This document shows positions 1-64,000 of a DNA stretch of 64,000 bases, piece after piece. The DNA is from Clostridia bacterium. GTDB taxonomy: Bacteria > Bacillota > Clostridia > Oscillospirales > RGIG8002. Position 1 is the stretch's first letter; each line of letters opens with the position of its first letter. Below the pieces are notes generated by a model that was given only the letters and a program-made list of their open reading frames with translations, was not told the DNA's origin and ran no database searches. Where the stretch lies: contig JAFZQJ010000022.1 of the NCBI GenBank assembly GCA_017620395.1, forward strand, positions 72,977-136,976. The letters run 5' to 3'. The position numbers were made by a program, and so were the translations under genes.

Positions 1-2
1 TG

Positions 3-863
3 CTTTATTCATATTACAAGCAGACCGGCAAAACCGAAATAATAAAGAACGAACTTGAATCCGTAATGCGTATCATTATCGATCAGTGGAGGATCGAGCA
101 GCGGCACGAAGAGAATTCGCCTTATTACTTCATTCGTCTCGAAGACGGACTCACCCCGGACGACTTTCCGTACGGCGGCAGAGGCGCGCCCGCAGCGTAT
201 ACCGGTATGACGCGTTCCGCCTTCAGACCGAGCGACGACGACTGCGTTTACGGTTATCTAACCGCTTCCGAAATGTTTGCAACTGTCGTTCTCGGTTACG
301 CCGCGGAAATGCTCCGCAGCGTTTGCGGCAACGAATCGCTCGCGTCCGAATGCGACGCGCTACGAAATGAAATAGACGACGGGATACGGAACTACTGCAT
401 CGTTGAGCACGAAAAATACGGCAGGATCTACGCGTGCGAAACCGACGGAATGGGCCGTTACTCCATGATCGACGACGCAAACGTGCCCAGTCTGCTGTCT
501 ATACCGTATATAGGATATTCCGCCGCCGACGATGAGATTTATCTCAACACCCGCCGTTTCCTGTTAAGCGCGGATAACCCTTATTACTACTGCGGTAAAT
601 ACGCCAGAGGCATCGGTTCGCCGCACACCCCTCATAATTATGTGTGGCATATGTCGCTTGCAATGCAGGGTTTGACCTCTAACGACGACGTCGAAAAACG
701 CGAAATGCTCGATATGATCGTTTCCACCGACGCCGGAAAACGTCACCTTCACGAAGGATTCGACGTTGACAATCCATGCAACTACACGCGTGAATGGTTC
801 ACCTGGCCGGAAGCGCTGTTCGCCGAGTTTGTTGAAAAATGCATAGACGGCGGTATTATATAA
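3..863 (+). CDS. Glycoside hydrolase family 125-like protein (exo-alpha-1,6-mannosidase family), C-terminal part; the 5' end lies outside the window
   Basis: Frame 3 is open from the window edge (LYSYYKQTGK... precedes the tracked Met at 66). Motifs RPSDDD, DDANVPSLLSIPYIGY, HTPHNYVWHMSLAMQG and TREWFTWPEALF resemble GH125/DUF1237 from memory. Confidence 0.6.
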   Translation, partial: LYSYYKQTGKTEIIKNELESVMRIIIDQWRIEQRHEENSPYYFIRLEDGLTPDDFPYGGRGAPAAYTGMTRSAFRPSDDDCVYGYLTASEMFATVVLGYAAEMLRSVCGNESLASECDALRNEIDDGIRNYCIVEHEKYGRIYACETDGMGRYSMIDDANVPSLLSIPYIGYSAADDEIYLNTRRFLLSADNPYYYCGKYARGIGSPHTPHNYVWHMSLAMQGLTSNDDVEKREMLDMIVSTDAGKRHLHEGFDVDNPCNYTREWFTWPEALFAEFVEKCIDGGII

Positions 864-938
864 ATATGAATGCGTTTTTCCGCTCCGGCGTGAGCATAAT
901 AATACAAACGCATTTTTTCAAATGATTATAAAAATGTC

Positions 939-967
939 TTGATATTATCATCATAATTTGATATACT
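939..967 (+). promoter_or_regulatory. Sigma-A type promoter for the lipid gene cluster
   Basis: TTGATA (939-944), a 17-nt spacer, then TATACT (962-967), in an AT-rich gap about 55 nt upstream of the ATG at 1021. Confidence 0.5.
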
Positions 968-1020
968 TTCTTTGAATATACAGTTATAATCTTACAGCGT
1001 CTGTTTAACCGGAGGAGCAA

Positions 1021-1749
1021 ATGAAGCTGTTAAGGAAGATATTCCCGAAATACGCGGTCATTCCCCTTTGGACCGTACTGGGTTTCAATATGCTTGCCTA
1101 TTACCTGCCGAAGCTGCTTTTACTGCTCGGCGTTATCGGTCCTCCGCATATGCTTGCGGAAGATACGACGGCAAACGTAAATTTGATATTTCTCGGCGTT
1201 GACGTCCCGCTCGTTCCCGTATTCATAATCATATACGTGCTTTCGTACGTGCAATGGGTCGTCGGCTTCACGCTTATCGCAAGGGAGAGCGAAGAACTCT
1301 GCTATCGCTTCATGACCGGAGAGATCATCGCGAAGTTCATTTCTCTGACGGTATTTATACTCTACCCGACGATGATGACGCGGCCGGAAATAACGCAGAC
1401 CGGTCCGTTTTATACGCTTGTCGGCTGGATGTATTTCATCGATACTCCGATGATCAACCTCTTCCCGTCGCTCCATTGCCTCGAAAGCTGGATGTGTTTC
1501 CGAGGGTCGCTCCATCTGAAAGGTATCAGAAAGTGGTACGCGCCGGTTTCCTTCGTATTCACGATGCTCGTGTTTGCTTCAACCGTACTGATACACCAGC
1601 ACGTTCTGATAGACATACCGGCCGGCGTGCTGGTCGCCGAGATCGGCCTTCTCATCTGCCGCTTGACACGCGCAGACCGGATCTTTGCGTCCATTAACAA
1701 AAAGCGCCTCGCAACAGACGCCCGAAAGGAAATGTCACTTGAGCAATAG
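1021..1749 (+). CDS. PAP2-superfamily membrane protein (SMS/IPC-synthase-like PAP2_C type phosphotransferase or phosphatase)
   Basis: Polytopic hydrophobic protein. FPSLHC resembles the PSGH-type C2 motif, and STVLIHQHVLIDIPAG resembles the S..(H)xxxD C3 motif (compare HYTxDV of sphingomyelin synthases). RBS GGAGGAG lies upstream of the ATG. Confidence 0.55.
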   Translation: MKLLRKIFPKYAVIPLWTVLGFNMLAYYLPKLLLLLGVIGPPHMLAEDTTANVNLIFLGVDVPLVPVFIIIYVLSYVQWVVGFTLIARESEELCYRFMTGEIIAKFISLTVFILYPTMMTRPEITQTGPFYTLVGWMYFIDTPMINLFPSLHCLESWMCFRGSLHLKGIRKWYAPVSFVFTMLVFASTVLIHQHVLIDIPAGVLVAEIGLLICRLTRADRIFASINKKRLATDARKEMSLEQ

Positions 1750-2830
1750 CCCGACTAACGAAAGCGAGAACGACGTAAAGCAACAGCGCGGCTCTCACCG
1801 CGTTCTGTGGTCTATTCTCTTTATAGTCATAGCGGCGCTCAGCGTGGTTGCCGTAACTTCCTTCAACCGCAACTTTCATTTCAGCGAGTTTTTCAAAAGC
1901 GCCACCTCCGCTTCTGCTCCGTGGATCGTCGCGGCGGTATGCGGCACGTTTGGATATATTCTGTTTGAAGCGCTTTCGCTGATGTATATATGCCGTTCCT
2001 TCGGATACGGAAGACGCCTGAAAAGCGGACTGCTCTACTCTTCAACCGGATTCTACTTTTCATCGATAACGCCGTCCGCGACCGGCGGTCAGCCTGCGCA
2101 GGCGTACGTAATGATAAAGGACGGTATCCCCGGAGTATTCGCCGCGATCGCGCTTCTCGTCAACCTGCTGATGTACACTCTTTCAATCGCGGTGCTCGGC
2201 ATCTTCGCTTTTATCGCACGGCCTTCGCTGTTTATGAAGTTCAGCGTTGTGTCCCGTATTATGATAATCGTCGGCACCGTCATACAGTTCACCCTCGCGT
2301 TGCTGGTGCTTATACTTTTGAAAAACAAAAAACTCCTTCACGGCATCGGCAGACGGCTGATCCACTTCATAGCGAAGCTGCATATCATACGCGACGAGGA
2401 CAAGCTGCAAAACACCTTCAGCGACAAAATGGCTGAATACGACAAATACGCGGAGTATCTCCACGGCAAGCGTCCGATGATGGCCAAAGTGCTCGGAATA
2501 AACATTTTGCAACGCGCTTCGGTCATCTCGGTAACGATGTTTACGTTCATCGCGCTGGGAGGACGCGGAGCCGAGATATTCAATATCTTCGTAATGCAGA
2601 TCTACGTTCTGCTTGGTTCGACCTTTGTGCCGATACCCGGCTCGATCGGCGTTACGGACTATCTGATGATTGACGGTTTCAGCAATCTTATAAAAAAATC
2701 GCCTGTAACGCCGGGAACGCTCGAGCTTTTGAGCCGAACGCTTTCATTCTACATCTGTGTGTTCGCATGCGGACTGTTTATGCTTTACATCTATTTCAAG
2801 GGGAGAAAAAACAATGATAGGAATATATGA
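1739..2830 (+). CDS. Flippase-like / lysylphosphatidylglycerol-synthase transmembrane-domain protein (UPF0104 family)
   Basis: Multi-pass membrane protein. It has a charged N-terminus, then WSILFIVIAALSVVAV, and the motif SSITPSATGGQP typical of the LPG_synthase_TM family. The tracked ORF starts at 1685, but the TTG at 1739 preceded by AAGGA (8-nt spacing) is the more likely start. The start is uncertain. Confidence 0.6.
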   Translation: MSNSPTNESENDVKQQRGSHRVLWSILFIVIAALSVVAVTSFNRNFHFSEFFKSATSASAPWIVAAVCGTFGYILFEALSLMYICRSFGYGRRLKSGLLYSSTGFYFSSITPSATGGQPAQAYVMIKDGIPGVFAAIALLVNLLMYTLSIAVLGIFAFIARPSLFMKFSVVSRIMIIVGTVIQFTLALLVLILLKNKKLLHGIGRRLIHFIAKLHIIRDEDKLQNTFSDKMAEYDKYAEYLHGKRPMMAKVLGINILQRASVISVTMFTFIALGGRGAEIFNIFVMQIYVLLGSTFVPIPGSIGVTDYLMIDGFSNLIKKSPVTPGTLELLSRTLSFYICVFACGLFMLYIYFKGRKNNDRNI

Positions 2831-3560
2831 CTACACCGTCATACTGACGTATCTGTCGCTGGCGTCCGCTACGCTCGGCACGATTATATCCCTGACGGGC
2901 AACGGCCATCCGTACATAGGGGCGTTCTTTTTGCTGTTCTGTGGACTCTGCGACGCGTTTGACGGAAAGGTAGCGAGAACAAAAAAGGACCGCACTGACA
3001 GCGGGCGCAAGTTCGGAATACAGATCGATTCGCTTTCCGACGTCGTCGCTTTCGGCGTTCTTCCCGCCTGCATCGGATACGCGGCGCTTAACACCTCCCC
3101 GCTTTTCCGCGGTATATATCCGCAGGCTTCCGCGGTCGAACCTCCCGCGATTTTTAAAGAGCTTTTCGGCGGAGTCGAATGGTATTTCATCGCGCTGAAA
3201 ATCGCCATTATCGCCGTACTCGTGCTTTTCTCGCTCGCGGCTCTGATACGCCTTGCATATTTCAACGTCAAAGAAGACGAGCGCATGCAGACCGCACCGG
3301 ATTCCCCGACGACGTATACCGGACTTCCCGTAACTTCGTCCGCCCTCATCTTCCCCACCGTTCTCCTTCTGCGCTATATCTTCGACCTCACGCTCGGCGT
3401 CGATTTGACTCCCCTGTATTTCGTTACTATGCTGATTACAGGTTATCTCTTCCTTGCGAAGTTCAGCTTCAAAAAACCGACGATGAAGCAGGTGTTGATA
3501 ATGGTCGCCATCGGCGCCATCGAGTTTATTGCGATATCTATACTGCTTATCTTCAATTAA
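2814..3560 (+). CDS. pssA: CDP-diacylglycerol--serine O-phosphatidyltransferase (CDP-alcohol phosphatidyltransferase family)
   Basis: Signature DAFDGKVAR-x8-GIQIDSLSDVVAFG matches D-G-x2-A-R-x8-G-x3-D-x3-D. The ATG at 2814 is preceded by GGGGAG. It sits immediately upstream of psd. Confidence 0.8.
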   Translation: MIGIYDYTVILTYLSLASATLGTIISLTGNGHPYIGAFFLLFCGLCDAFDGKVARTKKDRTDSGRKFGIQIDSLSDVVAFGVLPACIGYAALNTSPLFRGIYPQASAVEPPAIFKELFGGVEWYFIALKIAIIAVLVLFSLAALIRLAYFNVKEDERMQTAPDSPTTYTGLPVTSSALIFPTVLLLRYIFDLTLGVDLTPLYFVTMLITGYLFLAKFSFKKPTMKQVLIMVAIGAIEFIAISILLIFN

Positions 3561-3574
3561 GGAAGTGAGCCGTC

Positions 3575-4399
3575 ATGGGCGAAAGCAAATCCGTAAGAAT
3601 CCTTTATAACAACGCATTCGGCCGTCTGTGCTTGAAAATTATCAAGCGCAGATGGCTTTCGCGTCTTTGCGGCAAATATCTGGATTCCCGCCTCTCCAAG
3701 CATTTGATTAATAAGTTCGTCACGAAGAACAACATAGACTTGTCGCAGTACTACGCCGATGATTTCAAATGCTTCAACGACTGCTTCTGCAGACAGATAC
3801 GCGAAGGATACCGTCCGATTGATACGGATCCTCACTCGCTTATTTCGCCGTGCGACGGACTGCTGACTGCTTACAGCATAAGCGGCGATACCGTGCTTCC
3901 GGTCAAGCAAAGCAGATACACGGTATCCTCCCTGCTCCGTGACGATAATCTCGCGCGAAGATTCGAAGACGGTCTGTGCCTCGTATTCCGTCTCTGTGTT
4001 GATAACTATCACCGCTACTGTTATTTCGACGGCGGCAAAAAAGACGATAACGTCTTTATCCCCGGATTTCTGCATACGGTAAGGCCTACGGCGCTTGAAG
4101 CGCTGCCCGTGTTTATCGAGAACTGCCGCGAATACACTCTGATGCACACCGAAAACTTCGGAGACGCCGTGCAGATAGAGGTCGGCGCCATGCTCGTCGG
4201 CAAGATCGACAACTATCACGGCGTTCACGAATTCAGCCGCGGCGAAGAAAAAGGGCGTTTCTTATACGGAGGAAGCACCGTAATTCTCCTTCTCGAAAAA
4301 GGATGCGCTTCAGTTGACGGGGCGTTTAAGCTCGATTCCGGAGAAGAGATCCCGGTCGTGATGGGACAACGCATCGGACGCTCGTGTCAAAATGAGTAG
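3575..4399 (+). CDS. psd: Phosphatidylserine decarboxylase proenzyme
   Basis: SPCDG motif (LISPCDGLL) and the self-cleavage GST motif (FLYGGSTVILL) near the C-terminus. It is adjacent to pssA. Confidence 0.85.
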   Translation: MGESKSVRILYNNAFGRLCLKIIKRRWLSRLCGKYLDSRLSKHLINKFVTKNNIDLSQYYADDFKCFNDCFCRQIREGYRPIDTDPHSLISPCDGLLTAYSISGDTVLPVKQSRYTVSSLLRDDNLARRFEDGLCLVFRLCVDNYHRYCYFDGGKKDDNVFIPGFLHTVRPTALEALPVFIENCREYTLMHTENFGDAVQIEVGAMLVGKIDNYHGVHEFSRGEEKGRFLYGGSTVILLLEKGCASVDGAFKLDSGEEIPVVMGQRIGRSCQNE

Positions 4400-4474
4400 A
4401 TTTTTATATAAAGTTGTATAATCGTCATATAATTACACATCCGGTATTGCTATAATGCAGTCGTAAACTGAATA

Positions 4475-4570
4475 CTCTTCCGGCCCGGGAGAAGCGCGGT
4501 GAGAATCCGCCGCAACAGCCATTACCGTATCTGACGGAAACGTCACAAGTCGGGTCGCCTACCGGAAGAG
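4475..4570 (+). promoter_or_regulatory. Cobalamin (B12) riboswitch aptamer, compact form
   Basis: P1 pairs CTCTTCCGG (4475-4483) perfectly with CCGGAAGAG (4562-4570). The core GGGAGAAGCGCGGTGAGAATCCGCCGCAAC resembles the conserved GGGAA..GGTGnnAATCC..GCAAC. There is a GACG-GAAA-CGTC GNRA hairpin (4533-4544) and a B12-box-like AGTCGGGTCGCCTACC (4549-4564). A candidate extended -10 promoter, TGCTATAAT, lies at 4448-4456. The downstream genes are typical B12-regulon genes. Confidence 0.7.
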
Positions 4571-4657
4571 AGTTCGGCTCCGTTTTATCGGAGAACGCTT
4601 TTGGGCAGCGAAGAGCGTGAACATTCCGCCGATTCAATCGGTCTTGTTTTGTTATAC

Positions 4658-4690
4658 GCCTTTTCTGCTCAAACAGCGGAAAAGGCTTTT
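4658..4690 (+). terminator. Intrinsic terminator forming the riboswitch expression platform
   Basis: GCCTTTTC (4658-4665) pairs with GAAAAGGC (4679-4686) and is followed by TTTT. It lies directly upstream of the GGAGG RBS and the ATG at 4710. Confidence 0.6.
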
Positions 4691-4709
4691 ATAAATGGAG
4701 GAAAAAACA

Positions 4710-6371
4710 ATGAAACACATCAAGAGAATCCTGACCGTTCTGCTCGCCCTCGCTATAGTTACAGCCGCGCTGCCTATGGCGGTATTTGCCGGCGCGCAGC
4801 ATCAGATGACCGTCACTCTTCGCATCGAAGGTGCGGCGCAGAACTTTTACTATGATACGCTGACTATTCAATATTCCTCGGCGAACCTCACCGTTCAGGA
4901 TCTGATCATATACGCCGACAATAACAGCGACGCCATTACCGTCGTCGGCGCGACCGGGTCCGCCCCGTATATAACGGACATCAACGGCGACGTTGCCGGC
5001 GCGATGGGCGGGTATTCCGGATGGCTCTACACCGTGAACGGCGAGGAGCCGCCCGTCGGAGTCAACAATTACAATCTGAAAGAAGGCGACAGCGTCGTCT
5101 TCTACTACGGCGATCCTTACGGAGTCGGTATGCAGTACCCTGTTCCCGACGTTTCCGATATCGCGAACGGCGTTATCCGCTTCACGAGCATGGATACAAC
5201 TTATGATTCCGACTGGAACCCCGTTGTTTCCGAAAACCCCGTTGCCGATATGACCGTCGTCTTCGGCGGCGAAACGCCCGTTACTTACGTTACCGACAAA
5301 GACGGAAAGATCACAATAGAGGAACAGTATCTCACCGCCGGCGAGCATTCTCTCTCGATCGACAAAAAGGGCGACAAGGGCGTTCCGCTCGTCCTGCGCC
5401 TCGCGCCCGACTATAAAGTTTCCGTACCCGAGAAACCCAAAACGATGACCGTCAAGCTTCGCATCGAAGGCATAAACGAAAACCTTTTCTATGACGACGT
5501 CACGGTATCGTACACGTCCGATAGTCTCACTGTTCAGGATATGATCGTCTACGCCGACGAACAGAACGAAAATCTGACCGTAGTCGGAGCCGACGGCGCC
5601 TCCCCTTACATTACAAGCATCAACGGTGACGCCGCGGGCACCTTCAGCGGCTGGGACGGCTGGCTGTTCACCGTCAACGGAATCGAAGCCGCAACCGGAA
5701 TAAACGGCGTCAATCTCGCAGACGGAGACTCAGTCCTTTTCTACTACGGCGATCCCTACGGAGTCGGTATGCAGTACCCTGTTATCGACGCAGCCGAAAT
5801 CGACAGCGGAGTTATCCGCTTTACCAGCAACGACACGACGTATGACGGCGACTGGAATCCCATCGTTACCGCCAACCCGGTCGTCGGTATGACGGTCACC
5901 ATCGGAGAGGTCACGTTCACCACCGACGAAGATGGGAAAATCGCATTTGACAACGCTCTCCTGCCCGCCGGCAAGTACTCGATCTCTATTGACAAAAAAG
6001 CCGAAAACGGTCTGCCGCTCATCCTCCGTTTCGCTCCCGACGCCGAGATCGACATCCCCGAGCTTCCCGCGGCAAACATCCTCCCCGGCGATATGGACGA
6101 CGACGGCGAGATTACCGTCAACGACGCTTTAAGGGTTCTTCGTATAGCCGCAAAGCTTGTTCCCGTCACCGGTGAAGCGCTCGCGATCTGCGATATGGAC
6201 GGCGACGGCGAGATCACCGTCTCCGACGCGCTCTACGTCCTGCGCATCGCCGCGAAGCTTATTCCCGCTCCCGGCGGCCAACAGCCCGGCGGTGACGAAC
6301 CCGGCACGGGCAAACCCGACTCCGGTCTGACCGGCGTAATGCACGGCGACACCGAAAGAGTTATAAAATAA
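4710..6371 (+). CDS. Secreted protein with two tandem DUF4430 (transcobalamin beta-domain-like) modules and a C-terminal type-I dockerin
   Basis: Signal peptide MKHIKRILTVLLALAIVTAALPMAVFA. The DUF4430 motif occurs twice: GWLYTVNGEEPPVGVNNYNLKEGDSVVFYYG and GWLFTVNGIEAATGINGVNLADGDSVLFYYG. The dockerin has two Ca-loop/helix repeats, DMDDDGEITVNDALRVLRIAAKL and DMDGDGEITVSDALYVLRIAAKL (nt 6087-6260). The GGAGG at 4697-4701 favours the ATG at 4710 over 4695. Confidence 0.75.
   Translation: MKHIKRILTVLLALAIVTAALPMAVFAGAQHQMTVTLRIEGAAQNFYYDTLTIQYSSANLTVQDLIIYADNNSDAITVVGATGSAPYITDINGDVAGAMGGYSGWLYTVNGEEPPVGVNNYNLKEGDSVVFYYGDPYGVGMQYPVPDVSDIANGVIRFTSMDTTYDSDWNPVVSENPVADMTVVFGGETPVTYVTDKDGKITIEEQYLTAGEHSLSIDKKGDKGVPLVLRLAPDYKVSVPEKPKTMTVKLRIEGINENLFYDDVTVSYTSDSLTVQDMIVYADEQNENLTVVGADGASPYITSINGDAAGTFSGWDGWLFTVNGIEAATGINGVNLADGDSVLFYYGDPYGVGMQYPVIDAAEIDSGVIRFTSNDTTYDGDWNPIVTANPVVGMTVTIGEVTFTTDEDGKIAFDNALLPAGKYSISIDKKAENGLPLILRFAPDAEIDIPELPAANILPGDMDDDGEITVNDALRVLRIAAKLVPVTGEALAICDMDGDGEITVSDALYVLRIAAKLIPAPGGQQPGGDEPGTGKPDSGLTGVMHGDTERVIK
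4806..6080 (+). repeat. Intragenic tandem duplication with a 639-bp period (two roughly 213-aa modules)
   Basis: Module 1 starts at MTVTLRIEG (4806) and module 2 at MTVKLRIEG (5445). A 45-nt block, TTCTACTACGGCGATCC[T/C]TACGGAGTCGGTATGCAGTACCCTGTT, occurs at 5100-5144 and 5739-5783 with 44/45 identity, offset by exactly 639 nt. Confidence 0.9.
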
Positions 6372-6387
6372 TCTGACGGAGTCCGAC

Positions 6388-8205
6388 TTGAAAAAGACGC
6401 TTTTCAAAAAATGTATAGCATGCCTGCTGCTGATACTCGTTATCGCGGCAGGCTTTGCCTTGCCCGCAAGCGCGTATTCATCACAAGGCTCAAAGCTCTT
6501 TTCCCTGCTCGCGAACGAAGGCGGATCGCTTCAGGGATATATTGATAACGTTCTTTCGAAAAACGTCGGTACGCACGACGCGGACTGGCTGTTCATCGAC
6601 CTTATGAGGCACGACGGTTCGCTGAACGGAAACAAATACGCGGCAGCGCTTGACGCTTATACTTCCGCAAACGCCCTGACCAAACCCACCGATTATGAAC
6701 GTATCGCGATTGCTTACACGGCCGCCGGAATTTACAACGATTTTGTCGGATCCGCCCTTGAAGCGGAATTAAAAAACAACACTATAAACGCCTTGTTCTT
6801 TGAATTGATCCTTCTTGATTGCGGAGGATACGAAAGCACCAAGAACAAAAGAGAAGGCTTGATAGATGAAATACTCGGCAGCCAGATGTCCGATAACGGC
6901 TGGACTCTTTCCGGCCCGTCGGACGTCGATATGACGGCTATGGCACTTCAGGCGCTTGCTCCGTACAAAAGCAGAAGCAACGTTGCGTCCGCTGTAGAAA
7001 GAGCCCTCGGCTTCCTTTCCGGGAAACAAACCGACAACGGAGATTTCCGCGGCTTCCGGAACACGCTCAGCTGCGAGAGTACCGCGCAGGTCATAATCGC
7101 CTTAACGTCGCTCGGCATTGATCCCGCATCCGACTCGCGCTTTATAAAAAACGGCGCGACCGCTTACGACGGTCTTCGCCGCTATCAGCTTCAAGACGGC
7201 TCATACTGCCATGTAACGGAAATCGCAAAGCGGGATAATATCGCGACCGAGCAGGCGGCGCGCGCGATCGTCGCCGCTGAACGCTTCTCCTCCGGAAAGT
7301 CTTCGTTCTTTTCGTTCAAAAAGCCCGCCACAGCAGAGCCCGACCCGCCGTCCGTCGTAACTCCGGATCATGACTCTTCCGATGATAACCGTGACAACTC
7401 GGGCAATCAGGAAGCTTCACAGCCGGGAGGGTCAACGCCCGAAGGCGGCTCAGGCAACGGCAGCGACGGTACGGAGTCCGATTCCGAGGCCTCGTCCGAT
7501 GAGGCCTCTTCCGGCCAATCGATCGGCGACAGCTCGTTTTACTCGTCCTCGGAATACTCGTCGGAATCAATTATCGGAAGCGTTTCTTCCGGTTCCGATC
7601 CAAGCGATACGACGGGCAACGTCTCTTATAAGTTCTACGTTTGCGGCGCGATAGGGCTTCTTTTCGCGGCCGTCTGCGTGATTCTTGCGATCAAGAAAAA
7701 AGCGTCGCTAAAGAATGTCATACCTATCGCCGTAGTCGCGATCCTGCTCATCTGCGGCGTTCTGCTTCTCAACTTCACTTCCGTCAAAGATTACTATTCC
7801 GTCAACTTGAGCAGCGCCGGTGAAGGTGACAATACCGTCACTATCAGCATCAGCTGCCGCATACTCGAGGGTGTTGAAGAGAACATACCCGAGGACGGAT
7901 ACATCCTCAAGCCGACTAAATACGTTATCAATGAAGGCGACACGGTCTTCGACGCACTGCTCGCGGTAACCCGCGCAAATCAGATAAAAATCAATTACAC
8001 GGGCAACGCCGGAGGGGTTCTGAGCGTATACGTAAGCTCAATCGCGGGTTTCTCGGAGATGCAGTACGGCGCTTTGTCCGGTTGGATCTACCGCGTGAAC
8101 AAATACACTCCGGACGTCGGCTGCGGCAGCTACGATATCAAGGACGGCGACGTTATCGAATGGGTTTACACCCTCGATCTCGGAAAGGACGCTGAAAACG
8201 GATGA
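6388..8205 (+). CDS. Transcobalamin-like surface protein: N-terminal prenyltransferase/terpene-cyclase-like alpha/alpha toroid, Ser/Asp/Gly-rich linker, two TM helices, C-terminal DUF4430
   Basis: TTG start with a signal peptide (LLILVIAAGFALPASA). Repeated QxxDGxW/F-type motifs appear (QMSDNGWT, KQTDNGDF, QLQDGSY). A low-complexity acidic/Ser region spans about nt 7330-7620. TM helices are YVCGAIGLLFAAVCVILAI and VIPIAVVAILLICGVLLLNF. The C-terminal DUF4430 motif is GWIYRVNKYTPDVGCGSYDIKDGDVIEWVY. Confidence 0.7.
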   Translation: MKKTLFKKCIACLLLILVIAAGFALPASAYSSQGSKLFSLLANEGGSLQGYIDNVLSKNVGTHDADWLFIDLMRHDGSLNGNKYAAALDAYTSANALTKPTDYERIAIAYTAAGIYNDFVGSALEAELKNNTINALFFELILLDCGGYESTKNKREGLIDEILGSQMSDNGWTLSGPSDVDMTAMALQALAPYKSRSNVASAVERALGFLSGKQTDNGDFRGFRNTLSCESTAQVIIALTSLGIDPASDSRFIKNGATAYDGLRRYQLQDGSYCHVTEIAKRDNIATEQAARAIVAAERFSSGKSSFFSFKKPATAEPDPPSVVTPDHDSSDDNRDNSGNQEASQPGGSTPEGGSGNGSDGTESDSEASSDEASSGQSIGDSSFYSSSEYSSESIIGSVSSGSDPSDTTGNVSYKFYVCGAIGLLFAAVCVILAIKKKASLKNVIPIAVVAILLICGVLLLNFTSVKDYYSVNLSSAGEGDNTVTISISCRILEGVEENIPEDGYILKPTKYVINEGDTVFDALLAVTRANQIKINYTGNAGGVLSVYVSSIAGFSEMQYGALSGWIYRVNKYTPDVGCGSYDIKDGDVIEWVYTLDLGKDAENG

Positions 8206-9080
8206 CCGATATCAAACGCCTTCACCCGACGGCTCTTTTCATATACTTTCTGACGGTAATACTGCTGCCGATGTTCGTGCTCGACCCGGTTATACTCGCC
8301 CTATCTCTGCTCGGGGCAACGCTTTGCCTCATATGCGTCAGAAAAAGCGGAGAAAAAAGCGGAATACTGCTCTATTCCCTCCTCTTCTTCGGGATAACCG
8401 TTATAAACCCGCTTATTTCGCACAACGGCGACACCGAGCTGTTTTTTATCAACAACAAGCCGGTAACGCTTGAGGCCGTCATATACGGCGCGGTCTCGGC
8501 GGTAATGATAATCGGAATACTGATCTGGTTCCGTTCGTTTTCCGCGGTAATGACCGGTGAAAAGCTGCTGTATCTTGTCGGAAGCGTGCTTCCTAAGACT
8601 TCCGTCATACTGTGCTCCGCGCTGCGGTATATCCCGCTTTTCAAAAAGCAGCACGAAAAGATCAGAGCTGCGCAGACGGCAATGGGACTTTATACCGCCG
8701 ATAACATCACGGACAAGCTGAAAGGCTCCGCGCGCGTGTTTTCGATACTCACCACCTGGTCGCTCGAAAACTCGATCGACACCGCCGATTCAATGAAAGC
8801 GCGCGGCTACGGATTGAAGCACAGGACGTCATTCACTCTTTATAAGTATCACGCTTCGGATATAATCTTCACGATAATAACCGTACTTCTCGCCGCTTCG
8901 GCGATAACCTTCGCCGCGGTCGGCGGACTGTCAATGCAATTCTATCCGAACGTCGCGCTTCCCGAAACGACAACGCTGATAGTCGCTTCATATATTTCCT
9001 ACGGGGCGCTTGCGCTTCTGCCCGCCGTCCTGGAGATAACGGAGATACTCAAATGGAGATACTTAACGTCGAGAATCTGA
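8202..9080 (+). CDS. ecfT: ECF transporter transmembrane (T) component, CbiQ/EcfT family
   Basis: Polytopic protein of typical size. Its start overlaps the upstream stop as ATGA. It precedes ECF-type ATPase and S-component genes. Confidence 0.7.
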   Translation: MTDIKRLHPTALFIYFLTVILLPMFVLDPVILALSLLGATLCLICVRKSGEKSGILLYSLLFFGITVINPLISHNGDTELFFINNKPVTLEAVIYGAVSAVMIIGILIWFRSFSAVMTGEKLLYLVGSVLPKTSVILCSALRYIPLFKKQHEKIRAAQTAMGLYTADNITDKLKGSARVFSILTTWSLENSIDTADSMKARGYGLKHRTSFTLYKYHASDIIFTIITVLLAASAITFAAVGGLSMQFYPNVALPETTTLIVASYISYGALALLPAVLEITEILKWRYLTSRI

Positions 9081-10678
9081 CATTTAAATATCCGAAATGC
9101 GACCGCGAGGCGCTAAGCGACGTTTCGTTCAGCGTAAACGCCGGAGATTTCATTGTGCTTTTCGGTGAGACGGGCTGCGGCAAAACCACGCTTCTGCGTA
9201 TGCTGAAACGCGAGCTTTCACCTGCCGGCGAAAAATCCGGCAGCATACTTTACAAGGGCACCGAGCTTTCCGGCCTTGACGCCAAAACCGCCGCGACCGA
9301 AATCGGCTTCGTTATGCAGAAGCCGGAAACTCAAATCGTCACCGACAAGGTATGGCACGAACTTGCGTTCGGACTTGAAAGCGCGGGAGCTTCAAAAAGC
9401 GCGATAAACCGCCGCATCAGCGAAATGGCGAGCTACTTCGGCATCGGCAACTGGTTCCTGCGCGACGTATCCGAGCTTTCCGGTGGTCAGAAGCAGCTTC
9501 TCAACCTCGCTTCCGTTATGGTAACGCAGCCGAAACTCCTGCTTCTCGACGAACCGACGAGCCAGCTCGATCCTATCGCCGCGTCCGAATTCATATCGAC
9601 TCTTGCCAAACTCAACCGCGAGCTTTCTCTGACGATAATCATTTCCGAGCACCGCCTCGAAGATCTCTTTCTCGCCGCGGACAAGGCGATAGAGCTTAAA
9701 GACGGCAGGCTTATCGCGTACGGAGAGCCGCGCTCTGTCGCCGCGGGAATGGACAAGAGCGACTCTATGGAAGCCGCGATGCCCTGCGCGGTGCGCGTCT
9801 GCAAGGCGCTCGATGCGGACTGCGAATACCCGCTGACCGTCAAGGAAGGCCGCGCGTTTATAGAGAAATACGGCAACGAAACCAAAGAACTGCCCGCGCC
9901 GGAGCGTACTTCCGGCGAAGAAGCGCTGCGTTTTTCACGCGTCTTCTTCCGCTACGGAAGAGAGCTTCCCGACGTGCTCTGCGATCTCGATCTTTCCGTG
10001 AAAGAAGGCGAAATATACTGCCTCCTCGGCGATAACGCCTCAGGTAAAACGACGGCACTATCCGTCGCGGCGGGACTGCTTAAAGCCTATTCCGGCAAAG
10101 TCGAGGTTTTCGGCAAAAAGATTTCCGCCTATAAAAGCGGAGAGCTATACAAAAACTGCGTCGCGATGCTGCCGCAGGACGTGCAGACGGTCTTCCTGCA
10201 TGAAACGATACGCGATGACCTCGCAGAAATAAGCGAAGAACTCTCTTCGCTCCCGTTCGACGTGACGCCTTATCTGGATAAGCATCCTTACGACCTGAGC
10301 GGCGGCGAACAGCAGCTCTGTGCGCTCGCGAAAACGCTTCTGCTCAAGCCGCGCCTGCTTCTGCTCGACGAGCCGACGAAAGGCGTCGACGCCGCGGCGA
10401 AAAGGCGCGTGATCGAAATACTCCGCAAGCTAAAATCAGACGGCGTGACTACTCTGCTCGTCACGCACGACGTCGAATTCGCCGCCTCCTGCGCGGACAG
10501 ATGCGCCTTGTTTTTCAACGGCTCCGTCGCCGCAGTCGAAGACCCCGAAACCTTCTTCTCGGAAAACAACTTTTATACGACCGCCGCAAGCAGAATGAGC
10601 CGCGGGCATTACGACCGCGCCGTAACCGCGGACGACGTCGTGAAGCTTTGCAGAATAAACGGAAGGAAGCCGGCATGA
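9053..10678 (+). CDS. Fused tandem ECF/ABC transporter ATPase (EcfA-EcfA' type)
   Basis: Two complete ABC cassettes. The first has Walker A GETGCGKTT, signature LSGGQKQ and Walker B LLLLDEPTS. The second has GDNASGKTT, LSGGEQQ and LLLLDEPTK. Confidence 0.9.
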   Translation: MEILNVENLTFKYPKCDREALSDVSFSVNAGDFIVLFGETGCGKTTLLRMLKRELSPAGEKSGSILYKGTELSGLDAKTAATEIGFVMQKPETQIVTDKVWHELAFGLESAGASKSAINRRISEMASYFGIGNWFLRDVSELSGGQKQLLNLASVMVTQPKLLLLDEPTSQLDPIAASEFISTLAKLNRELSLTIIISEHRLEDLFLAADKAIELKDGRLIAYGEPRSVAAGMDKSDSMEAAMPCAVRVCKALDADCEYPLTVKEGRAFIEKYGNETKELPAPERTSGEEALRFSRVFFRYGRELPDVLCDLDLSVKEGEIYCLLGDNASGKTTALSVAAGLLKAYSGKVEVFGKKISAYKSGELYKNCVAMLPQDVQTVFLHETIRDDLAEISEELSSLPFDVTPYLDKHPYDLSGGEQQLCALAKTLLLKPRLLLLDEPTKGVDAAAKRRVIEILRKLKSDGVTTLLVTHDVEFAASCADRCALFFNGSVAAVEDPETFFSENNFYTTAASRMSRGHYDRAVTADDVVKLCRINGRKPA

Positions 10679-11349
10679 GAAAGAAGCTCTCGATCGCGAT
10701 CCTGCTGCTTTCCGTACCGATAAGCGTACTGCTCGCGGCGACCGTCTTTTCCGATAAGAGTTACGCCTATCTCTCGCTCGTTATCGTCGTCATATCGCTC
10801 GCGGCGCTCTTCATTTCGTTTGAGAAAAAAGAAAACAGCGCAAGGCAGCTTATCGTGATCTCGATAATGTGCGTGCTGTCGATCGTGGGACGGCTCGTTT
10901 TCGCGGTCATACCCGCGTTCAAGCCGGTAACGGCGATAATAATACTGCTGTCGATGTATTTCGGCGGCGAAGCGGGTTTTATCTGCGGCGCGATGACCGC
11001 GCTGATATCGAACTTCTACTTCGGGCAGGGCCCGTGGACGCCGTATCAGATGCTCGCGTGGGGACTCGTCGGACTCTTCGCCGGCCTGCTCGCCCCTCTG
11101 CTTCGCAGGAATCTGATAATTACCTGCGTTTACGGCGCGCTGTCGGGTGTGATATTCTCGCTGATAATGGATATTCAAACGGCGATGTGGTACACGAACG
11201 AATTCAACCTCGCCGTATACGCGACGAAGATCGGCACTTCCCTGCCGTTCACGATAATTTACGCGGTATCGAACGTCATCTTCCTGCTGCTCCTCGCGAA
11301 ACCTATAGGCAAAAAGATAGAGCGATTGAAGATCAAATACGGAATATAA
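10675..11349 (+). CDS. ECF transporter substrate-specific (S) component, presumably for cobalamin or a corrinoid
   Basis: The ATG at 10675 overlaps the ATPase stop (ATGA). The upstream part of tracked ORF 10501 is Arg-rich out-of-frame read-through of the ATPase gene. It is a six-TM-type small protein with the FGQGPWTPYQMLAWG motif typical of the ECF S family (PF12822-like, from memory). Confidence 0.7.
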   Translation: MRKKLSIAILLLSVPISVLLAATVFSDKSYAYLSLVIVVISLAALFISFEKKENSARQLIVISIMCVLSIVGRLVFAVIPAFKPVTAIIILLSMYFGGEAGFICGAMTALISNFYFGQGPWTPYQMLAWGLVGLFAGLLAPLLRRNLIITCVYGALSGVIFSLIMDIQTAMWYTNEFNLAVYATKIGTSLPFTIIYAVSNVIFLLLLAKPIGKKIERLKIKYGI

Positions 11350-11356
11350 ATAAACA

Positions 11357-11392
11357 ACAAAACGTCCGCCTGTGACCCAGGCGGACGTTTTT
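11357..11392. terminator. Bidirectional intrinsic terminator between convergent genes
   Basis: AACGTCCGCC (11361-11370) pairs with GGCGGACGTT (11380-11389). It is flanked by an A-run on the left and a T-run on the right. Confidence 0.8.
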
Positions 11393-11414
11393 AATCTGTT
11401 GACCGAAACGGAAC

Positions 11415-12335
11415 CTACGCAAGCTTCGCGGATATGCGGAGAACAATCAGCGCGTCGGCGACCGTAACTTTGCCGTCGCCGTCTTTGTCATAAAAGGCGG
11501 AGGCAATTCCCGGCGTGGGTTCAGCAAGCTTCGCAGCGACGCGAAGAACACGCAGCGCATCCGATACCGAATACTCAAAAGATACACTGGGTTCACCTGC
11601 CCATACTGCAGACGCGCTTGTGTGCGCGCTTTCAACATAAGGATTATCCTTAAGTAACTCGGCCGCGCCAACAGACGCTTCTTCTGTTTTTTCTTTCAGC
11701 GAAACGGCGAAAGTGATTCCTACGCGCGAAAGATAATCCGGTTTCACCTCTTCCTTCGGCACTTCTCCTTGCGCAGTGATTATCGAAAGCACGGAATCCC
11801 CATACGACTCGATCTCTATTTCCGGAAGTATATCGCGAAGATCAGGATAAGGATCGCCACCGGGGCCTTCATAAGTGTAATACTGCTCCTTCAGCGTTAC
11901 TATCACTCGGCCGGGCGTTATACCGCCGAGCACCGGTCTCGCCGCAAAGAGATACTGATTATCGTTCAGAATTGCCATCGCCTCTAGGACTGCTTCGCGA
12001 GTTTTTTCACGAAGTTTAACGCGATATACAGTCCTTTGCTTGCCGTAATTCTTCGGCGGAACGATCTCGGTATCGGTTGCCGGATATCTGCCGGTCAGTT
12101 CGTATTCTTCAATATCCAGCTCGGGAAACAACTCGGTAATATCCCCGATGAATATGCCCTTCAGATACAACCTGAGTTCTCCGGGATGAAAGACAGTGTT
12201 TTCATAGTTTTTATACCACTGATCCTCCAGAGGCGTAAAACCATCGCCTTCCGCAAACGCCGTCACGGGAACGACCGCCGCCATAAGCGCAAAACAAAGC
12301 ACTACCGCAATCAAGCGTTTGAACAGTCTTTTCAT
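11415..12335 (-). CDS. Secreted dockerin-containing protein with two tandem roughly 110-aa modules (possibly peptidase-propeptide/I9-like)
   Basis: AAGGAG RBS before the ATG at 12335. Signal peptide MKRLFKRLIAVVLCFALMAAVVPVTAFA. The internal repeat is seen in LFPELDIEEYE...VKLREKTREAVLEAMAILNDNQYLFAARP versus ILPEIEIESYG...VSLKEKTEEASVGAAELLKDNPYVESAH. The C-terminal dockerin reads SVSDALRVLRVAAKLA...YDKDGDGKVTVADALIVLRISAKLA. Confidence 0.6.
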   Translation of the reverse strand: MKRLFKRLIAVVLCFALMAAVVPVTAFAEGDGFTPLEDQWYKNYENTVFHPGELRLYLKGIFIGDITELFPELDIEEYELTGRYPATDTEIVPPKNYGKQRTVYRVKLREKTREAVLEAMAILNDNQYLFAARPVLGGITPGRVIVTLKEQYYTYEGPGGDPYPDLRDILPEIEIESYGDSVLSIITAQGEVPKEEVKPDYLSRVGITFAVSLKEKTEEASVGAAELLKDNPYVESAHTSASAVWAGEPSVSFEYSVSDALRVLRVAAKLAEPTPGIASAFYDKDGDGKVTVADALIVLRISAKLA

Positions 12336-12395
12336 AATTATCACTCCTTTCTTAATAATCAATATCGTTAAAGGATGGTGCACCGTCCGATAACT

Positions 12396-13289
12396 CTAAT
12401 ACTTCTTATCTATGACCAAATAGCACAATCCGCCCTTTTTATCAAGACAAACCTCCACTTTACCCTCTTCAACCGCAAAAGTAATATAGCGTTTCCCGCT
12501 TAAAAAATAATCTGAAATATCGGCGTTCTCGAGCACGTCCATTGCGATATCCGTATCAGCTACAACGCTTTTTGCAATTTCAACGGCTTTTTTCTTGCTT
12601 ATTACATTAGCGAAATGTGATTGGTTTTGATTAACACTCGAGTCATATCTCATCAAGCCGCCTGAAAGAGCGTCGACCGAAACCGTGCTGCCGTCGGATC
12701 CGACGTAACGGTCGATGACGTAACTGCTGCCGGAATCGACGACCGCGGTCGAGCTTTGATAATCAAAGGTCTTGTATTCGCCGTTTATGCGGTATGTGAC
12801 CGCGGGCATATTATCCTTCACGAAATCGCCTTCGGGCTGCTCGGGGACGTCGCTGCCGGAGGGAGTTTCGGAGGATGACGCTGGATCATCCGGGCTCTCG
12901 GCCGAGGAGCCGCTCGGCGCTTCGCTGCCGCGGGAGCGGCTTTCGCCGCTTTGTTCCGACGAGGCGTTGTTTTCGCTATCAGGCTCGGAGCTGCTTTCCG
13001 GCTCGGAGCTGTCGGATTCGCTGCTGTCGACGGGAGCGACTATACCGGAATTGCCGCCGTTCGGGGCGACGAAGTTTTCGCTGCGGAAGGAACCGATCGC
13101 TTTCAGCGCGAGCGGCGTTCCGGCGGCGATCACGGCTATCGCGACCGCAGCAGCCGCCCACTTCAGCCACGGCCTTTTCACAAACGGCGTAACGCGCACG
13201 GCGCCCGCGCTTTGCGGGGCTTCGTCCGCCGCTTCGATAAGGTCAAAATCCATCAGCCCTATCGTTTCATTTATAAGCTCATAATTCAT
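12396..13289 (-). CDS. Single-pass membrane protein, putative anti-sigma factor partner
   Basis: Its start overlaps the sigma gene's stop by 11 nt. It has a short cytoplasmic N-terminus, a TM helix WLKWAAAAVAIAVIAAGTPLAL, a Ser/Glu/Pro-rich linker and a C-terminal globular domain. No zf-HC2 motif is visible, so the role is inferred from position only. Confidence 0.45.
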   Translation of the reverse strand: MNYELINETIGLMDFDLIEAADEAPQSAGAVRVTPFVKRPWLKWAAAAVAIAVIAAGTPLALKAIGSFRSENFVAPNGGNSGIVAPVDSSESDSSEPESSSEPDSENNASSEQSGESRSRGSEAPSGSSAESPDDPASSSETPSGSDVPEQPEGDFVKDNMPAVTYRINGEYKTFDYQSSTAVVDSGSSYVIDRYVGSDGSTVSVDALSGGLMRYDSSVNQNQSHFANVISKKKAVEIAKSVVADTDIAMDVLENADISDYFLSGKRYITFAVEEGKVEVCLDKKGGLCYLVIDKKY

Positions 13290-13848
13290 AATCCGCTTCC
13301 TCTTTCAAATACTCAGCGAGTGAATCCCGCGTGCGCTTGAGCATCATCTTGACCTTGCTTTTGCCGAAGCCACAGCGCTTGCATATCTCGTCTATCGAAT
13401 CGTAATACCAGTATCGCCGGATGAATACGTTTCGTTCGGTCGTTCCAAGAGAGCGGACGAAATCCGAGATCAAGCTCGCAAGCTCGCGGGCGCCGACCTC
13501 TCCGTCTACGTCGCGGAAAGCCGCGATCTCGCCGAGCTCATCGAGCGAGCCGAGCGACTTCGGCAGGCGCTTTTTCGCGTTATTGCGCAGGCGCCTGTTC
13601 ACCGAGGCGTTGCGGACGAGCATACCGAGATACGCTTTCAGGTTTTCCGGGCGTTTGGGAGGTATGCTGTTCCACGCGGAGAGAAGCGCGTCGTTGACGC
13701 ATTCCTCGGCGTCGCGTTCGTCACCCAGCACGTTCTCCGCTATGTATCGGCAATAAGCGCCGTATTCCTTTTGCGCTTCCGCGACCGCGCTCTCATCTCT
13801 GTTCCAAAATAAAGCGACTATGCTCTTGTCGTTCACGCCGCACTCCAT
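13279..13848 (-). CDS. RNA polymerase sigma-70 family (ECF-type) sigma factor
   Basis: Size and layout fit region 2 (DAEECVNDALLSAWNS) and region 4 with an HTH (YWYYDSIDEICKRCGFGKSKVKMMLKRTRDSL). Confidence 0.75.
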   Translation of the reverse strand: MECGVNDKSIVALFWNRDESAVAEAQKEYGAYCRYIAENVLGDERDAEECVNDALLSAWNSIPPKRPENLKAYLGMLVRNASVNRRLRNNAKKRLPKSLGSLDELGEIAAFRDVDGEVGARELASLISDFVRSLGTTERNVFIRRYWYYDSIDEICKRCGFGKSKVKMMLKRTRDSLAEYLKEEADYEL

Positions 13849-13924
13849 TCCCCTTTGCTGAAAGGCCTTTCACTCTAATACACAGAAAATACACTTGTTT
13901 GGTCACAAATTTTTCCGCTTTTTT

Positions 13925-13953
13925 ATTATAGCATAAAAATAGTGAAATTGCGA
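13925..13953 (-). promoter_or_regulatory. Candidate extended -10 promoter for the sigma / anti-sigma operon
   Basis: On the minus strand: TCGCAA (13948-13953), a 17-nt spacer ending in TGC, then TATAAT (13925-13930). Confidence 0.45.
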
Positions 13954-13980
13954 GCTTGCCGCACATCAGCCGGTTTTGCG

Positions 13981-14014
13981 TAAAAAAAGACAGCCACGGC
14001 AAAGTGACTGTCTT
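13981..14014 (-). terminator. Intrinsic terminator downstream of lysA
   Basis: AAGACAG (13987-13993) pairs with CTGTCTT (14008-14014), with inner CAC/GTG pairs. On the minus strand it is followed by a T-run (complement of 13981-13988). Confidence 0.6.
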
Positions 14015-14038
14015 CTGTTACGCTTTATTCTGCGACGC

Positions 14039-15340
14039 TTATTCCTCGTCGAAGGCGGTGAGGTCGGCGTAGGTCTCGCGGCGGATCGCGAGGCGGTCTT
14101 CGCCGTTCTCGATGACGACCATCGCCGGGCGCGGGTTGCGGTTGTAGTTCGACGACATCGAGTAGTTATACGCGCCGGTGGTGAAGACGGCGAGGATATC
14201 GCCGCGTTCGGGGCGCTGGATCTCGATATCCCTGCCGATGAGGTCGCCGCTTTCGCAGCACTTGCCCGCTATCGCGGCGTGGTAATCCGACGGGAAGGAC
14301 GCTTTGTTCGCGACACAGGCGGTGTAACGCGCCTTATAGAGCGCGTAGCGCGGGTTATCGAACATTCCGCCGTCGACGCTGACGTAGTTGCGCACGCCTT
14401 CGATCTCCTTGACGCAGCCGACGGTGTAGAGCGTTATGCCGTTATTCGCAACTATCGCCCTGCCCGGCTCGAACATCAGGAACGGCTCGGGGAAGTCGTT
14501 TTCCTCGCAGAAGCGCTTGACGCGGGCCGCGACGGCGCCGATTATGCGGTCCGCGGAAAGCGGATCGTCCGACGGAACGTAGCGCACGCCGAAGCCGCCG
14601 CCGATGTTCAACTCAGGGAGCGTTACTCCGGTAAGCTCGCGGATATTCACGAGGAAGCGCATCAGCATTTCCGCCTCGTCCTCGAACGGCAGCACCTCGA
14701 ATATCTGACTGCCGATGTGGCAGTCGATGCCCGCAAGCTCGATATGCTCGCTCGCGAGCGCCTTCAGCACGCCGGCGAGCGCGTCGCCCTTCTCGATCGA
14801 GAGGCCGAACTTGGAATCAACCTGGCCGGTCATAATGTATTCGTGCGTGCTCGCTTCGACGCCGGGGTTGGCGCGGACGAGCACCTTCACCTTTTTGCCG
14901 AGTTCGGCGGCGATACGCTCGATATCGTCGAGCTCGCTCATACTGTCGGAAAAGATCCTGCCGATGCCGCTTTCAATGGCGAGGCGCAGCTCGGATTCCG
15001 TCTTGTTGTTGCCGTGGAAGCAGATTTTCTCCGGGTTGACGTTAGCTTTCAACGCGGTATACAATTCGCCTCCCGAAACGACGTCGAGTCCGAAGCCGCA
15101 GGAGGAGACCGTCTTGCAGACCGCCTTGTTGCAGTTCGCCTTGCTCGCGAAGAGAATCATTCCCCTGCCGCCGTAATGCTTCTGAAGCGCGGCGGTGAAC
15201 TCCGCGCAGGACGCCTTCACGCCGTCGAGCGACGTGACGTAAAGCGGTGTGCCGTACTTTTGCGCGAGCGCGACGGTGTCGGCGCCGGAGAACGCGAGGT
15301 GTCCGGCGGCGTTGACTTTTGCGTGATCGGATACGAACAT
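14039..15340 (-). CDS. lysA: Diaminopimelate decarboxylase
   Basis: Fold-III PLP decarboxylase layout with FASKAN (PLP lysine), GGGFGV, CESGD and a typical C-terminus. Confidence 0.85.
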   Translation of the reverse strand: MFVSDHAKVNAAGHLAFSGADTVALAQKYGTPLYVTSLDGVKASCAEFTAALQKHYGGRGMILFASKANCNKAVCKTVSSCGFGLDVVSGGELYTALKANVNPEKICFHGNNKTESELRLAIESGIGRIFSDSMSELDDIERIAAELGKKVKVLVRANPGVEASTHEYIMTGQVDSKFGLSIEKGDALAGVLKALASEHIELAGIDCHIGSQIFEVLPFEDEAEMLMRFLVNIRELTGVTLPELNIGGGFGVRYVPSDDPLSADRIIGAVAARVKRFCEENDFPEPFLMFEPGRAIVANNGITLYTVGCVKEIEGVRNYVSVDGGMFDNPRYALYKARYTACVANKASFPSDYHAAIAGKCCESGDLIGRDIEIQRPERGDILAVFTTGAYNYSMSSNYNRNPRPAMVVIENGEDRLAIRRETYADLTAFDEE

Positions 15341-15341
15341 T

Positions 15342-15926
15342 TTACTTCACCTTTTCTTCGATCATTGCGATCAGTTCGTTCTTCCCCGCGTCTTCAAAGG
15401 TTGAGAATTCAACGATCTTCACACCGGAGAGCTGTTTTATCGACTGCAGTTTTTCTATGTTCTCGGCGCGCTGGCGCTTGGAGAGCTTGTCGGCCTTCGT
15501 CGCCGCGACGACGTAATCGTAGCCGTAATAGTTGAGAAAGTCGAGCATCATGAGGTCGTCCGCGCTCGGCCCGTTGCGCAGGTCGATGAGCTGAAGCACG
15601 AGCCGCAGGTCGCGTTCGCTCTGCCAAAAAGCGTCCATCAGCTTCATCCATTTTTCCTTTATCTCTTTGGAGACCTTCGCGTAGCCGTAGCCCGGCAGGT
15701 CGACGAAACGGAGCTGCCCGTCTATATTGAAGAAGTTGACGGTGCGCGTTTTGCCCGGCTCGGAGCCGGTCTTCGCCAGCGATTTCCTGCCAAGAAGCTT
15801 GTTGATGAGCGAAGATTTGCCGACGTTAGATTTGCCGGAAAACGCGATCTCCGGCAGGTCGGACGCGAACAGCTGCGAAGGCGCGCCGCAGGAGGTCTCA
15901 AAGCATGCGTTCTGCCACTTTATCAT
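15342..15926 (-). CDS. engB: Ribosome biogenesis GTP-binding protein YsxC/EngB
   Basis: G1 GKSNVGKSSLINKL, G3 DLPGYGYA, G4 TKADK. It lies downstream of lon, as in many Firmicutes. Confidence 0.85.
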   Translation of the reverse strand: MIKWQNACFETSCGAPSQLFASDLPEIAFSGKSNVGKSSLINKLLGRKSLAKTGSEPGKTRTVNFFNIDGQLRFVDLPGYGYAKVSKEIKEKWMKLMDAFWQSERDLRLVLQLIDLRNGPSADDLMMLDFLNYYGYDYVVAATKADKLSKRQRAENIEKLQSIKQLSGVKIVEFSTFEDAGKNELIAMIEEKVK

Positions 15927-18262
15927 TCGCTCACGTCCTTTTCAAGCGCGAGCGCGAGCACCTCGTCCATATGCGACACGGGGATGAACTCGGTCGCTTC
16001 CCTGACCGTTTTCGATATGTCCTCGAGGTCGGGCAGGTTATCTTTCGGGATTATAACGCGCTTTATGCCGTGGCGGTACGCCGCCATCGACTTCTCCTTC
16101 AGCCCGCCGATCTGCAGCACCCTGCCGCGCAGGGTTATCTCCCCCGTCATTGCGATGCCGCCGGCGACCTTGCGGCCGGAAAGCGCACTCGCGAGCGCAA
16201 GCGCGATTGTTATTCCGGCGGAGGGTCCGTCCTTCGGCACCGCGCCCTCGGGAGCGTGGATGTGTATATCCTTCGTCTTGTAGAAATCTTTATCTATGCC
16301 GAGCGCGTCGCAGCGGGAGCGGATGAAGTTGACCGCGGTGCGCGCGGATTCCTTCATAACGTCGCCGAGCTGACCGGTCAGTTCAAGCTTACCGCTTCCA
16401 TCGAGCGCGCTGACTTCGACGGGAAGCAGCACGCCGCCGACGGAGGTCCAAGCAAGGCCGTTGACTGTGCCGACCGCGCCTTCGGAGGCGAAATCGCTCT
16501 CGCGGAACTTGCGCACGCCGAGGTAGCGGCCGACGGCTTTTTCGTCAATCTTAATGCGCTTGCCGTTCTCAAGGTACTCCTTCGCGGCCTTGCGGCAGAC
16601 GGCTGCGAGCTCGCGCTCGACCTCGCGGACGCCGGCTTCGCGGGTGTAGAAGTCGATAATCTCGAGTATCGCGCCGTCGGTCACCGAGAAGACGGAACGG
16701 CTGAGGCCGTGGCGTTTCATCTGCTTCGGGAGCAGGTGTTTTTTCGCGATATTCAGCTTTTCCTCGCGGGTGTAGCTGTCGAGCTCGATGAGCTCCATTC
16801 GGTCGAGCAGCGGCGCGGGAATGCTGTCCGTCGTGTTCGCCGTGGTGATGAACATTACGTTGCTCAGGTCGAACGGCAGCTCTATATAGTGGTCGCGGTA
16901 GGCGTTGTTCTGCTCCGCGTCGAGCACCTCGAGCAGCGCGGCGGCGGGGTCTCCGCGGAAGTCGCTGCAGAGCTTGTCGACCTCGTCGAGAAGGATCAGC
17001 GCGTTGCTGCTTCCGGCGAGCTTGACGGCGTTCATGATGCGGCCGGGCATAGAACCTATGTAGGTCTTGCGGTGGCCGCGGATATCCGCGTCGTCGCGCA
17101 CGCCGCCGAGCGAAATGCGCGCGTATTTGCGGTTAAGCGTTTTGGCGATGGACTTCGCCAGCGAGGTCTTGCCTACGCCGGGAGGTCCGACAAGGCAGAT
17201 GGTCTGCCCTTTTATGTCCGGCGCGAGCTGCTTGACGGCGAGGAACTCAAGAATGCGCTCTTTGATCTTGTCGAGGCCCCAGTGGTCTTTGTCAAGCTGC
17301 TTCTTCGCGGCGGCGAGGTCGTTTTTCTCTTTAGTAAACTTATTCCACGGCAGGTCGATGACGGTGTCGAGGTAGGTGCGCACTACGGTGCCCTCATGCG
17401 AGCCGACCGGCATTTTGCGCAGGCGGTCGACTTCTTTCAGCAGGTGCTCCTCGTTCTCGGTCGAGAGCTTCAGCGCCTTGATCTTGTCCTCGTAGGCGTC
17501 GCACTCGTCGAGGTCTTCATCCTCGTCAAGCTCGGAGTTCAGCACGCGGATCTGCTCGCGTATGTAGTATTCGCGGTTGTTTTTGTCGATCTGCTCTTTG
17601 ACGCGGAAGTGTATGTCGTTCTCGAGCTCGAGGATGTCTATCTCCTTCTCGAATATCGCCACGACGCGCTTTATGCGCTTGACGGGATCGAGCTCGTCGA
17701 GTATGGTCTGACGGTCCTCATATTTGAAGTAGAGGTATTCGCCGAAAAAGTCGGCGAGCTCGCCGACGTCGGTCGTCGCGACGGCGTTCATATAAAGGTC
17801 GGGCGCCATGCGCGGCACGAGCTCAGAGTATTCCTCAAACAGCTCCATCGCGCTGCGGCGGAGCGCTTCGACGCGGACCGCGCTGCTCCTGACGGGCTTA
17901 GTTTCGCAAAGCGCGACGTCGGCGCGCAGGAACGGCTTACGCACGGTTATGCCGCACAGTTCGGCGCGCGAAAAGCCCGCGGCAACGGCGCGGATGCCGC
18001 CCTCGGGATTTTTCAGTATCTGCTTTATGCGCGCGATGCACCCGACGGCGTAGAGCTGCTTCTCGTTAGGCGCGTCGACGGTTATGTCGCGCTGCGCGAC
18101 GAGAAAGATATCGCAGTCGTGCTCCATCGCGTAGTTCAGCGCCGCGAGCGAAACGTCACGCGCGACGTCGAAGTGCATAACGGTTTTCGGGAACATTACC
18201 ATTCCGCGAAGCGCGATCATCGGTATATCGCGTATTATTCTCGGTTCGTTGTTTTCGTTCAT
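15923..18262 (-). CDS. lon: ATP-dependent Lon protease (endopeptidase La)
   Basis: Lon N-domain, AAA+ Walker A GPPGVGKTS, and a protease domain with PKDGPSAG (catalytic Ser). The likely start is MNENNEP at 18262, preceded by GGTGA. Confidence 0.9.
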   Translation of the reverse strand: MNENNEPRIIRDIPMIALRGMVMFPKTVMHFDVARDVSLAALNYAMEHDCDIFLVAQRDITVDAPNEKQLYAVGCIARIKQILKNPEGGIRAVAAGFSRAELCGITVRKPFLRADVALCETKPVRSSAVRVEALRRSAMELFEEYSELVPRMAPDLYMNAVATTDVGELADFFGEYLYFKYEDRQTILDELDPVKRIKRVVAIFEKEIDILELENDIHFRVKEQIDKNNREYYIREQIRVLNSELDEDEDLDECDAYEDKIKALKLSTENEEHLLKEVDRLRKMPVGSHEGTVVRTYLDTVIDLPWNKFTKEKNDLAAAKKQLDKDHWGLDKIKERILEFLAVKQLAPDIKGQTICLVGPPGVGKTSLAKSIAKTLNRKYARISLGGVRDDADIRGHRKTYIGSMPGRIMNAVKLAGSSNALILLDEVDKLCSDFRGDPAAALLEVLDAEQNNAYRDHYIELPFDLSNVMFITTANTTDSIPAPLLDRMELIELDSYTREEKLNIAKKHLLPKQMKRHGLSRSVFSVTDGAILEIIDFYTREAGVREVERELAAVCRKAAKEYLENGKRIKIDEKAVGRYLGVRKFRESDFASEGAVGTVNGLAWTSVGGVLLPVEVSALDGSGKLELTGQLGDVMKESARTAVNFIRSRCDALGIDKDFYKTKDIHIHAPEGAVPKDGPSAGITIALALASALSGRKVAGGIAMTGEITLRGRVLQIGGLKEKSMAAYRHGIKRVIIPKDNLPDLEDISKTVREATEFIPVSHMDEVLALALEKDVSE

Positions 18263-18323
18263 AGTTTCACCGTAAAAACAGGCGCGGGGCAAGTATCAGC
18301 TTGCCCCGCGTTATTTATTCCGC

Positions 18324-19634
<1,311 letters not shown>

Positions 19635-19660
19635 TTCGTCTCCGTTCCGCCGTTACCGGC

Positions 19661-20248
19661 TTATCTCTTGTCCATGACCTTGTCGATAAGGCCGTATTCG
19701 CGGGCCTGCTCGGCGGTCATAAAGTTGTCGCGTTCCGTGTCCGCGGTGATGGTTTCAAGCGGCTGGCCGGTCATTTCGGCGAGCATCTTGTTCATCTTTT
19801 CGCGGATGCGTATGATGTGGTCGGCGTGGATCTTGATGTCCGTCGCCTGCCCCTGCGCTCCGCCGAGAGGCTGATGGATCATTATCTCGGAGTTCGGAAG
19901 CGCGAACCTCTTGCCCTTCGCGCCGGCGGCGAGAAGGAACGCACCCATGCTCGCGGCCATGCCTACGCAGATGGTCGCGACGTCGGGCTTGATGTACTGC
20001 ATGGTGTCGTAGATAGCCATTCCGGAGCTGATGGAGCCGCCGGGGCTGTTGATGTAAAGGCTGATGTCCTTATCGGGATCCTGGCCCTCAAGATACAAAA
20101 GCTGCGCAACGACGAGACTCGCGGTAACGTCGTTGACTTCGTCGGAGAGGATGATTATTCTGTCGTTGAGCAGACGGGAGAATATATCGTAAGACCTTTC
20201 TCCGCGGTTGGTCTGCTCCACTACCATCGGTACCAAACTCATTCTCAT
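19661..20248 (-). CDS. clpP: ATP-dependent Clp protease proteolytic subunit ClpP
   Basis: Strongly conserved ClpP sequence ([10 protein letters not shown], catalytic [20 protein letters not shown]). Confidence 0.95.
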
Positions 20249-20283
20249 TCTTCCTTTCTGTAACAGCGCGTCTGCGCGCCTGA

Positions 20284-21684
20284 TTATTCGCCCTTCTTGG
20301 CGGAGGACTTCTTCGCGGGAGCCTTTTCCGCGGCGGGCTTCTTCTCTGCCGCGGGCTTCTTCGCGGGAGATTTTTCCGCTTTAGCGGGCTTCTCTTCGGC
20401 TTTGTCCGCGCCGGCGACGGCGGCGGACTTCACGAAGTCGATTGCCTTTCTGACGACGATGTCCTTTTCAAGTCCGTCAGAGGGGATTATCGCCTTGATC
20501 CTGTCGACGGGCATCTTGTAGGAATCCGCGATGGACTTATACTCGGCTTCGAGCTCGTCCTCGGAGGCGGTCAGGCCCTCCTCCTTCGCGACGGTTTCGA
20601 GCGCGAGGCGGATGCGTACCTGCTGCTTCGCCTGCGGGGCGAAGTTCTCGCGGAGGGTTTCGAGCGAGGTGGCGGTGTACTTGATGTAGCTGTCGAGGTC
20701 GATGCCCTGCGTCTTGAGGCGGTCTTCGAAGTTCTCGACCATGTAGTCGACCTCGTTCTCGTACATTATTTCCGGAATATCGCCTATTATGTTGTCGGAA
20801 AGCTTATTCATGAGCTCTTCCTCGAAATCGGCCTCGGCGTGCTCGTTCTTGTGCTCCTTGATATGCTCCTTGATGTCGGCCTTCAGCTCCTCGAGCGTGT
20901 CAAACTCGCTGATGTCCTTGGCGAGCTCGTCGTCGAACGCGGGCAGCTCGGTGCGCTTTATGTCAAGCACCTTGCACTTGAAGACGGCTTCCTTGCCGGC
21001 GAGGGATTCCTCGTGATACTCCTTCGGGAAGGTCACGACGACGTCCTTTTCGCCGCCCTTCTCGACGCCGATGAGCTGCTCCTCGAAGCCCGGGATGAAG
21101 CTGCCGCTGCCGATGACGAGCGGATACTCCTCGCCCTTGCCGCCGGGGAACGCGACTCCGTCCACGAAGCCCTCGAAGTTGATGACCGCGGTGTCCTTGT
21201 TCTCGACAGGACCGTCGACGGCGACCTGTCTGCCGACCTTCTCGCGGCGGACTTCAAGCTCTTCCTCGACTTCTTTGGCGGTGACGGTGACCTTCTTTTT
21301 GGTCGCCTTCAGCCCCTTGTACGCCTTCAGCGAGATCTCCGGTTTGACGGTGACCTTCGCCTTGAAGGTGAAGCCGTCGTCGGTAACGTCGCCGACGATC
21401 TCGACGTCGGGCTGCGAAACCGGGGTTATGCCCGCTTCCTTGACGGCGGCGTCGTAGGAATACGGGAATATGAAATTAACGGCCTCTTCGTAGAATATCT
21501 CTTTGCCGTACTTCTTCTCGATCATGCCCTTCGGAGCCTTGCCCTGGCGGAAGCCGTCGACCTTGACTTCCTTGACGATTTTTTTGTAAGCGACGTCGGT
21601 CGCGTCCTTGAACTCATCGGGAGTTACGACGATCTCGAGCTCGACGACGTTCTTTTCGATTTCTTTCTTGTTTTTGAGTCCCAT
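20284..21684 (-). CDS. tig: Trigger factor
   Basis: Ribosome-binding motif GFRQGKAP and an FKBP-type PPIase core ([13 protein letters not shown]). It has a Lys/Ala-rich C-terminal tail and sits upstream of clpP-clpX. Confidence 0.9.
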
Positions 21685-21853
21685 GTTTTCCTCCGGATAT
21701 TATTATTTAATAATAGTTGACGTCCCGAAAGCGGTACGCAAACGCATACTCGCTCACTATAAAAACCATTATATTATATCAAAGAAGAAAAATATGTCAA
21801 TACCAAACCCCCATTTTTCACCTCTCTTTTTTGATTTGAAGCGCATTTTGCTC

Positions 21854-21881
21854 TTGCAAAACCGTGCAAAATCGTTATAAT
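21854..21881 (+). promoter_or_regulatory. Sigma-A type promoter for the aminoacyl-tRNA synthetase gene pair
   Basis: TTGCAA (21854-21859), a 16-nt spacer, then TATAAT (21876-21881), about 38 nt before the ATG at 21920. Confidence 0.55.
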
Positions 21882-21919
21882 ATTAACATATATGCACATC
21901 CACTCTCACGGAGGTAATT

Positions 21920-23914
21920 ATGGAAGACAGCATCAAACGGCCGCACTTCCCGAAGCGCGCCGTCATTACCGCGGGAATGCCCTACGGAAACAAGAGCCTG
22001 CATTTCGGCCACATCGGCGGAGTATTCGTGCCCGCCGACGCCTACGCACGCTTCCTGCGCGACAGAATAGGCAGGGATAACGTCATATTCGTTTCCGGCA
22101 CCGACTGCTACGGCTCCCCCATCGCCGAGGGCTACCGCAAGCTCTGCGAGGACGGAGAGTTCAGCGGCACGATAGAAGACTTCGTCGCCCGCAACCACGA
22201 GAACCAGAAGAAGACGCTGGAGGATTACGAGATATCGCTTAACCTTTTCGCCGCTTCCGGGCTAGGAGAAGCGAAGGAGTTCCACCGCGAGGTCTCCGAC
22301 CGCTTCATACGCAACCTCTATGAAAACGGCTGGCTGAAAAAGCTCGTCACGTCGCAGTTTTACGACGCGAAGCTCGGCGTTTTCCTCAACGGCAGACAGG
22401 TAGTCGGACGCTGCCCCGTTCAGGGCTGCGCCTCCGAAAAAGGCTACGCCGACGAGTGCGACCTCGGCCACCAGTATATGCCGGAGAACCTCATCGCGCC
22501 GAAGAGCACGCTGACCGGTGAAACGCCCGAGATGCGCGACGTCACGAACTGGTACTTCTCGCTGACCGACTTCCGCGAGCTGATGCGGAAGTACACCGAA
22601 GGGCTGAAGGACAAAGGCAACGTCCGCCGCATAGTTTCCGACACTATCAACGAATTCCTTATCCCTCCGGTCATATACGTCAAGAATGAAAACCTCCCCG
22701 ACTACGAGGCGCTGAAGGCCTCCCTGCCGGAGCACGTGATGCGCTCCGAAGAAGGCAAGACCTCCTTCGTGCTTGAATTCGACGAACTGACGGTGCGCGA
22801 CCGCGCCTGCGAGATACTGACCGAGAACGGAATACGCTTCCGCACCGGCAAAACGCTCGTTCCCTTCCGCCTGACCGGCAACATCGAATGGGGCGTTCCC
22901 GCGCCCTCGCTCGAAGGCGAAAGCGGGCTGACCGTCTGGGTATGGCCGGAATCCCTCTGGGCGCCGATCTCCTTCACGAAAACGTATCTGAAATCGAAGG
23001 GCGCGCCGGACGATGAATGGAAGAAATGGTGGCTCTCCAAGGACTGCGAGGTCTTCCAGTTCATCGGGCAGGACAACATCTACTTCTACGGCATCGCCGA
23101 AATGGCGATGTTCATGGCGCAGCAGGGCAAAGATAATCTCACCACCGAGCCCGCCGAGGGACAACTTACGCTCCCGACGCTCGTCGCCAACTATCACATA
23201 CTCTTCCTCGATAAAAAGGCCAGCAGCAGCGGCAAGGTGAAGCCGCCGATGGCCGCCGAGCTCCTCGACCACTACACCGCCGAACAGCTCCGCGCCCACT
23301 TCCTCGCGCTCGGGCTCGGACTGCGCAGCGTCAGCTTCCAGCCGAAGCCGTACAACCCGAAGGCGAACCCGACCGACAGCGATCCCGCGCTCAAGGAAGG
23401 CAATCTGCTGACCAACGTCCTCAACCGCCTCTGCCGCTCCTGCTTCTACACGACGCAGAAGTATTACGGCGGCGTTATGCCTTACGGCGAACCGGACGCG
23501 GACGTAGTTGAAGAAGCGAACGGCGTCATCCTCGAATACGAGGAGGCGATGTATAAGTGCGAGCTGCACACGGTCATGGCGATACTCGACAAGTACATCC
23601 GCGACTGCAACAAGTACTGGGCGAAGAACATGGGCGACGCCGACAGGAACGACGACGCCGAACTGCGCCGCAAGACGCTCGTCAACGCGTTCCACATGCT
23701 GCGCGTCTGCGCCGTGCTCGTCCACCCCGTCGCGCCCGACGGCACGGAGCTGCTCGTCAAGCTCCTCGGCTTCGGCGAGGATTTCTTCAGCTGGGATCAC
23801 GTCTTCGAGAACGTCTACTATTTCTGCGAGGATAAGGAAAACCACAAGCTCGCCGAGCTCGAGCCGCGCTTCGACTTCTTCGCGAAGCACCCGAGCCAGT
23901 TCGAGACGAAATAA
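21920..23914 (+). CDS. metG: Class I aminoacyl-tRNA ligase, methionyl-tRNA synthetase-like
   Basis: MPYGNKSLHFGHIGG (PYxN...HxGH, HIGH region), GTDCYGSPI, and a Cys-rich knuckle CPVQGCASEKGYADECDLGH. The position aligned to KMSKS reads KASSS (23216-23230), so the assignment is by overall pattern. Confidence 0.6.
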   Translation: MEDSIKRPHFPKRAVITAGMPYGNKSLHFGHIGGVFVPADAYARFLRDRIGRDNVIFVSGTDCYGSPIAEGYRKLCEDGEFSGTIEDFVARNHENQKKTLEDYEISLNLFAASGLGEAKEFHREVSDRFIRNLYENGWLKKLVTSQFYDAKLGVFLNGRQVVGRCPVQGCASEKGYADECDLGHQYMPENLIAPKSTLTGETPEMRDVTNWYFSLTDFRELMRKYTEGLKDKGNVRRIVSDTINEFLIPPVIYVKNENLPDYEALKASLPEHVMRSEEGKTSFVLEFDELTVRDRACEILTENGIRFRTGKTLVPFRLTGNIEWGVPAPSLEGESGLTVWVWPESLWAPISFTKTYLKSKGAPDDEWKKWWLSKDCEVFQFIGQDNIYFYGIAEMAMFMAQQGKDNLTTEPAEGQLTLPTLVANYHILFLDKKASSSGKVKPPMAAELLDHYTAEQLRAHFLALGLGLRSVSFQPKPYNPKANPTDSDPALKEGNLLTNVLNRLCRSCFYTTQKYYGGVMPYGEPDADVVEEANGVILEYEEAMYKCELHTVMAILDKYIRDCNKYWAKNMGDADRNDDAELRRKTLVNAFHMLRVCAVLVHPVAPDGTELLVKLLGFGEDFFSWDHVFENVYYFCEDKENHKLAELEPRFDFFAKHPSQFETK

Positions 23915-23928
23915 CGGAGGAAAACGCA

Positions 23929-25566
23929 ATGCAGGAAAACGAATGCAAAAAGCTCGCCGAAGAGCTTTTCCCCGATATCGATACCACGCCGGAGTATTAC
24001 GCCGGTTTCTATCCCGAACGCGGCCTTCCCGAAGGCGCGCAGGTAACGCGTATCGCGCCGAGCCCGACAGGCTTCATACACCTCGGCAACCTCTTCTCCG
24101 CGCTCGCGGACGAGCGTATCGCACGCCAGAGCAAGGGCGTGTTCTACCTCCGCATCGAGGATACCGACCTGAAACGCAAGGTCGAGGGCGCTGTCGAAGC
24201 CGTCATCACAACGCTCGGTTATTTCGGCATCACCTTCGACGAAGGCGCGGAGATGGACGGCGACAAGACCTACGGCCCGTTCTATCAGCGTCAGCGCGAG
24301 AAGGTCTATAAGGCGTTCGTCAAGCGGATGGTCGCGCAGGGGCTCGCCTATCCCTGCTTCTGCACCGCCGAAGACCTCGACGAGATCCGCGACCTGCAGC
24401 GCGAAAAGAAGCTCACTCCCGGCTACTACGGCGAATGGGCGCGCTGCCGCGAGCTCTCATACAAAGAGATCCGCGAAAAGCTCGACGCGGGGCTCCCCTA
24501 CGTCATCAGAATGAGATCCGCGGGCGACGGAACGCAGAAGTTCACCTTCCGCGACAGCATCAAGGGCGAGATCAGCGTCACCGCTAACAACCGCGACGAA
24601 GTCATACTCAAATCCGACGGCATCCCGACCTATCATTTCGCGCACGTCATCGACGACCACCTTATGCATACCACGCTCGTGCTGCGCGGCGAAGAATGGC
24701 TCTCCTCCCTGCCGATCCACCTCGAGCTTTTCCGTATGCTCGGCTTCAAGCCGCCGAAATACGGCCACCACGCGCAGCTGATGAAGCTCGACGGCGGCAC
24801 GAAGCGCAAGTTATCAAAGCGCAAGGATCCCGAGCTCGCGCTCGAATACTACCGCAAGCTCGGCTATCACCCGCTCGCCGTCAAGACGTATCTTATGACT
24901 CTGCTCAACTCAAACTTCGAGGAATGGATGCTGAAAAACCCCGACGCGCCGCTTGAAGACTTCAAGTTCTCCATCGGCAAGATGGGACAGTCCGGCGCGC
25001 TCTTCGATATCGCCAAGCTCGACGACGTCAGCAAGACGGTCATTTCCAAACTGACGGGCGAGGAGTTCTACTCCTTCCTGCTCGAATGGGCGAACAACTA
25101 CGACCCCGACTTCGCTAAGCTGCTCGCGGATAAAGCTTACGCGCTCGGCGTGCTCGATCTCTGCATGGGCGCGGGCAAGAAGCGCCGCAAGGACTTCATC
25201 TGCGCGAGCCAGGCGAAGGAGGTCGTCTCCTGCTACTTCGACGAGACCTTCAAGCCGGAGCGCGACTTCCCGCTCGATAAGGAGACCTGCAAAAATATAC
25301 TCACCGCGTTCCTCGCCTCTTACGACCATTCGGACGACGGACAGGCGTGGTTCACGAAGGTCAAGGAGATAGCCGCGTCGATGGGCTTCGCCACCGACAT
25401 GAGAGCGTATAAGGAGAACCCCGACGCCTTCCCCGGCAGCGTCAGCGACGTCGCGGAGGTGCTCCGCGTAGCCGTTACCGGCCACCGCAACACCCCCGAC
25501 CTCTGGAGCATAATGCAGCTGCTCGGCGAAGAAAGAGCCGTCGGGCGCGTCAAAGAGTGCCTCTGA
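23929..25566 (+). CDS. gltX: Glutamate--tRNA ligase
   Basis: RIAPSPTGFIHLGN (HIGH region), KLSKRK (KMSKS), and typical GluRS blocks (YLRIEDTD, GIPTYHFAHVIDDHLM). Confidence 0.9.
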   Translation: MQENECKKLAEELFPDIDTTPEYYAGFYPERGLPEGAQVTRIAPSPTGFIHLGNLFSALADERIARQSKGVFYLRIEDTDLKRKVEGAVEAVITTLGYFGITFDEGAEMDGDKTYGPFYQRQREKVYKAFVKRMVAQGLAYPCFCTAEDLDEIRDLQREKKLTPGYYGEWARCRELSYKEIREKLDAGLPYVIRMRSAGDGTQKFTFRDSIKGEISVTANNRDEVILKSDGIPTYHFAHVIDDHLMHTTLVLRGEEWLSSLPIHLELFRMLGFKPPKYGHHAQLMKLDGGTKRKLSKRKDPELALEYYRKLGYHPLAVKTYLMTLLNSNFEEWMLKNPDAPLEDFKFSIGKMGQSGALFDIAKLDDVSKTVISKLTGEEFYSFLLEWANNYDPDFAKLLADKAYALGVLDLCMGAGKKRRKDFICASQAKEVVSCYFDETFKPERDFPLDKETCKNILTAFLASYDHSDDGQAWFTKVKEIAASMGFATDMRAYKENPDAFPGSVSDVAEVLRVAVTGHRNTPDLWSIMQLLGEERAVGRVKECL

Positions 25567-25582
25567 ATAAACCGGTAAAGCG

Positions 25583-25613
25583 AGAAGACGCCCGCGCGGC
25601 GTCTTCTTTTTTT
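25583..25613 (+). terminator. Intrinsic terminator after gltX
   Basis: AGAAGACGCC (25583-25592) pairs with GGCGTCTTCT (25598-25607) and is followed by a T-run. Confidence 0.8.
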
Positions 25614-25698
25614 GGCAAAACCGGTTTTTTCGGGCAACATTCCGGAACATTTCCGCCGCTTCCCCGTATAATGTAATATCGAACGGAGGTCGACGGCT

Positions 25699-25842
25699 AT
25701 GGGCCCTAAAAACGTCATCGGGTATATCGCGCTCGGAATGGGGCTTTGCGTTATTTTTCTGACCTTGCTGCCCTCCGCGGTCACGGTGACAGTGATGGCG
25801 TGCCTGCTTTTTCTGTGCGGCCTGTTCTCGCTGTACTGCTGA
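25699..25842 (+). CDS. 47-aa hydrophobic micro-protein (hypothetical; not in the ORF track)
   Basis: GGAGG at 25685-25689, 9 nt before the ATG. Translation is MGPKNVIGYIALGMGLCVIFLTLLPSAVTVTVMACLLFLCGLFSLYC, which gives two predicted TM helices. There is no homology evidence. Confidence 0.35.
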   Translation: MGPKNVIGYIALGMGLCVIFLTLLPSAVTVTVMACLLFLCGLFSLYC

Positions 25843-25891
25843 CGGCGGAGAAAGAATTGCCGCGCGCGACGGCGGAACGGAGTTTCAGATT

Positions 25892-25972
25892 ATGAAGGTT
25901 GTAGTGGTGAAAAGCCCGCGTGTGCTGGCGGGACTGCTGAGAAAGCTTTTCGGCATCAAAAAGGAGACCTGA
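25892..25972 (+). CDS. spoVM: Stage V sporulation protein M-like 26-aa peptide (not in the ORF track)
   Basis: Translation is MKVVVVKSPRVLAGLLRKLFGIKKET. It has the same length and amphipathic pattern as B. subtilis SpoVM (MKFYTIKLPKFLGGIVRAMLGSFRKD, from memory). A terminator follows. Confidence 0.6.
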   Translation: MKVVVVKSPRVLAGLLRKLFGIKKET

Positions 25973-26006
25973 CGCGCCCGTTGACAAGCGCGAATACGGT
26001 ACGAAA

Positions 26007-26035
26007 AAAGCGGCTCATGCGAGCCGCTTTTTTCG
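26007..26035. repeat. Left copy of the 29-bp direct repeat; also a bidirectional terminator hairpin
   Basis: AAAGCGGCTCATGCGAGCCGCTTTTTTCG, with stem GCGGCTC/GAGCCGC and A-run and T-run flanks. It matches 27678-27706 at 28/29 positions. Confidence 0.85.
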
Positions 26036-26061
26036 ATTGTTTTGTCCTTGTTTCTTTTTTA

Positions 26062-27219
26062 TTAGAACTTTTGAATTCCTTGAATACTACCTTTAAAGTT
26101 TTCCCTTACAGTCTCGACCTCATCTTCAAATTCCTTTAACCTCTCCTTGCCTGCCTTTACGACAGGGGCCAACACTTTCTTATTGTAAATAATCATAGCA
26201 ATTATAGAAGCAACAATTCCTATCAAAAGAATAGCTGGATTAATAACGACGCCGAGTATAACGGAAACGACAATCGGTATTGCAAACGGCAGCAGCTTTT
26301 TAAGTCTCTGCTTTTTCGCGTCCCTTATACCTTGATACAATTCACTGAGTTTACGGACCCTATCCTTGTCCTGCGGAAGCGAATCGCATACAAATCTATT
26401 TTTATCCGAAGAAACAAAAACCGTAAATTCCTTCTCATTGTACTCACAAACCAAACGATACAGGCCGATAATAACTCTTGTCATATCGCTCTTGTCGAAT
26501 ATTCCGCCCGTCATACTGATCCCGCGCCATTCACCATGCATGCTTTTCTCCGCATTTTTGTGAAGACGGTCTTCCATTTCGGGTTTAATATACTTATCAA
26601 ACGCCGCATTCTGCGGGTAATCGTACGAGAGAATCACGGCGTCGGCAGGATACTCGAGAGACTCTATATCCACAAAATCTTTAGGTGATAAATCGCTGTA
26701 CAACTTATGGAACACATCTTCATATTCTTTATTCCCGGGAGCCACCAGATCGGCAGAAGCAGAAGCCTGACCAAAGGCCTGCTGCCATTCTGTATATTTC
26801 TCCATCTGCCCTTTTGAAGAATTGTATCTTTCTTTTTGTGTACCGGCTTCATACGAAAAAGGCGCGCTCGCATTGCAGTGGAAATAATACGCCGGAATCA
26901 TTATATGTTCTTCCTTTTTGACGACAGTCTTTTCCAAAATATCAAGAGGCACGCACGAATCGCTGGTAAGTGCTTTCTTCATACATATCTGCAACTCATA
27001 TCCGCTTTTAGAATCCAGCGATATGCCGCAGCTGATGTTTTCTTTCTCGAGGATTGCCATGTTTTTGACCAGATTCGCAATCACATTCTCTGTGTTGCAG
27101 TTCTGACAAACAACAACCCCCTTTGCGTTCTTCGGAATGTCAAGCGGCGCTCCGCAGTTTTTACAATGGAACGCTTTGACTTCCGGCTCATCTGAATAGG
27201 TCATAGGTTTCATGCTCAT
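26062..27219 (-). CDS. Hypothetical zinc-ribbon protein with a C-terminal transmembrane helical hairpin (385 aa)
   Basis: GGAGG lies 8 nt before the ATG at 27219 (MSMKPMTYSD). There is a CxxC-x15-CxxC ribbon, CKNCGAPLDIPKNAKGVVVCQNC (nt 27097-27165), followed by a roughly 280-aa domain with no motif I recognise. The hydrophobic hairpin LLPFAIPIVVSVILGVVI-NP-AILLIGIVASIIAMIIY (nt 26185-26295) is flanked by KKQRLKK and NKK. A 40-aa charged tail ends the protein. Confidence 0.7.
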   Translation of the reverse strand: MSMKPMTYSDEPEVKAFHCKNCGAPLDIPKNAKGVVVCQNCNTENVIANLVKNMAILEKENISCGISLDSKSGYELQICMKKALTSDSCVPLDILEKTVVKKEEHIMIPAYYFHCNASAPFSYEAGTQKERYNSSKGQMEKYTEWQQAFGQASASADLVAPGNKEYEDVFHKLYSDLSPKDFVDIESLEYPADAVILSYDYPQNAAFDKYIKPEMEDRLHKNAEKSMHGEWRGISMTGGIFDKSDMTRVIIGLYRLVCEYNEKEFTVFVSSDKNRFVCDSLPQDKDRVRKLSELYQGIRDAKKQRLKKLLPFAIPIVVSVILGVVINPAILLIGIVASIIAMIIYNKKVLAPVVKAGKERLKEFEDEVETVRENFKGSIQGIQKF

Positions 27220-27262
27220 AAGTATTCCTCCATATTTTTGATGTCGCTTTACGCGTATTGAT

Positions 27263-27291
27263 ATTATAACTCTATTGAGTATTATTGTCAA
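27263..27291 (-). promoter_or_regulatory. Consensus sigma-A promoter of the zinc-ribbon gene, with an operator in the spacer
   Basis: On the minus strand: TTGACA (27286-27291), a 17-nt spacer, then TATAAT (27263-27268). The spacer contains ACTCAATAGAG (complement of 27270-27280). Confidence 0.7.
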
Positions 27292-27299
27292 TACATATT

Positions 27300-27346
27300 T
27301 TGACTATTTTCTTGCTCAATATAATATTACAATTAACTCAATAGAG
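27300..27346 (+). promoter_or_regulatory. Promoter of the XRE regulator gene plus a downstream operator copy
   Basis: TTGACT (27300-27305), a 16-nt spacer, then TAATAT (27322-27327). ACTCAATAGAG at 27336-27346 lies between the -10 element and the RBS GAGGTG. The two -35 boxes are back to back, 8 bp apart. Confidence 0.55.
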
Positions 27347-27356
27347 AGGTGATTAT

Positions 27357-27671
27357 ATGGACGCCAAGGCAAGAATAAGGCAGTTGATGGACGAGAAGAA
27401 CATAACCGAGTATAAGCTCGCAAAGTTAAGCGGCCTGTCTCAAAGTACGATTTCAAACATTTTCATAAGAAACACAGCGCCGACAATACCGACAATTGAA
27501 GCGATATGCAACGGACTCGGAATATCAATGTCGCAGTTCTTTGCTGATCCTTCGGCAGAGTCACCCGTGTATCTGACAAAGGAACAGGAAGAACTCTTCA
27601 AAAAATGGATCTCGCTTTCAAAAGAGCAAAAAGAAGCGGTGCTGAAAATAATCAAATCATATAAAAAATAA
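27357..27671 (+). CDS. XRE-family helix-turn-helix transcriptional regulator (104 aa)
   Basis: Classic HTH_3 pattern IRQLMDEKNITEYKLAKLSGLSQSTISNI...PTIPTIEAICNGLGISMSQFF, plus a short helical C-terminal extension. Confidence 0.85.
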   Translation: MDAKARIRQLMDEKNITEYKLAKLSGLSQSTISNIFIRNTAPTIPTIEAICNGLGISMSQFFADPSAESPVYLTKEQEELFKKWISLSKEQKEAVLKIIKSYKK

Positions 27672-27677
27672 TAATCC

Positions 27678-27706
27678 AAAGCGGCTCACGCGAGCCGCTT
27701 TTTTCG
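27678..27706 (+). repeat. Right copy of the 29-bp direct repeat; terminator of the XRE gene
   Basis: AAAGCGGCTCACGCGAGCCGCTTTTTTCG. It matches 26007-26035 at 28/29 positions, and the only difference is in the loop. Confidence 0.85.
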
Positions 27707-27723
27707 TTTTTCGCGAGCAATAA

Positions 27724-29781
<2,058 letters not shown>

Positions 29782-29880
29782 TTTTTTCAAAAATTATATA
29801 AATATTTCCAACAAAAACAACTTCCCCGTCGTTATATGGACGTCAGACGAAACAAACCGGACGCCCGGAGGTGATGAGAC

Positions 29881-30369
29881 GTGACCGAATACGCTTCAAG
29901 GCGGTTTTCCGCGATCTACGAGAAGTACCGCGTGGTCGTTTATTACACGGCGCTGCGCGTGACGCGCTCGAAGGAAGCCGCCGAAGACGTCATGCAGTCC
30001 GTCTTCCTCGAGCTAATGGACAACTGCGAAAAGAACGGCCGCATCCCCGACGAGGTCGGCGGCTGGCTCGTGAAGCTCGCGAAGTTCCGTTCGCTCGACC
30101 ACGTCCGCGGCGAAAGCCGCACCGTTCCCGAGGAGCTGCCGGAAGTGCACGCCGGCGACGCCTCCGCCGATACGGAAAGATCGGTGATGATACGCGGCGC
30201 GCTCGAAACGCTCTCGGATGAGGAGCGCGAGATCTTCGATCTGAAGGTGCTCGGCGGCTTCAAGCATCGCGAGATCGCGCAGATCGTTTCGTCGAACCCG
30301 TCCACCGTCCGCTGGCAGTACGCGCAGATAGTCAAGAAGCTCAAGCCGCTGCTCGCCGACCTGAATTAA
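29881..30369 (+). CDS. ECF-type sigma-70 family RNA polymerase sigma factor
   Basis: GTG start 9 nt after GGAGG. Region 2 is EDVMQSVFLEL...WLVKLAKFRSLDHVR. Region 4 is LSDEEREIFDLKVLGGFKHREIAQIVSSNPSTVRWQY. Confidence 0.8.
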   Translation: MTEYASRRFSAIYEKYRVVVYYTALRVTRSKEAAEDVMQSVFLELMDNCEKNGRIPDEVGGWLVKLAKFRSLDHVRGESRTVPEELPEVHAGDASADTERSVMIRGALETLSDEEREIFDLKVLGGFKHREIAQIVSSNPSTVRWQYAQIVKKLKPLLADLN

Positions 30370-30387
30370 CGATTGGGAGGTTTTGTT

Positions 30388-32487
30388 ATGAACTTCAACA
30401 GATTCAAGAATGAATACCGCGCGATGGCAAAGGCAGAAACGCCCGACACGCCGGTCGTTCCGCAGGTTGCGGAAACTGCGAAGCCGCGCTTCACACAGCG
30501 CCCCGCGTTCCGTTTCGCCATGGCGGCGCTTTCGCTGCTGCTCGTAGTCGGCATTTCGCTGACCGCGGTCTACGTCGTGCCGAAATCGAACAGCGTCGCC
30601 GTCTCCGGCGGCAAGCCGGAGCTCACCCGCTGCGCGACCTACGACGACCTCGACGCCGTCTTCACCAGGGCGAAGGACCGCGCCGATTCGCGCAATATAT
30701 TCGACGGTATGTATTATAAATCGGCGACAGCGACTGACACCATTCGCGACGATTTCAATTACGCCGGCAATCCCGAATACCTTACCCTCGGCGGCGTAGA
30801 AGAAAGCGCTTTCGCGCCTGCGCTGCCGGAAGGAACCGACGGCGGCTACAGCAAGACGAACGTCCAGGTCGACGGCGTCGACGAAGCCGATATCGTCAAG
30901 ACGGACGGCAAGTTCGTCTACGTCGCCAAAGAAGGACGCGTCGTCGTTTTCGATGTGAGGACGCCTTCCGAAATCGCAAAATCGTCAACTATACGCGTTG
31001 ACGATCTGCTCGACAACAGCGTTTACGGCTATGCCCACGTTGCAGATATGTTCCTCGAGGACGACCTGCTGACCGTCGTCTTCACCGCCGAGAAGAAGGA
31101 CTACGGGAACGACAAGCTCTTCACCGACTACTACTTCTCCATGCGCGCCGACTCGCAGTACGGCATCGCGGTCTATGACGTTTCCGATCCCGCGAAGCCC
31201 GAGAGCGTCCGCTATTACACGCAGGAGGGCTATTACGTCAGCTCCCGCCGCATCGGCGACTACGTCTATATGGTGACGAGAAAGAGCGTCTACGCCGGAA
31301 ACTACGACGGCAAGCCCGAATCCGTCGTCCCCTGCCGCTGCGACAGCGCGGCGGACGATACAATCACTCCGGTCGCGCCCGACTGCATCTATATCGCCGA
31401 TAACAGCACGAGCTTCATAACGCTCGGCGCGGTCAACGTCAAGGACGCCGGCGAGCCCGCCGGCACGGTCACCGTCCTCGGCGACGGCGGAACCGTTTAT
31501 TCCTCCGCGAAGGCGATGTATATCTTCGGCACGCGCTACGATTACAAAGCCGACGACGCCGAAGGCGCGGTTTCAAACGCCGCGATCACGACGAATATCT
31601 ACAAGTTCACGATGAGCGGCTCCGAGCTCGCCTTCACCGCCTCCGGCAGCGTCAAAGGCAGCATGATAAACCAGTTCGCCGCCGACGAATACGAGGGCAA
31701 CCTCCGCGTCGCCACCACCTACGAGGGATATACGACGAAAGAGGATAAGACGGTAGAGTTCTACACCGAGAACGCCGTCACGATCCTCGACGAAAACCTC
31801 GAGAAGCTCGGCGAGCTGACCGGACTCGCGAAAGGCGAATACATCAAGTCCGTCCGCTTCAACGGCGCGACCGGCTACGTCGTCACCTTCCGCACCGTCG
31901 ACCCGCTCTTCGCCTTCGACTTAAGCGACCCGAAAAATCCGGTCGTCACCGGCGAGCTGAAGATCCCCGGCTACAGCGAATACATGCACGTCTATAATGA
32001 CAACACGCTGCTCGGCATCGGCCAGGACGCCACCGCCGAGAGCGATGACGCCGACATGGCGTACTATCAGGGGCTGAAGATCGCGCTCTTCGACGTCACC
32101 GATCCCGATAACATGGCTGAGATCGACACCTACTACCTCGGCGACAGAGGCACGACGTCCACGGTCGAATGGGATCACAAGGCGCTCGCCTACTACGCGA
32201 GTCGCGACGTCTTCGGTATCCCGGTAGAGCTCTTCCGCTTCGAAGGCGAGCAGGAAAACATCTACGACTACGGCGAGTTCGACAGCAACTCCTTCTGCGT
32301 CTTCTCCATGGGCGGCGGAAAGAAAATCTCGATGGTCAGTATGATAAAGCAGTTCAACGAGGACGGCGGAACATTCAATATCAACCGCGGGATATTCATC
32401 GGTGACAACGTCGTGACGATCTCCTGCGATATGATCCAGATCAACGACTACTCCACCGGCGAGCTGCTCGGCAATCTCACCTTCTGA
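30388..32487 (+). CDS. Membrane-anchored beta-propeller domain protein (Beta_propel family), putative sigma-factor partner
   Basis: The ATG at 30388 follows GGGAGG. It has a short N-terminus, then the TM helix FAMAALSLLLVVGISLTAVYVV and a large extracytoplasmic domain. Motifs remembered from PF09826 include TNVQVDGVDEADIVKTDGKFVYV, VDPLFAFDLSDPKNP, PGYSEYMH and GLKIALFDV. Confidence 0.6.
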   Translation: MNFNRFKNEYRAMAKAETPDTPVVPQVAETAKPRFTQRPAFRFAMAALSLLLVVGISLTAVYVVPKSNSVAVSGGKPELTRCATYDDLDAVFTRAKDRADSRNIFDGMYYKSATATDTIRDDFNYAGNPEYLTLGGVEESAFAPALPEGTDGGYSKTNVQVDGVDEADIVKTDGKFVYVAKEGRVVVFDVRTPSEIAKSSTIRVDDLLDNSVYGYAHVADMFLEDDLLTVVFTAEKKDYGNDKLFTDYYFSMRADSQYGIAVYDVSDPAKPESVRYYTQEGYYVSSRRIGDYVYMVTRKSVYAGNYDGKPESVVPCRCDSAADDTITPVAPDCIYIADNSTSFITLGAVNVKDAGEPAGTVTVLGDGGTVYSSAKAMYIFGTRYDYKADDAEGAVSNAAITTNIYKFTMSGSELAFTASGSVKGSMINQFAADEYEGNLRVATTYEGYTTKEDKTVEFYTENAVTILDENLEKLGELTGLAKGEYIKSVRFNGATGYVVTFRTVDPLFAFDLSDPKNPVVTGELKIPGYSEYMHVYNDNTLLGIGQDATAESDDADMAYYQGLKIALFDVTDPDNMAEIDTYYLGDRGTTSTVEWDHKALAYYASRDVFGIPVELFRFEGEQENIYDYGEFDSNSFCVFSMGGGKKISMVSMIKQFNEDGGTFNINRGIFIGDNVVTISCDMIQINDYSTGELLGNLTF

Positions 32488-32527
32488 TACCCGCGTTCAA
32501 GCTTTTCAAATTTCTCCTTTACAAAAA

Positions 32528-32552
32528 GGCGTTCCAAAAGGAACGTCTTTTT
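32528..32552 (+). terminator. Intrinsic terminator after the beta-propeller gene
   Basis: GGCGTTCC pairs with GGAACGTC (one G-U pair) around an AAAA loop, followed by TTTTT. Confidence 0.55.
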
Positions 32553-32640
32553 GTTACGCTCTTTTGTTGCGCGCTTTTTACGGACAAGTGTTCTATACGG
32601 ACGAGCCCCGGCATATCATTTACAAAAACGGGGTGAGTGT

Positions 32641-33483
32641 ATGGACTCTGACGGAATCATATCGCTTCTGCCGACGCGGTTTCGCGGCGCGGCGGAGGCG
32701 CTGAAAAACGAATTATTCGAGCTGCGCGTCTTCGCCGGAGGAGGCGTTTGGGCGGTCGCGAAAAGCGGCGTCAGACGCGTCGGAAGCATCGACCGCGGCG
32801 AGTTCCGTAAGCTCTTTTCCGGGCTTTGCGGCGGCGCGCCGTACGCCTACGAAAGCGAGATAAAGCGCGGATACTTCACCGTCGGCGGCTGCCGGATAGG
32901 CGTATGCGGCACCGCGGTCGCCGAGGACGGAAAGGTAATTTCTGTCAAGGACGCGCGATCGCTGAACCTGCGCTTCGCGCGCGAGGTAAAAGGCGCGGCG
33001 GACGGGCTTTTCGCCGCGCTCGGCGGGAGCGTAGACGGCGGCCTGCTGCTCGCGGGTCCGCCCGCCTGCGGCAAGACTACCCTGCTGCGCGATCTGGCGC
33101 GGCGGCTCTCCGAAAGCGGGCGCAAGGTCTGCGTCATAGACGAGCGCGGCGAGATCGCCGCCGTCGCTGACGGAGTTCCGTCCGCCGGCGTCGGGCCGCT
33201 GACGGACGTTCTGGACGGCTACCCGAAGACCTACGCGGCCGAGCTTGCGCTGCGCTGTCTTTCCCCCGACGTCATCGTATGCGACGAGGTCGGCGAAGGC
33301 GAAACGGACGCGCTGATCGAATGCGCAGACTGCGGAGTCGACGTCGTAGCGGCGGTTCACGGGAACGAACGCTCCCGCCGCTTCAGGCGGCTCGCGGAAA
33401 GCGGCTGTTTCCGCCGCGCGGCGTTCTTCAAAGCCGGCGCGGTCGGAGTTATAGAAAGGGTGACGGTAATTGCTGACGCTTAG
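32641..33483 (+). CDS. spoIIIAA: Stage III sporulation protein AA (ATPase)
   Basis: Walker A GPPACGKTTLLRD and Walker B VIVCDEVG. It is the first gene of an eight-gene spoIIIA-type operon. Confidence 0.85.
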   Translation: MDSDGIISLLPTRFRGAAEALKNELFELRVFAGGGVWAVAKSGVRRVGSIDRGEFRKLFSGLCGGAPYAYESEIKRGYFTVGGCRIGVCGTAVAEDGKVISVKDARSLNLRFAREVKGAADGLFAALGGSVDGGLLLAGPPACGKTTLLRDLARRLSESGRKVCVIDERGEIAAVADGVPSAGVGPLTDVLDGYPKTYAAELALRCLSPDVIVCDEVGEGETDALIECADCGVDVVAAVHGNERSRRFRRLAESGCFRRAAFFKAGAVGVIERVTVIADA

Positions 33484-33928
33484 ATTCGCCGCCGCCTGCG
33501 CCGCGGGCGCGGGAGTCTTCTGGTGCGGACTGCGGCGCAGCCGCCGCATCTCCGCGCGCCCCGAAACCGCCGAGGCGCTCGCCGCCTCCGCCGGACGCAT
33601 GCGCTCCGCAATCATGCACCGCCACGCGCTGAAGCGCGAGCTTCTGGCGGAGCTGCCCTTCCCCTGCGGCGGCGACGAGGCCGCGCTGCTCGAATACCTT
33701 GACGGAGCGGACTTCCCCTTCGGCGAGAAGGAGGCGGAAAAGCTCCGCGCTTTCATATCCGCGCTCGGCGAAGGCACGCTCGAGCGGCAGCTCGCGCTGA
33801 CGGACGACTTCCGAGACTTCTGGAAAGACGCCGCCGAAAATGCGAAACGCGAAAAGGCCGAAAAAGGCCGCCTCTGCCTCTCGCTCGGCGGGCTTGGCGG
33901 ACTTGCGGCAATCATCATATTAGCGTAA
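33470..33928 (+). CDS. spoIIIAB: Stage III sporulation protein AB
   Basis: Position, size and N/C-terminal hydrophobic segments fit spoIIIAB. It has a TTG start that overlaps spoIIIAA. Confidence 0.65.
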   Translation: MLTLRFAAACAAGAGVFWCGLRRSRRISARPETAEALAASAGRMRSAIMHRHALKRELLAELPFPCGGDEAALLEYLDGADFPFGEKEAEKLRAFISALGEGTLERQLALTDDFRDFWKDAAENAKREKAEKGRLCLSLGGLGGLAAIIILA

Positions 33929-33941
33929 GGAAGGCAATTCG

Positions 33942-34136
33942 ATGGACGTTGACCTCATTTTCAAGATCGCGGCGGTCGGGATAATAACCGCCGTATTAAA
34001 TCAGCTCCTCGTGCGCTCCGGCAGAGAGGAACAGGCGATGCTGACGACTATCGCCGGCCTCGTGGTCGTGCTCGTCGTGATTTCGGGTGAAATCAGCCGT
34101 CTTTTCGCCATGATAAAGACGATGTTCGGTTTCTGA
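33942..34136 (+). CDS. spoIIIAC: Stage III sporulation protein AC
   Basis: 64-aa two-TM protein with IFKIAAVGIITAVLNQLL..SGREEQA, typical of SpoIIIAC. Confidence 0.85.
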   Translation: MDVDLIFKIAAVGIITAVLNQLLVRSGREEQAMLTTIAGLVVVLVVISGEISRLFAMIKTMFGF

Positions 34137-34525
34137 TGAATATTTACACGGTCGCCGCGATCGGCGTCATCGGCGCGCTGATATGCGTTCTGTTGAAGCA
34201 GTACCGGCCGGAGCTCGCGCTGCTTGCCGGAGTGGGAGTTTCGGCGTTTATTCTGTCCGGACTCATCGACGTCGCGCTCGACGCGATAAGCTTCTTCCGC
34301 GAGCTCGCGGACGCTTCCGGAATGTCCGCCCTCAGCGTGCGCACGCTGCTCAAATGCGTCGGCGTCTGCTTCGTCACGGAGTTCGCCTCCGACACCTGCC
34401 GCGACGCGGGAGAAACAGCGCTCGCGGCGCGTGTAGAAACCTTCGGGCGGCTCGCCGCCTTCGCCGTTTCGATACCGCTGCTGCGTGAATTCGCGTCGCT
34501 AGTCGCGGCGCTGATAAAGGGCTGA
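34136..34525 (+). CDS. spoIIIAD: Stage III sporulation protein AD
   Basis: 129-aa polytopic protein (AAIGVIGALICVLLKQYRPELA...) in the conserved operon position. Confidence 0.85.
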   Translation: MNIYTVAAIGVIGALICVLLKQYRPELALLAGVGVSAFILSGLIDVALDAISFFRELADASGMSALSVRTLLKCVGVCFVTEFASDTCRDAGETALAARVETFGRLAAFAVSIPLLREFASLVAALIKG

Positions 34526-34526
34526 A

Positions 34527-35639
34527 ATGAAAAGACGTTTATGCTTGATAATACTGCTCGCGGCTCTGCTCGTTCTGCTGCCCGCGCGCGTTCACGCGCT
34601 GACGGAGGACGAGCTCGTACGCCGGCAGGAGGACGCCGCGGATACGGCTTCGGTCGCTGAGGCGGTGCCGGAAGCCGCCGCGGACGCGCTCGAGGAGCTT
34701 GGAATCGACCCCGCGCACCCCGCCGAGGGAATGAAAAAGTTCACGATCAGCGCGCTGTTTGACGTCGTCAAAGACGGACTGCTCGGCGCGGTATCCGCGC
34801 CCCTGCGTTCGCTCGGCGCGATACTCGGCGCGGTGCTTATCGCGTCGGTCTTCGCGGACGAAAAGCGGCGCATACTGCGTTCCGTATGCACCGCGGGCGC
34901 GGGGATCGCGGTCATCGCGCCGATCGCTTCGCTCGCCGCTTCCGCCGCCGAGACGCTGACGGAATGCTCCATATTTATGACCGCTTCCCTGCCCGTTTTC
35001 GCAACGCTGACCGTCTCGGGCGGGATGCCGGTCTCGTCGGGATTTATGAACGCCGCTATGCTCGGGCTCTCGAACGCGCTTTCCGCAATCGGCGGCAAGG
35101 TGCTGCTCCCCGTCGCCTGCGCGTCGCTTGCCTTATCCGCGGTCGGCGCGTTCGCGCCGGAGCTGAAGACGGAAAAGCTCGCCTCAAGCGTGCGAAATCT
35201 CACGCTGTGGGGCATCGGCGCGGCGCTGACGCTTTATCTGACGTTTATCGGCATACAGTCTGGCATCACGTCTTCGCTCGACGGGCTGACGCACAAGGCG
35301 CTGAAGGTCACCGTCTCCGGCGCGCTCCCCGTCGTCGGCGGGATAATATCCGACGCTTCGGAGACCGTCTTCGGCGCGGCGGAGCTGATACGCGGCGGCA
35401 TGGGCGGGCTCGCGCTCGTCGTGATAGCCGTCGCCTTCGCGAAGCCGCTATTCACCGCGCTCGTCTGGGCGGCGGCGCTTCGGCTCGCGGAGTTCGCCGC
35501 CGCGTCCTTCGGGAACGACGACGTCGCGGCTCTCACAGGCGCGGCGCGGAAGACCGTCACGGCGACAGCCGCGCTGCTCGCGGCCGCCGCGGTAGCGATA
35601 ACCGTTTCGGTGGCGATACTCGTCAGATTGAAGGTGTGA
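34527..35639 (+). CDS. spoIIIAE: Stage III sporulation protein AE
   Basis: Signal peptide plus a multi-TM protein of typical size, in the conserved operon order. Confidence 0.8.
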   Translation: MKRRLCLIILLAALLVLLPARVHALTEDELVRRQEDAADTASVAEAVPEAAADALEELGIDPAHPAEGMKKFTISALFDVVKDGLLGAVSAPLRSLGAILGAVLIASVFADEKRRILRSVCTAGAGIAVIAPIASLAASAAETLTECSIFMTASLPVFATLTVSGGMPVSSGFMNAAMLGLSNALSAIGGKVLLPVACASLALSAVGAFAPELKTEKLASSVRNLTLWGIGAALTLYLTFIGIQSGITSSLDGLTHKALKVTVSGALPVVGGIISDASETVFGAAELIRGGMGGLALVVIAVAFAKPLFTALVWAAALRLAEFAAASFGNDDVAALTGAARKTVTATAALLAAAAVAITVSVAILVRLKV

Positions 35640-35641
35640 CA

Positions 35642-36121
35642 ATGGAGGAGTTCCGCATATACGCGACCGGCGTCATATTCTCCGTCCTCGCGGCGGGCGC
35701 GGTGTTTCTGCTGCTGCCCGCGAAGCGAGTCGCGAAGCCGGCGCGTATCGCCGCGGCGGTCGCGGTGCTGCTCGTGCTGACCGCGCCGCTGCTGAAGCTT
35801 TCCGGCGACTACCGCGATATAATCGCCGCCGCGGATACCGACCTGCCCCCGCATTACGAAGACCTCGCGGAAACACAGCGCAAGCAGCGCACGGAGCTCG
35901 CGCGGGAGCGTTTTTCGCAATCCGTGCGCGATATTCTCGAACGAAACGGCATAAGCCCGTCTGACGTGAATATATATGTTACGGAGAAAAACGGCGAACT
36001 GCAGCTTTACGACGTAGCGCTGACGCTCCGCTCTGACATTACTGCCGCGGAGCGAAGCAAGGCGATGCGCGTGGTGACGGAGGTTTTCGGCGTTGAGCCC
36101 TCCGTTGAAATAGAAAGGTGA
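35642..36121 (+). CDS. spoIIIAF: Stage III sporulation protein AF
   Basis: Only the last 160 codons of tracked ORF 34886..36121 are used. The ATG at 35642 lies directly after the spoIIIAE stop. There are two N-terminal TM helices, and the operon position fits. Confidence 0.65.
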   Translation: MEEFRIYATGVIFSVLAAGAVFLLLPAKRVAKPARIAAAVAVLLVLTAPLLKLSGDYRDIIAAADTDLPPHYEDLAETQRKQRTELARERFSQSVRDILERNGISPSDVNIYVTEKNGELQLYDVALTLRSDITAAERSKAMRVVTEVFGVEPSVEIER

Positions 36122-36687
36122 AAGCAATGTCGGATAAAAAGAAACGCGTCGTCGGCGTCGTATCGGGCGCGAAGCTGAAGAAGGCGCTGAAAACGAAAAA
36201 AGGCCTCGCGGTCATGGCCGTCGCCGCGGTCGCGTGCCTCCTGTTTTTCTCGTCGTCCGGATCGGCGGCGAAGAGCGCGAAGCCGCCTTCGCCCGCGGAA
36301 ACGTTCGACGCGGACGCCTACGTCGCCGCGCTTGAAAAGCGGCTGGAAAGCATCATCTCCGCCATCAACGGCGCGGGAAAAACGCAAGTGATGCTCACGC
36401 TCGACGGCTCGGCGGAATACTATTTCCAGACCGACGCGAAGGAGACGGACGAAAACGACGGCGACGCGAAATACACGCGCTCATCCGACTTCGACACCGT
36501 CATCGTGAAAAACTCCGACGGCAGCGAAAGTCCGGTGCTCGCTTCGTCGCTTTCGCCGCCTGTGACGGGAGTCGTGGTCGTCTGCCGCGGCGCCGGCAGC
36601 CCGGAGGTGAGAGAAAGCGTATACAACGCGGTAAGGGCGCTGCTCGGCATACCCGCGAACAAGATCTGCGTCCTGAAAATGAGTTAG
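36118..36687 (+). CDS. spoIIIAG: Stage III sporulation protein AG
   Basis: N-terminal TM helix, plus the conserved C-terminal block PPVTGVVVVCRGAGSPEVRESVYNAVRALLGIPANKICVLKM. Confidence 0.8.
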   Translation: MKAMSDKKKRVVGVVSGAKLKKALKTKKGLAVMAVAAVACLLFFSSSGSAAKSAKPPSPAETFDADAYVAALEKRLESIISAINGAGKTQVMLTLDGSAEYYFQTDAKETDENDGDAKYTRSSDFDTVIVKNSDGSESPVLASSLSPPVTGVVVVCRGAGSPEVRESVYNAVRALLGIPANKICVLKMS

Positions 36688-36722
36688 CATTCGCCGTTCG
36701 GCGTCAGAAAAGGAGAATCATT

Positions 36723-37247
36723 ATGTTCAAAAAGAAGAAATGGATCGTATTATCCGCGATGGTGCTCGCGCTCGGGACCGCGCTGTTCCTCAACTGGCAG
36801 TTGACGGATACCGGCGCCGCCGTCAGAGAAAACGACTCGCAGGAGGTCAAGGTCATCGGCGAAGCCGAGCTCGTCAACGGCACGGCGAACGGCAACTTCG
36901 ACGAGTTCTTCTCGGCAGCGCGTATGCAGCGCGAGGCGTCCCGCGCAAGCTCGCTCGAGATACTCGACGCGATAGCCGCGAGCGCGGACGTGGACGCCGA
37001 GGCGAAGGCGGACGCCGCCGCAGAAGCTTCAACGATAGCAAGGCGCATCGAGGCCGAGGCGAATATCGAGAGCTTGATAAAAGCCAAAGGCTTCGCCGAA
37101 TGCGTCGTAATGATCGGCGACGACGGAGTCAAGGTGATGGTGCAGTCAGCGGGCCTCCTCCCCGCCGAAGCCGCGCAGATCGCCGAGATCGTCACGGGCG
37201 AGACCGGCGAGGAGCTCGCAAACGTGAGGATAGTCGAAGTGAAATAA
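36723..37247 (+). CDS. spoIIIAH: Stage III sporulation protein AH
   Basis: N-terminal TM helix, plus a YscJ/FliF-like C-terminal region (IESLIKAKGFAECVVMIGDDGVKVMVQS). It is the last gene of the operon. Confidence 0.75.
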   Translation: MFKKKKWIVLSAMVLALGTALFLNWQLTDTGAAVRENDSQEVKVIGEAELVNGTANGNFDEFFSAARMQREASRASSLEILDAIAASADVDAEAKADAAAEASTIARRIEAEANIESLIKAKGFAECVVMIGDDGVKVMVQSAGLLPAEAAQIAEIVTGETGEELANVRIVEVK

Positions 37248-37264
37248 GCGCGATAATCTACGAT

Positions 37265-37297
37265 AAAAGACGGTCTTGCAGCGAAGACCGTCTTTTA
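37265..37297. terminator. Bidirectional intrinsic terminator (spoIIIA operon and tex converge here)
   Basis: AAGACGGTCTT (37267-37277) pairs with AAGACCGTCTT (37284-37294), with A-run and T-run flanks. Confidence 0.8.
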
Positions 37298-37299
37298 TA

Positions 37300-39456
37300 C
37301 TATTCGGTTATTCCCTTCATGGAAAGACTGATGCGCTTCTTTTTGAGGTCGACGCCGAGCACGCGGACGGTCACGACGTCGCCGACGGAGACGACCTCCG
37401 ACGGATGCTTGACGAACTTATCGCTGATCTGCGAAACGTGGACGAGCCCGTCCTGGTGGACGCCGATATCGACGAAGGCGCCGAAGTCGATGACGTTGCG
37501 GACGGTACCCTTCAGCGTCATGCCCTCGTGCAGGTCCTCAATCGCGAGCACGTCCGTGCGGAGCAGCGGCGGTGGAAGCTCGTCGCGCGGGTCGCGCCCG
37601 GGCTTGGCGAGCTCTTTGACTATGTCGGCAAGCGTCGGTTCGCCGACGCCGAGCTCGGCGGCGAGCTTCGCGATCGACGCGGGAGTGAGCGACTCCGCGG
37701 CGGAGGCGGCTTTGCCCGCCGCGACGTCCGCGGGCGTGAGCCCGAAGCGCTTCAGCAGCGCCTTCGCGGCGGCGTAGGATTCCGGATGCACTCCGGTGTT
37801 ATCGAGCGGGTCGGCGCCGTCCGCTACGCGCAGGAAGCCCGCGCACTGCTCGAACGCCTTAGGGCCGAGCTTCGGGACCTTTTTCAGCTCGCTTCTGGAC
37901 TTGAAGCGGCCGTTCTCCTCGCGGTATGCGACGATGTTTTTCGACACCGCGGGAGTGAGCCCCGCGATGTGCGAAAGGAGCGCGGGCGAAGCGGTGTTGA
38001 GCTCCGCGCCGACGCTGTTGACACAGTCCTCGACCACGCCGTCGAGCGCCTCGTCCAGACGCTTCGGCGGCATATCGTGCTGATACTGCCCGACGCCGAT
38101 CGCCTTCGGCTCGATTTTGACGAGCTCGGCGAGCGGGTCCTGCAGGCGCCGCGCTATCGAAACGGCGCTGCGCAGCGTCAGATCGAAGTCCGGCATCTCC
38201 TCGGCGGCGAGCTTGGACGCCGAATAGACCGATGCGCCCGCCTCGCTGACCACCATATACGATACTTTATTTGTCAACTCATGAAGCAGATTCGCGGTAA
38301 ACAATTCTGTTTCTTTCGACGCCGTACCGTTCCCTATCGCGATGATTTCGACGCCGTGCTTTTTGATGAGGTCTTTCAGTATGCGCTTCGACTTTTCCGC
38401 CTGCGCCTCGCCGTGAGTGAGGTAGACGACGGAGGTGTCGAGCACCTTGCCGGTGCCGTCGACGACGGCGACCTTGCAGCCGGTGCGGTAGCCGGGGTCG
38501 AGCCCCATGGCGACCTTGCCCTTGACCGGCGGCTGAAGCAGCAGCTGGCGCAGGTTCGTTCCGAAAAGCTTTATCGCGCCTTCGGACGCGGAGTCGGTCA
38601 GCTCGGCGCGTATCTCCCTCTCTATCGACGGGAATATCAGGCGCGAATAGGAGTCCTCGCACGCCTCCGCGACGGCGGCGGCGCAGGGCGTTTCGCCTCT
38701 GACGTAAAGCGATTTTATCGAATTCAGCGGCTTCTCGTCATCCATGCCGATCGAGACCTTCAAAAAGCCCTCTTTTTCGCCTCTGTTGACCGCGAGGACG
38801 CGGTGTCCGGCGACGTCGCGGACCGGCTGGGAGAAGTCGTAATACTGCTCGTAGACGCTCTCGGCGCTTTCGTCGGCGGCTTTGGAATCCAGCCGCCCGC
38901 CGAGCATCACGAGGTTGCGGACGCGGCGGCGCACCTCGGCGTTGTCGGAAACGTCCTCGGCGATTATGTCCTTCGCGCCCTGAAGCGCGTCTTCGGCGGT
39001 TTCGACTCCCTTTTCCGCGTCGATATACTTCGCGGCGAGCCCGAGCGGATCGGCGGCGGAGCTCTGCCCCGCGAGAAGCTCTTTAGCTAAGGGTTCAAGC
39101 CCCTTTTCCTTCGCGACGGAGGCGCGGGTCTTGCGCTTCGGGCGGAAGGGGCGGTAGATGTCGTCGATCTCGGCGAGCGTCGCCGCCTTGTCGAGCGCGG
39201 CGGAGATCTCGTCGCTCATGTTCCCCTGCTCCGTTATAAGTCCGCGCACCTCCTCGCGCCGCGCGTCGAGGTTGCGCAGATATGTCAGTTTATCCGCGAT
39301 CTGACGGATGAGCTGGTCGTCCATCGTGCCGTGCGCCTCCTTGCGGTAGCGCGCGATGAAGGGGATCGTGTTGCCCTCGTCGAGCAGGGCGATTATGTTG
39401 CCGACGTATTCTTCTTTTACGTCGAACTGCTTTGCGATCACTTCGGAATAGTTCAT
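37300..39456 (-). CDS. tex: Tex-like transcription accessory protein (S1 RNA-binding domain protein, YhgF family)
   Basis: N-terminal IPFIARYRKE motif, YqgF/RuvC-like and HhH regions, and a C-terminal S1 domain (GTVRNVIDFGAFVDIG). Confidence 0.9.
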   Translation of the reverse strand: MNYSEVIAKQFDVKEEYVGNIIALLDEGNTIPFIARYRKEAHGTMDDQLIRQIADKLTYLRNLDARREEVRGLITEQGNMSDEISAALDKAATLAEIDDIYRPFRPKRKTRASVAKEKGLEPLAKELLAGQSSAADPLGLAAKYIDAEKGVETAEDALQGAKDIIAEDVSDNAEVRRRVRNLVMLGGRLDSKAADESAESVYEQYYDFSQPVRDVAGHRVLAVNRGEKEGFLKVSIGMDDEKPLNSIKSLYVRGETPCAAAVAEACEDSYSRLIFPSIEREIRAELTDSASEGAIKLFGTNLRQLLLQPPVKGKVAMGLDPGYRTGCKVAVVDGTGKVLDTSVVYLTHGEAQAEKSKRILKDLIKKHGVEIIAIGNGTASKETELFTANLLHELTNKVSYMVVSEAGASVYSASKLAAEEMPDFDLTLRSAVSIARRLQDPLAELVKIEPKAIGVGQYQHDMPPKRLDEALDGVVEDCVNSVGAELNTASPALLSHIAGLTPAVSKNIVAYREENGRFKSRSELKKVPKLGPKAFEQCAGFLRVADGADPLDNTGVHPESYAAAKALLKRFGLTPADVAAGKAASAAESLTPASIAKLAAELGVGEPTLADIVKELAKPGRDPRDELPPPLLRTDVLAIEDLHEGMTLKGTVRNVIDFGAFVDIGVHQDGLVHVSQISDKFVKHPSEVVSVGDVVTVRVLGVDLKKKRISLSMKGITE

Positions 39457-40758
39457 TTATTTCTCCGCTTTCTGAAAACAGTATCTGAACGGCGACGCGA
39501 GGTAGCCGCTTGAATTATAAAGATTGTGCTCCGGCGCGTTGCGGAAGCCCATCGAAACGCCTGCCGCGTCCGGCGGCAGCTTTACGAAAACCGCGCCGTC
39601 GGCAATCGCGCACTCCGCGGGCGCTTCGCCATCCGGCAGCAGCGCGTAAACGTCGCGCGGCGCACCTTCGAAGCGCAGGCCGTCCGCGTGGGAGAAGGTC
39701 AGCTTCGCCTCCCCGTCCGCGACGGAGACTGCTTCGAGCACCGGACCGCAGTATTCTACTTCGCGCCCGAACTGACGGCACAACACGGCGTTCGCGAGCG
39801 CCTCGCCGACGCCGCGTTTCTTAGTCGGGTGGATGTTATCCGCCTCGCCGGTGTTGAAGAGAGTGACCATATACGTCTTATCCAGCGACTTCGACGCCTT
39901 CTCTATCCCTTCGCGTATGACCGCCCACGCGGGCTCGCTCTCCGGCTCGTTGAACGGCATTATCTGCACGCAGTAAAACGGCAGCTCGTATCCGAAGCGT
40001 CCGCGCCAGTCGTTTATCAGCGCGGCGAGCATCTTATCGTAGTTCCGCGCCTCCTCGACGCGGCGGTCGCTTTCCCCCTGATACCAGAGCGCGCCCGCGA
40101 ATGAATACGGGATAAGCGGCTGCAGCTTGTGGCGGTAAAGCCAGCAGTTCTGATTGAACTTATACTCAAAAAAGTCGTTGTGCCGCACGGCGACGAGCGC
40201 CTGATACTCCGGCGTATTCACCACCTCGGGCGAGGTCCACGCGTCCACGGTGGAAGCGCCGATGCTGCTGCATACGATCCCGACGGGAACGCCGGTCTCG
40301 GCGTTCAGCTTCGCCGCGAAGTAGTAGGCGACGGCGGAGAAGCCCTTCGACGCCTCTTTTCCGCACTTTTCCCAGCCTTTGAAGTCGAGCCACGGATTCA
40401 GGTTATCGTCCGGAAAATGCGGCTCCTTGAAGTATCTGACGGCGTCCGTTTCCGCGTACGCCTCCTGCCCGATCTCTCCGAGCAACAGCGCCATGTTCGA
40501 CTGCCCGGAAGCGAGGTAAACGTCGCCGACGAGGATATCGCGGATGACGGCTTCTTCGCCGCCGAGCGTGACGCGCATTTCATAAGGGCCGCCCGCGGAA
40601 GCCGCGGGAAGCGTCACGACGAAACCGCCGTCGGCGGTGAAGCGCGTTTCGCGGCCGAGGAAGTCGACCTTACCCTCGCCTTTTCCGCTGCCGAAAACGC
40701 GTATTTCCCTGTCGCGCTGCAGCACCATCCCGTCGCAGAATATTTCGGCTAATTTCAT
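39457..40758 (-). CDS. Sialate O-acetylesterase-like (SASA/SGNH-type) carbohydrate esterase
   Basis: LASGQSNM catalytic-serine motif and WYQGESD block. The ATG at 40758 is preceded by AGGGGTG. The stop abuts the tex start codon. Confidence 0.65.
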   Translation of the reverse strand: MKLAEIFCDGMVLQRDREIRVFGSGKGEGKVDFLGRETRFTADGGFVVTLPAASAGGPYEMRVTLGGEEAVIRDILVGDVYLASGQSNMALLLGEIGQEAYAETDAVRYFKEPHFPDDNLNPWLDFKGWEKCGKEASKGFSAVAYYFAAKLNAETGVPVGIVCSSIGASTVDAWTSPEVVNTPEYQALVAVRHNDFFEYKFNQNCWLYRHKLQPLIPYSFAGALWYQGESDRRVEEARNYDKMLAALINDWRGRFGYELPFYCVQIMPFNEPESEPAWAVIREGIEKASKSLDKTYMVTLFNTGEADNIHPTKKRGVGEALANAVLCRQFGREVEYCGPVLEAVSVADGEAKLTFSHADGLRFEGAPRDVYALLPDGEAPAECAIADGAVFVKLPPDAAGVSMGFRNAPEHNLYNSSGYLASPFRYCFQKAEK

Positions 40759-40873
40759 AATAACACCCCTGATTATCGATGATAATATTTTACCGCAAAC
40801 GCGGCGGCAAGTCAAGCGAAATCGCCGTCGGTCCGCGCATGAAGAAAAATGCGAAACGTGTCGAAAAATCCTC

Positions 40874-40902
40874 TTGACATTTGACTCAAACGGTGGTAAT
40901 TT
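40874..40902 (+). promoter_or_regulatory. Candidate sigma-A promoter for the permease gene
   Basis: TTGACA (40874-40879), a 17-nt spacer, then TAATTT (40897-40902). Confidence 0.4.
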
Positions 40903-40941
40903 TTCTATGTTAAAATCTTAAACGGACAGTGACCGATACCG

Positions 40942-42081
40942 ATGGACTCAACGGCAAAACCTAATATCGCCGCGGCGACGAAGGCGTTCGTCAAAAAGAA
41001 CGCCGTTATGTTCGTCGCTTTTATTGCGGCCGTTATCACGAGCGTCATCGTCCCGCCGGACGCCGAATACGCCCGCTACTTCGACTATAAGACGCTGACC
41101 TGCCTTTTCTGCGTGCTCGCGGTCGTATGCGCTTTGAAGAACGTGCGCTTCTTCTACCTGCTGGCGCGGAAGGCGGTGCATTTTTTCAGAAACGCGCGCA
41201 AGTGCATACTCGCGCTCGTCTATATCACCTTCATAGGCTCGATGCTGATAGCGAACGACATGGCGCTGCTGACCTTCCTGCCGCTCGGATACCTCGTATT
41301 GACGACGACCGGCAAAGAGAAGTATATGGCGTTCACATTCATAATGCAGAATATCGCGGCGAACCTTGGCGGTATGCTCACGCCGTTCGGCAATCCGCAG
41401 AACCTCTATCTTTACACGAAGTTCAACATTCCCGCGACGGAGTTCATGAAGATAATGGCGCCGCCGTTCGCGGTCTCGATCGCGCTGATAACGCTCTGCT
41501 GCGTCTTTTTCGTGCGGCCGGAGCGACTGGAGATACCGGATGAAAAGGTTGAGCTCGACCCGGTAAAAACGACGGTATATCTTGCGCTTTTCGCCCTCTC
41601 GATAGCGATAGTTTTCCGAGGAATACCCTATTGGATAGGGCTGATCGTCATTCCGGCGGCGCTGCTCGTCTTTGACAGAAAAGCGCTGCTTCAGGTGGAC
41701 TATCCCCTGCTGCTGACATTCGTTTTCTTCTTCATTTTCGCCGGCAACATGGCGCGGATAGACGCGGTACGCGGTTTTTTCTCGTCGCTGCTCGACCGGA
41801 ACACGCTCGTTTTCAGCGCGGCGAGCTGCCAGTGCATAAGCAACGTGCCATCGGCGATACTGCTCTCGCAGTTCACGGCGAACTACCCCGACCTGCTCGT
41901 CGGAGTCAATATCGGCGGCGTCGGCACGCTGATCGCCTCGCTCGCGAGTCTGATAACCTTCCGCGAATACGTAAAGCACAACCCCGGAAAAACGTGGAGC
42001 TATATCGCGAAGTTTTCTGCGTTCAACTTCGGCTTCCTCGCGGCGCTGATTGCGTTCATGAGCGTGATAAAACTGCTGTGA
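40942..42081 (+). CDS. Anion/citrate-transporter-like permease (ArsB/NhaD/CitMHS-type superfamily)
   Basis: A protein of about 10-12 TM helices. The motif GGMLTPFGNPQNL is characteristic of this ion-transporter superfamily. The substrate is unknown. Confidence 0.55.
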   Translation: MDSTAKPNIAAATKAFVKKNAVMFVAFIAAVITSVIVPPDAEYARYFDYKTLTCLFCVLAVVCALKNVRFFYLLARKAVHFFRNARKCILALVYITFIGSMLIANDMALLTFLPLGYLVLTTTGKEKYMAFTFIMQNIAANLGGMLTPFGNPQNLYLYTKFNIPATEFMKIMAPPFAVSIALITLCCVFFVRPERLEIPDEKVELDPVKTTVYLALFALSIAIVFRGIPYWIGLIVIPAALLVFDRKALLQVDYPLLLTFVFFFIFAGNMARIDAVRGFFSSLLDRNTLVFSAASCQCISNVPSAILLSQFTANYPDLLVGVNIGGVGTLIASLASLITFREYVKHNPGKTWSYIAKFSAFNFGFLAALIAFMSVIKLL

Positions 42082-42104
42082 AAACAAGAAGAATGAGATA
42101 AAGC

Positions 42105-42140
42105 AACGGCGCGTTTCAAGTGAAACGCGCCGTTATTATT
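42105..42140. terminator. Hairpin between convergent genes (probable terminator)
   Basis: AACGGCGCGTTT pairs with AAACGCGCCGTT as a 12-bp stem. The flanking U-runs are weak on both strands. Confidence 0.5.
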
Positions 42141-42150
42141 ACGCCTTTTA

Positions 42151-43533
42151 TTATTTGCTCAACTTCTCGTGGATGGCGGCGGCGGCTTTTTTGCCCGCGC
42201 CCATCGCGAGGATGACCGTAGCCGCGCCGGTGACGGCGTCGCCTCCAGCGTAGACGTTCGGCTTGCTCGATTCCATCGTCTCTTCGTTGACGATTATGCA
42301 GCCGCGGCGGTTGGTGTCAAGTCCCGCGGTCGTGCTTCTGATGAGCGGGTTCGGCGTCGTGCCGAGCGCCATTATCACGGCGTTGACCGGAATGACGAAG
42401 TTGCTGCCCTGCTTCTCTACCGGACTGCGGCGGCCGCTTTCGTCCGGCTCGCCGAGCTCCATCTCGACGCACTCTATGCCGCTGACGCAGCCGTTGCCGT
42501 CGTCGAGCACGCGGACGGGGTTGGTCAGCATCTTAAAGTCGACGCCCTCCTCCTTGGCGTGGTGGACCTCTTCGACGCGGGCGGGCATTTCCGCCTCGCT
42601 CCTGCGGTAGATGATATAGACGTGATCGCTGCCCATGCGGAGCGCGCAGCGGGCGGCGTCCATCGCGACGTTGCCTCCGCCGACGACGGCGACGCTGCCG
42701 CCGCGCTTGATGGGCGTGTCGTATTCGTCCTTGTACGCTTTCATCAGGTTGATGCGCGTGAGGTATTCGTTGGCGGAATAGACGCCGTTGAGCGCCTCGC
42801 CCTCGATGCCCATGAACTTCGGCAGGCCCGCGCCGGTGCCGACGAAGACGGCGGAGTATTCGCCGCCGAGCAGCTCGTCGATCGTGACGGCTCTGCCGAC
42901 GACGGCGTTGAGCTTGATCTCCACGCCGGAGGCCTCAAGCGCGTCGATCTCCGCCTTGACGATCTCCTTGGGCAGACGGAACTGCGGGATGCCGTAGACG
43001 AGCACGCCGCCGGCGACGTGGGACGCCTCGAAGATAGTGACCGAGTAACCGAGCTTCGCGAGCGCGCCCGCGCAGGTAAGACCCGCGGGGCCGGCGCCTA
43101 CGACGGCGACCTTCTTGCCGTTGGGGGCGGCTTTTTCGCCGGCGTCCCCCTTGCCGAAGCAGTAGTCGGCGGCGAAGCGTTCAAGCCTGCCGATGCCGAC
43201 CGGCTCCGCCTTTATGCCGCGCACGCACTTGCTCTCGCACTGGTTCTCCTGCGGGCAGACTCTGCCGCAGACAGCGGGCAGCGCGTTCGTTTCTTTTATC
43301 TTCGCGTAAGCGCCCTCGATATCCCCCGCCTTGATAAGCGAGATGAAGTCGGGGATGCGCACGCCGACGGGGCAGCCGCTGACGCAGGGGCTGTTTTTGC
43401 AGTTAAGGCAGCGTTCCGCCTCGCCCATCGCCATTTCCATGGTGTAGCCGAGGGCGACCTCTTCGAAGTTTTTGTTTCTGACGTCCGGATCCTGAACGGG
43501 CATCGGGCATTTGTTGGGTGTCATATTTGCCAT
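42151..43533 (-). CDS. nfnB: NADPH-dependent glutamate synthase small-subunit-like oxidoreductase (NfnB-type subunit of NADH-dependent ferredoxin:NADP+ oxidoreductase)
   Basis: N-terminal Cys clusters (CLNCKNSPC..GCP and CGRVCP..C), two Rossmann motifs (VAVVGAGPAG and VAVVGGGNVAMD), and GGD near the C-terminus. The ATG at 43533 sits in a TAATG overlap after GGAGG. Confidence 0.75.
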   Translation of the reverse strand: MANMTPNKCPMPVQDPDVRNKNFEEVALGYTMEMAMGEAERCLNCKNSPCVSGCPVGVRIPDFISLIKAGDIEGAYAKIKETNALPAVCGRVCPQENQCESKCVRGIKAEPVGIGRLERFAADYCFGKGDAGEKAAPNGKKVAVVGAGPAGLTCAGALAKLGYSVTIFEASHVAGGVLVYGIPQFRLPKEIVKAEIDALEASGVEIKLNAVVGRAVTIDELLGGEYSAVFVGTGAGLPKFMGIEGEALNGVYSANEYLTRINLMKAYKDEYDTPIKRGGSVAVVGGGNVAMDAARCALRMGSDHVYIIYRRSEAEMPARVEEVHHAKEEGVDFKMLTNPVRVLDDGNGCVSGIECVEMELGEPDESGRRSPVEKQGSNFVIPVNAVIMALGTTPNPLIRSTTAGLDTNRRGCIIVNEETMESSKPNVYAGGDAVTGAATVILAMGAGKKAAAAIHEKLSK

Positions 43534-44375
43534 TATTTGCCTCCCATGCCGAGACGGCACTTATGCGCTTCGACCGCGGCCTTTTCCTCCGCCTTGTAGA
43601 AGCCGTTTCTCCTCATCGCCTCGTCGAAGTCGACGAGGTGTCCGTCGAAGTCTGGGCCGTCGACGCAGGCGAACTTTACTTCGCCGCCGACGGTGACGCG
43701 GCAGCCGCCGCACATCCCCGTGCCGTCGATCATTACGGTGTTCATGCTGACGATGGTCTTTATGCCGTACTCCTTCGTGAGCTTGGAGACGAACTTCATC
43801 ATCGGCAGCGGGCCGATGGCGATGACGGCGTCGTAGTCCGCGCCCTCCTCGATGTGCTTTTTCAGCTCGTCGGTGACGAAGCCCTTGTTGCCGTTGGAGC
43901 CGTCGTCGGTGGTTATGTAGAGGTTATCGCATACGGCGCGCATCTCGTCCTCGAGGATGACGATGCCGACGTTGCGGAAGCCCGCGATGATGTCCACCTT
44001 CGCGCCCATTTCGTGAAGCGCCTTCGCCTGCGGATACGCGATCGCGCATCCGAGTCCGCCGCCGATGACGGCGGCGCGCTTTATGCCCTCCAGCTCGGAC
44101 GGTCTGCCGAGCGGGCCGACGACGTCGCGGAGGCAATCGCCCTCGTTCATTTCGCCGAGGCGCATCGTTGTCGCGCCGACCTCCTGGAATATGATCGTGA
44201 CGGTCTGCCTTACGGCGTCGTGATCGGCGACGGTGAGGGGTATCCTCTCACCATGCTCGTCGATACGGAGCATGATGAACTGCCCCGCCTTCACCTTCGC
44301 GGCGACGAGCGGCGCTTCGATCTCCATCAGCACCGTGTTTTCGTTCAGGCGTTGTCTTTTAACGATTTTGTGCAT
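43533..44375 (-). CDS. nfnA: Ferredoxin-NADP+ reductase-like FAD/NAD-binding subunit with a C-terminal [2Fe-2S] motif (NfnA-type)
   Basis: RIPLTV (FAD-binding RxYS-like), GGGLGCA (NAD), and C-terminal GTGMCGGCRV...C. It is paired with the gltD-like gene. Confidence 0.75.
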   Translation of the reverse strand: MHKIVKRQRLNENTVLMEIEAPLVAAKVKAGQFIMLRIDEHGERIPLTVADHDAVRQTVTIIFQEVGATTMRLGEMNEGDCLRDVVGPLGRPSELEGIKRAAVIGGGLGCAIAYPQAKALHEMGAKVDIIAGFRNVGIVILEDEMRAVCDNLYITTDDGSNGNKGFVTDELKKHIEEGADYDAVIAIGPLPMMKFVSKLTKEYGIKTIVSMNTVMIDGTGMCGGCRVTVGGEVKFACVDGPDFDGHLVDFDEAMRRNGFYKAEEKAAVEAHKCRLGMGGK

Positions 44376-45240
44376 AGCCGTATTCCCCCAGAATAAGTTT
44401 GACGTATCTGTCGAGCGCGTCCTGCCACGGCGGTAGCCGTTTGAAGCCGGCGTCGTCGAGCGCCTGCTTGGACATACGCGAGTTTTTCGGACGTTTCGCT
44501 GCCTGCGGGCGCATTTGCAGGTATTCCTCCGTGCTGATCGGCTTGACCTTCACGTCCGCGCCCGCGGCGTCGAAGATCGCCTGCGCGAACTCAGCCCAGC
44601 TGCAGTACCCCTCGTTCGTGGCGCAGTAGACTCCGTATTTCTCCGTCCGCACCATATCGGCGAGCAGGACGGCGAGGTCCGCGGTGTAGGTCGGAGAGCC
44701 GATCTGGTCGTCGACGACGGTCAGTTCCCCCCGCGTTTCGCCGAGCTTCAGCATCGTGCGGACGAAGTTGCCGCCGTTGACGCCGAACACCCACGAAATG
44801 CGGACGATGAAGAGCTTATCCGTCTGCTCGGCGGCGCGGAGCTCTCCGAGGTATTTGCTCTCGCCGTATTTGTTTATCGGCGCTTTCGGACTGTCGGGCG
44901 CGAAGGGTTCGCTTCCCTGCCCGTCGTAAACGTAGTCGGTGCTGATGTAGATCAGCTTTGCGCCGACGGCTTTGCACGCCTTCGCGATATTGCCGGTGCC
45001 TTCGGCGTTGACGGCGAAGCAGAGCTCCGTCGCCTCCTCCGCCTTATCGACGGCAGTGAACGCCGCGCAGTGCACGACCGCGTCCGGCGCGTAGGCGGTG
45101 ACGTAATCCATTACCTGCGCCGCGTTCGTGAGGTCGAAATCCTCGATGTCGACGCCTTTGGCTTCTACGCCGCGCTTTTCAAGCTCCTTGACGACGTCGT
45201 AGCCGAGCTGGCCTTTGACGCCCGTAACCAATACTTTCAT
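44359..45240 (-). CDS. rfbD: dTDP-4-dehydrorhamnose reductase
   Basis: MKVLVTGVKGQLG Rossmann start, STDYVYDG, and the last position of the rfb set. Confidence 0.85.
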   Translation of the reverse strand: MKVLVTGVKGQLGYDVVKELEKRGVEAKGVDIEDFDLTNAAQVMDYVTAYAPDAVVHCAAFTAVDKAEEATELCFAVNAEGTGNIAKACKAVGAKLIYISTDYVYDGQGSEPFAPDSPKAPINKYGESKYLGELRAAEQTDKLFIVRISWVFGVNGGNFVRTMLKLGETRGELTVVDDQIGSPTYTADLAVLLADMVRTEKYGVYCATNEGYCSWAEFAQAIFDAAGADVKVKPISTEEYLQMRPQAAKRPKNSRMSKQALDDAGFKRLPPWQDALDRYVKLILGEYGYAQNR

Positions 45241-45253
45241 TTATATCGCTTCC

Positions 45254-46273
45254 TTATCTGCCGGAATACATCTTTTCGTAATAATTTTTATATTCGCCGT
45301 TGATGATGTTCTCCCACCACTTGCGGTTGTCGAGATACCACTGCACGGTGTACTTTATGCCGCTCTCGAAGTCGTGGGCGGGCTTCCAGCCGAGCTCGTC
45401 GACTATCTTCGTCGGGTCGATCGCGTAGCGCATATCGTGGCCGGGACGGTCGGTAACGTAGGTGATGAGCGACTCCGGCTTGCCGAGCTGTTTGAGTATC
45501 TCCTTGACGACCTCGAGGTTGGTCTTTTCGTTGTGGCCGCCGATGTTATAGACCTCGCCCACTCTGCCCTTATGTATGATAAGGTCGATCGCGGAGCAGT
45601 GATCCTCGACGAAGAGCCAGTCGCGGACGTTCTCGCCCTTGCCGTAGATCGGCAGCGGCTCGTCGGCGAGCGCGCGGGAGATTATCAGCGGTATGAGCTT
45701 CTCCGGGAAGTGATAGGGCCCGTAGTTGTTCGAGCAGCGCGAAATCGTCACCGGCAGCTTGTAGGTGCGGTGGTACGCCAGCACGAGCAGGTCCGCCGCC
45801 GCCTTTGACGCGGAGTACGGGCTGGAGGTGTGGATCGGCGTCGTCTCGGTGAAGAAAAGGTCCTTCCTGTCGAGCGGCAGGTCGCCGTAGACCTCGTCGG
45901 TGGATACCTGGTGATAGCGCTTGACGCCGTATTTGCGCGAGGCGTCCAGCAGCACCTGCGTACCCATGACGTTGGTCGCAAGGAAGAGCTCCGGCGTTTC
46001 GATCGAGCGGTCGACGTGCGACTCAGCCGCAAAGTTGACGACGATATCAAAGTTTTCCTTCTCGAACAGCTCATAGACGGCCTTGCGGTCGGCGATGTCC
46101 GCCTTAACGAAGGCGAAATTCGGGTTTTTCAGCGCCTCCTCGAGCGTTTCGAGGTTGCCGGCGTAGGTAAGCTTGTCGATGCAGACTATCTTGTAGTCCG
46201 GGTGCTCCCTGAGCATGTAGTAGATGAAATTCGAGCCGATAAAGCCGGCTCCTCCGGTGACGAGAATCTTCAT
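45254..46273 (-). CDS. rfbB: dTDP-glucose 4,6-dehydratase
   Basis: MKILVTGGAGFIGSNF, VSTDEVYG, and YSASKAA (the catalytic YxxxK). The start at 46273 is preceded by GGAGA. Confidence 0.9.
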   Translation of the reverse strand: MKILVTGGAGFIGSNFIYYMLREHPDYKIVCIDKLTYAGNLETLEEALKNPNFAFVKADIADRKAVYELFEKENFDIVVNFAAESHVDRSIETPELFLATNVMGTQVLLDASRKYGVKRYHQVSTDEVYGDLPLDRKDLFFTETTPIHTSSPYSASKAAADLLVLAYHRTYKLPVTISRCSNNYGPYHFPEKLIPLIISRALADEPLPIYGKGENVRDWLFVEDHCSAIDLIIHKGRVGEVYNIGGHNEKTNLEVVKEILKQLGKPESLITYVTDRPGHDMRYAIDPTKIVDELGWKPAHDFESGIKYTVQWYLDNRKWWENIINGEYKNYYEKMYSGR

Positions 46274-46301
46274 AGCGTCTCCATTCCCCGCTTCAGCGGT
46301 T

Positions 46302-46868
46302 TTATTTGTTATAAACGAAGTTGCAGTCGCTGTCTTTGAGCAGCGGCGCTTTTCTGTCTTTTTCCGAAATAACCGGGTCGCAGTCAACCCACTGCCGCCA
46401 GTTTATGCCGATATCGGGGTCGTCGAATTTTACGGAGCGGTCGCAGTCGGGCGCGTAGTAGGCGTCAACCTTGTACTGCACCTCGACGTCGTCGGTCAGC
46501 GTAAGGAAGGCGTGACCAAACCCCTTGGGCAGGAACAGCTGCCTTTTATTCTCCTCCGAAAGCTCCACGCCGACGTACTTTTTGTAGTTTGGCGAGCCCT
46601 TGCGGAAATCGACGGCGACGTCGATTATCCTGCCGCGCGTGCAGCGGACGAGCTTCGTCTGCGCCATGGGGTTCATCTGGAAGTGCAGGCCGCGGAGCGT
46701 CCCCTTCTGCGCGGAGTAGGAGTGGTTATCCTGCACGAATTCGACGTCTATACCCGCTTCTTGCAAAACCTTTTTGGAGTAGGTCTCGGTGAACCAGCCG
46801 CGGTTGTCGCCGAACACTTTGGGCTCGATGATGAGCACGCCTTCAAGCTCTGTTTTGATTATTTCCAT
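46302..46868 (-). CDS. rfbC: dTDP-4-dehydrorhamnose 3,5-epimerase
   Basis: FGDNRGWF, RGLHFQ and VPKGFGHAF-like blocks (LPKGFGHAF). Confidence 0.9.
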   Translation of the reverse strand: MEIIKTELEGVLIIEPKVFGDNRGWFTETYSKKVLQEAGIDVEFVQDNHSYSAQKGTLRGLHFQMNPMAQTKLVRCTRGRIIDVAVDFRKGSPNYKKYVGVELSEENKRQLFLPKGFGHAFLTLTDDVEVQYKVDAYYAPDCDRSVKFDDPDIGINWRQWVDCDPVISEKDRKAPLLKDSDCNFVYNK

Positions 46869-46884
46869 TACTAAGCGCTCTCCT

Positions 46885-47763
46885 TCAGTCTTTTATCTTG
46901 CCCTCGGCGACGTTCATAAGATGCTTGCCGTAGGGGGATTTTCCGTATCTGCGGGCCGCTTCCTTCAGCGTTTCGACGTCGATCCAACCGTTGTTGTAGG
47001 CGATCTCCTCGAGGGCGGCGATCTTCGTGCCCTGGCGGTTCTCGATGACGGAAACGTAGGAGGACGCCTCGAGCAGCGAGTCGACGGTGCCGGTGTCCAG
47101 CCACGCGTAGCCGCGGCCGAGCAGCTCGACGTTGAGGTTGCCTTTTTCGAGATATATGCGGTTGAGGTCGGTGATCTCAAGCTCGCCTCTGGCGCTGGGC
47201 TTCAGCGAAGAGGCGTATTCCGCCACCTTGTTGTCGTAGAAGTAAAGCCCGGTGACCGCGTAGTTCGAGGGCGGGTCTTTCGGCTTCTCGACGAGCGAAA
47301 CGACCTTGCCGTTCTCGTCAAAGCCGGCGACGCCGAAGCGTTCCGGATCCTCGACGTAGTAGCCGAAGATGGTCGCGCCTTCGGTGCGCGAAGCCGCCTT
47401 TTTCAGGAGCTCCGCAAGACCGTTGCCGTAGAAGATGTTGTCGCCGAGTATCATCGCGCAGGTATCGCCGCCGATGAACTCTTTGCCGAGGATGAACGCC
47501 TGGGCGAGTCCGTCCGGCGAGGGCTGCTCCTTGTAGCTCAGGCGCACGCCGTAACTGCTGCCGTCGCCGAAAAGCTTCATGTAGTTCGGCAGATCGGTCG
47601 GCGTGGAGATAATGAGGATATCCCTTATACCCGCGAGCATGAGCGTCGACAGCGGATAAAACACCATCGGTTTGTCATAGACGGGCAAGAGCTGCTTGCT
47701 CGTCACCATCGTTATCGGGTATAACCTTGTGCCGCTTCCGCCGGCGAGAATGATCCCTTTCAT
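46885..47763 (-). CDS. rfbA: Glucose-1-phosphate thymidylyltransferase
   Basis: [26 protein letters not shown] and GYAWLDTGT. Confidence 0.95.
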
Positions 47764-48743
47764 AATGCGCTCCTTTTCAAAATTCTTTTATATGCAAGGT
47801 AATGTAAAAACGGAAAATGCAGATAGAGCAACTCGTAGAACATACGTCTGCCGATCCCGCCCGGCTTCATATTCATGAAATACTTGTGCAGCATCGGCGA
47901 GAAGCGTCTGACCTGCTTGCATCTCTCGAGATAAGCGATAGAAGCGTCGAGCCCTCCGCCGAGCGCGGAGTAGCCACGGCACATACGCGCTCCGCGCAGA
48001 TGGTTCTGCTCAATGAGCGCGCGCCTGTATTCGAGGTAACCCTCGTAAGAAGCGTCGCCGCGGCTCTGCCTTATGACGTTGCCGGCGTAGTCGGTCACCG
48101 TGCCGTAGACGTTGCCCTCGTGGGCGCGGTAGTTCGTCAGCGCGGCGGGCATATAGATTATGCCCATAAGCTCCGCGGCGCAGAAGACGCTCACCCAGTC
48201 GTGCGCGAAGACGTCGCTCTTGAAGGGCAGCATCTTGCGCCTGACGGACGCGGTGAAAAGCTGCGAGCAGCCCGCGCAGAAATGCCGCACCGCGCACGCC
48301 TTTATCGCCGTGCCGGACAGCTTCGGGTAGCTTTTTTCCTTGAACCAGCTCTCGGAAATCACCTTGCCCTCCGCGTCGATACGGCGCATATCGGTATACG
48401 CCAGACTCTTGCCGGAGGTCTTGAGCACCGAAAGCATGATTTCAAGCTTGCCGGGCGCCCATACGTCGTCTTGATCCGCGAAAGCGACGTAGGGCGCGCT
48501 GCTCTGCATGAGCAGGAATTCAAAGTTGCGGACAAAACCGAGGTTGTGCTCCTGCTCGAAGAGCTTTACACGCGAGTCGTTGCGCGCGTATTCGCGGAGG
48601 ATCTCCCTCGTGCCGTCCGACGACGCGTCGTCGCTGACAATCAGCGATATATCGGAGTGCGATTGACCGAGGATGCTGTCGATCAGCGGTCTTAAAAACC
48701 GCTCTCCGTTGTAAGTCGCAAGTAATACGTCGACCTTTTCCAT
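47760..48743 (-). CDS. Family 2 glycosyltransferase (rhamnosyltransferase-like)
   Basis: [20 protein letters not shown] (DxD region) and FADQDDVW, typical of GT2. It overlaps both neighbouring genes. Confidence 0.75.
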
Positions 48744-49984
48744 TACGTCTCTTCTCCGTTATCGTATACAAAATGAAGTCTCACTATCCTGAGATCGTCC
48801 AATGCGCTGAAGGTGGTTTTTTCGAGGACCATACTATCGTTTTTCGCCGCGGCGTAGTGCAGATAATACGAAATGTCGACCGCCTTGCCGGTGGCGTACA
48901 GCAGATACTCCTTGACCGCCGCGTAATCACGCCTGCCGGCGAACTTCACGGTAACGTAATCCTCGCGCTTCTCAACGGCGGAAACGATGGAGACGCCTAT
49001 CTTCTTGACGTCAAGCTCCGTATAGTATCCGCCGGTACGGTAAAACCAGTTGCAGGCGACGGCTTCGCTCTCGGGGTACTCCGCCCAGTCGTTCGGCTTA
49101 TGCGAGGCGGTCATCTCCGCGCTCGTCACGCAGAAGTAATTGTGAGATACTGCGTTGCCTTCCTCTTCCGGCTCGCCCCATGTAATATCGGTGTAGTACC
49201 ACTCGCCGTCAAGCAGGAGCATACTCCATTCGTGATTGTATTTCTCCCCGGTCTCGGCGTTTGTCACCGTACCGATTACCGACGTAGCGAATACGCCCAT
49301 TCTGCGGAGCAGATACTGGTACGCGGCCGAGTATCCGGCGCAGACCGACTCGTGATTGATGAAGACGCTGACGATGCACTGACTGTCGTCCGTCAGCGGA
49401 TCGTAACCGTCGCGGGAAACGATGACATCAGCGGTTTCGGTGTCATACTCCGTCGTATTGACTATGAAATCATGCGCGGCGAGCGCCTTGTCGTAGTCGC
49501 TCTTGTTCGCGTGCCTCTCAGCGAAGGCGTCGCAGACGGCGTCTATCTGCGCCGTCAGCTCCGCGACCTGCTCGCGTGTGTAGCGGTAGCGCGGCGTATA
49601 CCTGCCGCCCATATAGAGCAGCGGCAGAAGATTTTCGTCATAATACAGGCCCGAGTTCGCCACCCAGAAAAGCTCCGGGCAATCGAGCAGCATCAGCTTG
49701 TTTATGCGTATCATATCCTTGACCGGAAGCGTAAGGCCGGTAACTTCATCGTCCATACGCTGATACGCCGCGAGCAGCAGCCGGTAGTTCAGCTGCTCCT
49801 CTTCGGACAGCTGATCATAATAAAACTTTCGCGTTCCGGTGCAGTCGATGACCGTTTCGCCCTTAGGGACGGTAACGCGGCGCAGGAAAGTCGCACTTCT
49901 GTTTATAAAGGAACAGCCTGACGCGCCGACGAGCAGCAGAAACGCGGCGAATAAAGCAGCCAGCTTTTTCCGATAAAAGCTCAT
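48743..49984 (-). CDS. Transglutaminase-like (papain-fold) domain lipoprotein
   Basis: Lipobox LLVGASGC after MSFYRKKLAALFAAFL (start at 49984). The transglutaminase core is CAGYSAAYQYLLRRMG ... NHEWSMLLLDGEWYYTDITW (Cys-His-Asp arrangement). Confidence 0.65.
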   Translation of the reverse strand: MSFYRKKLAALFAAFLLLVGASGCSFINRSATFLRRVTVPKGETVIDCTGTRKFYYDQLSEEEQLNYRLLLAAYQRMDDEVTGLTLPVKDMIRINKLMLLDCPELFWVANSGLYYDENLLPLLYMGGRYTPRYRYTREQVAELTAQIDAVCDAFAERHANKSDYDKALAAHDFIVNTTEYDTETADVIVSRDGYDPLTDDSQCIVSVFINHESVCAGYSAAYQYLLRRMGVFATSVIGTVTNAETGEKYNHEWSMLLLDGEWYYTDITWGEPEEEGNAVSHNYFCVTSAEMTASHKPNDWAEYPESEAVACNWFYRTGGYYTELDVKKIGVSIVSAVEKREDYVTVKFAGRRDYAAVKEYLLYATGKAVDISYYLHYAAAKNDSMVLEKTTFSALDDLRIVRLHFVYDNGEET

Positions 49985-50069
49985 TGGATTCCACCCGATA
50001 TATTGATTATACCACCGTACGGCCCGCATTTCAATACAAATCCCGTACCGGAGACAAAAACCGCGGCTC

Positions 50070-51071
50070 TCAATAGAGCGCAGAAACCTCTTTTATCATA
50101 TCCGAGTACGCGTTTTTCAGCGACTCGGGCGCGAGGACCCTGACCTTGCTTCCGAAGCCGAAGAGAAAGGCGAAAAACTGTGGACTGATCTTCGCTCTGA
50201 CCCGCAGCTCGAAGGCGTCTTCACCGTGCTTCGAAACGCGGCAGTCCTCGCCGAAGCGGTCGACGACGAGGCCTATAAGCGAGTTGTCGAACAACAACAG
50301 GACGTTCTCCTCGGGACCGTTGAACATGCGGAAGGTACTGTCCATATATTTCGCAACGTCGAACTTCGCGATCTTGTCCGACTTTTCCGACGGCTTATCC
50401 GAAACGGACGGCTGCTCCATTTTGTCGACGCGGAAGTTCTTTATCACGTCGTCTGCGCCGTCGTAGCCGATGAGGTAGTAATACTCGTCGTCCCACACCA
50501 GTTCGCACGGCGTGATTTCGTAGTTCTTACCGTTACGGCGAAGAGTTCGCTTGACACGGCTCGCGCCGCCGAAGTCGGGCTTCCACTCGGCGTAGCGGAA
50601 GTTTATCATCCTTCCCGCCGAAATTGCGGAGTGGATGGCGTCAACATTGTAGAATATCCGCTCGTTGTGCGCACGGACGCGGTTCGGAACGTAGACGACG
50701 CGCTTCAGCTCACCCGCGCGGTATTCGCCCGCGAGAGACGCTATCTTTTTGATTATCCCCTGCGACTTCTTCTCCGTCAGGAACTTCGCCGCCGCGACCG
50801 CGTCGACGAGCAGCTTCAACTCCGGGAGATCGAACTCGCGTGAAGCGAGGTAATAACCGGATTGTTTACCTTTTACGTTGACAATATCCATTCCGAAATC
50901 ACGGAGACATTCTATATCATCGTATATGCTTTTACGTTCGGCTGATATGCCGTTCTTATCAAGGTACGCTATCAAATCCTGAACGCTCGCGACGTGATCC
51001 TCGTCGGAGAAGCGTTCGAGGTATTCCTTGATATAAAGCAGTTTCAGTTTCTGATAGGGGTTTCTCGGCAT
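50070..51071 (-). CDS. HTH plus WYL-domain transcriptional regulator
   Basis: N-terminal winged HTH (KLLYIKEYLERFSDEDHVASVQDLIAYL). The central WYL-like segment is ELVWDDEYYYLIGY. Size is about 330 aa, typical of this family. Confidence 0.65.
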   Translation of the reverse strand: MPRNPYQKLKLLYIKEYLERFSDEDHVASVQDLIAYLDKNGISAERKSIYDDIECLRDFGMDIVNVKGKQSGYYLASREFDLPELKLLVDAVAAAKFLTEKKSQGIIKKIASLAGEYRAGELKRVVYVPNRVRAHNERIFYNVDAIHSAISAGRMINFRYAEWKPDFGGASRVKRTLRRNGKNYEITPCELVWDDEYYYLIGYDGADDVIKNFRVDKMEQPSVSDKPSEKSDKIAKFDVAKYMDSTFRMFNGPEENVLLLFDNSLIGLVVDRFGEDCRVSKHGEDAFELRVRAKISPQFFAFLFGFGSKVRVLAPESLKNAYSDMIKEVSALY

Positions 51072-51084
51072 CGGAGCGCTCCTT

Positions 51085-52026
51085 TCAGACCGCGTTCAGC
51101 GGGCTTCCCTCAAGGAAGCCGCGGAGGTTTTCTTCCACCTTTTCCATCAGGCGCACACGCGCCTCGTAGGTTCCCCACGCTATATGAGGGGTGATCGTGC
51201 AGTCTTCGCGTCCGAGAAGCGGACTGCCGGCAAACGGCGGCTCCTGCCTCATAACGTCGAGCAGAGCGCGGGATATCCTGCCGCTGTCGAGTCCGCGCGC
51301 GAGCGCCTCCTCGTCGACGACGCCGCCGCGCGAGGTATTGATTATGACGCAGCCGGGCTTGCATTTCGCTATGAAATCGTCGCAGACGTAGTTTGCCGTT
51401 TCCGCGTTCAGCGGACAGCAGAAGGCGATGTAATCTGAGTTTGCGGCGAGCTCGTCGCGCGAAACGAATTCATACGGGCAGTCCTTCTTCGTGCGGCTCG
51501 TGTAGATAACGCGCATACCGAAGGCGTCGGCTATCTTCGACACCGCCGCGCCGATGCTGCCCATGCCGACGACGCCGAAGGTCTTGCCGGCGAGCTCGTG
51601 CAGCGGCGTTTCGTAGAAGCAGAACTGAGGGCTTGAAGTCCACTTCCCCGCCTTCACGGCGGCGTTGTGTTCCGCAACGCCGTCCGTCGTTGAAAGGATC
51701 AGCGCGAATATGTGCTGCGCGACTGACATCGTACTGTACGCCGGCACGTTCGAGACGGTTATGCCGAGCGCGTGCGCGGTCTCAAGGTCGACGGCGTTCG
51801 TGCCGGTGCTGAGCAGACCGACGTATTTCACCGTCTTCATCCCGCGGAGTATCTCCGCGTCGAGCACGGTCTTGTTTATGATGAGAGCGTCCGCGCCTTC
51901 GCTGCGCGGGAGTATCTCCTCGCGCCTGCTGTAGTCGTAGACCTCGTATTCGCCGTATTTCGCGAGCCATTCCCACGAAAGATCGCCGGGGTTGGCGGAG
52001 TATCCGTCAAGCACGACCGTTTTCAT
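51085..52026 (-). CDS. D-isomer-specific 2-hydroxyacid dehydrogenase (glycerate/hydroxypyruvate reductase-like)
   Basis: NAD motif GVVGMGSIGAAV, and the catalytic pattern NTSRG...D and ITPHIAW. Confidence 0.8.
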   Translation of the reverse strand: MKTVVLDGYSANPGDLSWEWLAKYGEYEVYDYSRREEILPRSEGADALIINKTVLDAEILRGMKTVKYVGLLSTGTNAVDLETAHALGITVSNVPAYSTMSVAQHIFALILSTTDGVAEHNAAVKAGKWTSSPQFCFYETPLHELAGKTFGVVGMGSIGAAVSKIADAFGMRVIYTSRTKKDCPYEFVSRDELAANSDYIAFCCPLNAETANYVCDDFIAKCKPGCVIINTSRGGVVDEEALARGLDSGRISRALLDVMRQEPPFAGSPLLGREDCTITPHIAWGTYEARVRLMEKVEENLRGFLEGSPLNAV

Positions 52027-53699
52027 TATTCCGCTCCTTCCGCACGCGCCTGCGAAAGCATCTCCGCGGCGCTCTCTCTGGTAACGTCGGTTATCCTGCT
52101 GCCGCCTATGATGCGGGCGAGCTCCTCCACCCTGCCGGCTTCGTCGAGCTCCCTGACGGAGGTGAACGTACCGCCGCCGACGACGTTTTTCTCTATCAAA
52201 AGATGGCGGTCGGCGTATGCGGCAATCTGCGCCAGGTGCGTTACCGCGAAGACCTGGCGGTCGCGGCTGACCTCCTTCATCTTTAACGCTATTTTGTCCG
52301 CGGCCCTGCCGCTGATGCCGGTATCAATCTCGTCGAAGATTATCGTGGCGACGTCGTCCTTCTCGGCGAGGGCTGTCTTGATCGCGAGCATTATGCGCGA
52401 AAGCTCGCCGCCCGACGCGATGCGGATTATCGGCTTCGGCGGCTCGCCCGGGTTGACGCTGATGAGGAATTCGCAGGTCTCAGCGCCGCCGGAGAAGTAA
52501 TCGCACCCCGTCAGCTTCGCGTTAAAGACGACGTTCGGCATATCGAGGAACTTCAGCTGCGCGAGCACCTCGCGCTCGAATTTCGCGGCGGCGGCGCGGC
52601 GCTTTTCCGAAAGCGCGGCGGCGCGTTTTTTCAACTCCGCGAAAACGTTTTCGCGCTCGGCTTCAAGCTTTTTCAGCGCACCCTCGTAATCGCTGATAAG
52701 CCCCAGCTCCTCGTTTATCTTTTCGTAGTATTCCAGCACGGCGGCTTCGGAACCGCCGTATTTGTGCTTCATCTTATAGATGACGTCGAGGCGCTCCTCG
52801 ACCTCGTCGACGCTCTCGCCCTCGTCCATCGAGTCGAGGAAGGACGAAACTCTGTCTGCGGCGTCGCGCAGCGAGAAATAAACCTCCTCCAGCTTCGCGG
52901 CTGTCTCCGCGAGCTCGGGTGAAACGGACGAAACGCCGTCGAGCAGCTGCCGCGAAAGGTAGACCGCGTCGACCGCGTTGAACTCCTCGCCGTCGCTGAG
53001 CTTTTCACGCGCCTCGGAGAGCGCGGAAACGATACGCTGTCTGTTGAGTATTAGCGCCTTGCGTGCGTTCAACTCGTCCTCTTCGCCGACGCGGATATTC
53101 GCCGCGGCGATTTCTTCGCACTGGAATGAAAGCAGTTCGAGCCGCTTCTCCCTGTCCTCGGATTTGCGGCGCAGGTCGTCGATCTTGTCTGTCAGCGCTG
53201 TGTATTCGGCGTATTTTTCGCCGTAGCTCTCAAGCTCGGGAGTGCAGTCCCCGATAGCGTCTATGTAATCCATGTGCCGCTCCGGAAGCATGAGCAGGCG
53301 GCTGTCGTGCTGGCCGTGGATGTCCACGAGCGCGGCGGCGCAGCCGCGGAGCGTCGCGGCGACGACGGGCCTGTCGTTTATGCGGCAGTAACTTTTGCCA
53401 TCCGCGGTCACGTCGCGGCGAAAGAGCACCACGCCTTCGTCCGCGTCGATTCCCGCGTCTGCGAGAAAGCGCAGCGTCGCTTCGTCAACGTCGGTGAAGA
53501 CGGCGGAGACGGACGCCTTCGCCTCTCCGGAGCGGATTATATCGCGGGTCGCCCTGCCGCCGAGGATGAGGTTTATGGAATCGACGAGGATGGATTTGCC
53601 CGCGCCTGTCTCGCCGGTCAGCACGTTGAAGCCGGCGGAAAAATCCACGTCGGCGGAGCGTATCACGGCGATATTCTCTATGTGAAGCGAGGAAAGCAT
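52026..53699 (-). CDS. recN: DNA repair protein RecN
   Basis: LHIENIAVI...VLTGETGAGKSIL Walker A, long coiled coils, and C-terminal ASGGELSRIMLA and IFDEIDTGISG. Confidence 0.95.
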   Translation of the reverse strand: MLSSLHIENIAVIRSADVDFSAGFNVLTGETGAGKSILVDSINLILGGRATRDIIRSGEAKASVSAVFTDVDEATLRFLADAGIDADEGVVLFRRDVTADGKSYCRINDRPVVAATLRGCAAALVDIHGQHDSRLLMLPERHMDYIDAIGDCTPELESYGEKYAEYTALTDKIDDLRRKSEDREKRLELLSFQCEEIAAANIRVGEEDELNARKALILNRQRIVSALSEAREKLSDGEEFNAVDAVYLSRQLLDGVSSVSPELAETAAKLEEVYFSLRDAADRVSSFLDSMDEGESVDEVEERLDVIYKMKHKYGGSEAAVLEYYEKINEELGLISDYEGALKKLEAERENVFAELKKRAAALSEKRRAAAAKFEREVLAQLKFLDMPNVVFNAKLTGCDYFSGGAETCEFLISVNPGEPPKPIIRIASGGELSRIMLAIKTALAEKDDVATIIFDEIDTGISGRAADKIALKMKEVSRDRQVFAVTHLAQIAAYADRHLLIEKNVVGGGTFTSVRELDEAGRVEELARIIGGSRITDVTRESAAEMLSQARAEGAE

Positions 53700-53721
53700 A
53701 CGCCCCCTCCTTTCGTTTGCG

Positions 53722-54174
53722 TCAGGAAATCAGCGTTTCAAGTTCGGATCTGAGGATCTCGGCGCGCTCGTTCGTGCGGAGAACGACGAATATGGTGTCG
53801 TCGCCGGCGATCGTGCCGACTATGTCGGGGTTCTTCATCGCGTCTATGAGCGAGCACAGGGCGTTAGCCATTCCGGGATAGCTCTTGATGACCACGATGT
53901 TCTGAGCGACGTCGGCTTTTATCATGGCTTCGGTAAAAAGCTTCGAGAACTTTTCGGGGTTGCCGAGCGCGTCGTCCCTCCCCGAAACGCCGTAGGCGTA
54001 TTTTCCGGACGGGGTGCGGACTTTGACGAGATTAAGATCGTTGATGTCGCGGGAGACCGTCGCCTGCGTGACGTTGTATCCCTCTTCAAGAAGCGCCTTG
54101 CGCAGCTCCTGCTGAGTGCTTACCGTGCGGCTTTCGATAATTTCGAGGATCTTGACGTGTCTGGTCGGTTTCAT
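53722..54174 (-). CDS. argR: Arginine repressor
   Basis: MKPTRHVKILEII....STQQEL...G..VTQATVSRDI winged HTH, and a C-terminal GTIAGDDT motif. The start at 54174 follows GGAGGAG. Confidence 0.9.
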   Translation of the reverse strand: MKPTRHVKILEIIESRTVSTQQELRKALLEEGYNVTQATVSRDINDLNLVKVRTPSGKYAYGVSGRDDALGNPEKFSKLFTEAMIKADVAQNIVVIKSYPGMANALCSLIDAMKNPDIVGTIAGDDTIFVVLRTNERAEILRSELETLIS

Positions 54175-54196
54175 GGTTTTCACTCCTCCGGTCATG

Positions 54197-55000
54197 TCAA
54201 TTCAAGCCGAAAAGCTTGGTTTTGATTTTTTCGTAAAACGCCGTTTCATCCGGCGCGAGCAGTTCAAGGTACTTATCCGAACAACGCAGCACGACGCGGT
54301 CGCCATCCTGCAGCGGGACCGGCGCGTCTCCGTCAACGGTAAGAGTCGCTTCCCTGTCGCCGAGACCGACGACCCTCGCCGAAACCTCCGCGGTGTCCGG
54401 AAGCACGACCGACCTCGCGGTCAGCGTGTAGGGGCAGACAGGCGTGACGATTACGGAAGATACCTCCGGAGCGACTATCGGCCCGCCCGCAGACATGGAG
54501 TACGCGGTCGAACCGGTCGGAGTCGCGATTATGACTCCGTCGCCGCGCACAGTATATATTTCGCATCCGTCGACAGCGACCTCTATATCGATGATACGGG
54601 ATATTCCGCCGCGGGAAACGACCGCTTCGTTCAGCGCAAAGCCGGAGCTGAGCAGTCCGCCGTCAGCGCCGAAAACTCCGAATTCCAGCAGCATACGCCT
54701 TTCTCTGTGCGCGTTCCGCAGCAACTGCGATACGCCGACGGCCTCGCGCTTTTCCGGCACCGTGAGAAAGCCTACCCTGCCGGTGTTCAGCGCAAGCACG
54801 GGGATCCCGCGCAGCGCGGCCTCCTTGCCGGCGTGAAGCACGGTACCGTCGCCTCCGACGACGACGCAGAGGTCGGCGTTTTCGCTCAGCCCCTTTTCCG
54901 TCACTACGGCTTCGTCGCCGGACGCGAGAAACAGCTCCCGCGCACGGTCAGCGGCGAGACGGCTGCGTTCGTTATTGTTGCATACTATCAAAGCTTTCAT
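54197..55000 (-). CDS. nadK: NAD+ kinase
   Basis: GGDGT motif (VVGGDGTVLHAG), NTGRVGFL and TPTGSTAYSMSAGGP. Confidence 0.9.
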   Translation of the reverse strand: MKALIVCNNNERSRLAADRARELFLASGDEAVVTEKGLSENADLCVVVGGDGTVLHAGKEAALRGIPVLALNTGRVGFLTVPEKREAVGVSQLLRNAHRERRMLLEFGVFGADGGLLSSGFALNEAVVSRGGISRIIDIEVAVDGCEIYTVRGDGVIIATPTGSTAYSMSAGGPIVAPEVSSVIVTPVCPYTLTARSVVLPDTAEVSARVVGLGDREATLTVDGDAPVPLQDGDRVVLRCSDKYLELLAPDETAFYEKIKTKLFGLN

Positions 55001-55004
55001 ATTA

Positions 55005-56846
55005 TCACCCGCCTATGATCTCCTTCAGAGAAGCCGCCATGCCGGCGCGGTCGAGGCCGAGCGCGGCGAGCGCTTCTTTCACGGTGGAATGCGGAACGAA
55101 TGCGTCGTCGACGGCGCGGATGACGAACTCTCCGTTCCAGCCCGCCGCGGACAGCTTCGCCAGCGTCTGTTCGGCGACGCCGCCGGTCTTTATTCCCTCT
55201 TCAAAGAAGACGATCCTGTCGTATTTCATAATACTGTCGGGAAGCTCGAGCGGCTTGATCCTGTTGAGCTTGAGCGTCGATACGGGGAGATTCTCGGAAT
55301 CGATTGCGGCGCGCAGCTCTGAGTAAAGGCGCCCGTAGGTCACGGCGAGCACGCTCCCACGCTCCTCGTATTCATAAGGCGCACCGGTATAGGAATACCC
55401 CGCCGGTCTGACGCCTTCGCCGCCGCGCGGATAGCGGACGGCGGAGGGCGCGTCGAGCGCGAGCGCTTCGCCGAGCATCGCAGTGAGTTCATCGCGGAAC
55501 GCGGGCGCGTAGACGGTCATTTCGGGGATGCCCGTCAGATACGCGGCGTCGAAAAGTCCTTGGTGTGTTTCGCCGTCCTCGCCGACGACTCCGGCTCTGT
55601 CGACGGCGAACACTACCGGCAGCTTCTGGAACGCGGCCTCGATCAGAAGCTGATCGTAGGCGCGCTGCAGGAACGCGGAGTACACCGCGAAGACCGGCTT
55701 CATGCCACGGGCAGCAAGCCCGCAGCAGAAGGAAACGCCGTGTTCCTCCGCTATGCCGACGTCGAAAAACCTGTCGGGGAACTTCTCCTTGAAGGGCTTG
55801 AGCCCCGTTCCCGCGGTCATGGCGGCGGTAACGGCGCAGACGCGGCCGTCCGCTTCCGCGAGCGCGGTCAGCGCTTCGCCGAACGCCGCGGAGAAGGTCT
55901 CGCCCGTTCCCTCGGCGACCTTGCCGGTGTCGACGTCAAAGCCGGAGACTCCGTGGAAGCCCTCCGGCTCGGAGGCGGCGGGCTCGTAGCCCCTGCCCTT
56001 GACTGTCGTGACGTGGACGAGAACCGGTTTGTTCATGCGATAGGCGCGTTTCAGCACCGCGACGGTGTCTTCGATATTATGGCCGTCGATGGGACCGAGG
56101 TAGTCGACGCCGAGGCTCTCGAACATGGTGTTAGGCAGCAGCATCGCCCTCAAGATCCGCTTTATCCAGTTTAGGAACGCCAGGAACGGTCTGCCGAATA
56201 TTCCCAGCGCCTTGAAGAAACGCTCGACGCGCTTCTTCGTGTTGTAATACGACATCCTCGTGCGCGTGCGAAGGAGATATCGCGCGAAGGCGCCGTGGTT
56301 TTTCGCTATCGAACGGCCGTTGTCGTTGAGGATGATGATGAGATTCTTTTTCGTGTTGCCGATGTTGTTGAGCGCCTCGAAAACCATCCCGTTTGAGAAG
56401 GACGCGTCGCCGATGACGACGACGGACTTCGCGTCGCTGCCGTTCAGCGCGTCTGCCGACGCCATGCCGAAGGCGGCGGAAACGCCGCTGCCGCTGTGTC
56501 CGGTCGCGTAGGCGTCGTATTCGCTCTCGCGCGGCTTCGGGAAGCCGGAAAGACCGTCCTTTTTGCGCAGCGTGGCGAAACTTTCGGCTCTGCCGGTCAG
56601 TATCTTGTACGCGTAGCTCTGGTGGCCGACGTCCCAAACGACGTGGTCTTTCGACAGATCGAGGACGTTGAGCAGCGCGACGGTCAGCTCCACACAGCCG
56701 AGGCTCGACGCGAGGTGTCCGCCGTTTTTGGAAACGGTCGCGATTATCTCTTCGCGCACCGCGTCCGCGAGAGCGGTCAGCTCCTCCGGCTTCATATCGC
56801 GCACCGCCTTCGGCATATTCAGTTTTGCAATGTCCGAAAGCTGCAT
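55005..56846 (-). CDS. dxs: 1-deoxy-D-xylulose-5-phosphate synthase
   Basis: GGHLASSLG, WDVGHQSY, GDAS..NGM (ThDP motif), and a transketolase-like C-terminus. Confidence 0.95.
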   Translation of the reverse strand: MQLSDIAKLNMPKAVRDMKPEELTALADAVREEIIATVSKNGGHLASSLGCVELTVALLNVLDLSKDHVVWDVGHQSYAYKILTGRAESFATLRKKDGLSGFPKPRESEYDAYATGHSGSGVSAAFGMASADALNGSDAKSVVVIGDASFSNGMVFEALNNIGNTKKNLIIILNDNGRSIAKNHGAFARYLLRTRTRMSYYNTKKRVERFFKALGIFGRPFLAFLNWIKRILRAMLLPNTMFESLGVDYLGPIDGHNIEDTVAVLKRAYRMNKPVLVHVTTVKGRGYEPAASEPEGFHGVSGFDVDTGKVAEGTGETFSAAFGEALTALAEADGRVCAVTAAMTAGTGLKPFKEKFPDRFFDVGIAEEHGVSFCCGLAARGMKPVFAVYSAFLQRAYDQLLIEAAFQKLPVVFAVDRAGVVGEDGETHQGLFDAAYLTGIPEMTVYAPAFRDELTAMLGEALALDAPSAVRYPRGGEGVRPAGYSYTGAPYEYEERGSVLAVTYGRLYSELRAAIDSENLPVSTLKLNRIKPLELPDSIMKYDRIVFFEEGIKTGGVAEQTLAKLSAAGWNGEFVIRAVDDAFVPHSTVKEALAALGLDRAGMAASLKEIIGG

Positions 56847-56854
56847 TTTTCGTC

Positions 56855-57661
56855 CTATCTGTTTCTGTGAAGTAATTTGTCGGTGAGCGTCATAAGGAAA
56901 TCGTTGTTCCCGAAGCCCGCGAGCGCGTCTTCGGCTTTTTGAGTGTATTCAGCCGCGAGTTTTTCCGCGGCGGCTCTTCCTGCGGCCGCGATGAGCAGAC
57001 TCTGCTCGCCTTCCGCGTCGAGAAGGTCGTCGCGGAGCTGGAACGCAAGCCCCAGATTCAGCGCGAAGGCGCGGAGCTTATCGAGCGTTTCGCCTTCCGC
57101 TCCGGCGGCTATGCCTCCGCAGACGGCGGCGGCGACCAGCAGCGCGCCCGTCTTGCGGGCGTAGATTTCAAGTATATTGTCAACCGTAATATCGGCATCT
57201 ATGTTGACGAATTCATCCGCCTGCCCGAGCGCCATTTCGTAGGCGCAGTCAGAGATAACGAGCACCGCTTCCGCGCTGCCGCCCTCCGAAGCGACGGAAA
57301 ACGCCTTCGTCAGCAGGCCGTCTCCGGCAAGCAGCGCGAGCGCCTCTCCAAAGGCGACGTGGCAGGACGGTCTGCCCCTGCGTTCGTCGTCGTCGTCCAT
57401 GCACGGCAGGTCGTCGTGGATCAGCGAATAGGTGTGGATAAGCTCGATCGCGGCGGCGTAAGGCAGCGCCTTTTCCGGTTCGCCGCAGAGCATATCGCAG
57501 ACCGCAAGCGCAAGCGCGGGACGCACACGCTTGCCGTCCGAGAATAGCGTGTAGCCCATCGCTTCCTCAAGCGCCGAGCCGGAGCCGGCGCAGGCGCGCA
57601 GACGCGCCTCCGCTATGGAGACGTACTCGGCGTATTTTTCGCTGAAAGTCGCGTCATTCAT
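56855..57661 (-). CDS. ispA: Polyprenyl (farnesyl/geranylgeranyl) diphosphate synthase
   Basis: First Asp-rich motif LIHDDLPCMDDDDERRG and second motif FQLRDDLLD. Confidence 0.9.
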   Translation of the reverse strand: MNDATFSEKYAEYVSIAEARLRACAGSGSALEEAMGYTLFSDGKRVRPALALAVCDMLCGEPEKALPYAAAIELIHTYSLIHDDLPCMDDDDERRGRPSCHVAFGEALALLAGDGLLTKAFSVASEGGSAEAVLVISDCAYEMALGQADEFVNIDADITVDNILEIYARKTGALLVAAAVCGGIAAGAEGETLDKLRAFALNLGLAFQLRDDLLDAEGEQSLLIAAAGRAAAEKLAAEYTQKAEDALAGFGNNDFLMTLTDKLLHRNR

Positions 57662-57878
57662 TGGCGGTGAAGTCCTCTTTTTTCATGCCGTCGCCGTCCT
57701 TGACGAGCAGCTTTATCTGCTTCTCGGCGGCGTTGAGTTTCGCGGTGCAGACCTCGGTCAGCTTCACGCCTTTTTCAAAGAGCGCAAGCGCCTCGTCCAG
57801 CGGGATATCGCCGTTTTCAAGCGATCTGACGATATCGTCAAGCTGCTTTATCGCGGTTTCAAAACTGATGTCGCTCAT
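57654..57878 (-). CDS. xseB: Exodeoxyribonuclease VII small subunit
   Basis: 74 aa with FETAIKQLDDIVRSLENGDIPLDEALALFEKG, typical of XseB. It overlaps xseA. Confidence 0.9.
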   Translation of the reverse strand: MSDISFETAIKQLDDIVRSLENGDIPLDEALALFEKGVKLTEVCTAKLNAAEKQIKLLVKDGDGMKKEDFTANE

Positions 57879-59110
57879 ATCTTTTCTCCTCCGGAAATAA
57901 TATCCTTTTCAACTACCGTCTCTACTCGGCAGCCGGCGCTGCCGTCCCTGAGAAGCACTGTGATCGCGTCACCCGCGGAAAGCTCCTTCGCCGAGCGGAG
58001 GGGTCTGCCCTCTTTCTCGGATATTGAGTAGCCGCGCGCGAGCACGTTCAGCGGGCTCATCGCATTGAGCGACGCGGCCGCTTCAGAAAGGCGCTTGCGC
58101 GCCTGCTCCGTGCGGAGCTTCATAGCCGACGCGAACGCCTTGACGGCGTAGTCGAGATTCATGCGGCGCTGATCGACCTGATACATCGGGCTCTCCATGC
58201 AGCGGCGGGACTTCAACTCGTTAAGCCGCTTGCGGCAGAGCTCGACGCGCTTGCCCATCGCCGCGCACATGCGCTTTTCGCAGCCGTCGAACCACGTCAG
58301 CATATCGGCGGCGTTCGGCACGGCAAGCTCGGCGGCCGCCGAAGGCGTCGGCGCGCGCAGGTCCGCGACGAAGTCGGCGATCGTGAAGTCGGTCTCGTGC
58401 CCGACGGCCGAAATTACCGGCGTGTCGCTCGCAGCGATCGCGTAGGCGAGCTCCTTTGAGTTGAACGCCCAGAGGTCTTCTATCGAGCCTCCGCCGCGCC
58501 CGATGATGATGACGTCGACGGGCTCCGCGCCGGAGTTGAAGTATTCGATGCCGCGTATGATCGTCGGCGGCGCGTCCTCGCCCTGCACCAGCGCGGGGTA
58601 AAGTATGATTTCGGCGAGCGGATACCGCCTGCCGAGGATGTTTATCATGTCGCGGATCGCCGCACCCGTCGGCGAGGTCACTATGCCGATCTTGTTCGGC
58701 AGGCGCGGGAGTTTCTTCTTTTTCGCCTCGTCGAAAAGTCCCGCCTGCCGCAGTTCTTCCTTAAGCTGCTCGTAGGCGATATTCAGCGCGCCGAAGCCGT
58801 CCGGGATCATATCGTCGATATAGAGCTGATACGCCCCGTCGCGTTCGAAGACGCTGACGCGCCCGTGGACTACGACCTTCATGCCGCTCTGCGGCTCAAA
58901 GGTCAGCTTGTCGGCGCTGCCCTTAAACATGACCGTCTTGATCAGCGAGTTCTCGTCCTTGAGCGTCATATACATATGTCCGCTGCGGTGGTGGATGAAG
59001 TTGGAAAGCTCGCCGCGCACCCAGACGGAATTGAGTATATCCTCCGCGTCGATTATCTGCTTTACGTACTTATTCAGCGCGGAAACGGTTATGATATTGC
59101 GTTCGGGCAT
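57875..59110 (-). CDS. xseA: Exodeoxyribonuclease VII large subunit
   Basis: OB-fold N-terminus (VWVRGELSNF..HRSGHMYMTLKD) and the catalytic region IGRGGGSIEDLWAFN. Confidence 0.95.
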   Translation of the reverse strand: MPERNIITVSALNKYVKQIIDAEDILNSVWVRGELSNFIHHRSGHMYMTLKDENSLIKTVMFKGSADKLTFEPQSGMKVVVHGRVSVFERDGAYQLYIDDMIPDGFGALNIAYEQLKEELRQAGLFDEAKKKKLPRLPNKIGIVTSPTGAAIRDMINILGRRYPLAEIILYPALVQGEDAPPTIIRGIEYFNSGAEPVDVIIIGRGGGSIEDLWAFNSKELAYAIAASDTPVISAVGHETDFTIADFVADLRAPTPSAAAELAVPNAADMLTWFDGCEKRMCAAMGKRVELCRKRLNELKSRRCMESPMYQVDQRRMNLDYAVKAFASAMKLRTEQARKRLSEAAASLNAMSPLNVLARGYSISEKEGRPLRSAKELSAGDAITVLLRDGSAGCRVETVVEKDIISGGEKI

Positions 59111-59114
59111 CGCT

Positions 59115-60062
59115 TCACTCCCCTTTCAGACCGCACAGCGCGGCGGCGAGAAACGCCGTTCCGGCGGCGTTATCCGACGAAAACTCCGGCTTGGTGAAGA
59201 TCGCGTTCTCCACCCGCGCGGAGACGTAATTCCTGATATATTCGCTCGACATTACCCCGCCCGCGAAAAGTACCGGCACGCCGCCGCGCTCTTCGCGCAG
59301 CCGCGCCGAAACGCGCACGAGCATCTCCGCGACGTAGCCGAAGCAGTATGCCGCTACGTATTCGGGCGCCGCGCCTTCGTCGAGCAGACGGGCGCAGACG
59401 TTCTCGACGCCGGAAAGACAGCAGTCGCTGCCCTTCAGCACAGGCTTCGCGGAAACGTCGCCGGCGTGCGCGAGCGCGAGCTTATCCATTTCGGCGCCCG
59501 CGGGGAAGCCGAAGCCGAGCCGCACGCCTATCCTGTCGATGAGCTGGCCCGCGCTGATATCGAGCGTTTTTGAAACTATATCCACGGAGACGCCGCCGCG
59601 TGAGCTCTTGACGAAAAGCCCCTCGGTCGTGCCTCCGGAAACGTGAAACGAGATGAAGTCGGACGCGAGCAGGTCTACCCTGCCGGCTCCGTAAAGCGCG
59701 GCGGCGATGTGCCCCGCCTGATGCGAAAGTTCCTTCAGCGGCGCGCCGTGGCTCGCGGCGATGCCGTGAGCAAAGGTCCTGCCGACGAGGAAGCACGGCA
59801 TATACGAGCCCTCCGCGTCGCGCGGACGCGTCGAAACGCCGACTCCCGCGAGCTCCGCGCCTTCCGGCAGGCGCGAGAAGAGCTTTTCCGCGACCTCCGG
59901 CAGCTGCTTTACGTGCAGGAATACCGCGTCGTTCTGACGCAACCCCTTTTCGCCGGCGGCGACGGGCAGCAGCTTCTTTTCGCTTATCATAACGCCGTCC
60001 TCAAGGTATGCCGCGGCGGAGGTGGTGTAGTTGCTCGTGTCTATTCCGAGATAGTATTTCAT
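59115..60062 (-). CDS. Kae1/TsaD-like ASKHA-fold protein (peptidase M22 / glycoprotease family paralogue)
   Basis: MKYYLGIDTSNYTTS start, an HQAGH (HxxxH) metal-site-like motif, and FAGGVMSS near the C-terminus. Its exact role is unclear. Confidence 0.55.
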   Translation of the reverse strand: MKYYLGIDTSNYTTSAAAYLEDGVMISEKKLLPVAAGEKGLRQNDAVFLHVKQLPEVAEKLFSRLPEGAELAGVGVSTRPRDAEGSYMPCFLVGRTFAHGIAASHGAPLKELSHQAGHIAAALYGAGRVDLLASDFISFHVSGGTTEGLFVKSSRGGVSVDIVSKTLDISAGQLIDRIGVRLGFGFPAGAEMDKLALAHAGDVSAKPVLKGSDCCLSGVENVCARLLDEGAAPEYVAAYCFGYVAEMLVRVSARLREERGGVPVLFAGGVMSSEYIRNYVSARVENAIFTKPEFSSDNAAGTAFLAAALCGLKGE

Positions 60063-60505
60063 TCTTCCGCTTTCTCTTCTTCCGACTCTTCAGACTTCGC
60101 GTCCGCAGCCTTCGGAGGCAGTTCGCGCACTATAGAGCCGAGTATGCCGTTGACGAAGGCGGAGCACTCCGTGCCCTCGTACTGCTTGGCGAGCTCGACC
60201 GCCTCGTTGACGGTGACGCTCGTCGGAACGTCGTCCGCGCAGAGAAGCTCGCAGACTGCGAGGCGAAGCGCCGCTACCGTCACGGACGACATACGCTGCA
60301 CCGTCCAGCCGACGGCGTATTTCTCTATCAGCGCGTCGATCTCGGCGCGTCTGTTTTCGCAGGCGACGAGCATAGCGACGGAGTGGTCGTCAAGTTCCTG
60401 CTCTTCGCCGCGGCGCACAGCGAGGATATCCTCCGCCGTGTGCTTGCCGAAGCCGTATTCGAATATCATTTCAAACGCCGTGCGGCGCGCTTTCGTTCTG
60501 CTCAT
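60059..60505 (-). CDS. nusB: Transcription antitermination factor NusB
   Basis: Size and the motifs ARRTAFEMIFE and VTVNEAVELAK.Y. It carries an acidic C-terminal tail. Confidence 0.85.
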   Translation of the reverse strand: MSRTKARRTAFEMIFEYGFGKHTAEDILAVRRGEEQELDDHSVAMLVACENRRAEIDALIEKYAVGWTVQRMSSVTVAALRLAVCELLCADDVPTSVTVNEAVELAKQYEGTECSAFVNGILGSIVRELPPKAADAKSEESEEEKAEE

Positions 60506-60630
60506 ACGTATTCTCCCTTTTTACCTGATAGCTGCATATATACATATTAGATTATACACTATCCGTCTGCAAAAAGGAATACTTTTTCTCAAAAAATGTA
60601 TATTTTTTATTTATAAAACAGAGCCGACGC

Positions 60631-60660
60631 AAAAACCGCGCCCGTGAGGGCGCGGTTTTT
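60631..60660 (-). terminator. Intrinsic terminator downstream of jag
   Basis: AAAAACCGCGCCC (60631-60643) pairs with GGGCGCGGTTTTT (60648-60660). U-runs are available on both strands. Confidence 0.8.
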
Positions 60661-60717
60661 AAGTTTCTGCATAATTGCGCGGGTGATCAGATCGCCTCTA
60701 TGGAGCGGCTTCGACGC

Positions 60718-61527
60718 TTATCTCTTCAGCGCGATGACGACGCGGCGGGCGCTGCCTTCGCCTTTGGAGTAGGACTCGAGGCCGTCGATCTCCTGGATGA
60801 CCATGTGCACGATGCGTCTCTCATTCGGGCTCATCGGCTCGAGGGTCAGGCTTCTGCCGGTCTTGCGGACGCGCTCGGCGTACTTCTTCGCGAGGCGTTC
60901 GAGCGTCTCTTCCCTGCGGGCGCGGTAGCTGCCCGTGTCGATGTAGACGCGCATATGCTTCTCGCCGCTCTTGGCGGAGACGATGCCGGTCAAGTACTGC
61001 AGCGCGTCGAGCGTTTCGCCGCGGCGGCCGATGATGGAGTTGATGTCGTCGCCCTCGATGTTGATGCGGACGCCGTCTTCGGTCTGTTCGCTCTTGATCT
61101 CAACAGGCTTGGAGGATATGTAGGGAAGGATCTTCGCGAGGAAGGCCTCCGCCCTCTCCTGCTTGCTGCCGGCGGGCGCGTCGCTCTTCACGGGCGCGGG
61201 CGCGGGCGCGGACTCTTCGGGAGCCGCTTCGGCGGCTTCCTCTTTGCGCTCTCTGCGGGAGAGCTTCTTCTCTTTCTTCTCCGGCGCGGGCTCCTCGATA
61301 ACGGGAGCAGCCGCCGGCGCTTCTTCGGCTTCGACTTCTTCGGGTCTGCCGTCGTCGTAGAACGCGACGACCTCGGCGTTAGTGCCGCCCATAAAGCCCA
61401 GCACCTTCTTGGTGGGTGCGGTGATGACCTCTACTTCAACGTCGTCTCTGTCCCTGCCCAGTTTTTCGCAGGCGGCGCGGATGGCGTCATCTATGGTCTT
61501 ACCGGTCCCGGTAGCTTCGATTCTCAT
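60718..61527 (-). CDS. jag: Jag/KhpB RNA-binding protein (Jag_N, KH and R3H domains)
   Basis: The N-terminus GKTIDDAIRAACEKLG, the KH-like block IIGRRGETLDALQYL, and the C-terminal R3H block (MSPNERRIVH) are all present. It lies downstream of yidC. Confidence 0.9.
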   Translation of the reverse strand: MRIEATGTGKTIDDAIRAACEKLGRDRDDVEVEVITAPTKKVLGFMGGTNAEVVAFYDDGRPEEVEAEEAPAAAPVIEEPAPEKKEKKLSRRERKEEAAEAAPEESAPAPAPVKSDAPAGSKQERAEAFLAKILPYISSKPVEIKSEQTEDGVRINIEGDDINSIIGRRGETLDALQYLTGIVSAKSGEKHMRVYIDTGSYRARREETLERLAKKYAERVRKTGRSLTLEPMSPNERRIVHMVIQEIDGLESYSKGEGSARRVVIALKR

Positions 61528-61579
61528 TGTTAATACTCCGTTCCGCCGTCATCGGACGGCAATTATCACGTCGCGGAAA

Positions 61580-62578
61580 TCACCGTCTCCACTCTTCCTC
61601 TTCCCTGCGGCGGGCTTCGGCGAGTTTGCGCTTGGCTTCTTCCTTGAGTTCCTTCGCGCTCTTGGGGCCGACCTCCTCGACGGTATAGTCTTCGTTTTTG
61701 ATAAGGATGTTAGCTTCTTCTCTCGTTATCGCTTCGCCCTTTTTGGCCTTCTTTTTGGCGCGGATACGCATCACGCGCTCGACGGTGTAGTACCTGCCGA
61801 GGATGATGGTCTGGACGGTGAGGACGACGTTGGATACGCACCAATAGAAAACGAGCGCGGACGGTACGGAAAAGCCGATGACTACCGAAAAGATAGGCAT
61901 GAACAGCATCATTCCCATACCGGGCTGCTTCTCGCCGCCGGCGTTACGCTGGTTGATCTTCATCGTGATCAGCTGCATCAGTAGCGCGGTGAGACCGGAA
62001 AGCAGCGGGAAAAGCCAGTAAACCGAAATCTGCCCGAAGGACGCGGTCTGCGTCAGGTCGAGCCCGAAAAGCTTCAGGTTCAGCGGCAGGCCGAAGAGCG
62101 AGTCGCCGGAGATCTTCGCGAAGTCGGCGGCGTTCCAGCTCGCCTGCGGAAGGCCGGCGTAGTACATATCGAGCGTGCTGACGCCTTCGACCGCAGGAAG
62201 CGCGTTGATAAGGTCGTTCGCGACGCCGGCGATGTAGTGCAGCGGGTAGCGGATGACTTCGTAAAGTCCGATGAATATCGGCAGCTGGATCAGCGCGGTG
62301 AGACAGCCGGAATAAGGCGAATAGCCTTCGGACTGATAGAGCGCGTTGATCTCTTCCCTCGCCTTCATCGGATCGCTCTTGTACTTCTGGCGTATTTTGT
62401 TTTCAAACGGGCGCATCCTCGCCATCATGGTCTGGCTCTTCTGCTGCTTTATCGAAAGCGGCAGGAGCAGCAGGCGGATAATGATGGTAAAGAAGATAAT
62501 AGAAAGGGCGTAGTTACTGAATATATAATACAGCCCTCTCATCAGATACCCGAAGGGTATCGCAATGATACTAAACAC
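61580..62578 (-). CDS. yidC: YidC/Oxa1-family membrane protein insertase (SpoIIIJ-like)
   Basis: Polytopic protein with LLPLSIKQQKS..M....P and GCLP-like SGCLTALIQLPIF blocks. It has a basic C-terminal tail. It sits in the conserved rnpA-yidD-yidC-jag cluster. Confidence 0.9.
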   Translation of the reverse strand: MFSIIAIPFGYLMRGLYYIFSNYALSIIFFTIIIRLLLLPLSIKQQKSQTMMARMRPFENKIRQKYKSDPMKAREEINALYQSEGYSPYSGCLTALIQLPIFIGLYEVIRYPLHYIAGVANDLINALPAVEGVSTLDMYYAGLPQASWNAADFAKISGDSLFGLPLNLKLFGLDLTQTASFGQISVYWLFPLLSGLTALLMQLITMKINQRNAGGEKQPGMGMMLFMPIFSVVIGFSVPSALVFYWCVSNVVLTVQTIILGRYYTVERVMRIRAKKKAKKGEAITREEANILIKNEDYTVEEVGPKSAKELKEEAKRKLAEARRREEEEWRR

Positions 62579-62599
62579 TTGTGTTCCTCCTGCGTACCG

Positions 62600-62812
62600 T
62601 TACGGTACGGGGTCGTAGTATTTCTTCGAAAACGGGTTGCAGCGGAGAAGCCGCTTGAACGCGAGCCATCCGCCCTTCAGCGCGCCGTATTTCGTTATCG
62701 CCTCGTATGCGTAGGCGGAACAGGTCGGGTAAAACCTGCAGTGCGGCTGCGTGTGCGGTGAGATATGCTTTTGATAAAACTTTATCAGCGCGAGAAAACA
62801 GCGTTTCATCAT
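62600..62812 (-). CDS. yidD: Membrane protein insertion efficiency factor YidD
   Basis: 70 aa with YQK.ISP......[16 protein letters not shown], the typical YidD pattern. Confidence 0.9.
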
Positions 62813-63138
62813 TTCAACCCCAGGCGCTCAACGAGCTCGCAGATAGCTTCCCCGACTTCGCCCGACTTCATACGCGGCGTTCTGCCGCGGGCGACGAAAA
62901 CGAAGTCGTAACCCTGCGGCAGGCGGTGTTCCACCGACCGGTAGCCTTCTCTGATGACGCGGCGCGCGCGTGTGCGGGTAACGGCGTTCCCGATTTTCAC
63001 GGAAACGGTTATGCCGATGCGGTTACGGTCCGTGCGGTTTTTCTTCGCATAGACCGCAACCGCGTTATCCGACGCGCTTTTGCCGCGATAATACAGTCTG
63101 CGGAACTCCGCGTTCTGCTTCAGAGTCAAAAGCTTCAT
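62809..63138 (-). CDS. rnpA: Ribonuclease P protein component
   Basis: 109-aa basic protein with an RNR-like motif ([24 protein letters not shown]), directly downstream of rpmH. Confidence 0.9.
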
Positions 63139-63145
63139 TGATAAA

Positions 63146-63280
63146 TCAGTAGCTCAGTCTGGCTCTGCCCTTCGCTCTGCGGCGGGCAAGGACCTTTCTG
63201 CCGTTCTTGGTGGCCATTCTCTTGCGGAAGCCGTGCTCCTTCTGGCGCTGCAGCTTCTTGGGCTGGTACGTTCTGATCAT
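63146..63280 (-). CDS. rpmH: 50S ribosomal protein L34 (not in the ORF track)
   Basis: Manual translation of the minus strand gives [44 protein letters not shown] (44 aa), the canonical L34 sequence pattern. Confidence 0.95.
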
Positions 63281-63346
63281 AATTTACACCTCCGTGTCTA
63301 ACTGTTTCTTTTCTTTATGAAATGCCTTGCGGCAATATCAGCGGGA

Positions 63347-64000
63347 TTACTCCTCGTTCTCCTTCGCGGCGGCGTCGATGACCTTCTGCGCCTCGTTGGC
63401 GGGAGCTTCGTCGTAGCGCTCGAACTTCTGCTCGAACCAGCCCTTGCCCTGAGTGAGGGAACGCAGGAAGATCGCGTAGTCGCTCATCTCGGCCATCGGG
63501 ACTTCGGCTTCGACGATCTGCATGCCCTTCTCTTCGGCGGGGTTCATGCCGAGGATCCTGCCGCGGCGCTTGCTGACGTCGCCCATGACGTCGCCCATCA
63601 TGTCGCTCGGAACGACGACCTTGAGATTCGCGATGGGCTCGAGCAGGACCGGAGACGCCTTCGCCATACCCTCTTTGTAAGCGAGGTTAGCGGCGATCTT
63701 GAACGCCATTTCGGAAGAGTCGACGGGATGGTAGGAGCCATCGTACAGGGTGGCCTTCAGGCCGACGACCGGGTAGCCGGCGAGTACGCCCTTGGTCACG
63801 CTGTCGCGCAGGCCCTTCTCGACCGCGGGGAAGAAGTTCTTCGGGACGGAGCCGCCGAATACTTCCTCTTCAAAGATCATTTCGTCGCCCTCGCAGGGCT
63901 CGAAGCGGATCCACACGTCGCCGAACTGGCCGTGGCCGCCGGACTGCTTCTTGTGTCTGCCCTGAACTTCGACCTTCTTGCGGATCTTCTCACGGTAAGG
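63347..64000 (-). CDS. fusA: Elongation factor G family GTPase, C-terminal part (the N-terminus lies outside the window)
   Basis: The frame stays open to position 64000 (PYREKIRKKVEVQGRHKKQSGGHGQFGDVWIRFEP...). Domain IV/V blocks are present: KQSGG.GQ.G.V, GYPVVGLKATLYDGSYHPVDSSEMAFKIA and PVLLEPI. I cannot tell whether this is the main fusA or a paralogue. Confidence 0.8.
   Translation of the reverse strand, partial: PYREKIRKKVEVQGRHKKQSGGHGQFGDVWIRFEPCEGDEMIFEEEVFGGSVPKNFFPAVEKGLRDSVTKGVLAGYPVVGLKATLYDGSYHPVDSSEMAFKIAANLAYKEGMAKASPVLLEPIANLKVVVPSDMMGDVMGDVSKRRGRILGMNPAEEKGMQIVEAEVPMAEMSDYAIFLRSLTQGKGWFEQKFERYDEAPANEAQKVIDAAAKENEE

Follow-up and report, generated by a model that had tools for sequence, protein, structure and literature searches.

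A probable vitamin B12-family scavenging operon that vitamin B12 itself apparently turns off via an RNA sensor, in an uncultured Clostridia bacterium

Operons of the type described here were predicted by Burroughs et al. in 2007; passages of that paper (PMC1796856) describe transcobalamin-like proteins that combine SLBB and toroid domains, accompanied by another, paralogous SLBB protein and by CbiO and CbiQ genes, and predict from them the scavenging of B12. Dedicated 'CbrUVT' transporters were predicted by Rodionov et al. in 2009, as listed in a passage of PMC6593275. CbrT has since been shown experimentally to import B12 and cobinamide (Santos et al. 2018, PMC5997447), and DUF4430 is known as the C-terminal domain of TCN proteins (PMC4350170). 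The concept is thus not new, and because such operons were predicted in 2007 the locus we describe adds a good new example to a known kind and does not establish another.

We have analysed a 64,000-nucleotide stretch of DNA from an uncultured Clostridia bacterium (the window) and think it likely that the best full explanation of the locus is a self-contained five-gene operon for scavenging corrinoids, the vitamin B12 family, under B12 feedback control. The operon is apparently switched off by vitamin B12 via an RNA sensor. A first-pass annotation made from the letters alone had read the locus as three layers, a riboswitch, transcobalamin-like proteins and an ECF importer, and this interpretation is supported by what follows, with binding of the ligand a prediction. 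The observations at the locus comprise sequences, folds, synteny, RNA covariation and a thermodynamic alternation of RNA structures. The leader contains the following features.

4414-4456, forward strand: putative AT-rich promoter-like region, from direct reading
4470-4574, forward strand: cobalamin-type aptamer of Cbl-II-like architecture (sub-threshold Rfam RF01482 match, custom model R1, covarying helices)
4518-4520, forward strand: L5 triplet GCC, kissing-loop partner of the L13 triplet GGC (4604-4606)
4578-4593, forward strand: variable spacer hairpin CUCCG-UUUUAU-CGGAG between aptamer and P13, from the MFE fold
4595-4618, forward strand: P13/L13 hairpin, an anti-antiterminator, from covariation in 52 leaders
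4596-4679, forward strand: predicted antiterminator, in which 4596-4623 (P13 loop, 3' arm and downstream bases) pairs with 4651-4679
4628-4654, forward strand: small hairpin GCCGAUUCAAUCGGU followed by a U-rich run, a putative weak terminator-like site within the antiterminator loop
4658-4690, forward strand: intrinsic terminator GCCUUUUCUGCU-CAAAC-AGCGGAAAAGGC followed by UUUU

The compact aptamer had been placed at 4475-4570, and the 9-bp P1, core, GNRA hairpin and B12-box-like segment claimed for it can all be read directly where they were assigned. The outer helix joins 4475-4483 to 4562-4570, CTCTTCCGG being the exact reverse complement of CCGGAAGAG, and can extend to 4470-4473/4571-4574. 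Within it lie J1/3 (4484-4493), P4/L4 (4494-4511, loop UGAGAAU, with GGTGAGAATCC at 4498-4508), the L5 segment (4512-4524), P6 (4525-4527/4551-4553), a P6 extension hairpin with a GAAA loop (4532-4545; GACG-GAAA-CGTC at 4533-4544) and the B12-box-like J6/3 (4547-4561, with AAGTCGGGTCGCC at 4547-4559). Scanned alone, the aptamer matches RF01482 at exactly 4475-4570 with 23.5 bits; with flanks the match is full-length, and its 29.0 bits (E=0.0014) compare with a gathering score of 50. At curated Rfam thresholds a scan of the whole window gives no match, the aptamer lying below the gathering score of all three cobalamin families. The first-pass annotation had proposed an Rfam scan of the leader and had named the lack of a significant covariance-model hit as grounds for refutation; no such hit exists at Rfam thresholds, and it is the comparative evidence alone that rescues the riboswitch call.

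That evidence comes from a covariance model, R1, built from 13 homologous leaders, which in the window has a single strong hit (4473-4619, 89.1 bits; the next best has 16.4 bits); the leader fold has a z-score of -5.07 against shuffles, and both place the feature beyond chance. In a search of 1.39 Mb, R1 recovers 52 leaders at E<0.01, all on the operon strand. The RNA family to which the aptamer belongs stands before the orthologous operons of more than 50 Clostridia genomes, with the same RNA following different upstream genes; a cobalamin-type leader core is present in about 60 loci. Several sibling leaders at the equivalent position reach Rfam gathering scores, for RF00174 (L004 with 60.5 bits, L033, L037 and L045) or for RF01689 (L028, L064 and L075). 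Across the 52 leaders the helices covary, with 182 double-sided changes, and 89.2% of helix cells are paired, compared with 77.5% after shuffling and at most 56% with slid partners. Comparative evidence, and not Rfam thresholds, therefore supports the prediction of a terminator-bearing riboswitch of cobalamin type in the leader.

The promoter-like region holds three TATAAT hexamers (4417-4422, 4428-4433 and 4451-4456), the last preceded by TG to give an extended -10 element, TGcTATAAT (4448-4456); since it has no -35 match, a consensus scan does not list it. P13 consists of a 5' arm ACGCUUUU (4595-4602), a loop GGGCAGCG (4603-4610) and a 3' arm AAGAGCGU (4611-4618), and is kept in the 52 leaders with both-sided changes at all 8 pairs and 88.8% of cells paired. 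The kissing loop covaries as well (columns 68-70 with 260-262), one position occurring as GC 23, AU 10 and GU 9 times and another as UA 24, CG 16 and UG 3 times; all three L5-L13 pairs are present in 42 of 52 leaders, where 5000 permutations give a mean of 25.5 and a maximum of 34. The spacer hairpin is conserved in position, not in sequence or length. We note that the earlier reading had overlooked two features predicted to be the actual switching elements, namely the antiterminator and the kissing-loop hairpin P13/L13.

The intrinsic terminator that had been called at 4658-4690 stands: a hairpin at 4658-4686 with 12 pairs, 6 of them G-C, and a loop of 5, then TTTT. Terminator-like hairpins lie 3' of P13 in 48 of the 52 related leaders. 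The antiterminator includes the terminator's 5' arm, and in co-transcriptional MFE snapshots P13 is formed up to 4660 (-19.4 kcal/mol), the antiterminator prevails at transcript ends 4670, 4675 and 4680 (-26.1, -30.2 and -36.6 kcal/mol) and P13 with the terminator at 4690 (-38.1 kcal/mol). For 33 of 48 related leaders the prediction yields the same antiterminator arrangement, and a conserved GCAGC 3' of P13 pairs with a GCUGC 5' of the terminator. The leader is, by these predictions, a standard transcriptional OFF switch in which the antiterminator alternates with P13 plus terminator. Transcription would probably start at about 4460 and proceed through the aptamer. With a corrinoid bound, L5 would kiss L13 and lock P13, the terminator would form and transcription would stop before the first gene, g1; without ligand, the P13 loop and 3' arm would pair with the terminator's 5' arm, allowing read-through into all five genes. 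These genes, and the terminator that follows them, are as follows.

4710-6371, forward strand: g1, secreted protein with a signal peptide, two modules of a DUF4430/transcobalamin-beta-like and an Ig-like domain, a type I dockerin and a disordered tail
6388-8205, forward strand: g2, with a signal peptide, alpha/alpha toroid, linker, two transmembrane helices and a DUF4430 beta domain
8202-9080, forward strand: g3, EcfT (T component; Pfam CbiQ 36.9 bits, cut-off 25)
9053-10678, forward strand: g4, fused EcfA-EcfA' double ATPase (two ABC_tran domains, 189.4 bits)
10675-11349, forward strand: g5, CbrT-type S component (PDB and Pfam matches) with about 55 extra N-terminal residues
11359-11394: bidirectional intrinsic terminator AAAACGTCCGCCTG-TGACC-CAGGCGGACGTTTTT (minus-strand scan with 14 pairs, and direct reading)

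The five genes had been described as co-oriented and mostly overlapping. Their identities hold, backed by Pfam, NCBIfam and PDB searches, and three junctions do overlap (g2/g3 by 4 nt, g3/g4 by 28 nt, g4/g5 by 4 nt), with a gap of 16 nt between g1 and g2; the starts have been revised, g1 beginning at the ATG at 4710, with GGAGG at 4697-4701, and not at 4695, and g5 at 10675, with which an independent gene call agrees. We infer a single transcript; the terminator at its end closes both the operon and a convergent gene (11415-12383, minus strand).

g1, called a tandem-DUF4430 dockerin protein from the start, has 553 amino acids and matches Pfam DUF4430 in 2 stretches (88.1 bits) and Dockerin_1 (28.9 bits, cut-off 22.9), the dockerin spanning about residues 459-515 with two Ca-binding repeats. 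Its two modules are 41% identical to each other. The top fold matches of its AF2 model (pLDDT 83.5) are transcobalamin, haptocorrin and intrinsic factor, with a TM score of 0.76 and an rmsd of 2.7 Å to the TC beta domain 5no0, and the model also matches the dockerins 2ccl_B and 8ajy_B. An exact match exists in the database, under the name 'DUF4430 domain-containing protein [Clostridia bacterium]'. No part of the operon varies more than its first gene, and in many related loci this encodes a surface protein of ~300 residues in which Pfam detects no DUF4430.

g2 is likewise confirmed as a toroid-plus-DUF4430 protein, with a transmembrane hairpin between the two domains. Its toroid (residues ~30-310) is followed by a disordered Ser/Asp/Gly-rich linker (~317-412), two transmembrane helices (414-460) whose KKK loop is predicted to lie inside the cell, and the beta domain (~480-603; Pfam 57.8 bits). 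Pfam toroid families match below their cut-offs and Cobalamin_bind (PF01122) is absent among the matches, so the relation to transcobalamin rests on the fold and the beta domain. The toroid is modelled by AF2 with pLDDT above 90, and the 12 best PDB matches of the model, which extend along its whole length, are without exception transcobalamin, intrinsic factor or haptocorrin; inter-domain geometry is unreliable (pTM 0.53; rmsd about 13 Å to TC). Because alpha toroid and beta domain are both present, we regard g2, whose family has at least 760 members, as a full two-domain transcobalamin-like protein. The equation of DUF4430 with the beta domain of transcobalamin and intrinsic factor agrees with the fold matches of g1 and g2, and homology of domains in both proteins to the beta domain of transcobalamin is supported.

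Among the importer genes, g4 matches NCBIfam TIGR04520 (ECF_ATPase_1, 304.5 bits) and TIGR04521 (287.9 bits), each just below the equivalog cut-off, and g5 matches Pfam PF07155 (41.5 bits). The sole PDB sequence match of g5 is 6fnp_A, from ECF-CbrT (E=6.4e-8); a g5 family profile finds CbrT at E=4.9e-16, then the S component 4hzu_S at E=0.0045; no other S component of known structure appears among matches with E up to 10. Of 80 loci, 57 keep the order g2-EcfT-EcfAA'-S and 69 keep at least g2-T-AA'. Judged by homology, g3-g5 are supported as a dedicated ECF importer with a CbrT (B12)-type S component, transport being predicted. We suggest that g1 would be secreted and docked through its dockerin to a cohesin-bearing surface scaffold, its two beta-like modules serving as an outer capture layer; searches of the 64-kb window turned up neither a cohesin nor genes for B12-dependent enzymes or for cobamide salvage. 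g2, held in the membrane by its helical hairpin with toroid and beta domain both outside the cell, may clamp a corrinoid between the two in transcobalamin fashion and pass it to g5, from which the EcfT and EcfA-A' module would drive it inward with ATP.

It is unlikely, in our view, that the locus is corrinoid-related and riboswitch-controlled but that g1, and perhaps g2, does not supply the importer and instead keeps corrinoids from competitors, stores them at the surface or selects among cobamide analogues, while ECF-CbrT works alone. The L. delbrueckii ECF-CbrT does function without an extracytoplasmic binding protein (PMC5997447), ECF transporters as a class have no soluble binding proteins (bioRxiv 10.1101/864751), and g1, encoded by the variable first gene, would be docked away from the membrane. 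However, g2 is in strict synteny with EcfT, AA' and S in 57-69 of 80 loci and is predicted to be tethered beside the transporter, and co-regulation by B12 starvation suits acquisition better than storage. We find it distinctly improbable that heme or another tetrapyrrole is imported in place of corrinoids, as claimed for Lactobacillus sakei lsa1836-1840. The homologous five parts there (S, AA', T, beta-like and alpha-like) are associated with heme uptake phenotypes, heme was docked between the beta-like and alpha-like proteins (bioRxiv 10.1101/864751), and a corrinoid ligand for g1 and g2 is our inferred assignment. Nevertheless, this operon and more than 50 orthologous ones are headed by a cobalamin-type riboswitch whose kissing loop covaries, such riboswitches are described in the literature we found as corrinoid sensors only, and g5 most closely resembles CbrT, a carrier of B12 and cobinamide; the word riboswitch does not occur in the L. 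sakei paper.

That the leader is a decayed or chance look-alike, with the operon constitutive or otherwise controlled and 4658-4686 either an ordinary attenuator or a hairpin that ends the psd transcript upstream, is very hard to sustain. The best match in the window falls 21 bits short of the Rfam gathering score, and the terminator lies just 260 nt 3' of the psd stop codon (4399); yet the same RNA stands before orthologous operons with different upstream genes, compensatory changes affect every helix and the L5-L13 kissing loop, some siblings pass Rfam thresholds, a designed-looking antiterminator ties P13 to the terminator family-wide, and the TATAAT boxes sit between psd and aptamer. A cobalt/nickel (CbiMNQO-type) or riboflavin ECF transporter is scarcely credible. 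It would account for the family names matched (PF02361 CbiQ, TIGR01166 cbiO, PF07155 ECF-ribofla_trS), and cobalt ECF importers can also be under cobalamin riboswitches (PMC11477304), but CbiM and CbiN are absent, Rfam scans reveal no FMN riboswitch, and the g5 profile prefers CbrT. The names PF07155 and PF12822 are generic, because CbrT itself matches both.

Taking the locus, then, as a corrinoid scavenging operon, its importer resembles L. delbrueckii ECF-CbrT (PDB 6FNP) in having a same-family S component, EcfT and two ATPase domains, and, like ECF-CbrT and 'CbrUVT', is predicted to carry B12 or cobinamide. It differs in that the ECF module is dedicated and operon-encoded where that of L. 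delbrueckii is shared, the ATPases are fused in one protein, the S component is ~55 residues longer at its N terminus, two extracytoplasmic transcobalamin-like proteins are co-encoded, and a riboswitch, of which PMC5997447 makes no mention, is in predicted control. The SLBB/DUF4430 operons of Burroughs, Balaji, Iyer and Aravind 2007 share, in the passages that describe them, the secreted protein in which SLBB is fused to an alpha/alpha toroid, the paralogous SLBB protein at the surface and the CbiO- and CbiQ-like components. The word riboswitch does not occur in PMC1796856, and its relevant passages mention neither an S component nor a dockerin; relative to these, the transmembrane hairpin in the toroid-SLBB protein, the dockerin anchor and the tandem beta modules are particular to this locus and its close relatives. 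L. sakei lsa1836-1840 (bioRxiv 10.1101/864751) has the same S, AA', T, beta-like and alpha-like parts, but there alpha and beta are separate proteins and the unit as a whole was assigned to heme, whereas here they form one membrane-tethered protein, with an extra beta-only protein and a preceding cobalamin riboswitch. Eukaryotic transcobalamin, intrinsic factor and haptocorrin, the best structural matches of g2 (whole length) and of g1 (beta modules), share with g2 the plan of an alpha6/alpha6 toroid plus a beta domain. Compared with these carriers, identity is only about 10-24% and there is no Pfam Cobalamin_bind match, g2 has a ~95-residue disordered linker and a transmembrane hairpin between the domains, and g1 is without an alpha domain.

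Because it has no P2 arm and a short P6 extension, the aptamer is classed as Cbl-II-like under the definitions of Chan and Mondragon 2020 (PMC7367189). Along with these traits it shares with Cbl-II (env8 type, RF01689) and RF01482 'AdoCbl' the four-way junction core, the GGUGAnAAUCC L4, the B12-box-like J6/3 and the L5-L13 kissing loop. Unlike them, it shows no detectable P5 stem around L5 (non-canonical pairs) and has a transcriptional platform with a separate P13 and terminator; its P6 is CCG/CGG where the RF01482 consensus is CUG/CAG. BtuG and BtuH of Bacteroides are surface-exposed, high-affinity B12 binders of gut bacteria, encoded together with the importer and under B12 riboswitch control, and were reportedly described as surface B12-capture proteins by Wexler et al. 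in 2018, a study that PMC6593275 cites. The fold of BtuG is a beta-propeller, unrelated to the transcobalamin-like folds. The likeness to our locus is a functional analogy, a predicted surface capture of B12 co-encoded with an importer, achieved there by an outer-membrane TonB-dependent system and here by a Gram-positive ECF system.

We have found that the five genes read in the first-pass annotation as one operon for corrinoid capture and uptake (g1-g5) encode the products proposed for them, as judged by Pfam, NCBIfam and PDB searches, and that the reading frames of the importer genes g3-g5 overlap as described. A phospholipid-synthesis cluster ending in phosphatidylserine decarboxylase (stop at 4399) bounds the operon upstream, and a bidirectional terminator at 11359-11394 bounds it downstream. 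Three TATAAT boxes, the last of which reads TGcTATAAT, lie within 4417-4456, where the promoter presumably resides.

Genes of the operon
4710-6371, + strand: g1, tandem DUF4430 and dockerin; start at the ATG 8 nt after GGAGG (4697-4701)
6388-8205, + strand: g2, toroid and C-terminal DUF4430
8202-9080, + strand: g3, CbiQ/EcfT, 36.9 bits, above the cut-off
9053-10678, + strand: g4, two ABC_tran domains whose best matches are ECF ATPase models
from 10675, + strand: g5, S component; start overlaps the g4 stop by 4 nt, and an independent gene call agrees

Direct reading of positions 4100-4900 bears out the proposed cobalamin aptamer ahead of g1 element by element: a perfect 9-bp P1 between CTCTTCCGG (4475-4483) and CCGGAAGAG (4562-4570), which can be extended past an A/A mismatch by four further pairs (4470-4473 with 4571-4574), the conserved core GGTGAGAATCC (4498-4508), the GNRA hairpin GACG-GAAA-CGTC (4533-4544) and the B12-box-like segment AAGTCGGGTCGCC (4547-4559). 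The intrinsic terminator is likewise present, as a 12-bp hairpin at 4658-4686 followed by TTTT, and the 271-nt leader is unusually stable (folding z=-5.07, with none of 200 shuffles equally stable). At Rfam's curated thresholds, however, a scan of the whole 64-kb window returns no match to any family, tRNAs included. A local scan aligns the leader to the whole RF01482 (AdoCbl) model with a score of 29.0 bits (E=0.0014; gathering score 50), and the aptamer alone matches at exactly 4475-4570 with 23.5 bits; RF01482 is thus the best of the three cobalamin families, and the gathering threshold is reached for none of them (RF00174, RF01482, RF01689). As the Rfam result is equivocal, and counts as a failure by the yardstick of the first-pass annotation, a significant covariance-model hit, the question of a riboswitch was settled through related loci.

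A scan of one genome per species yielded 80 such loci (L001-L080), mostly from rumen and gut Clostridia (Ruminococcus, Acutalibacteraceae, Oscillospiraceae and Lachnospiraceae MAGs). Gene order is maintained among them: 57 of the 80 have all four of g2, EcfT, double ATPase and S component in one orientation, and 69 have at least the first three of these. An nhmmer search with the window leader finds 47 homologous stretches, all of them on the operon strand and 1.2-1.7 kb upstream of g2. When a sample of 12 related leaders was scanned at the curated thresholds, RF00174 was called in four (60.5 bits in L004) and RF01689 (AdoCbl-II) in three, while the remaining five (L001, L036, L023, L066 and L080), among them the closest relative, L001, received no call. 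Since the related leaders are conserved and some are called by Rfam, the sequences place the window leader within a continuous family, some of whose members are already recognised as cobalamin riboswitches. A covariance model built from 13 compact leaders (R1) gave 52 matches at E<0.01 in 1.39 Mb, again all on the operon strand, and a single match in the window (89.1 bits at 4473-4619).

The junction core of cobalamin riboswitches is present in these leaders with covariation: the L4 GGUGAnAAUCC hairpin, P6, the B12-box J6/3 and the closing outer helix. In the R1-derived alignment 89.2% of cells hold standard pairs (shuffles, 77.5%; slid partners, at most 56.3%), double-sided changes occur in 21 of 25 pairs (182 cells), and none of 500 shuffles attains any of the observed measures. 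This alignment was fitted to R1, and in it the outer helix of the window leader lies one column off register, so that the counts for helix 1 understate its pairing and also include P2 arms from other leaders. The outer helix is therefore best judged directly from sequence, where it reads CUCUUCCGG/CCGGAAGAG in the window, GUCUGA/UCAGAC in L031, GUCCGA/UCGGAC in L028 and CGAACGA/UCGUUCG in L032. The negative result at the curated thresholds is real, yet it is outweighed by this comparative evidence, which, as far as sequence comparison can tell, shows that Rfam's thresholds miss compact, presumably functional cobalamin riboswitches, with the window leader as the probable case in point.

By the class definitions of PMC7367189, the aptamer has the Cbl-II architecture: there is no P2 loop-stem-loop between P1 and P3, J1/3 is 11 nt long (4484-4493/4), and the P6 extension is short, a 5-bp hairpin with a GAAA loop (4532-4545; 19-nt insert). 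Types IIa and IIb are not assignable from sequence alone, and a preference for AdoCbl or for Me-/HO-Cbl is therefore not readable. We note that the 67 orthologous leaders among L001-L080 span all architectures, from a P6 loop only through a short hairpin to a long class-I-like extension, and occur with or without a P2 arm. As automatic detection of P2 from folded upstream segments is unreliable, only P6 insert lengths were used: 15 leaders have inserts of 8 nt or less, 35 of 9-40 nt and 17 of more than 40 nt. Orthologous operons carrying every architectural class of the riboswitch thus offer a natural series for the study of ligand selectivity.

With R1 run without filters, no second cobalamin-type leader was found in the window, nothing else exceeding 16.4 bits. 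In four other loci a second leader, additional to that before the first gene, lies between the g2 homologue and EcfT (L026, 11705-11832; L047, 11725-11858; L013, 11703-11830; and L046, about 11650-11720, the last identified by a regular-expression match to the core only), so that in these loci the capture genes and the importer genes would each have their own switch.

Switching elements that the first-pass annotation missed lie downstream of the aptamer, namely a kissing-loop hairpin and a predicted antiterminator. The conserved hairpin P13 pairs 4595-4602 with 4611-4618 around the loop GGGCAGCG. Positions 2-4 of that loop, GGC (4604-4606), are complementary to GCC in the L5 segment (4518-4520), the three bases that immediately precede CAUUA, and the two variable pairs of this contact covary (one is GC in 23, AU in 10 and GU in 9 leaders; the other UA in 24, CG in 16 and UG in 3). 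In 42 of 52 leaders the three pairs are all formed, where 5000 permutations give 25.5 on average and never more than 34; with each combination counted once they form in 8 of 14, against 4.1, a value of 8 being reached in 10 of the 5000 permutations. This contact is the L5-L13 kissing loop, a feature shared by every class of cobalamin riboswitch (PMC7367189).

Folds of the growing transcript suggest how the two elements may compete. P13 is formed up to 4660 (-19.4 kcal/mol); with transcript ends at 4670-4680, when the 5' arm of the terminator has been made, it is opened in the MFE structure and 4596-4623 pairs with 4651-4679 (-26.1 to -36.6 kcal/mol); and at 4690, with the full terminator transcribed, the structure with both P13 and terminator has a slight advantage (-38.1 kcal/mol). 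Of the 52 leaders, 48 have a terminator-like hairpin after P13, and for 33 of these 48 the snapshot fold pairs the 3' arm of P13 with the 5' arm of the terminator. A conserved GCAGC 3' of P13 pairs with GCUGC just 5' of the terminator; GCAGCCG at this place was considered as a separate motif and rejected, being part of the antiterminator. Structure prediction and conservation point to the following as the most likely mechanism: ligand would stabilise the L5-L13 kissing loop and so lock P13, and locked P13 would block the antiterminator, leading to termination. We also note, after P13 and ahead of the main terminator, a weaker terminator-like hairpin at 4628-4654, GCCGAUUCAAUCGGU and then CUUGUUUUGUU, with a similar element at the corresponding position in L001.

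The importer itself is as had been proposed, with matches to CbiQ, two ABC_tran domains and PF07155 (g5, 41.5 bits, above the cut-off), and by gene content g3-g5 constitute a dedicated (group I) ECF transporter. CbrT, the B12-specific S component of Lactobacillus delbrueckii (PDB 6FNP chain A), is matched by g5 as a single sequence at E=6.4e-8 and by a profile of 21 operon S components at E=4.9e-16, the next solved S component following at E=0.0045 and no further one up to E 10. CbrT itself matches PF07155 and PF12822, and the Pfam label 'riboflavin' is therefore generic. Relative to CbrT, the first ~55 residues of g5 (10675-10840) are a hydrophobic N-terminal extension that is conserved in the operon family and, to judge from the sequence, may form two transmembrane helices. 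In L026 (13050-15695) and L047 (13094-15736), and also in L046 and L079, we observe an A-A'-S fusion ECF transporter, a protein of ~880 aa with two ABC_tran domains and PF07155/PF12822 at aa ~706-863.

Both surface proteins carry the domains attributed to them. In the tandem-DUF4430 protein g1, Pfam finds DUF4430 twice (88.1 bits) together with a type I dockerin (PF00404, 28.9 bits; cut-off 22.9). The dockerin carries two D-x-D-x-D-G-x-I-x-x-x-D motifs, in keeping with the duplicated 22-residue Ca-binding segment of its type, and its fold matches dockerins of Clostridium thermocellum and Ruminococcus flavefaciens (2ccl_B, TM 0.81; 8ajy_B). Its model (pLDDT 83.5) consists of two modules, each a beta domain plus an Ig-like sandwich, that are 41% identical to one another, followed by the dockerin. 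The equation of DUF4430 with the beta domain of transcobalamin holds at the level of fold: the best matches of the g1 model are transcobalamin, haptocorrin and intrinsic factor (TC/HC/IF), and each beta module matches the isolated human transcobalamin beta domain (5no0 and 5np4; TM 0.76, rmsd 2.7 A). PDB 3u7z, 'putative metal binding protein RUMGNA_00854' from Ruminococcus gnavus, also matches a g1 DUF4430 module (TM 0.72); it is a bacterial domain of transcobalamin-beta-like type whose deposition assigns no ligand. The exact g1 protein is recorded at NCBI under the name 'DUF4430 domain-containing protein [Clostridia bacterium]'. In protein database searches the two-module dockerin form is confined to about 20 clusters, and most homologues are single modules of ~313 aa anchored via LPXTG, SLH or dockerin. 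That the ~300-aa first genes of the sampled loci are such single-module homologues is only partly settled: phmmer and hmmsearch detect none (the HMM was contaminated by EcfT sequences), hhalign against the DUF4430 profile gives a probability of 56%, which is unreliable with single sequences, and Pfam finds DUF4430 in 1 of 10.

For g2, the C-terminal DUF4430 (57.8 bits) and a modelled alpha/alpha toroid agree with the proposed architecture. The AlphaFold model (pLDDT 75; toroid >90) runs from a signal peptide through the toroid (aa 30-310), a disordered Ser/Asp/Gly-rich linker (aa 317-412) and two transmembrane helices separated by KKKASLKN (aa 414-460) to the beta domain, and by the positive-inside rule both folded domains would face outward. 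Pfam matches of the toroid, to squalene cyclases and prenyltransferases, are weak and sub-threshold, and a PDB sequence search with g2 returned noise only, so that fold comparison was needed. The 12 best PDB matches of the model are all TC/IF/HC, over the whole length (E 8e-7 to 7e-5), and terpene cyclases and prenyltransferases come after them, matching the toroid only; the geometry between the domains in the model is unreliable (pTM 0.53). The toroid plus beta (DUF4430/SLBB) fold of that family is thus present in the g2 model, and its beta part in the g1 modules. Cobalamin_bind (PF01122) is absent from the Pfam matches of g1 and g2 at E≤0.01, DUF4430 alone being found of the two. At least 760 relatives share the g2 architecture, all named only 'DUF4430 domain-containing protein'.

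The setting of the operon is the chromosome of a spore-former.

Other features of the window
66-863: GH125 fragment
1021-4399: PAP2, LPG-synthase, PssA and Psd cluster
11415-13848, - strand: two proteins without Pfam matches, then a sigma factor
14039-15340, - strand: lysA-like decarboxylase
15923-18292, - strand: lon (Lon_C, 282.6 bits)
18324-19634, - strand: clpX
within the window: MetRS; Glu/Gln-tRNA synthetase
30373-32487: Beta_propel protein
34886-36121: weak SpoIIIAF-like match, below the cut-off
37300-39456, - strand: Tex
52026-53699, - strand: recN
55005-56846, - strand: dxs
61580-62578, - strand: yidC

An 812-aa ORF without a family match (15905-18343, + strand) was rejected as a shadow of lon. 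The pair of proteins immediately downstream of the operon, and convergent with it, comprises one of 322 aa, which begins like a signal peptide and has a single dockerin-like Ca motif, and one of 297 aa; an ECF-type sigma factor (13279-13848, - strand) follows, and the whole looks like a sigma/anti-sigma unit. No cohesin (some 35 window proteins were scanned), B12-dependent enzyme or cobamide salvage gene was found within the 64-kb window.

The one experimental study of a homologous unit, on five genes of Lactobacillus sakei with the same parts, assigned that unit to the uptake of heme (bioRxiv 10.1101/864751). Across more than 50 genomes, however, operons of the present family are consistently linked to cobalamin riboswitches, which speaks for corrinoids rather than heme and makes a strong and cheap argument for that substrate. 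The same linkage singles out g1 and g2 for tests of direct binding; as far as the literature searched shows, no bacterial transcobalamin-like protein has been tested for B12 binding. It is possible, if rather doubtful, that these Gram-positive gut and rumen Clostridia run a two-tier capture relay made from the parts of animal B12 carriers, with hand-over from g1 to g2 to the S component. A beta-only 'antenna' (g1) would be plugged by its dockerin into an outer surface scaffold, or in relatives be anchored by SLH or LPXTG instead, and would pass corrinoids to a membrane-tethered alpha+beta clamp (g2). The clamp would dock by its transmembrane hairpin onto the CbrT-type S component, whose N-terminal extension could serve as the contact.

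Operons of this type are already known, largely by prediction. Burroughs et al. 2007 (PMC1796856) describe bacterial transcobalamin-like SLBB domains fused to toroids, with a second paralogous SLBB protein in the operon and CbiO- and CbiQ-like genes adjacent; they note that B12 synthesis tends to be missing from the host genomes, and they propose B12 scavenging. CbrT was predicted by Rodionov et al. 2009, according to PMC5997447, 'CbrUVT' is named as a B12 transporter in PMC6593275, and import of B12 and cobinamide by ECF-CbrT was demonstrated in 2018 (PMC5997447), ATP-dependent uptake of cobalamin and cobinamide having been shown only for this L. delbrueckii transporter (PMC5997447). How corrinoids are acquired by Gram-positive bacteria of the gut and rumen is described as a problem that is still open (PMC6593275). 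The known picture is unchanged by the window operon; it is filled in, by the apparent family-wide riboswitch linkage, the probable kissing-loop and antiterminator anatomy, the predicted membrane-hairpin topology of g2 and the dockerin-anchored tandem g1. Were the proposed relay true, extracytoplasmic binding proteins would be serving an ECF transporter, at odds with how the class is usually described, and the operon would provide a model, in bacteria, of the ancestral form of transcobalamin and intrinsic factor.

Follow-up and report, generated by a model that had tools for sequence, protein, structure and literature searches.

Gene 1, a dockerin-bearing gene at positions 4710-6371 on the plus strand, probably (at roughly 60%) encodes an extracellular, surface-tethered corrinoid-capture 'antenna' that belongs to a B12-repressed uptake operon of the ECF-CbrT type. 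In the 64-kb stretch of DNA from a Clostridia bacterium of the rumen, analyzed as a whole (hereafter the window), a riboswitch and a terminator are followed, in co-transcribed order, by gene 1, gene 2 and the genes for the T component, the fused ATPases A-A′ and the S component of an ECF transporter.

The open frame of gene 1 extends from 4695 to 6371. Because a GGAGG motif (4697-4701) lies 8 nt upstream of the ATG at 4710 and the homologues all begin with MK, translation is likely to start at 4710; the ATG at 4695 was rejected, as the spacing to the ribosome binding site (RBS) and the N-termini of the homologues favor the other codon. We also rejected the open reading frames at 4689-5348, 5756-6217 and 6129-6407 (all on the minus strand), which are antisense shadow frames in a GC3-rich coding region. 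The 553-aa product, whose assignment draws on the reading frame, Pfam and a structural model, is identical to an NCBI protein (P0001). At its N-terminus we read a predicted signal peptide from the sequence (MKHIKRILTVLLALAIVTAALPMAVFA, followed by GA; 4710-4790), which is devoid of a lipobox Cys and forms a helix at residues 2-19 in the model.

Behind the signal peptide come, in order and all on the plus strand, a DUF4430 module, an Ig-like domain, a second DUF4430 module, a second Ig-like domain, a dockerin and a disordered tail. Pfam DUF4430 (PF14478) matched two stretches with E = 5.2e-25 and 88.1 bits against a cutoff of 23.8. These transcobalamin-beta-like beta-grasp modules cover about residues 31-140 (4800-5129; Pfam and Foldseek) and 244-353 (5439-5768; Pfam, the model and comparison of the copies). 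The first-pass annotation had described all of the protein apart from the dockerin as two DUF4430 modules; both modules are there, but it had missed an Ig-like domain of about 95 aa after each of them. The first of these spacers (about residues 145-240; 5142-5429) is a beta-sandwich in the model with weak Pfam matches to Big_13/Big_1 and Foldseek matches to adhesin Ig repeats, and the second (about residues 357-450; 5778-6059) was found by Pfam and in the model. Since an Ig-like domain comes after each DUF4430 module, the repeated unit is DUF4430 plus Ig, and its copies are 59% identical over 211 aa.

The AlphaFold (AF2) model of gene 1 has a pLDDT of 89.8, and its best PDB fold matches in Foldseek are the beta domains of transcobalamin (TC), haptocorrin and intrinsic factor (IF). 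The match to 5no0/5np4 has a TM-score of 0.76-0.77 (target-normalized; 0.77 for the first module on 5no0), an rmsd of 2.7 Å and 23% identity, and the beta-grasp further matched 4kki, 2pmv and 3u7z. PDB sequence searches with gene 1, gene 2 or a profile of 22 DUF4430-module sequences did not reach transcobalamin; as modeled, the DUF4430 modules resemble TC-beta at the level of fold only, at about that 23% identity. As the helical alpha6/alpha6 toroid is absent from the model, the gene 1 product is a beta-only relative and not a transcobalamin. The signal peptide and the TC-beta fold agree with the earlier description of a secreted protein with two transcobalamin-like modules.

The leader RNA of the operon is a predicted member of the cobalamin-riboswitch clan, and this assignment is supported by covariation. 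The aptamer, a divergent subtype at 4461-4600 (plus strand), holds the conserved GGUGAGAAUCC loop, GCCAUUACCGUAU and the AAGUCGGG 'B12 box'. In a local Rfam scan, RF01482 (AdoCbl) matched these positions with 29 bits against a gathering cutoff of 50 (E = 0.002), and at the gathering threshold Rfam gave nothing in the whole window and nothing in seven related loci. The same RNA precedes the orthologous operons, and its relatives match only RF01482 or RF01689 at 25-41 bits (30.6 bits for the copy in the related locus L001), below the gathering score at all loci; these two families and RF00174 make up the cobalamin riboswitch clan CL00101. Because there is no gathering-level match, the riboswitch call is built on the sub-threshold matches and covariation. 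The RNA occurs in 26 distinct variants, in most cases with DUF4430 or corrinoid genes downstream, and in locus L044 it precedes a cluster for a B12-binding corrinoid protein and a URO-D-type methyltransferase. The RNA alignment shows no variation in GGUGAGAAUCC, GCCAUUACCGUAU or AAGUCGG. Across 21 variants, the helices pair at 95.5%, compared with 23-45% when the partners are slid, and the covariation score of 0.434 (0.13 or less with slid partners) was reached by 0 of 500 shuffles; compensatory changes were seen in 9 of the 17 pairs. Gene 1 had been annotated as the first gene after a B12 riboswitch: it is the first gene, and covariation places the RNA in the cobalamin clan, but the Rfam gathering score is not attained.

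A second conserved hairpin, CGCUUUU-GGGCAGCG-AAGAGCG (4596-4617, plus strand), was read directly from the sequence and is present in the minimum-free-energy fold. Its loop always starts with GGG, and its stem covaries by eye (CGCUUUU/AAGAGCG, CACUUUU/AAGAGUG and ACUUUC/GAAAGU), with an alignment register that varies. This hairpin probably belongs to the expression platform and could perhaps be a kissing-loop partner. An intrinsic terminator, a 12-bp stem and then UUUUAUAAAU (4658-4696, plus strand), was found and is likewise seen in the minimum-free-energy fold; its hairpin (4658-4686) and T-run sit between the aptamer and the RBS. The minimum-free-energy fold of 4461-4700, which includes both hairpins, has z = -4.8. 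A sigma-70 promoter scan found none. There is a candidate TGnTATAAT-like extended -10 at about 4448-4457, and the relatives show one by eye.

Gene 2 (6388-8205, plus strand) encodes a 605-aa membrane-tethered protein, which is a complete transcobalamin-like protein according to Pfam, AF2 and PDB fold matches. It is composed of a signal/anchor (residues 2-22), an alpha-alpha toroid (29-301), a Ser-rich disordered linker (328-410), a TM hairpin (414-460) and a DUF4430 beta domain (483-603). The top 15 PDB matches of its AF2 model (pLDDT 83.6) are full-length TC, IF and haptocorrin (E = 2e-7; TM-score 0.55-0.64, target-normalized). The first-pass annotation had expected a membrane-anchored product from this gene, and by fold it is one with both the alpha and the beta part of a binder. 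Further downstream on the same strand are the genes for a T component of the CbiQ family (8202-9080; Pfam CbiQ, E = 4e-9), fused ECF ATPases A-A′ with two ABC domains (9053-10678; Pfam ABC_tran twice, with ECF_ATPase_1 and ECF_ATPase_2 as top NCBIfam matches, both under the equivalog cutoffs) and a CbrT-like S component (10675-11349; Pfam ECF-ribofla_trS/ECF_trnsprt). The sole PDB sequence match of the S component is the distant 6fnp_A (E = 6.4e-8), which is CbrT of the B12 transporter ECF-CbrT (PMC5997447). Because this similarity is distant, B12 is the putative substrate of the S component. With T, A-A′ and a CbrT-homologous S component all encoded after gene 2, the operon has the makeup of ECF-CbrT. 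A search of genome contigs gave one relative, L001, from a water-buffalo rumen MAG. The order of the operon is kept in L001, L005/L006 and L007/L008 although these relatives are distant, and in L003 a dockerin-tagged gene and the riboswitch occur without an adjacent transporter.

The idea of B12 scavenging, which the first-pass annotation raised for gene 1, is not new. As early as 2007, Burroughs, Balaji, Iyer and Aravind suggested that extracellular transcobalamin-like SLBB (DUF4430) proteins encoded in CbiO/CbiQ operons scavenge B12 (PMC1796856). In common with gene 1, these are secreted TC-beta-like beta-grasp domains fused to Ig-fold domains, their operons encode a second paralogous SLBB protein with ECF-type ATPase and T genes, and B12 scavenging was predicted to take place at the cell surface; the word 'dockerin' is absent from that paper. 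Compared with them, gene 1 adds the dockerin, the tandem duplication of the module and riboswitch control backed by covariation. The protein type itself was predicted in 2007, and its novelty here is confined to the dockerin anchor and the duplication.

Three other systems share parts of this locus. ECF-CbrT of Lactobacillus delbrueckii (6FNP; Santos et al., 2018; PMC5997447) has the homologous, distant S component, but CbrT draws on a shared T/A module, while T and A-A′ have genes of their own in the gene 1 operon; extracellular binding proteins are not described in that study, and here two TC-like ones are encoded. The Lsa1836-1840 operon of Lactobacillus sakei (bioRxiv 10.1101/864751) encodes, as here, ECF S, A-A′ and T components with secreted TC-beta-like and TC-alpha-like proteins. 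In L. sakei, however, alpha and beta are separate small proteins without dockerin or duplication, the claimed ligand is heme, and the term 'riboswitch', an element that the gene 1 operon is predicted to have, does not occur in the preprint. Human TC, IF and haptocorrin have the beta-domain fold in common with the gene 1 modules and the whole architecture of alpha toroid plus beta domain in common with gene 2, at a sequence identity of about 10-23%; they differ in that gene 1 is devoid of the alpha domain and gene 2 carries a linker and TM hairpin between alpha and beta.

The dockerin of gene 1 (6084-6260, plus strand) was identified by Pfam, Foldseek and PDB sequence matches and consists of two near-identical 23-residue repeats of a Ca loop and a helix, DMDDDGEITVNDALRVLRIAAKL at nt 6090-6158 and DMDGDGEITVSDALYVLRIAAKL at nt 6192-6260. 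Type I repeats span about 22 residues, with D/N at loop positions 1, 3 and 5, D at position 12 and a helix behind the loop, and this pattern is found in both Ca loops with their helices (DMDDDGEITVND plus ALRVLRIAAKL and DMDGDGEITVSD plus ALYVLRIAAKL). Dockerin_1 (Pfam PF00404) scored 28.9 bits against a cutoff of 22.9 and aligned over profile positions 1-52 of 57. In the gene 1 model, the module has helices at residues 470-480, 488-494 and 504-514; Foldseek superposed it on 2ccl_B with a TM-score of 0.84 (target-normalized) and an rmsd of 1.6 Å over 61 columns, and 4uyq_B and 4fl4_D matched as well. Its PDB sequence matches include the dockerin region of R. bromii Amy16 and 2ccl_B. The two-repeat dockerin annotated at this site is therefore confirmed by repeats, Pfam and fold. 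It had also been said to terminate the protein, and it does lie in the C-terminal region, but the very end is a Gly/Pro-rich disordered tail of 37 aa (6261-6368, plus strand; pLDDT below 50). The end of this tail, GVMHGDTERVIK, is also kept in P0007, P0008 and P0009.

An exhaustive profile search detected the dockerin subtype of gene 1 in 1,179 representative proteins (E ≤ 1e-10); a word-indexed search with the dockerin alone had given 14 short fragments. The 47 long carriers that we sampled contain mainly BspA-type LRR, Ig-like, cleaved-adhesin and WD40 domains, and only three have GH16. Judged by these sequences, the subtype is common and its carriers are for the most part surface proteins other than enzymes, which does not support the premise of glycoside hydrolases as the normal cargo of dockerins. 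The premise is overstated elsewhere too, since 22 of the 26 dockerin proteins of R. bromii are not amylases (PMC4611034). Among these 26 proteins of strain L2-63, as in gene 1, C-terminal dockerins occur on secreted proteins other than glycoside hydrolases, and one of them is a 'putative terpene cyclase', which is the fold that TC has in its alpha domain; none was interpreted as a vitamin binder, and the cohesin partners are known experimentally there (PMC4611034).

The C-terminal anchors of 120 gene 1 homologues comprise a sortase signal in about 61-80, a dockerin in 29 and SLH repeats in about 7. Because the same cargo carries a sortase signal, a dockerin or SLH repeats, the dockerin looks like one interchangeable surface anchor among several, and this swapping of anchors lends support to the surface display put forward in the first-pass annotation. 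The 29 dockerins are of two unrelated sequence types, and that of a Ruminococcus relative matched the ScaH dockerin of R. flavefaciens with E = 3.6e-11.

Whether the anchor works through a cohesin separates the readings that agree on cargo and operon. We consider it unlikely, though well worth weighing, that the EF-hand pair of gene 1 is dockerin-like without binding cohesin, in which case the protein could leave the cell as a soluble corrinoid binder that is free to diffuse, or the module could bind, for instance, a wall polymer, the gene 2 protein or itself (Ca2+-dependent). A search for cohesins through all genes of the 64-kb window and through the related loci retrieved found none, and several properties of the module are in line with such a reading: the dockerin score is modest, each half is as near to calmodulin EF-hands by sequence as the whole is to dockerins, carriers of the subtype are mostly non-cellulosomal surface or adhesin proteins, and the tail comes after the dockerin. 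The repeats and the fold nevertheless match solved cohesin-binding dockerins over the full length, and the orthologous cargo is otherwise always anchored, by a sortase signal, SLH repeats or a TM segment. Moreover, the subtype and a Cohesin domain share one polypeptide in 2 of the 47 sampled carriers, which are from other organisms (e.g. P0268). The P0268 cohesin is divergent in that its single stretch is not significant alone and the whole protein passes the Pfam cutoff, and a PDB sequence search with it returned no match. A local jackhmmer search seeded on the P0268 N-terminus drew in 13 further carriers; since Pfam cohesin was not found in two of them, P0266 and P0299, we counted none of the 13 as cohesins. 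A receptor shared within the genome is suggested by a convergent neighbor 5 kb away (11415-12383, minus strand; open reading frame, Pfam and repeat scan), because it bears the same dockerin module. This gene, which is also present in L001, encodes a secreted 322-aa protein without a Pfam family and ends in the dockerin subtype of gene 1 (56% identical, with a degenerate first Ca loop). It is outside the operon and shows that this dockerin type recurs in the genome.

The ligand and the role of the protein were weighed likewise. The L. sakei operon, built of the same parts, was linked to heme uptake (bioRxiv 10.1101/864751), and heme or another tetrapyrrole might be scavenged here instead of corrinoids. 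We regard this as improbable, given that the gene 1 operon stands behind a cobalamin-clan riboswitch, that the same RNA type lies ahead of the corrinoid-protein/methyltransferase cluster in L044, that CbrT, the nearest solved relative of the S component, transports cobalamin and cobinamide without inhibition or competition by hemin (PMC5997447), and that docking is the basis on which heme was assigned to the L. sakei binding proteins (bioRxiv 10.1101/864751). There is also a very slight chance that the repeats of DUF4430 and Ig serve structure or adhesion at the surface and bind no small molecule. The beta-grasp/SLBB superfamily has sugar- or cell-surface-binding members (PMC1796856) and takes in polysaccharide-export and ComEA members as well, and gene 1 has Ig-like spacers and adhesin-like fold matches; the best structural matches are, however, specifically the TC, IF and haptocorrin beta domains, and the linkage to a B12-type ECF transporter and a cobalamin-clan riboswitch is tight and repeated.

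In the preferred reading of gene 1 as a corrinoid-capture antenna, scarcity of corrinoid would let the riboswitch permit transcriptional read-through, and the dockerin would keep the exported gene 1 protein on the cell surface by attaching to a cohesin, or to something cohesin-like, encoded at another site in the genome; for the same cargo, most relatives would rely on a sortase signal or on SLH repeats instead. Each beta module might by itself bind cobalamin or cobinamide. The precedent is human TC, whose beta domain binds CNCbl and Cbi in isolation and whose alpha and beta parts come together only in the presence of Cbl (PMC5599065). A loaded module would then hand its ligand inward to the gene 2 protein, possibly by ligand-dependent docking onto the alpha toroid of gene 2, in analogy to the Cbl-dependent assembly of TC-alpha and TC-beta, and from gene 2 the ligand would pass to CbrT for import by the ECF module. 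Such a hand-over, as had been suggested in the first-pass annotation, is plausible because gene 2, as modeled, is a complete transcobalamin-like protein with alpha and beta parts. A beta domain is already part of gene 2, which makes it speculative that further beta modules are needed and that any of them assemble in trans with gene 2.

A more specific version, which we put forward tentatively as possible but doubtful, is that some rumen and gut Oscillospirales mount a B12 antenna on a cohesin scaffold, that it forms a 'split transcobalamin' in trans with the gene 2 toroid, and that this relays the ligand to ECF-CbrT. Cohesin-dockerin pairs may in that case be used for micronutrient piracy besides polysaccharide breakdown and adhesion, dockerins would have been acquired at least twice independently because two unrelated types occur on the same cargo, and the system would be a Gram-positive counterpart of BtuG in Bacteroides. 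B12 and its analogues are scarce and contested in the rumen and gut, and surface capture decides who obtains them, as with BtuG in Bacteroides. BtuG and BtuH capture B12 with high affinity and are encoded with a riboswitch-controlled B12 transporter, in functional analogy to gene 1; BtuG is a beta-propeller, unrelated in fold to gene 1, with a lipid anchor and a TonB system in the Gram-negative outer membrane. These surface B12-capture lipoproteins were reportedly described by Wexler and colleagues in 2018 and by Putnam and colleagues in 2022.

For Gram-positive anaerobes, an extracellular step before ECF-CbrT has so far only been predicted, and the sole experimental report on a homologous operon assigned heme. 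The locus offers a compact, testable system, with riboswitch, beta-only capture protein, membrane-tethered transcobalamin-like protein and importer in one operon, and with natural variants of the capture protein that differ in anchor (sortase, SLH or dockerin). Should the dockerin bind a cohesin, the cargo range of cohesin-dockerin pairs would extend to vitamin scavenging, and a small B12-binding module of about 110 aa would be at hand to build into designer scaffolds or to use in affinity capture. Because the Rfam thresholds miss this riboswitch subtype in all loci examined, the B12 regulons of these bacteria are probably under-annotated.

The reading frame at 4695-6371 (+) was judged real, with the ATG at 4710 as its most probable start codon, because GGAGG lies 8 nt upstream (4697-4701) and all homologues begin with MK. 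The product of this gene (gene 1) is identical to a 553 aa database protein, P0001, recorded as 'MAG: DUF4430 domain-containing protein [Clostridia bacterium]'. Antisense ORFs around gene 1 were dismissed as shadow frames rather than genes, given the G+C content of the window (57.7%). Pfam detected two DUF4430 domains (88 bits versus a cutoff of 23.8), each followed by weak Ig-like matches, and a Dockerin_1 domain (28.9 bits versus 22.9). The AlphaFold2 model, built from 93 homologues, has high confidence (mean pLDDT 89.8) and consists of a signal-peptide helix (aa 2-19), a beta-grasp (aa 31 to ~140), a beta-sandwich (aa 145-240), a second beta-grasp (aa 244 to ~353), a second beta-sandwich (aa 357-450), a three-helix dockerin (aa 460-516) and a disordered Gly/Pro tail of 37 aa (aa 517-553; nt 6261-6368). 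The two DUF4430 plus Ig units share 59% identity across 211 aa. The scores and the model confirm the two-module DUF4430 protein with a dockerin described in the first-pass annotation, including the positions of the dockerin repeats (nt 6090-6158 and 6192-6260); the two Ig-like spacers and the 37 aa tail had been overlooked. A tail behind a C-terminal dockerin is unusual, and its ending, GVMHGD..VIK, is kept in several orthologues (P0007, P0008 and P0009).

The top PDB fold matches of the gene 1 model in Foldseek are transcobalamin (TC), haptocorrin and intrinsic factor (IF). Compared with the isolated human TC beta domain, either apo (5no0) or with cyanocobalamin (5np4), the TM score is 0.76-0.77 (target-normalised) with an rmsd of 2.7 Å and 23% identity. 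As searches of the PDB by sequence alone never reached transcobalamin, the modules are called transcobalamin-like by Pfam family membership and modelled fold, not by ligand contacts.

Four genes lie downstream of gene 1, overlapping or almost abutting: gene 2 (6388-8205, +; 605 aa), an ECF T component of the CbiQ family (8202-9080, +), a fused double ABC ATPase (9053-10678, +) and an ECF S component (10675-11349, +). The gene 2 model (pLDDT 83.6) comprises an N-terminal signal/anchor, an alpha-alpha toroid (aa 29-301), a disordered Ser-rich linker (aa 328-410), a TM hairpin (aa 414-460) and a C-terminal DUF4430 beta-grasp (aa 483-603). Full-length TC, IF and haptocorrin account for its 15 best PDB fold matches, which span both domains (E down to 2e-7, target-normalised TM 0.55-0.64), and the next-ranked are terpene cyclases and prenyltransferases; the terpene cyclase fold is the TC-alpha fold. 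From the two-domain matches, gene 2 is therefore predicted to encode a complete transcobalamin-like binder interrupted by a membrane tether. The sole solved-structure sequence relative of the S component is 6fnp_A (E 6.4e-8), which is CbrT of the L. delbrueckii vitamin B12 transporter ECF-CbrT; this transporter imports cobalamin (Cbl) and cobinamide (Cbi), and hemin does not inhibit it (PMC5997447). The operon is conserved in the related loci L001 (a water-buffalo rumen MAG), L005/L006 and L007/L008. Gene 1 very probably belongs to a B12 uptake operon.

At the gathering threshold, Rfam gave no match across the window. In a local scan, RF01482 (AdoCbl) matched 4461-4600 with 29 bits (cutoff 50; E 0.002). 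The orthologous operon of L001, at 69% protein identity, is preceded by the same leader element, scoring 30.6 bits. All relatives fetched share the core ...RGUGAGAAUCYG..GCAAC.GCCAUUACCGUAU...AAGUCGG... and, downstream of it, a hairpin with a loop starting GGG. A metagenome scan with this core found 37 additional loci, giving 26 distinct variants when the earlier loci are included. Ten of these loci matched riboswitch families of the cobalamin clan only, RF01482 and RF01689, at 25-41 bits and below threshold every time. In a 21-sequence alignment, RNAalifold predicted 17 pairs, 9 of them with compensatory changes. The helices are paired in 95.5% of cells versus 23-45% with slid partners, and the covariation score is 0.434 versus at most 0.13, matched by 0 of 500 shuffles. 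The covarying helices fall on sequence that the search pattern left free, or on its N positions. Aptamer and RBS are separated by a terminator, a 12-bp hairpin followed by a T-run (4658-4696). We infer a divergent cobalamin-clan riboswitch that would act by transcription termination, both ligand and mechanism being predicted. Thus, the B12 riboswitch proposed before gene 1 stands as a cobalamin-clan element by sub-threshold matches and covariation, and falls short of an Rfam gathering score. This also applies to the whole subtype (4461-4617 in the window; loci L001 and L003-L045), in which GCCAUUACCGUAU is invariant. Annotation probably misses part of the B12 regulons of Oscillospirales in rumen and gut.

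Genes downstream of this leader type were sorted where enough sequence was available, and fall into four groups: a DUF4430 plus Ig protein, then a toroid/DUF4430 protein and CbiQ, joined in some loci by the ATPase and S genes; a small DUF4430 lipoprotein accompanied by a 180 aa membrane protein; an LRR/Ig protein ahead of a cadherin-like DUF4430 protein; and, in L044, a corrinoid protein (PF02310/PF02607) and a methyltransferase of the URO-D type. In loci of the second group (L010 7710-8692; L020/L022, L024, L030, L031 and L036), the lipoprotein of ~145 aa carries the motif GLWENATY. The ~180 aa membrane protein, which matches no Pfam family, may be an S component on its own, and the two may form a minimal pair for capture and uptake. 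At L044 1666-4944 (-), the riboswitch is followed by a putative lipoprotein, a 181 aa membrane protein, the corrinoid protein (B12-binding and B12-binding_2), the methyltransferase and a protein, CobW-like by eye, whose N-terminus contains a P-loop. On the 545-kb scaffold L003, a one-module dockerin-tagged DUF4430 gene (8001-8969) has its own riboswitch copy, no adjoining transporter and a BspA-type LRR protein on either side; evidently, the capture protein can be encoded away from the importer.

The gene 1 dockerin superimposes on that of C. thermocellum Xyn10B (2ccl_B; TM 0.84, rmsd 1.6 Å; Foldseek). In the PDB sequence search, 2ccl_B and the R. bromii Amy16 dockerin region (9qf9_A) matched over its full length, while calmodulin EF-hands aligned to single loops only. 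We took a census of C-termini over the best 120 homologues of gene 1: about 61-80 carry a sorting signal of the sortase type (PxTG[DE] plus a hydrophobic segment and basic tail), 29 a dockerin, and about 7 SLH repeats by Pfam. The same cargo thus appears to be displayed at the surface through three wall-anchoring devices, which is our strongest argument that the gene 1 dockerin is an anchor. Two sequence types, unrelated to each other, occur among the dockerins on this DUF4430 cargo: that of the window, DxDxDGEITVxDALxVLRIAAKL, and a ruminococcal one, exemplified by the homologue P0112, whose dockerin hits that of R. flavefaciens ScaH (8ajy_B) with E 3.6e-11. This implies at least two independent fusions.

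Searching 1.84 billion representative proteins with a profile of the window subtype gave 14,858 matches at E <= 1e-3, of which 1,179 reach E <= 1e-10, and the module is C-terminal in nearly all carriers. Among 47 long carriers, Pfam found BspA-type LRR in 17, Big_3 in eight, cleaved-adhesin domains in five, GH16 and WD40 in three each, and a Cohesin domain in two, including P0268 (cohesin at aa 35-184, 31.3 bits versus a cutoff of 24.1; dockerin at aa 968-1018). Judging from these domain contents, the subtype appears to serve mainly non-enzymatic surface proteins and to be part of cohesin-containing systems somewhere. The carriers P0255, P0257 and P0258 consist mostly of 9-14 tandem copies of this dockerin subtype; such multi-dockerin proteins are odd (P0255, 762 aa, has 9 Dockerin_1 stretches). 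A second window protein with this subtype, 56% identical to the gene 1 dockerin, is encoded 5 kb off at 11415-12383 (-). It is a secreted protein of 322 aa with no Pfam or NCBIfam family and a degenerate first Ca loop (SVSFEYSVSDALRVLRVAAKL); its gene is convergent to the B12 operon and adjoins an ECF-type sigma factor gene, and the L001 counterpart (14951-15862, -) has a subtilase beside it.

We propose, with a probability of roughly 0.6 for the mechanism as a whole, that gene 1 encodes a surface-held corrinoid-capture protein of an ECF-CbrT uptake operon. The basis is computed: domain architecture, folds, the conserved operon, the structured cobalamin-clan leader with its terminator, and interchangeable anchors. 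Under corrinoid scarcity the operon would be transcribed, and the gene 1 protein would be secreted and held at the surface by its dockerin. Each beta module would capture corrinoid away from the membrane, with the Ig spacers setting how far. In isolation, TC-beta binds CNCbl and Cbi, Cbl co-purifies with TC-beta and not with TC-alpha, and assembly of the two requires Cbl (PMC5599065). The ligand would pass to the gene 2 protein, possibly by Cbl-dependent docking of the loaded beta module on the gene 2 toroid, and from there to CbrT for import.

Whether the gene 1 protein is bound to a cohesin is an even bet; no cohesin gene was found in the 64-kb window or in any related locus fetched. A dockerin-like module that binds no cohesin, leaving the protein soluble or held otherwise, is rather unlikely. 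Heme has been claimed as the ligand for the homologous L. sakei operon Lsa1836-1840, but the cobalamin-clan riboswitch, the homology of the S component to CbrT and the failure of hemin to compete in CbrT make heme improbable here. It is more improbable still that gene 1 encodes a structural or adhesive protein with no ligand. The observation underlying the first-pass annotation is confirmed and its interpretation partly supported; corrinoid binding and a cohesin partner remain predictions.

In 2007, transcobalamin-like SLBB domains were described from extracellular bacterial proteins, joined to Ig-fold or other surface domains and often with a second paralogue in CbiO/CbiQ operons; their proposed role was B12 scavenging at the cell surface (Burroughs et al., PMC1796856). 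Gene 1 resembles them in being TC-like, Ig-fused and in a CbiQ-type operon with a paralogue. This kind of protein, largely uncharacterised, was thus already predicted, and the locus is an incremental twist on that prediction. In R. bromii L2-63, amylases account for only 4 of the 26 dockerin proteins, and one is a 'putative terpene cyclase' (PMC4611034). Dockerins on non-enzyme cargo are thus already established, and the earlier view of gene 1 as an exceptional non-carbohydrate cargo was overstated, 22 of the 26 not being amylases. A full-text literature search found no paper combining DUF4430 with dockerin, and for the listed papers naming both dockerin and cobalamin/B12, no title or abstract described a dockerin-tagged B12 binder. 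The dockerin anchor, recurrent across those 29 homologues in two types, and the tandem duplication appear to be new. The locus is solid and attractive for experiment.

Third-position G+C is 0.51-0.71 for genes in 1-13850, including the B12 operon, and 0.71-0.87 for nearly all genes in 14000-64000; possible explanations of this contrast are horizontal acquisition of a segment or unequal expression levels. A 409 aa ORF at 26062-27291 (-), between a gltX-like gene and ligA, matches no Pfam family; its third-position G+C is only 0.45 in surroundings of ~0.8, and it may be foreign DNA. The region 29881-37247 encodes an ECF sigma factor, a 704 aa Beta_propel protein and then the spoIIIA operon (AA, AB, AC/AD, AE and AH), and the organism is therefore a spore-forming member of the Clostridia.
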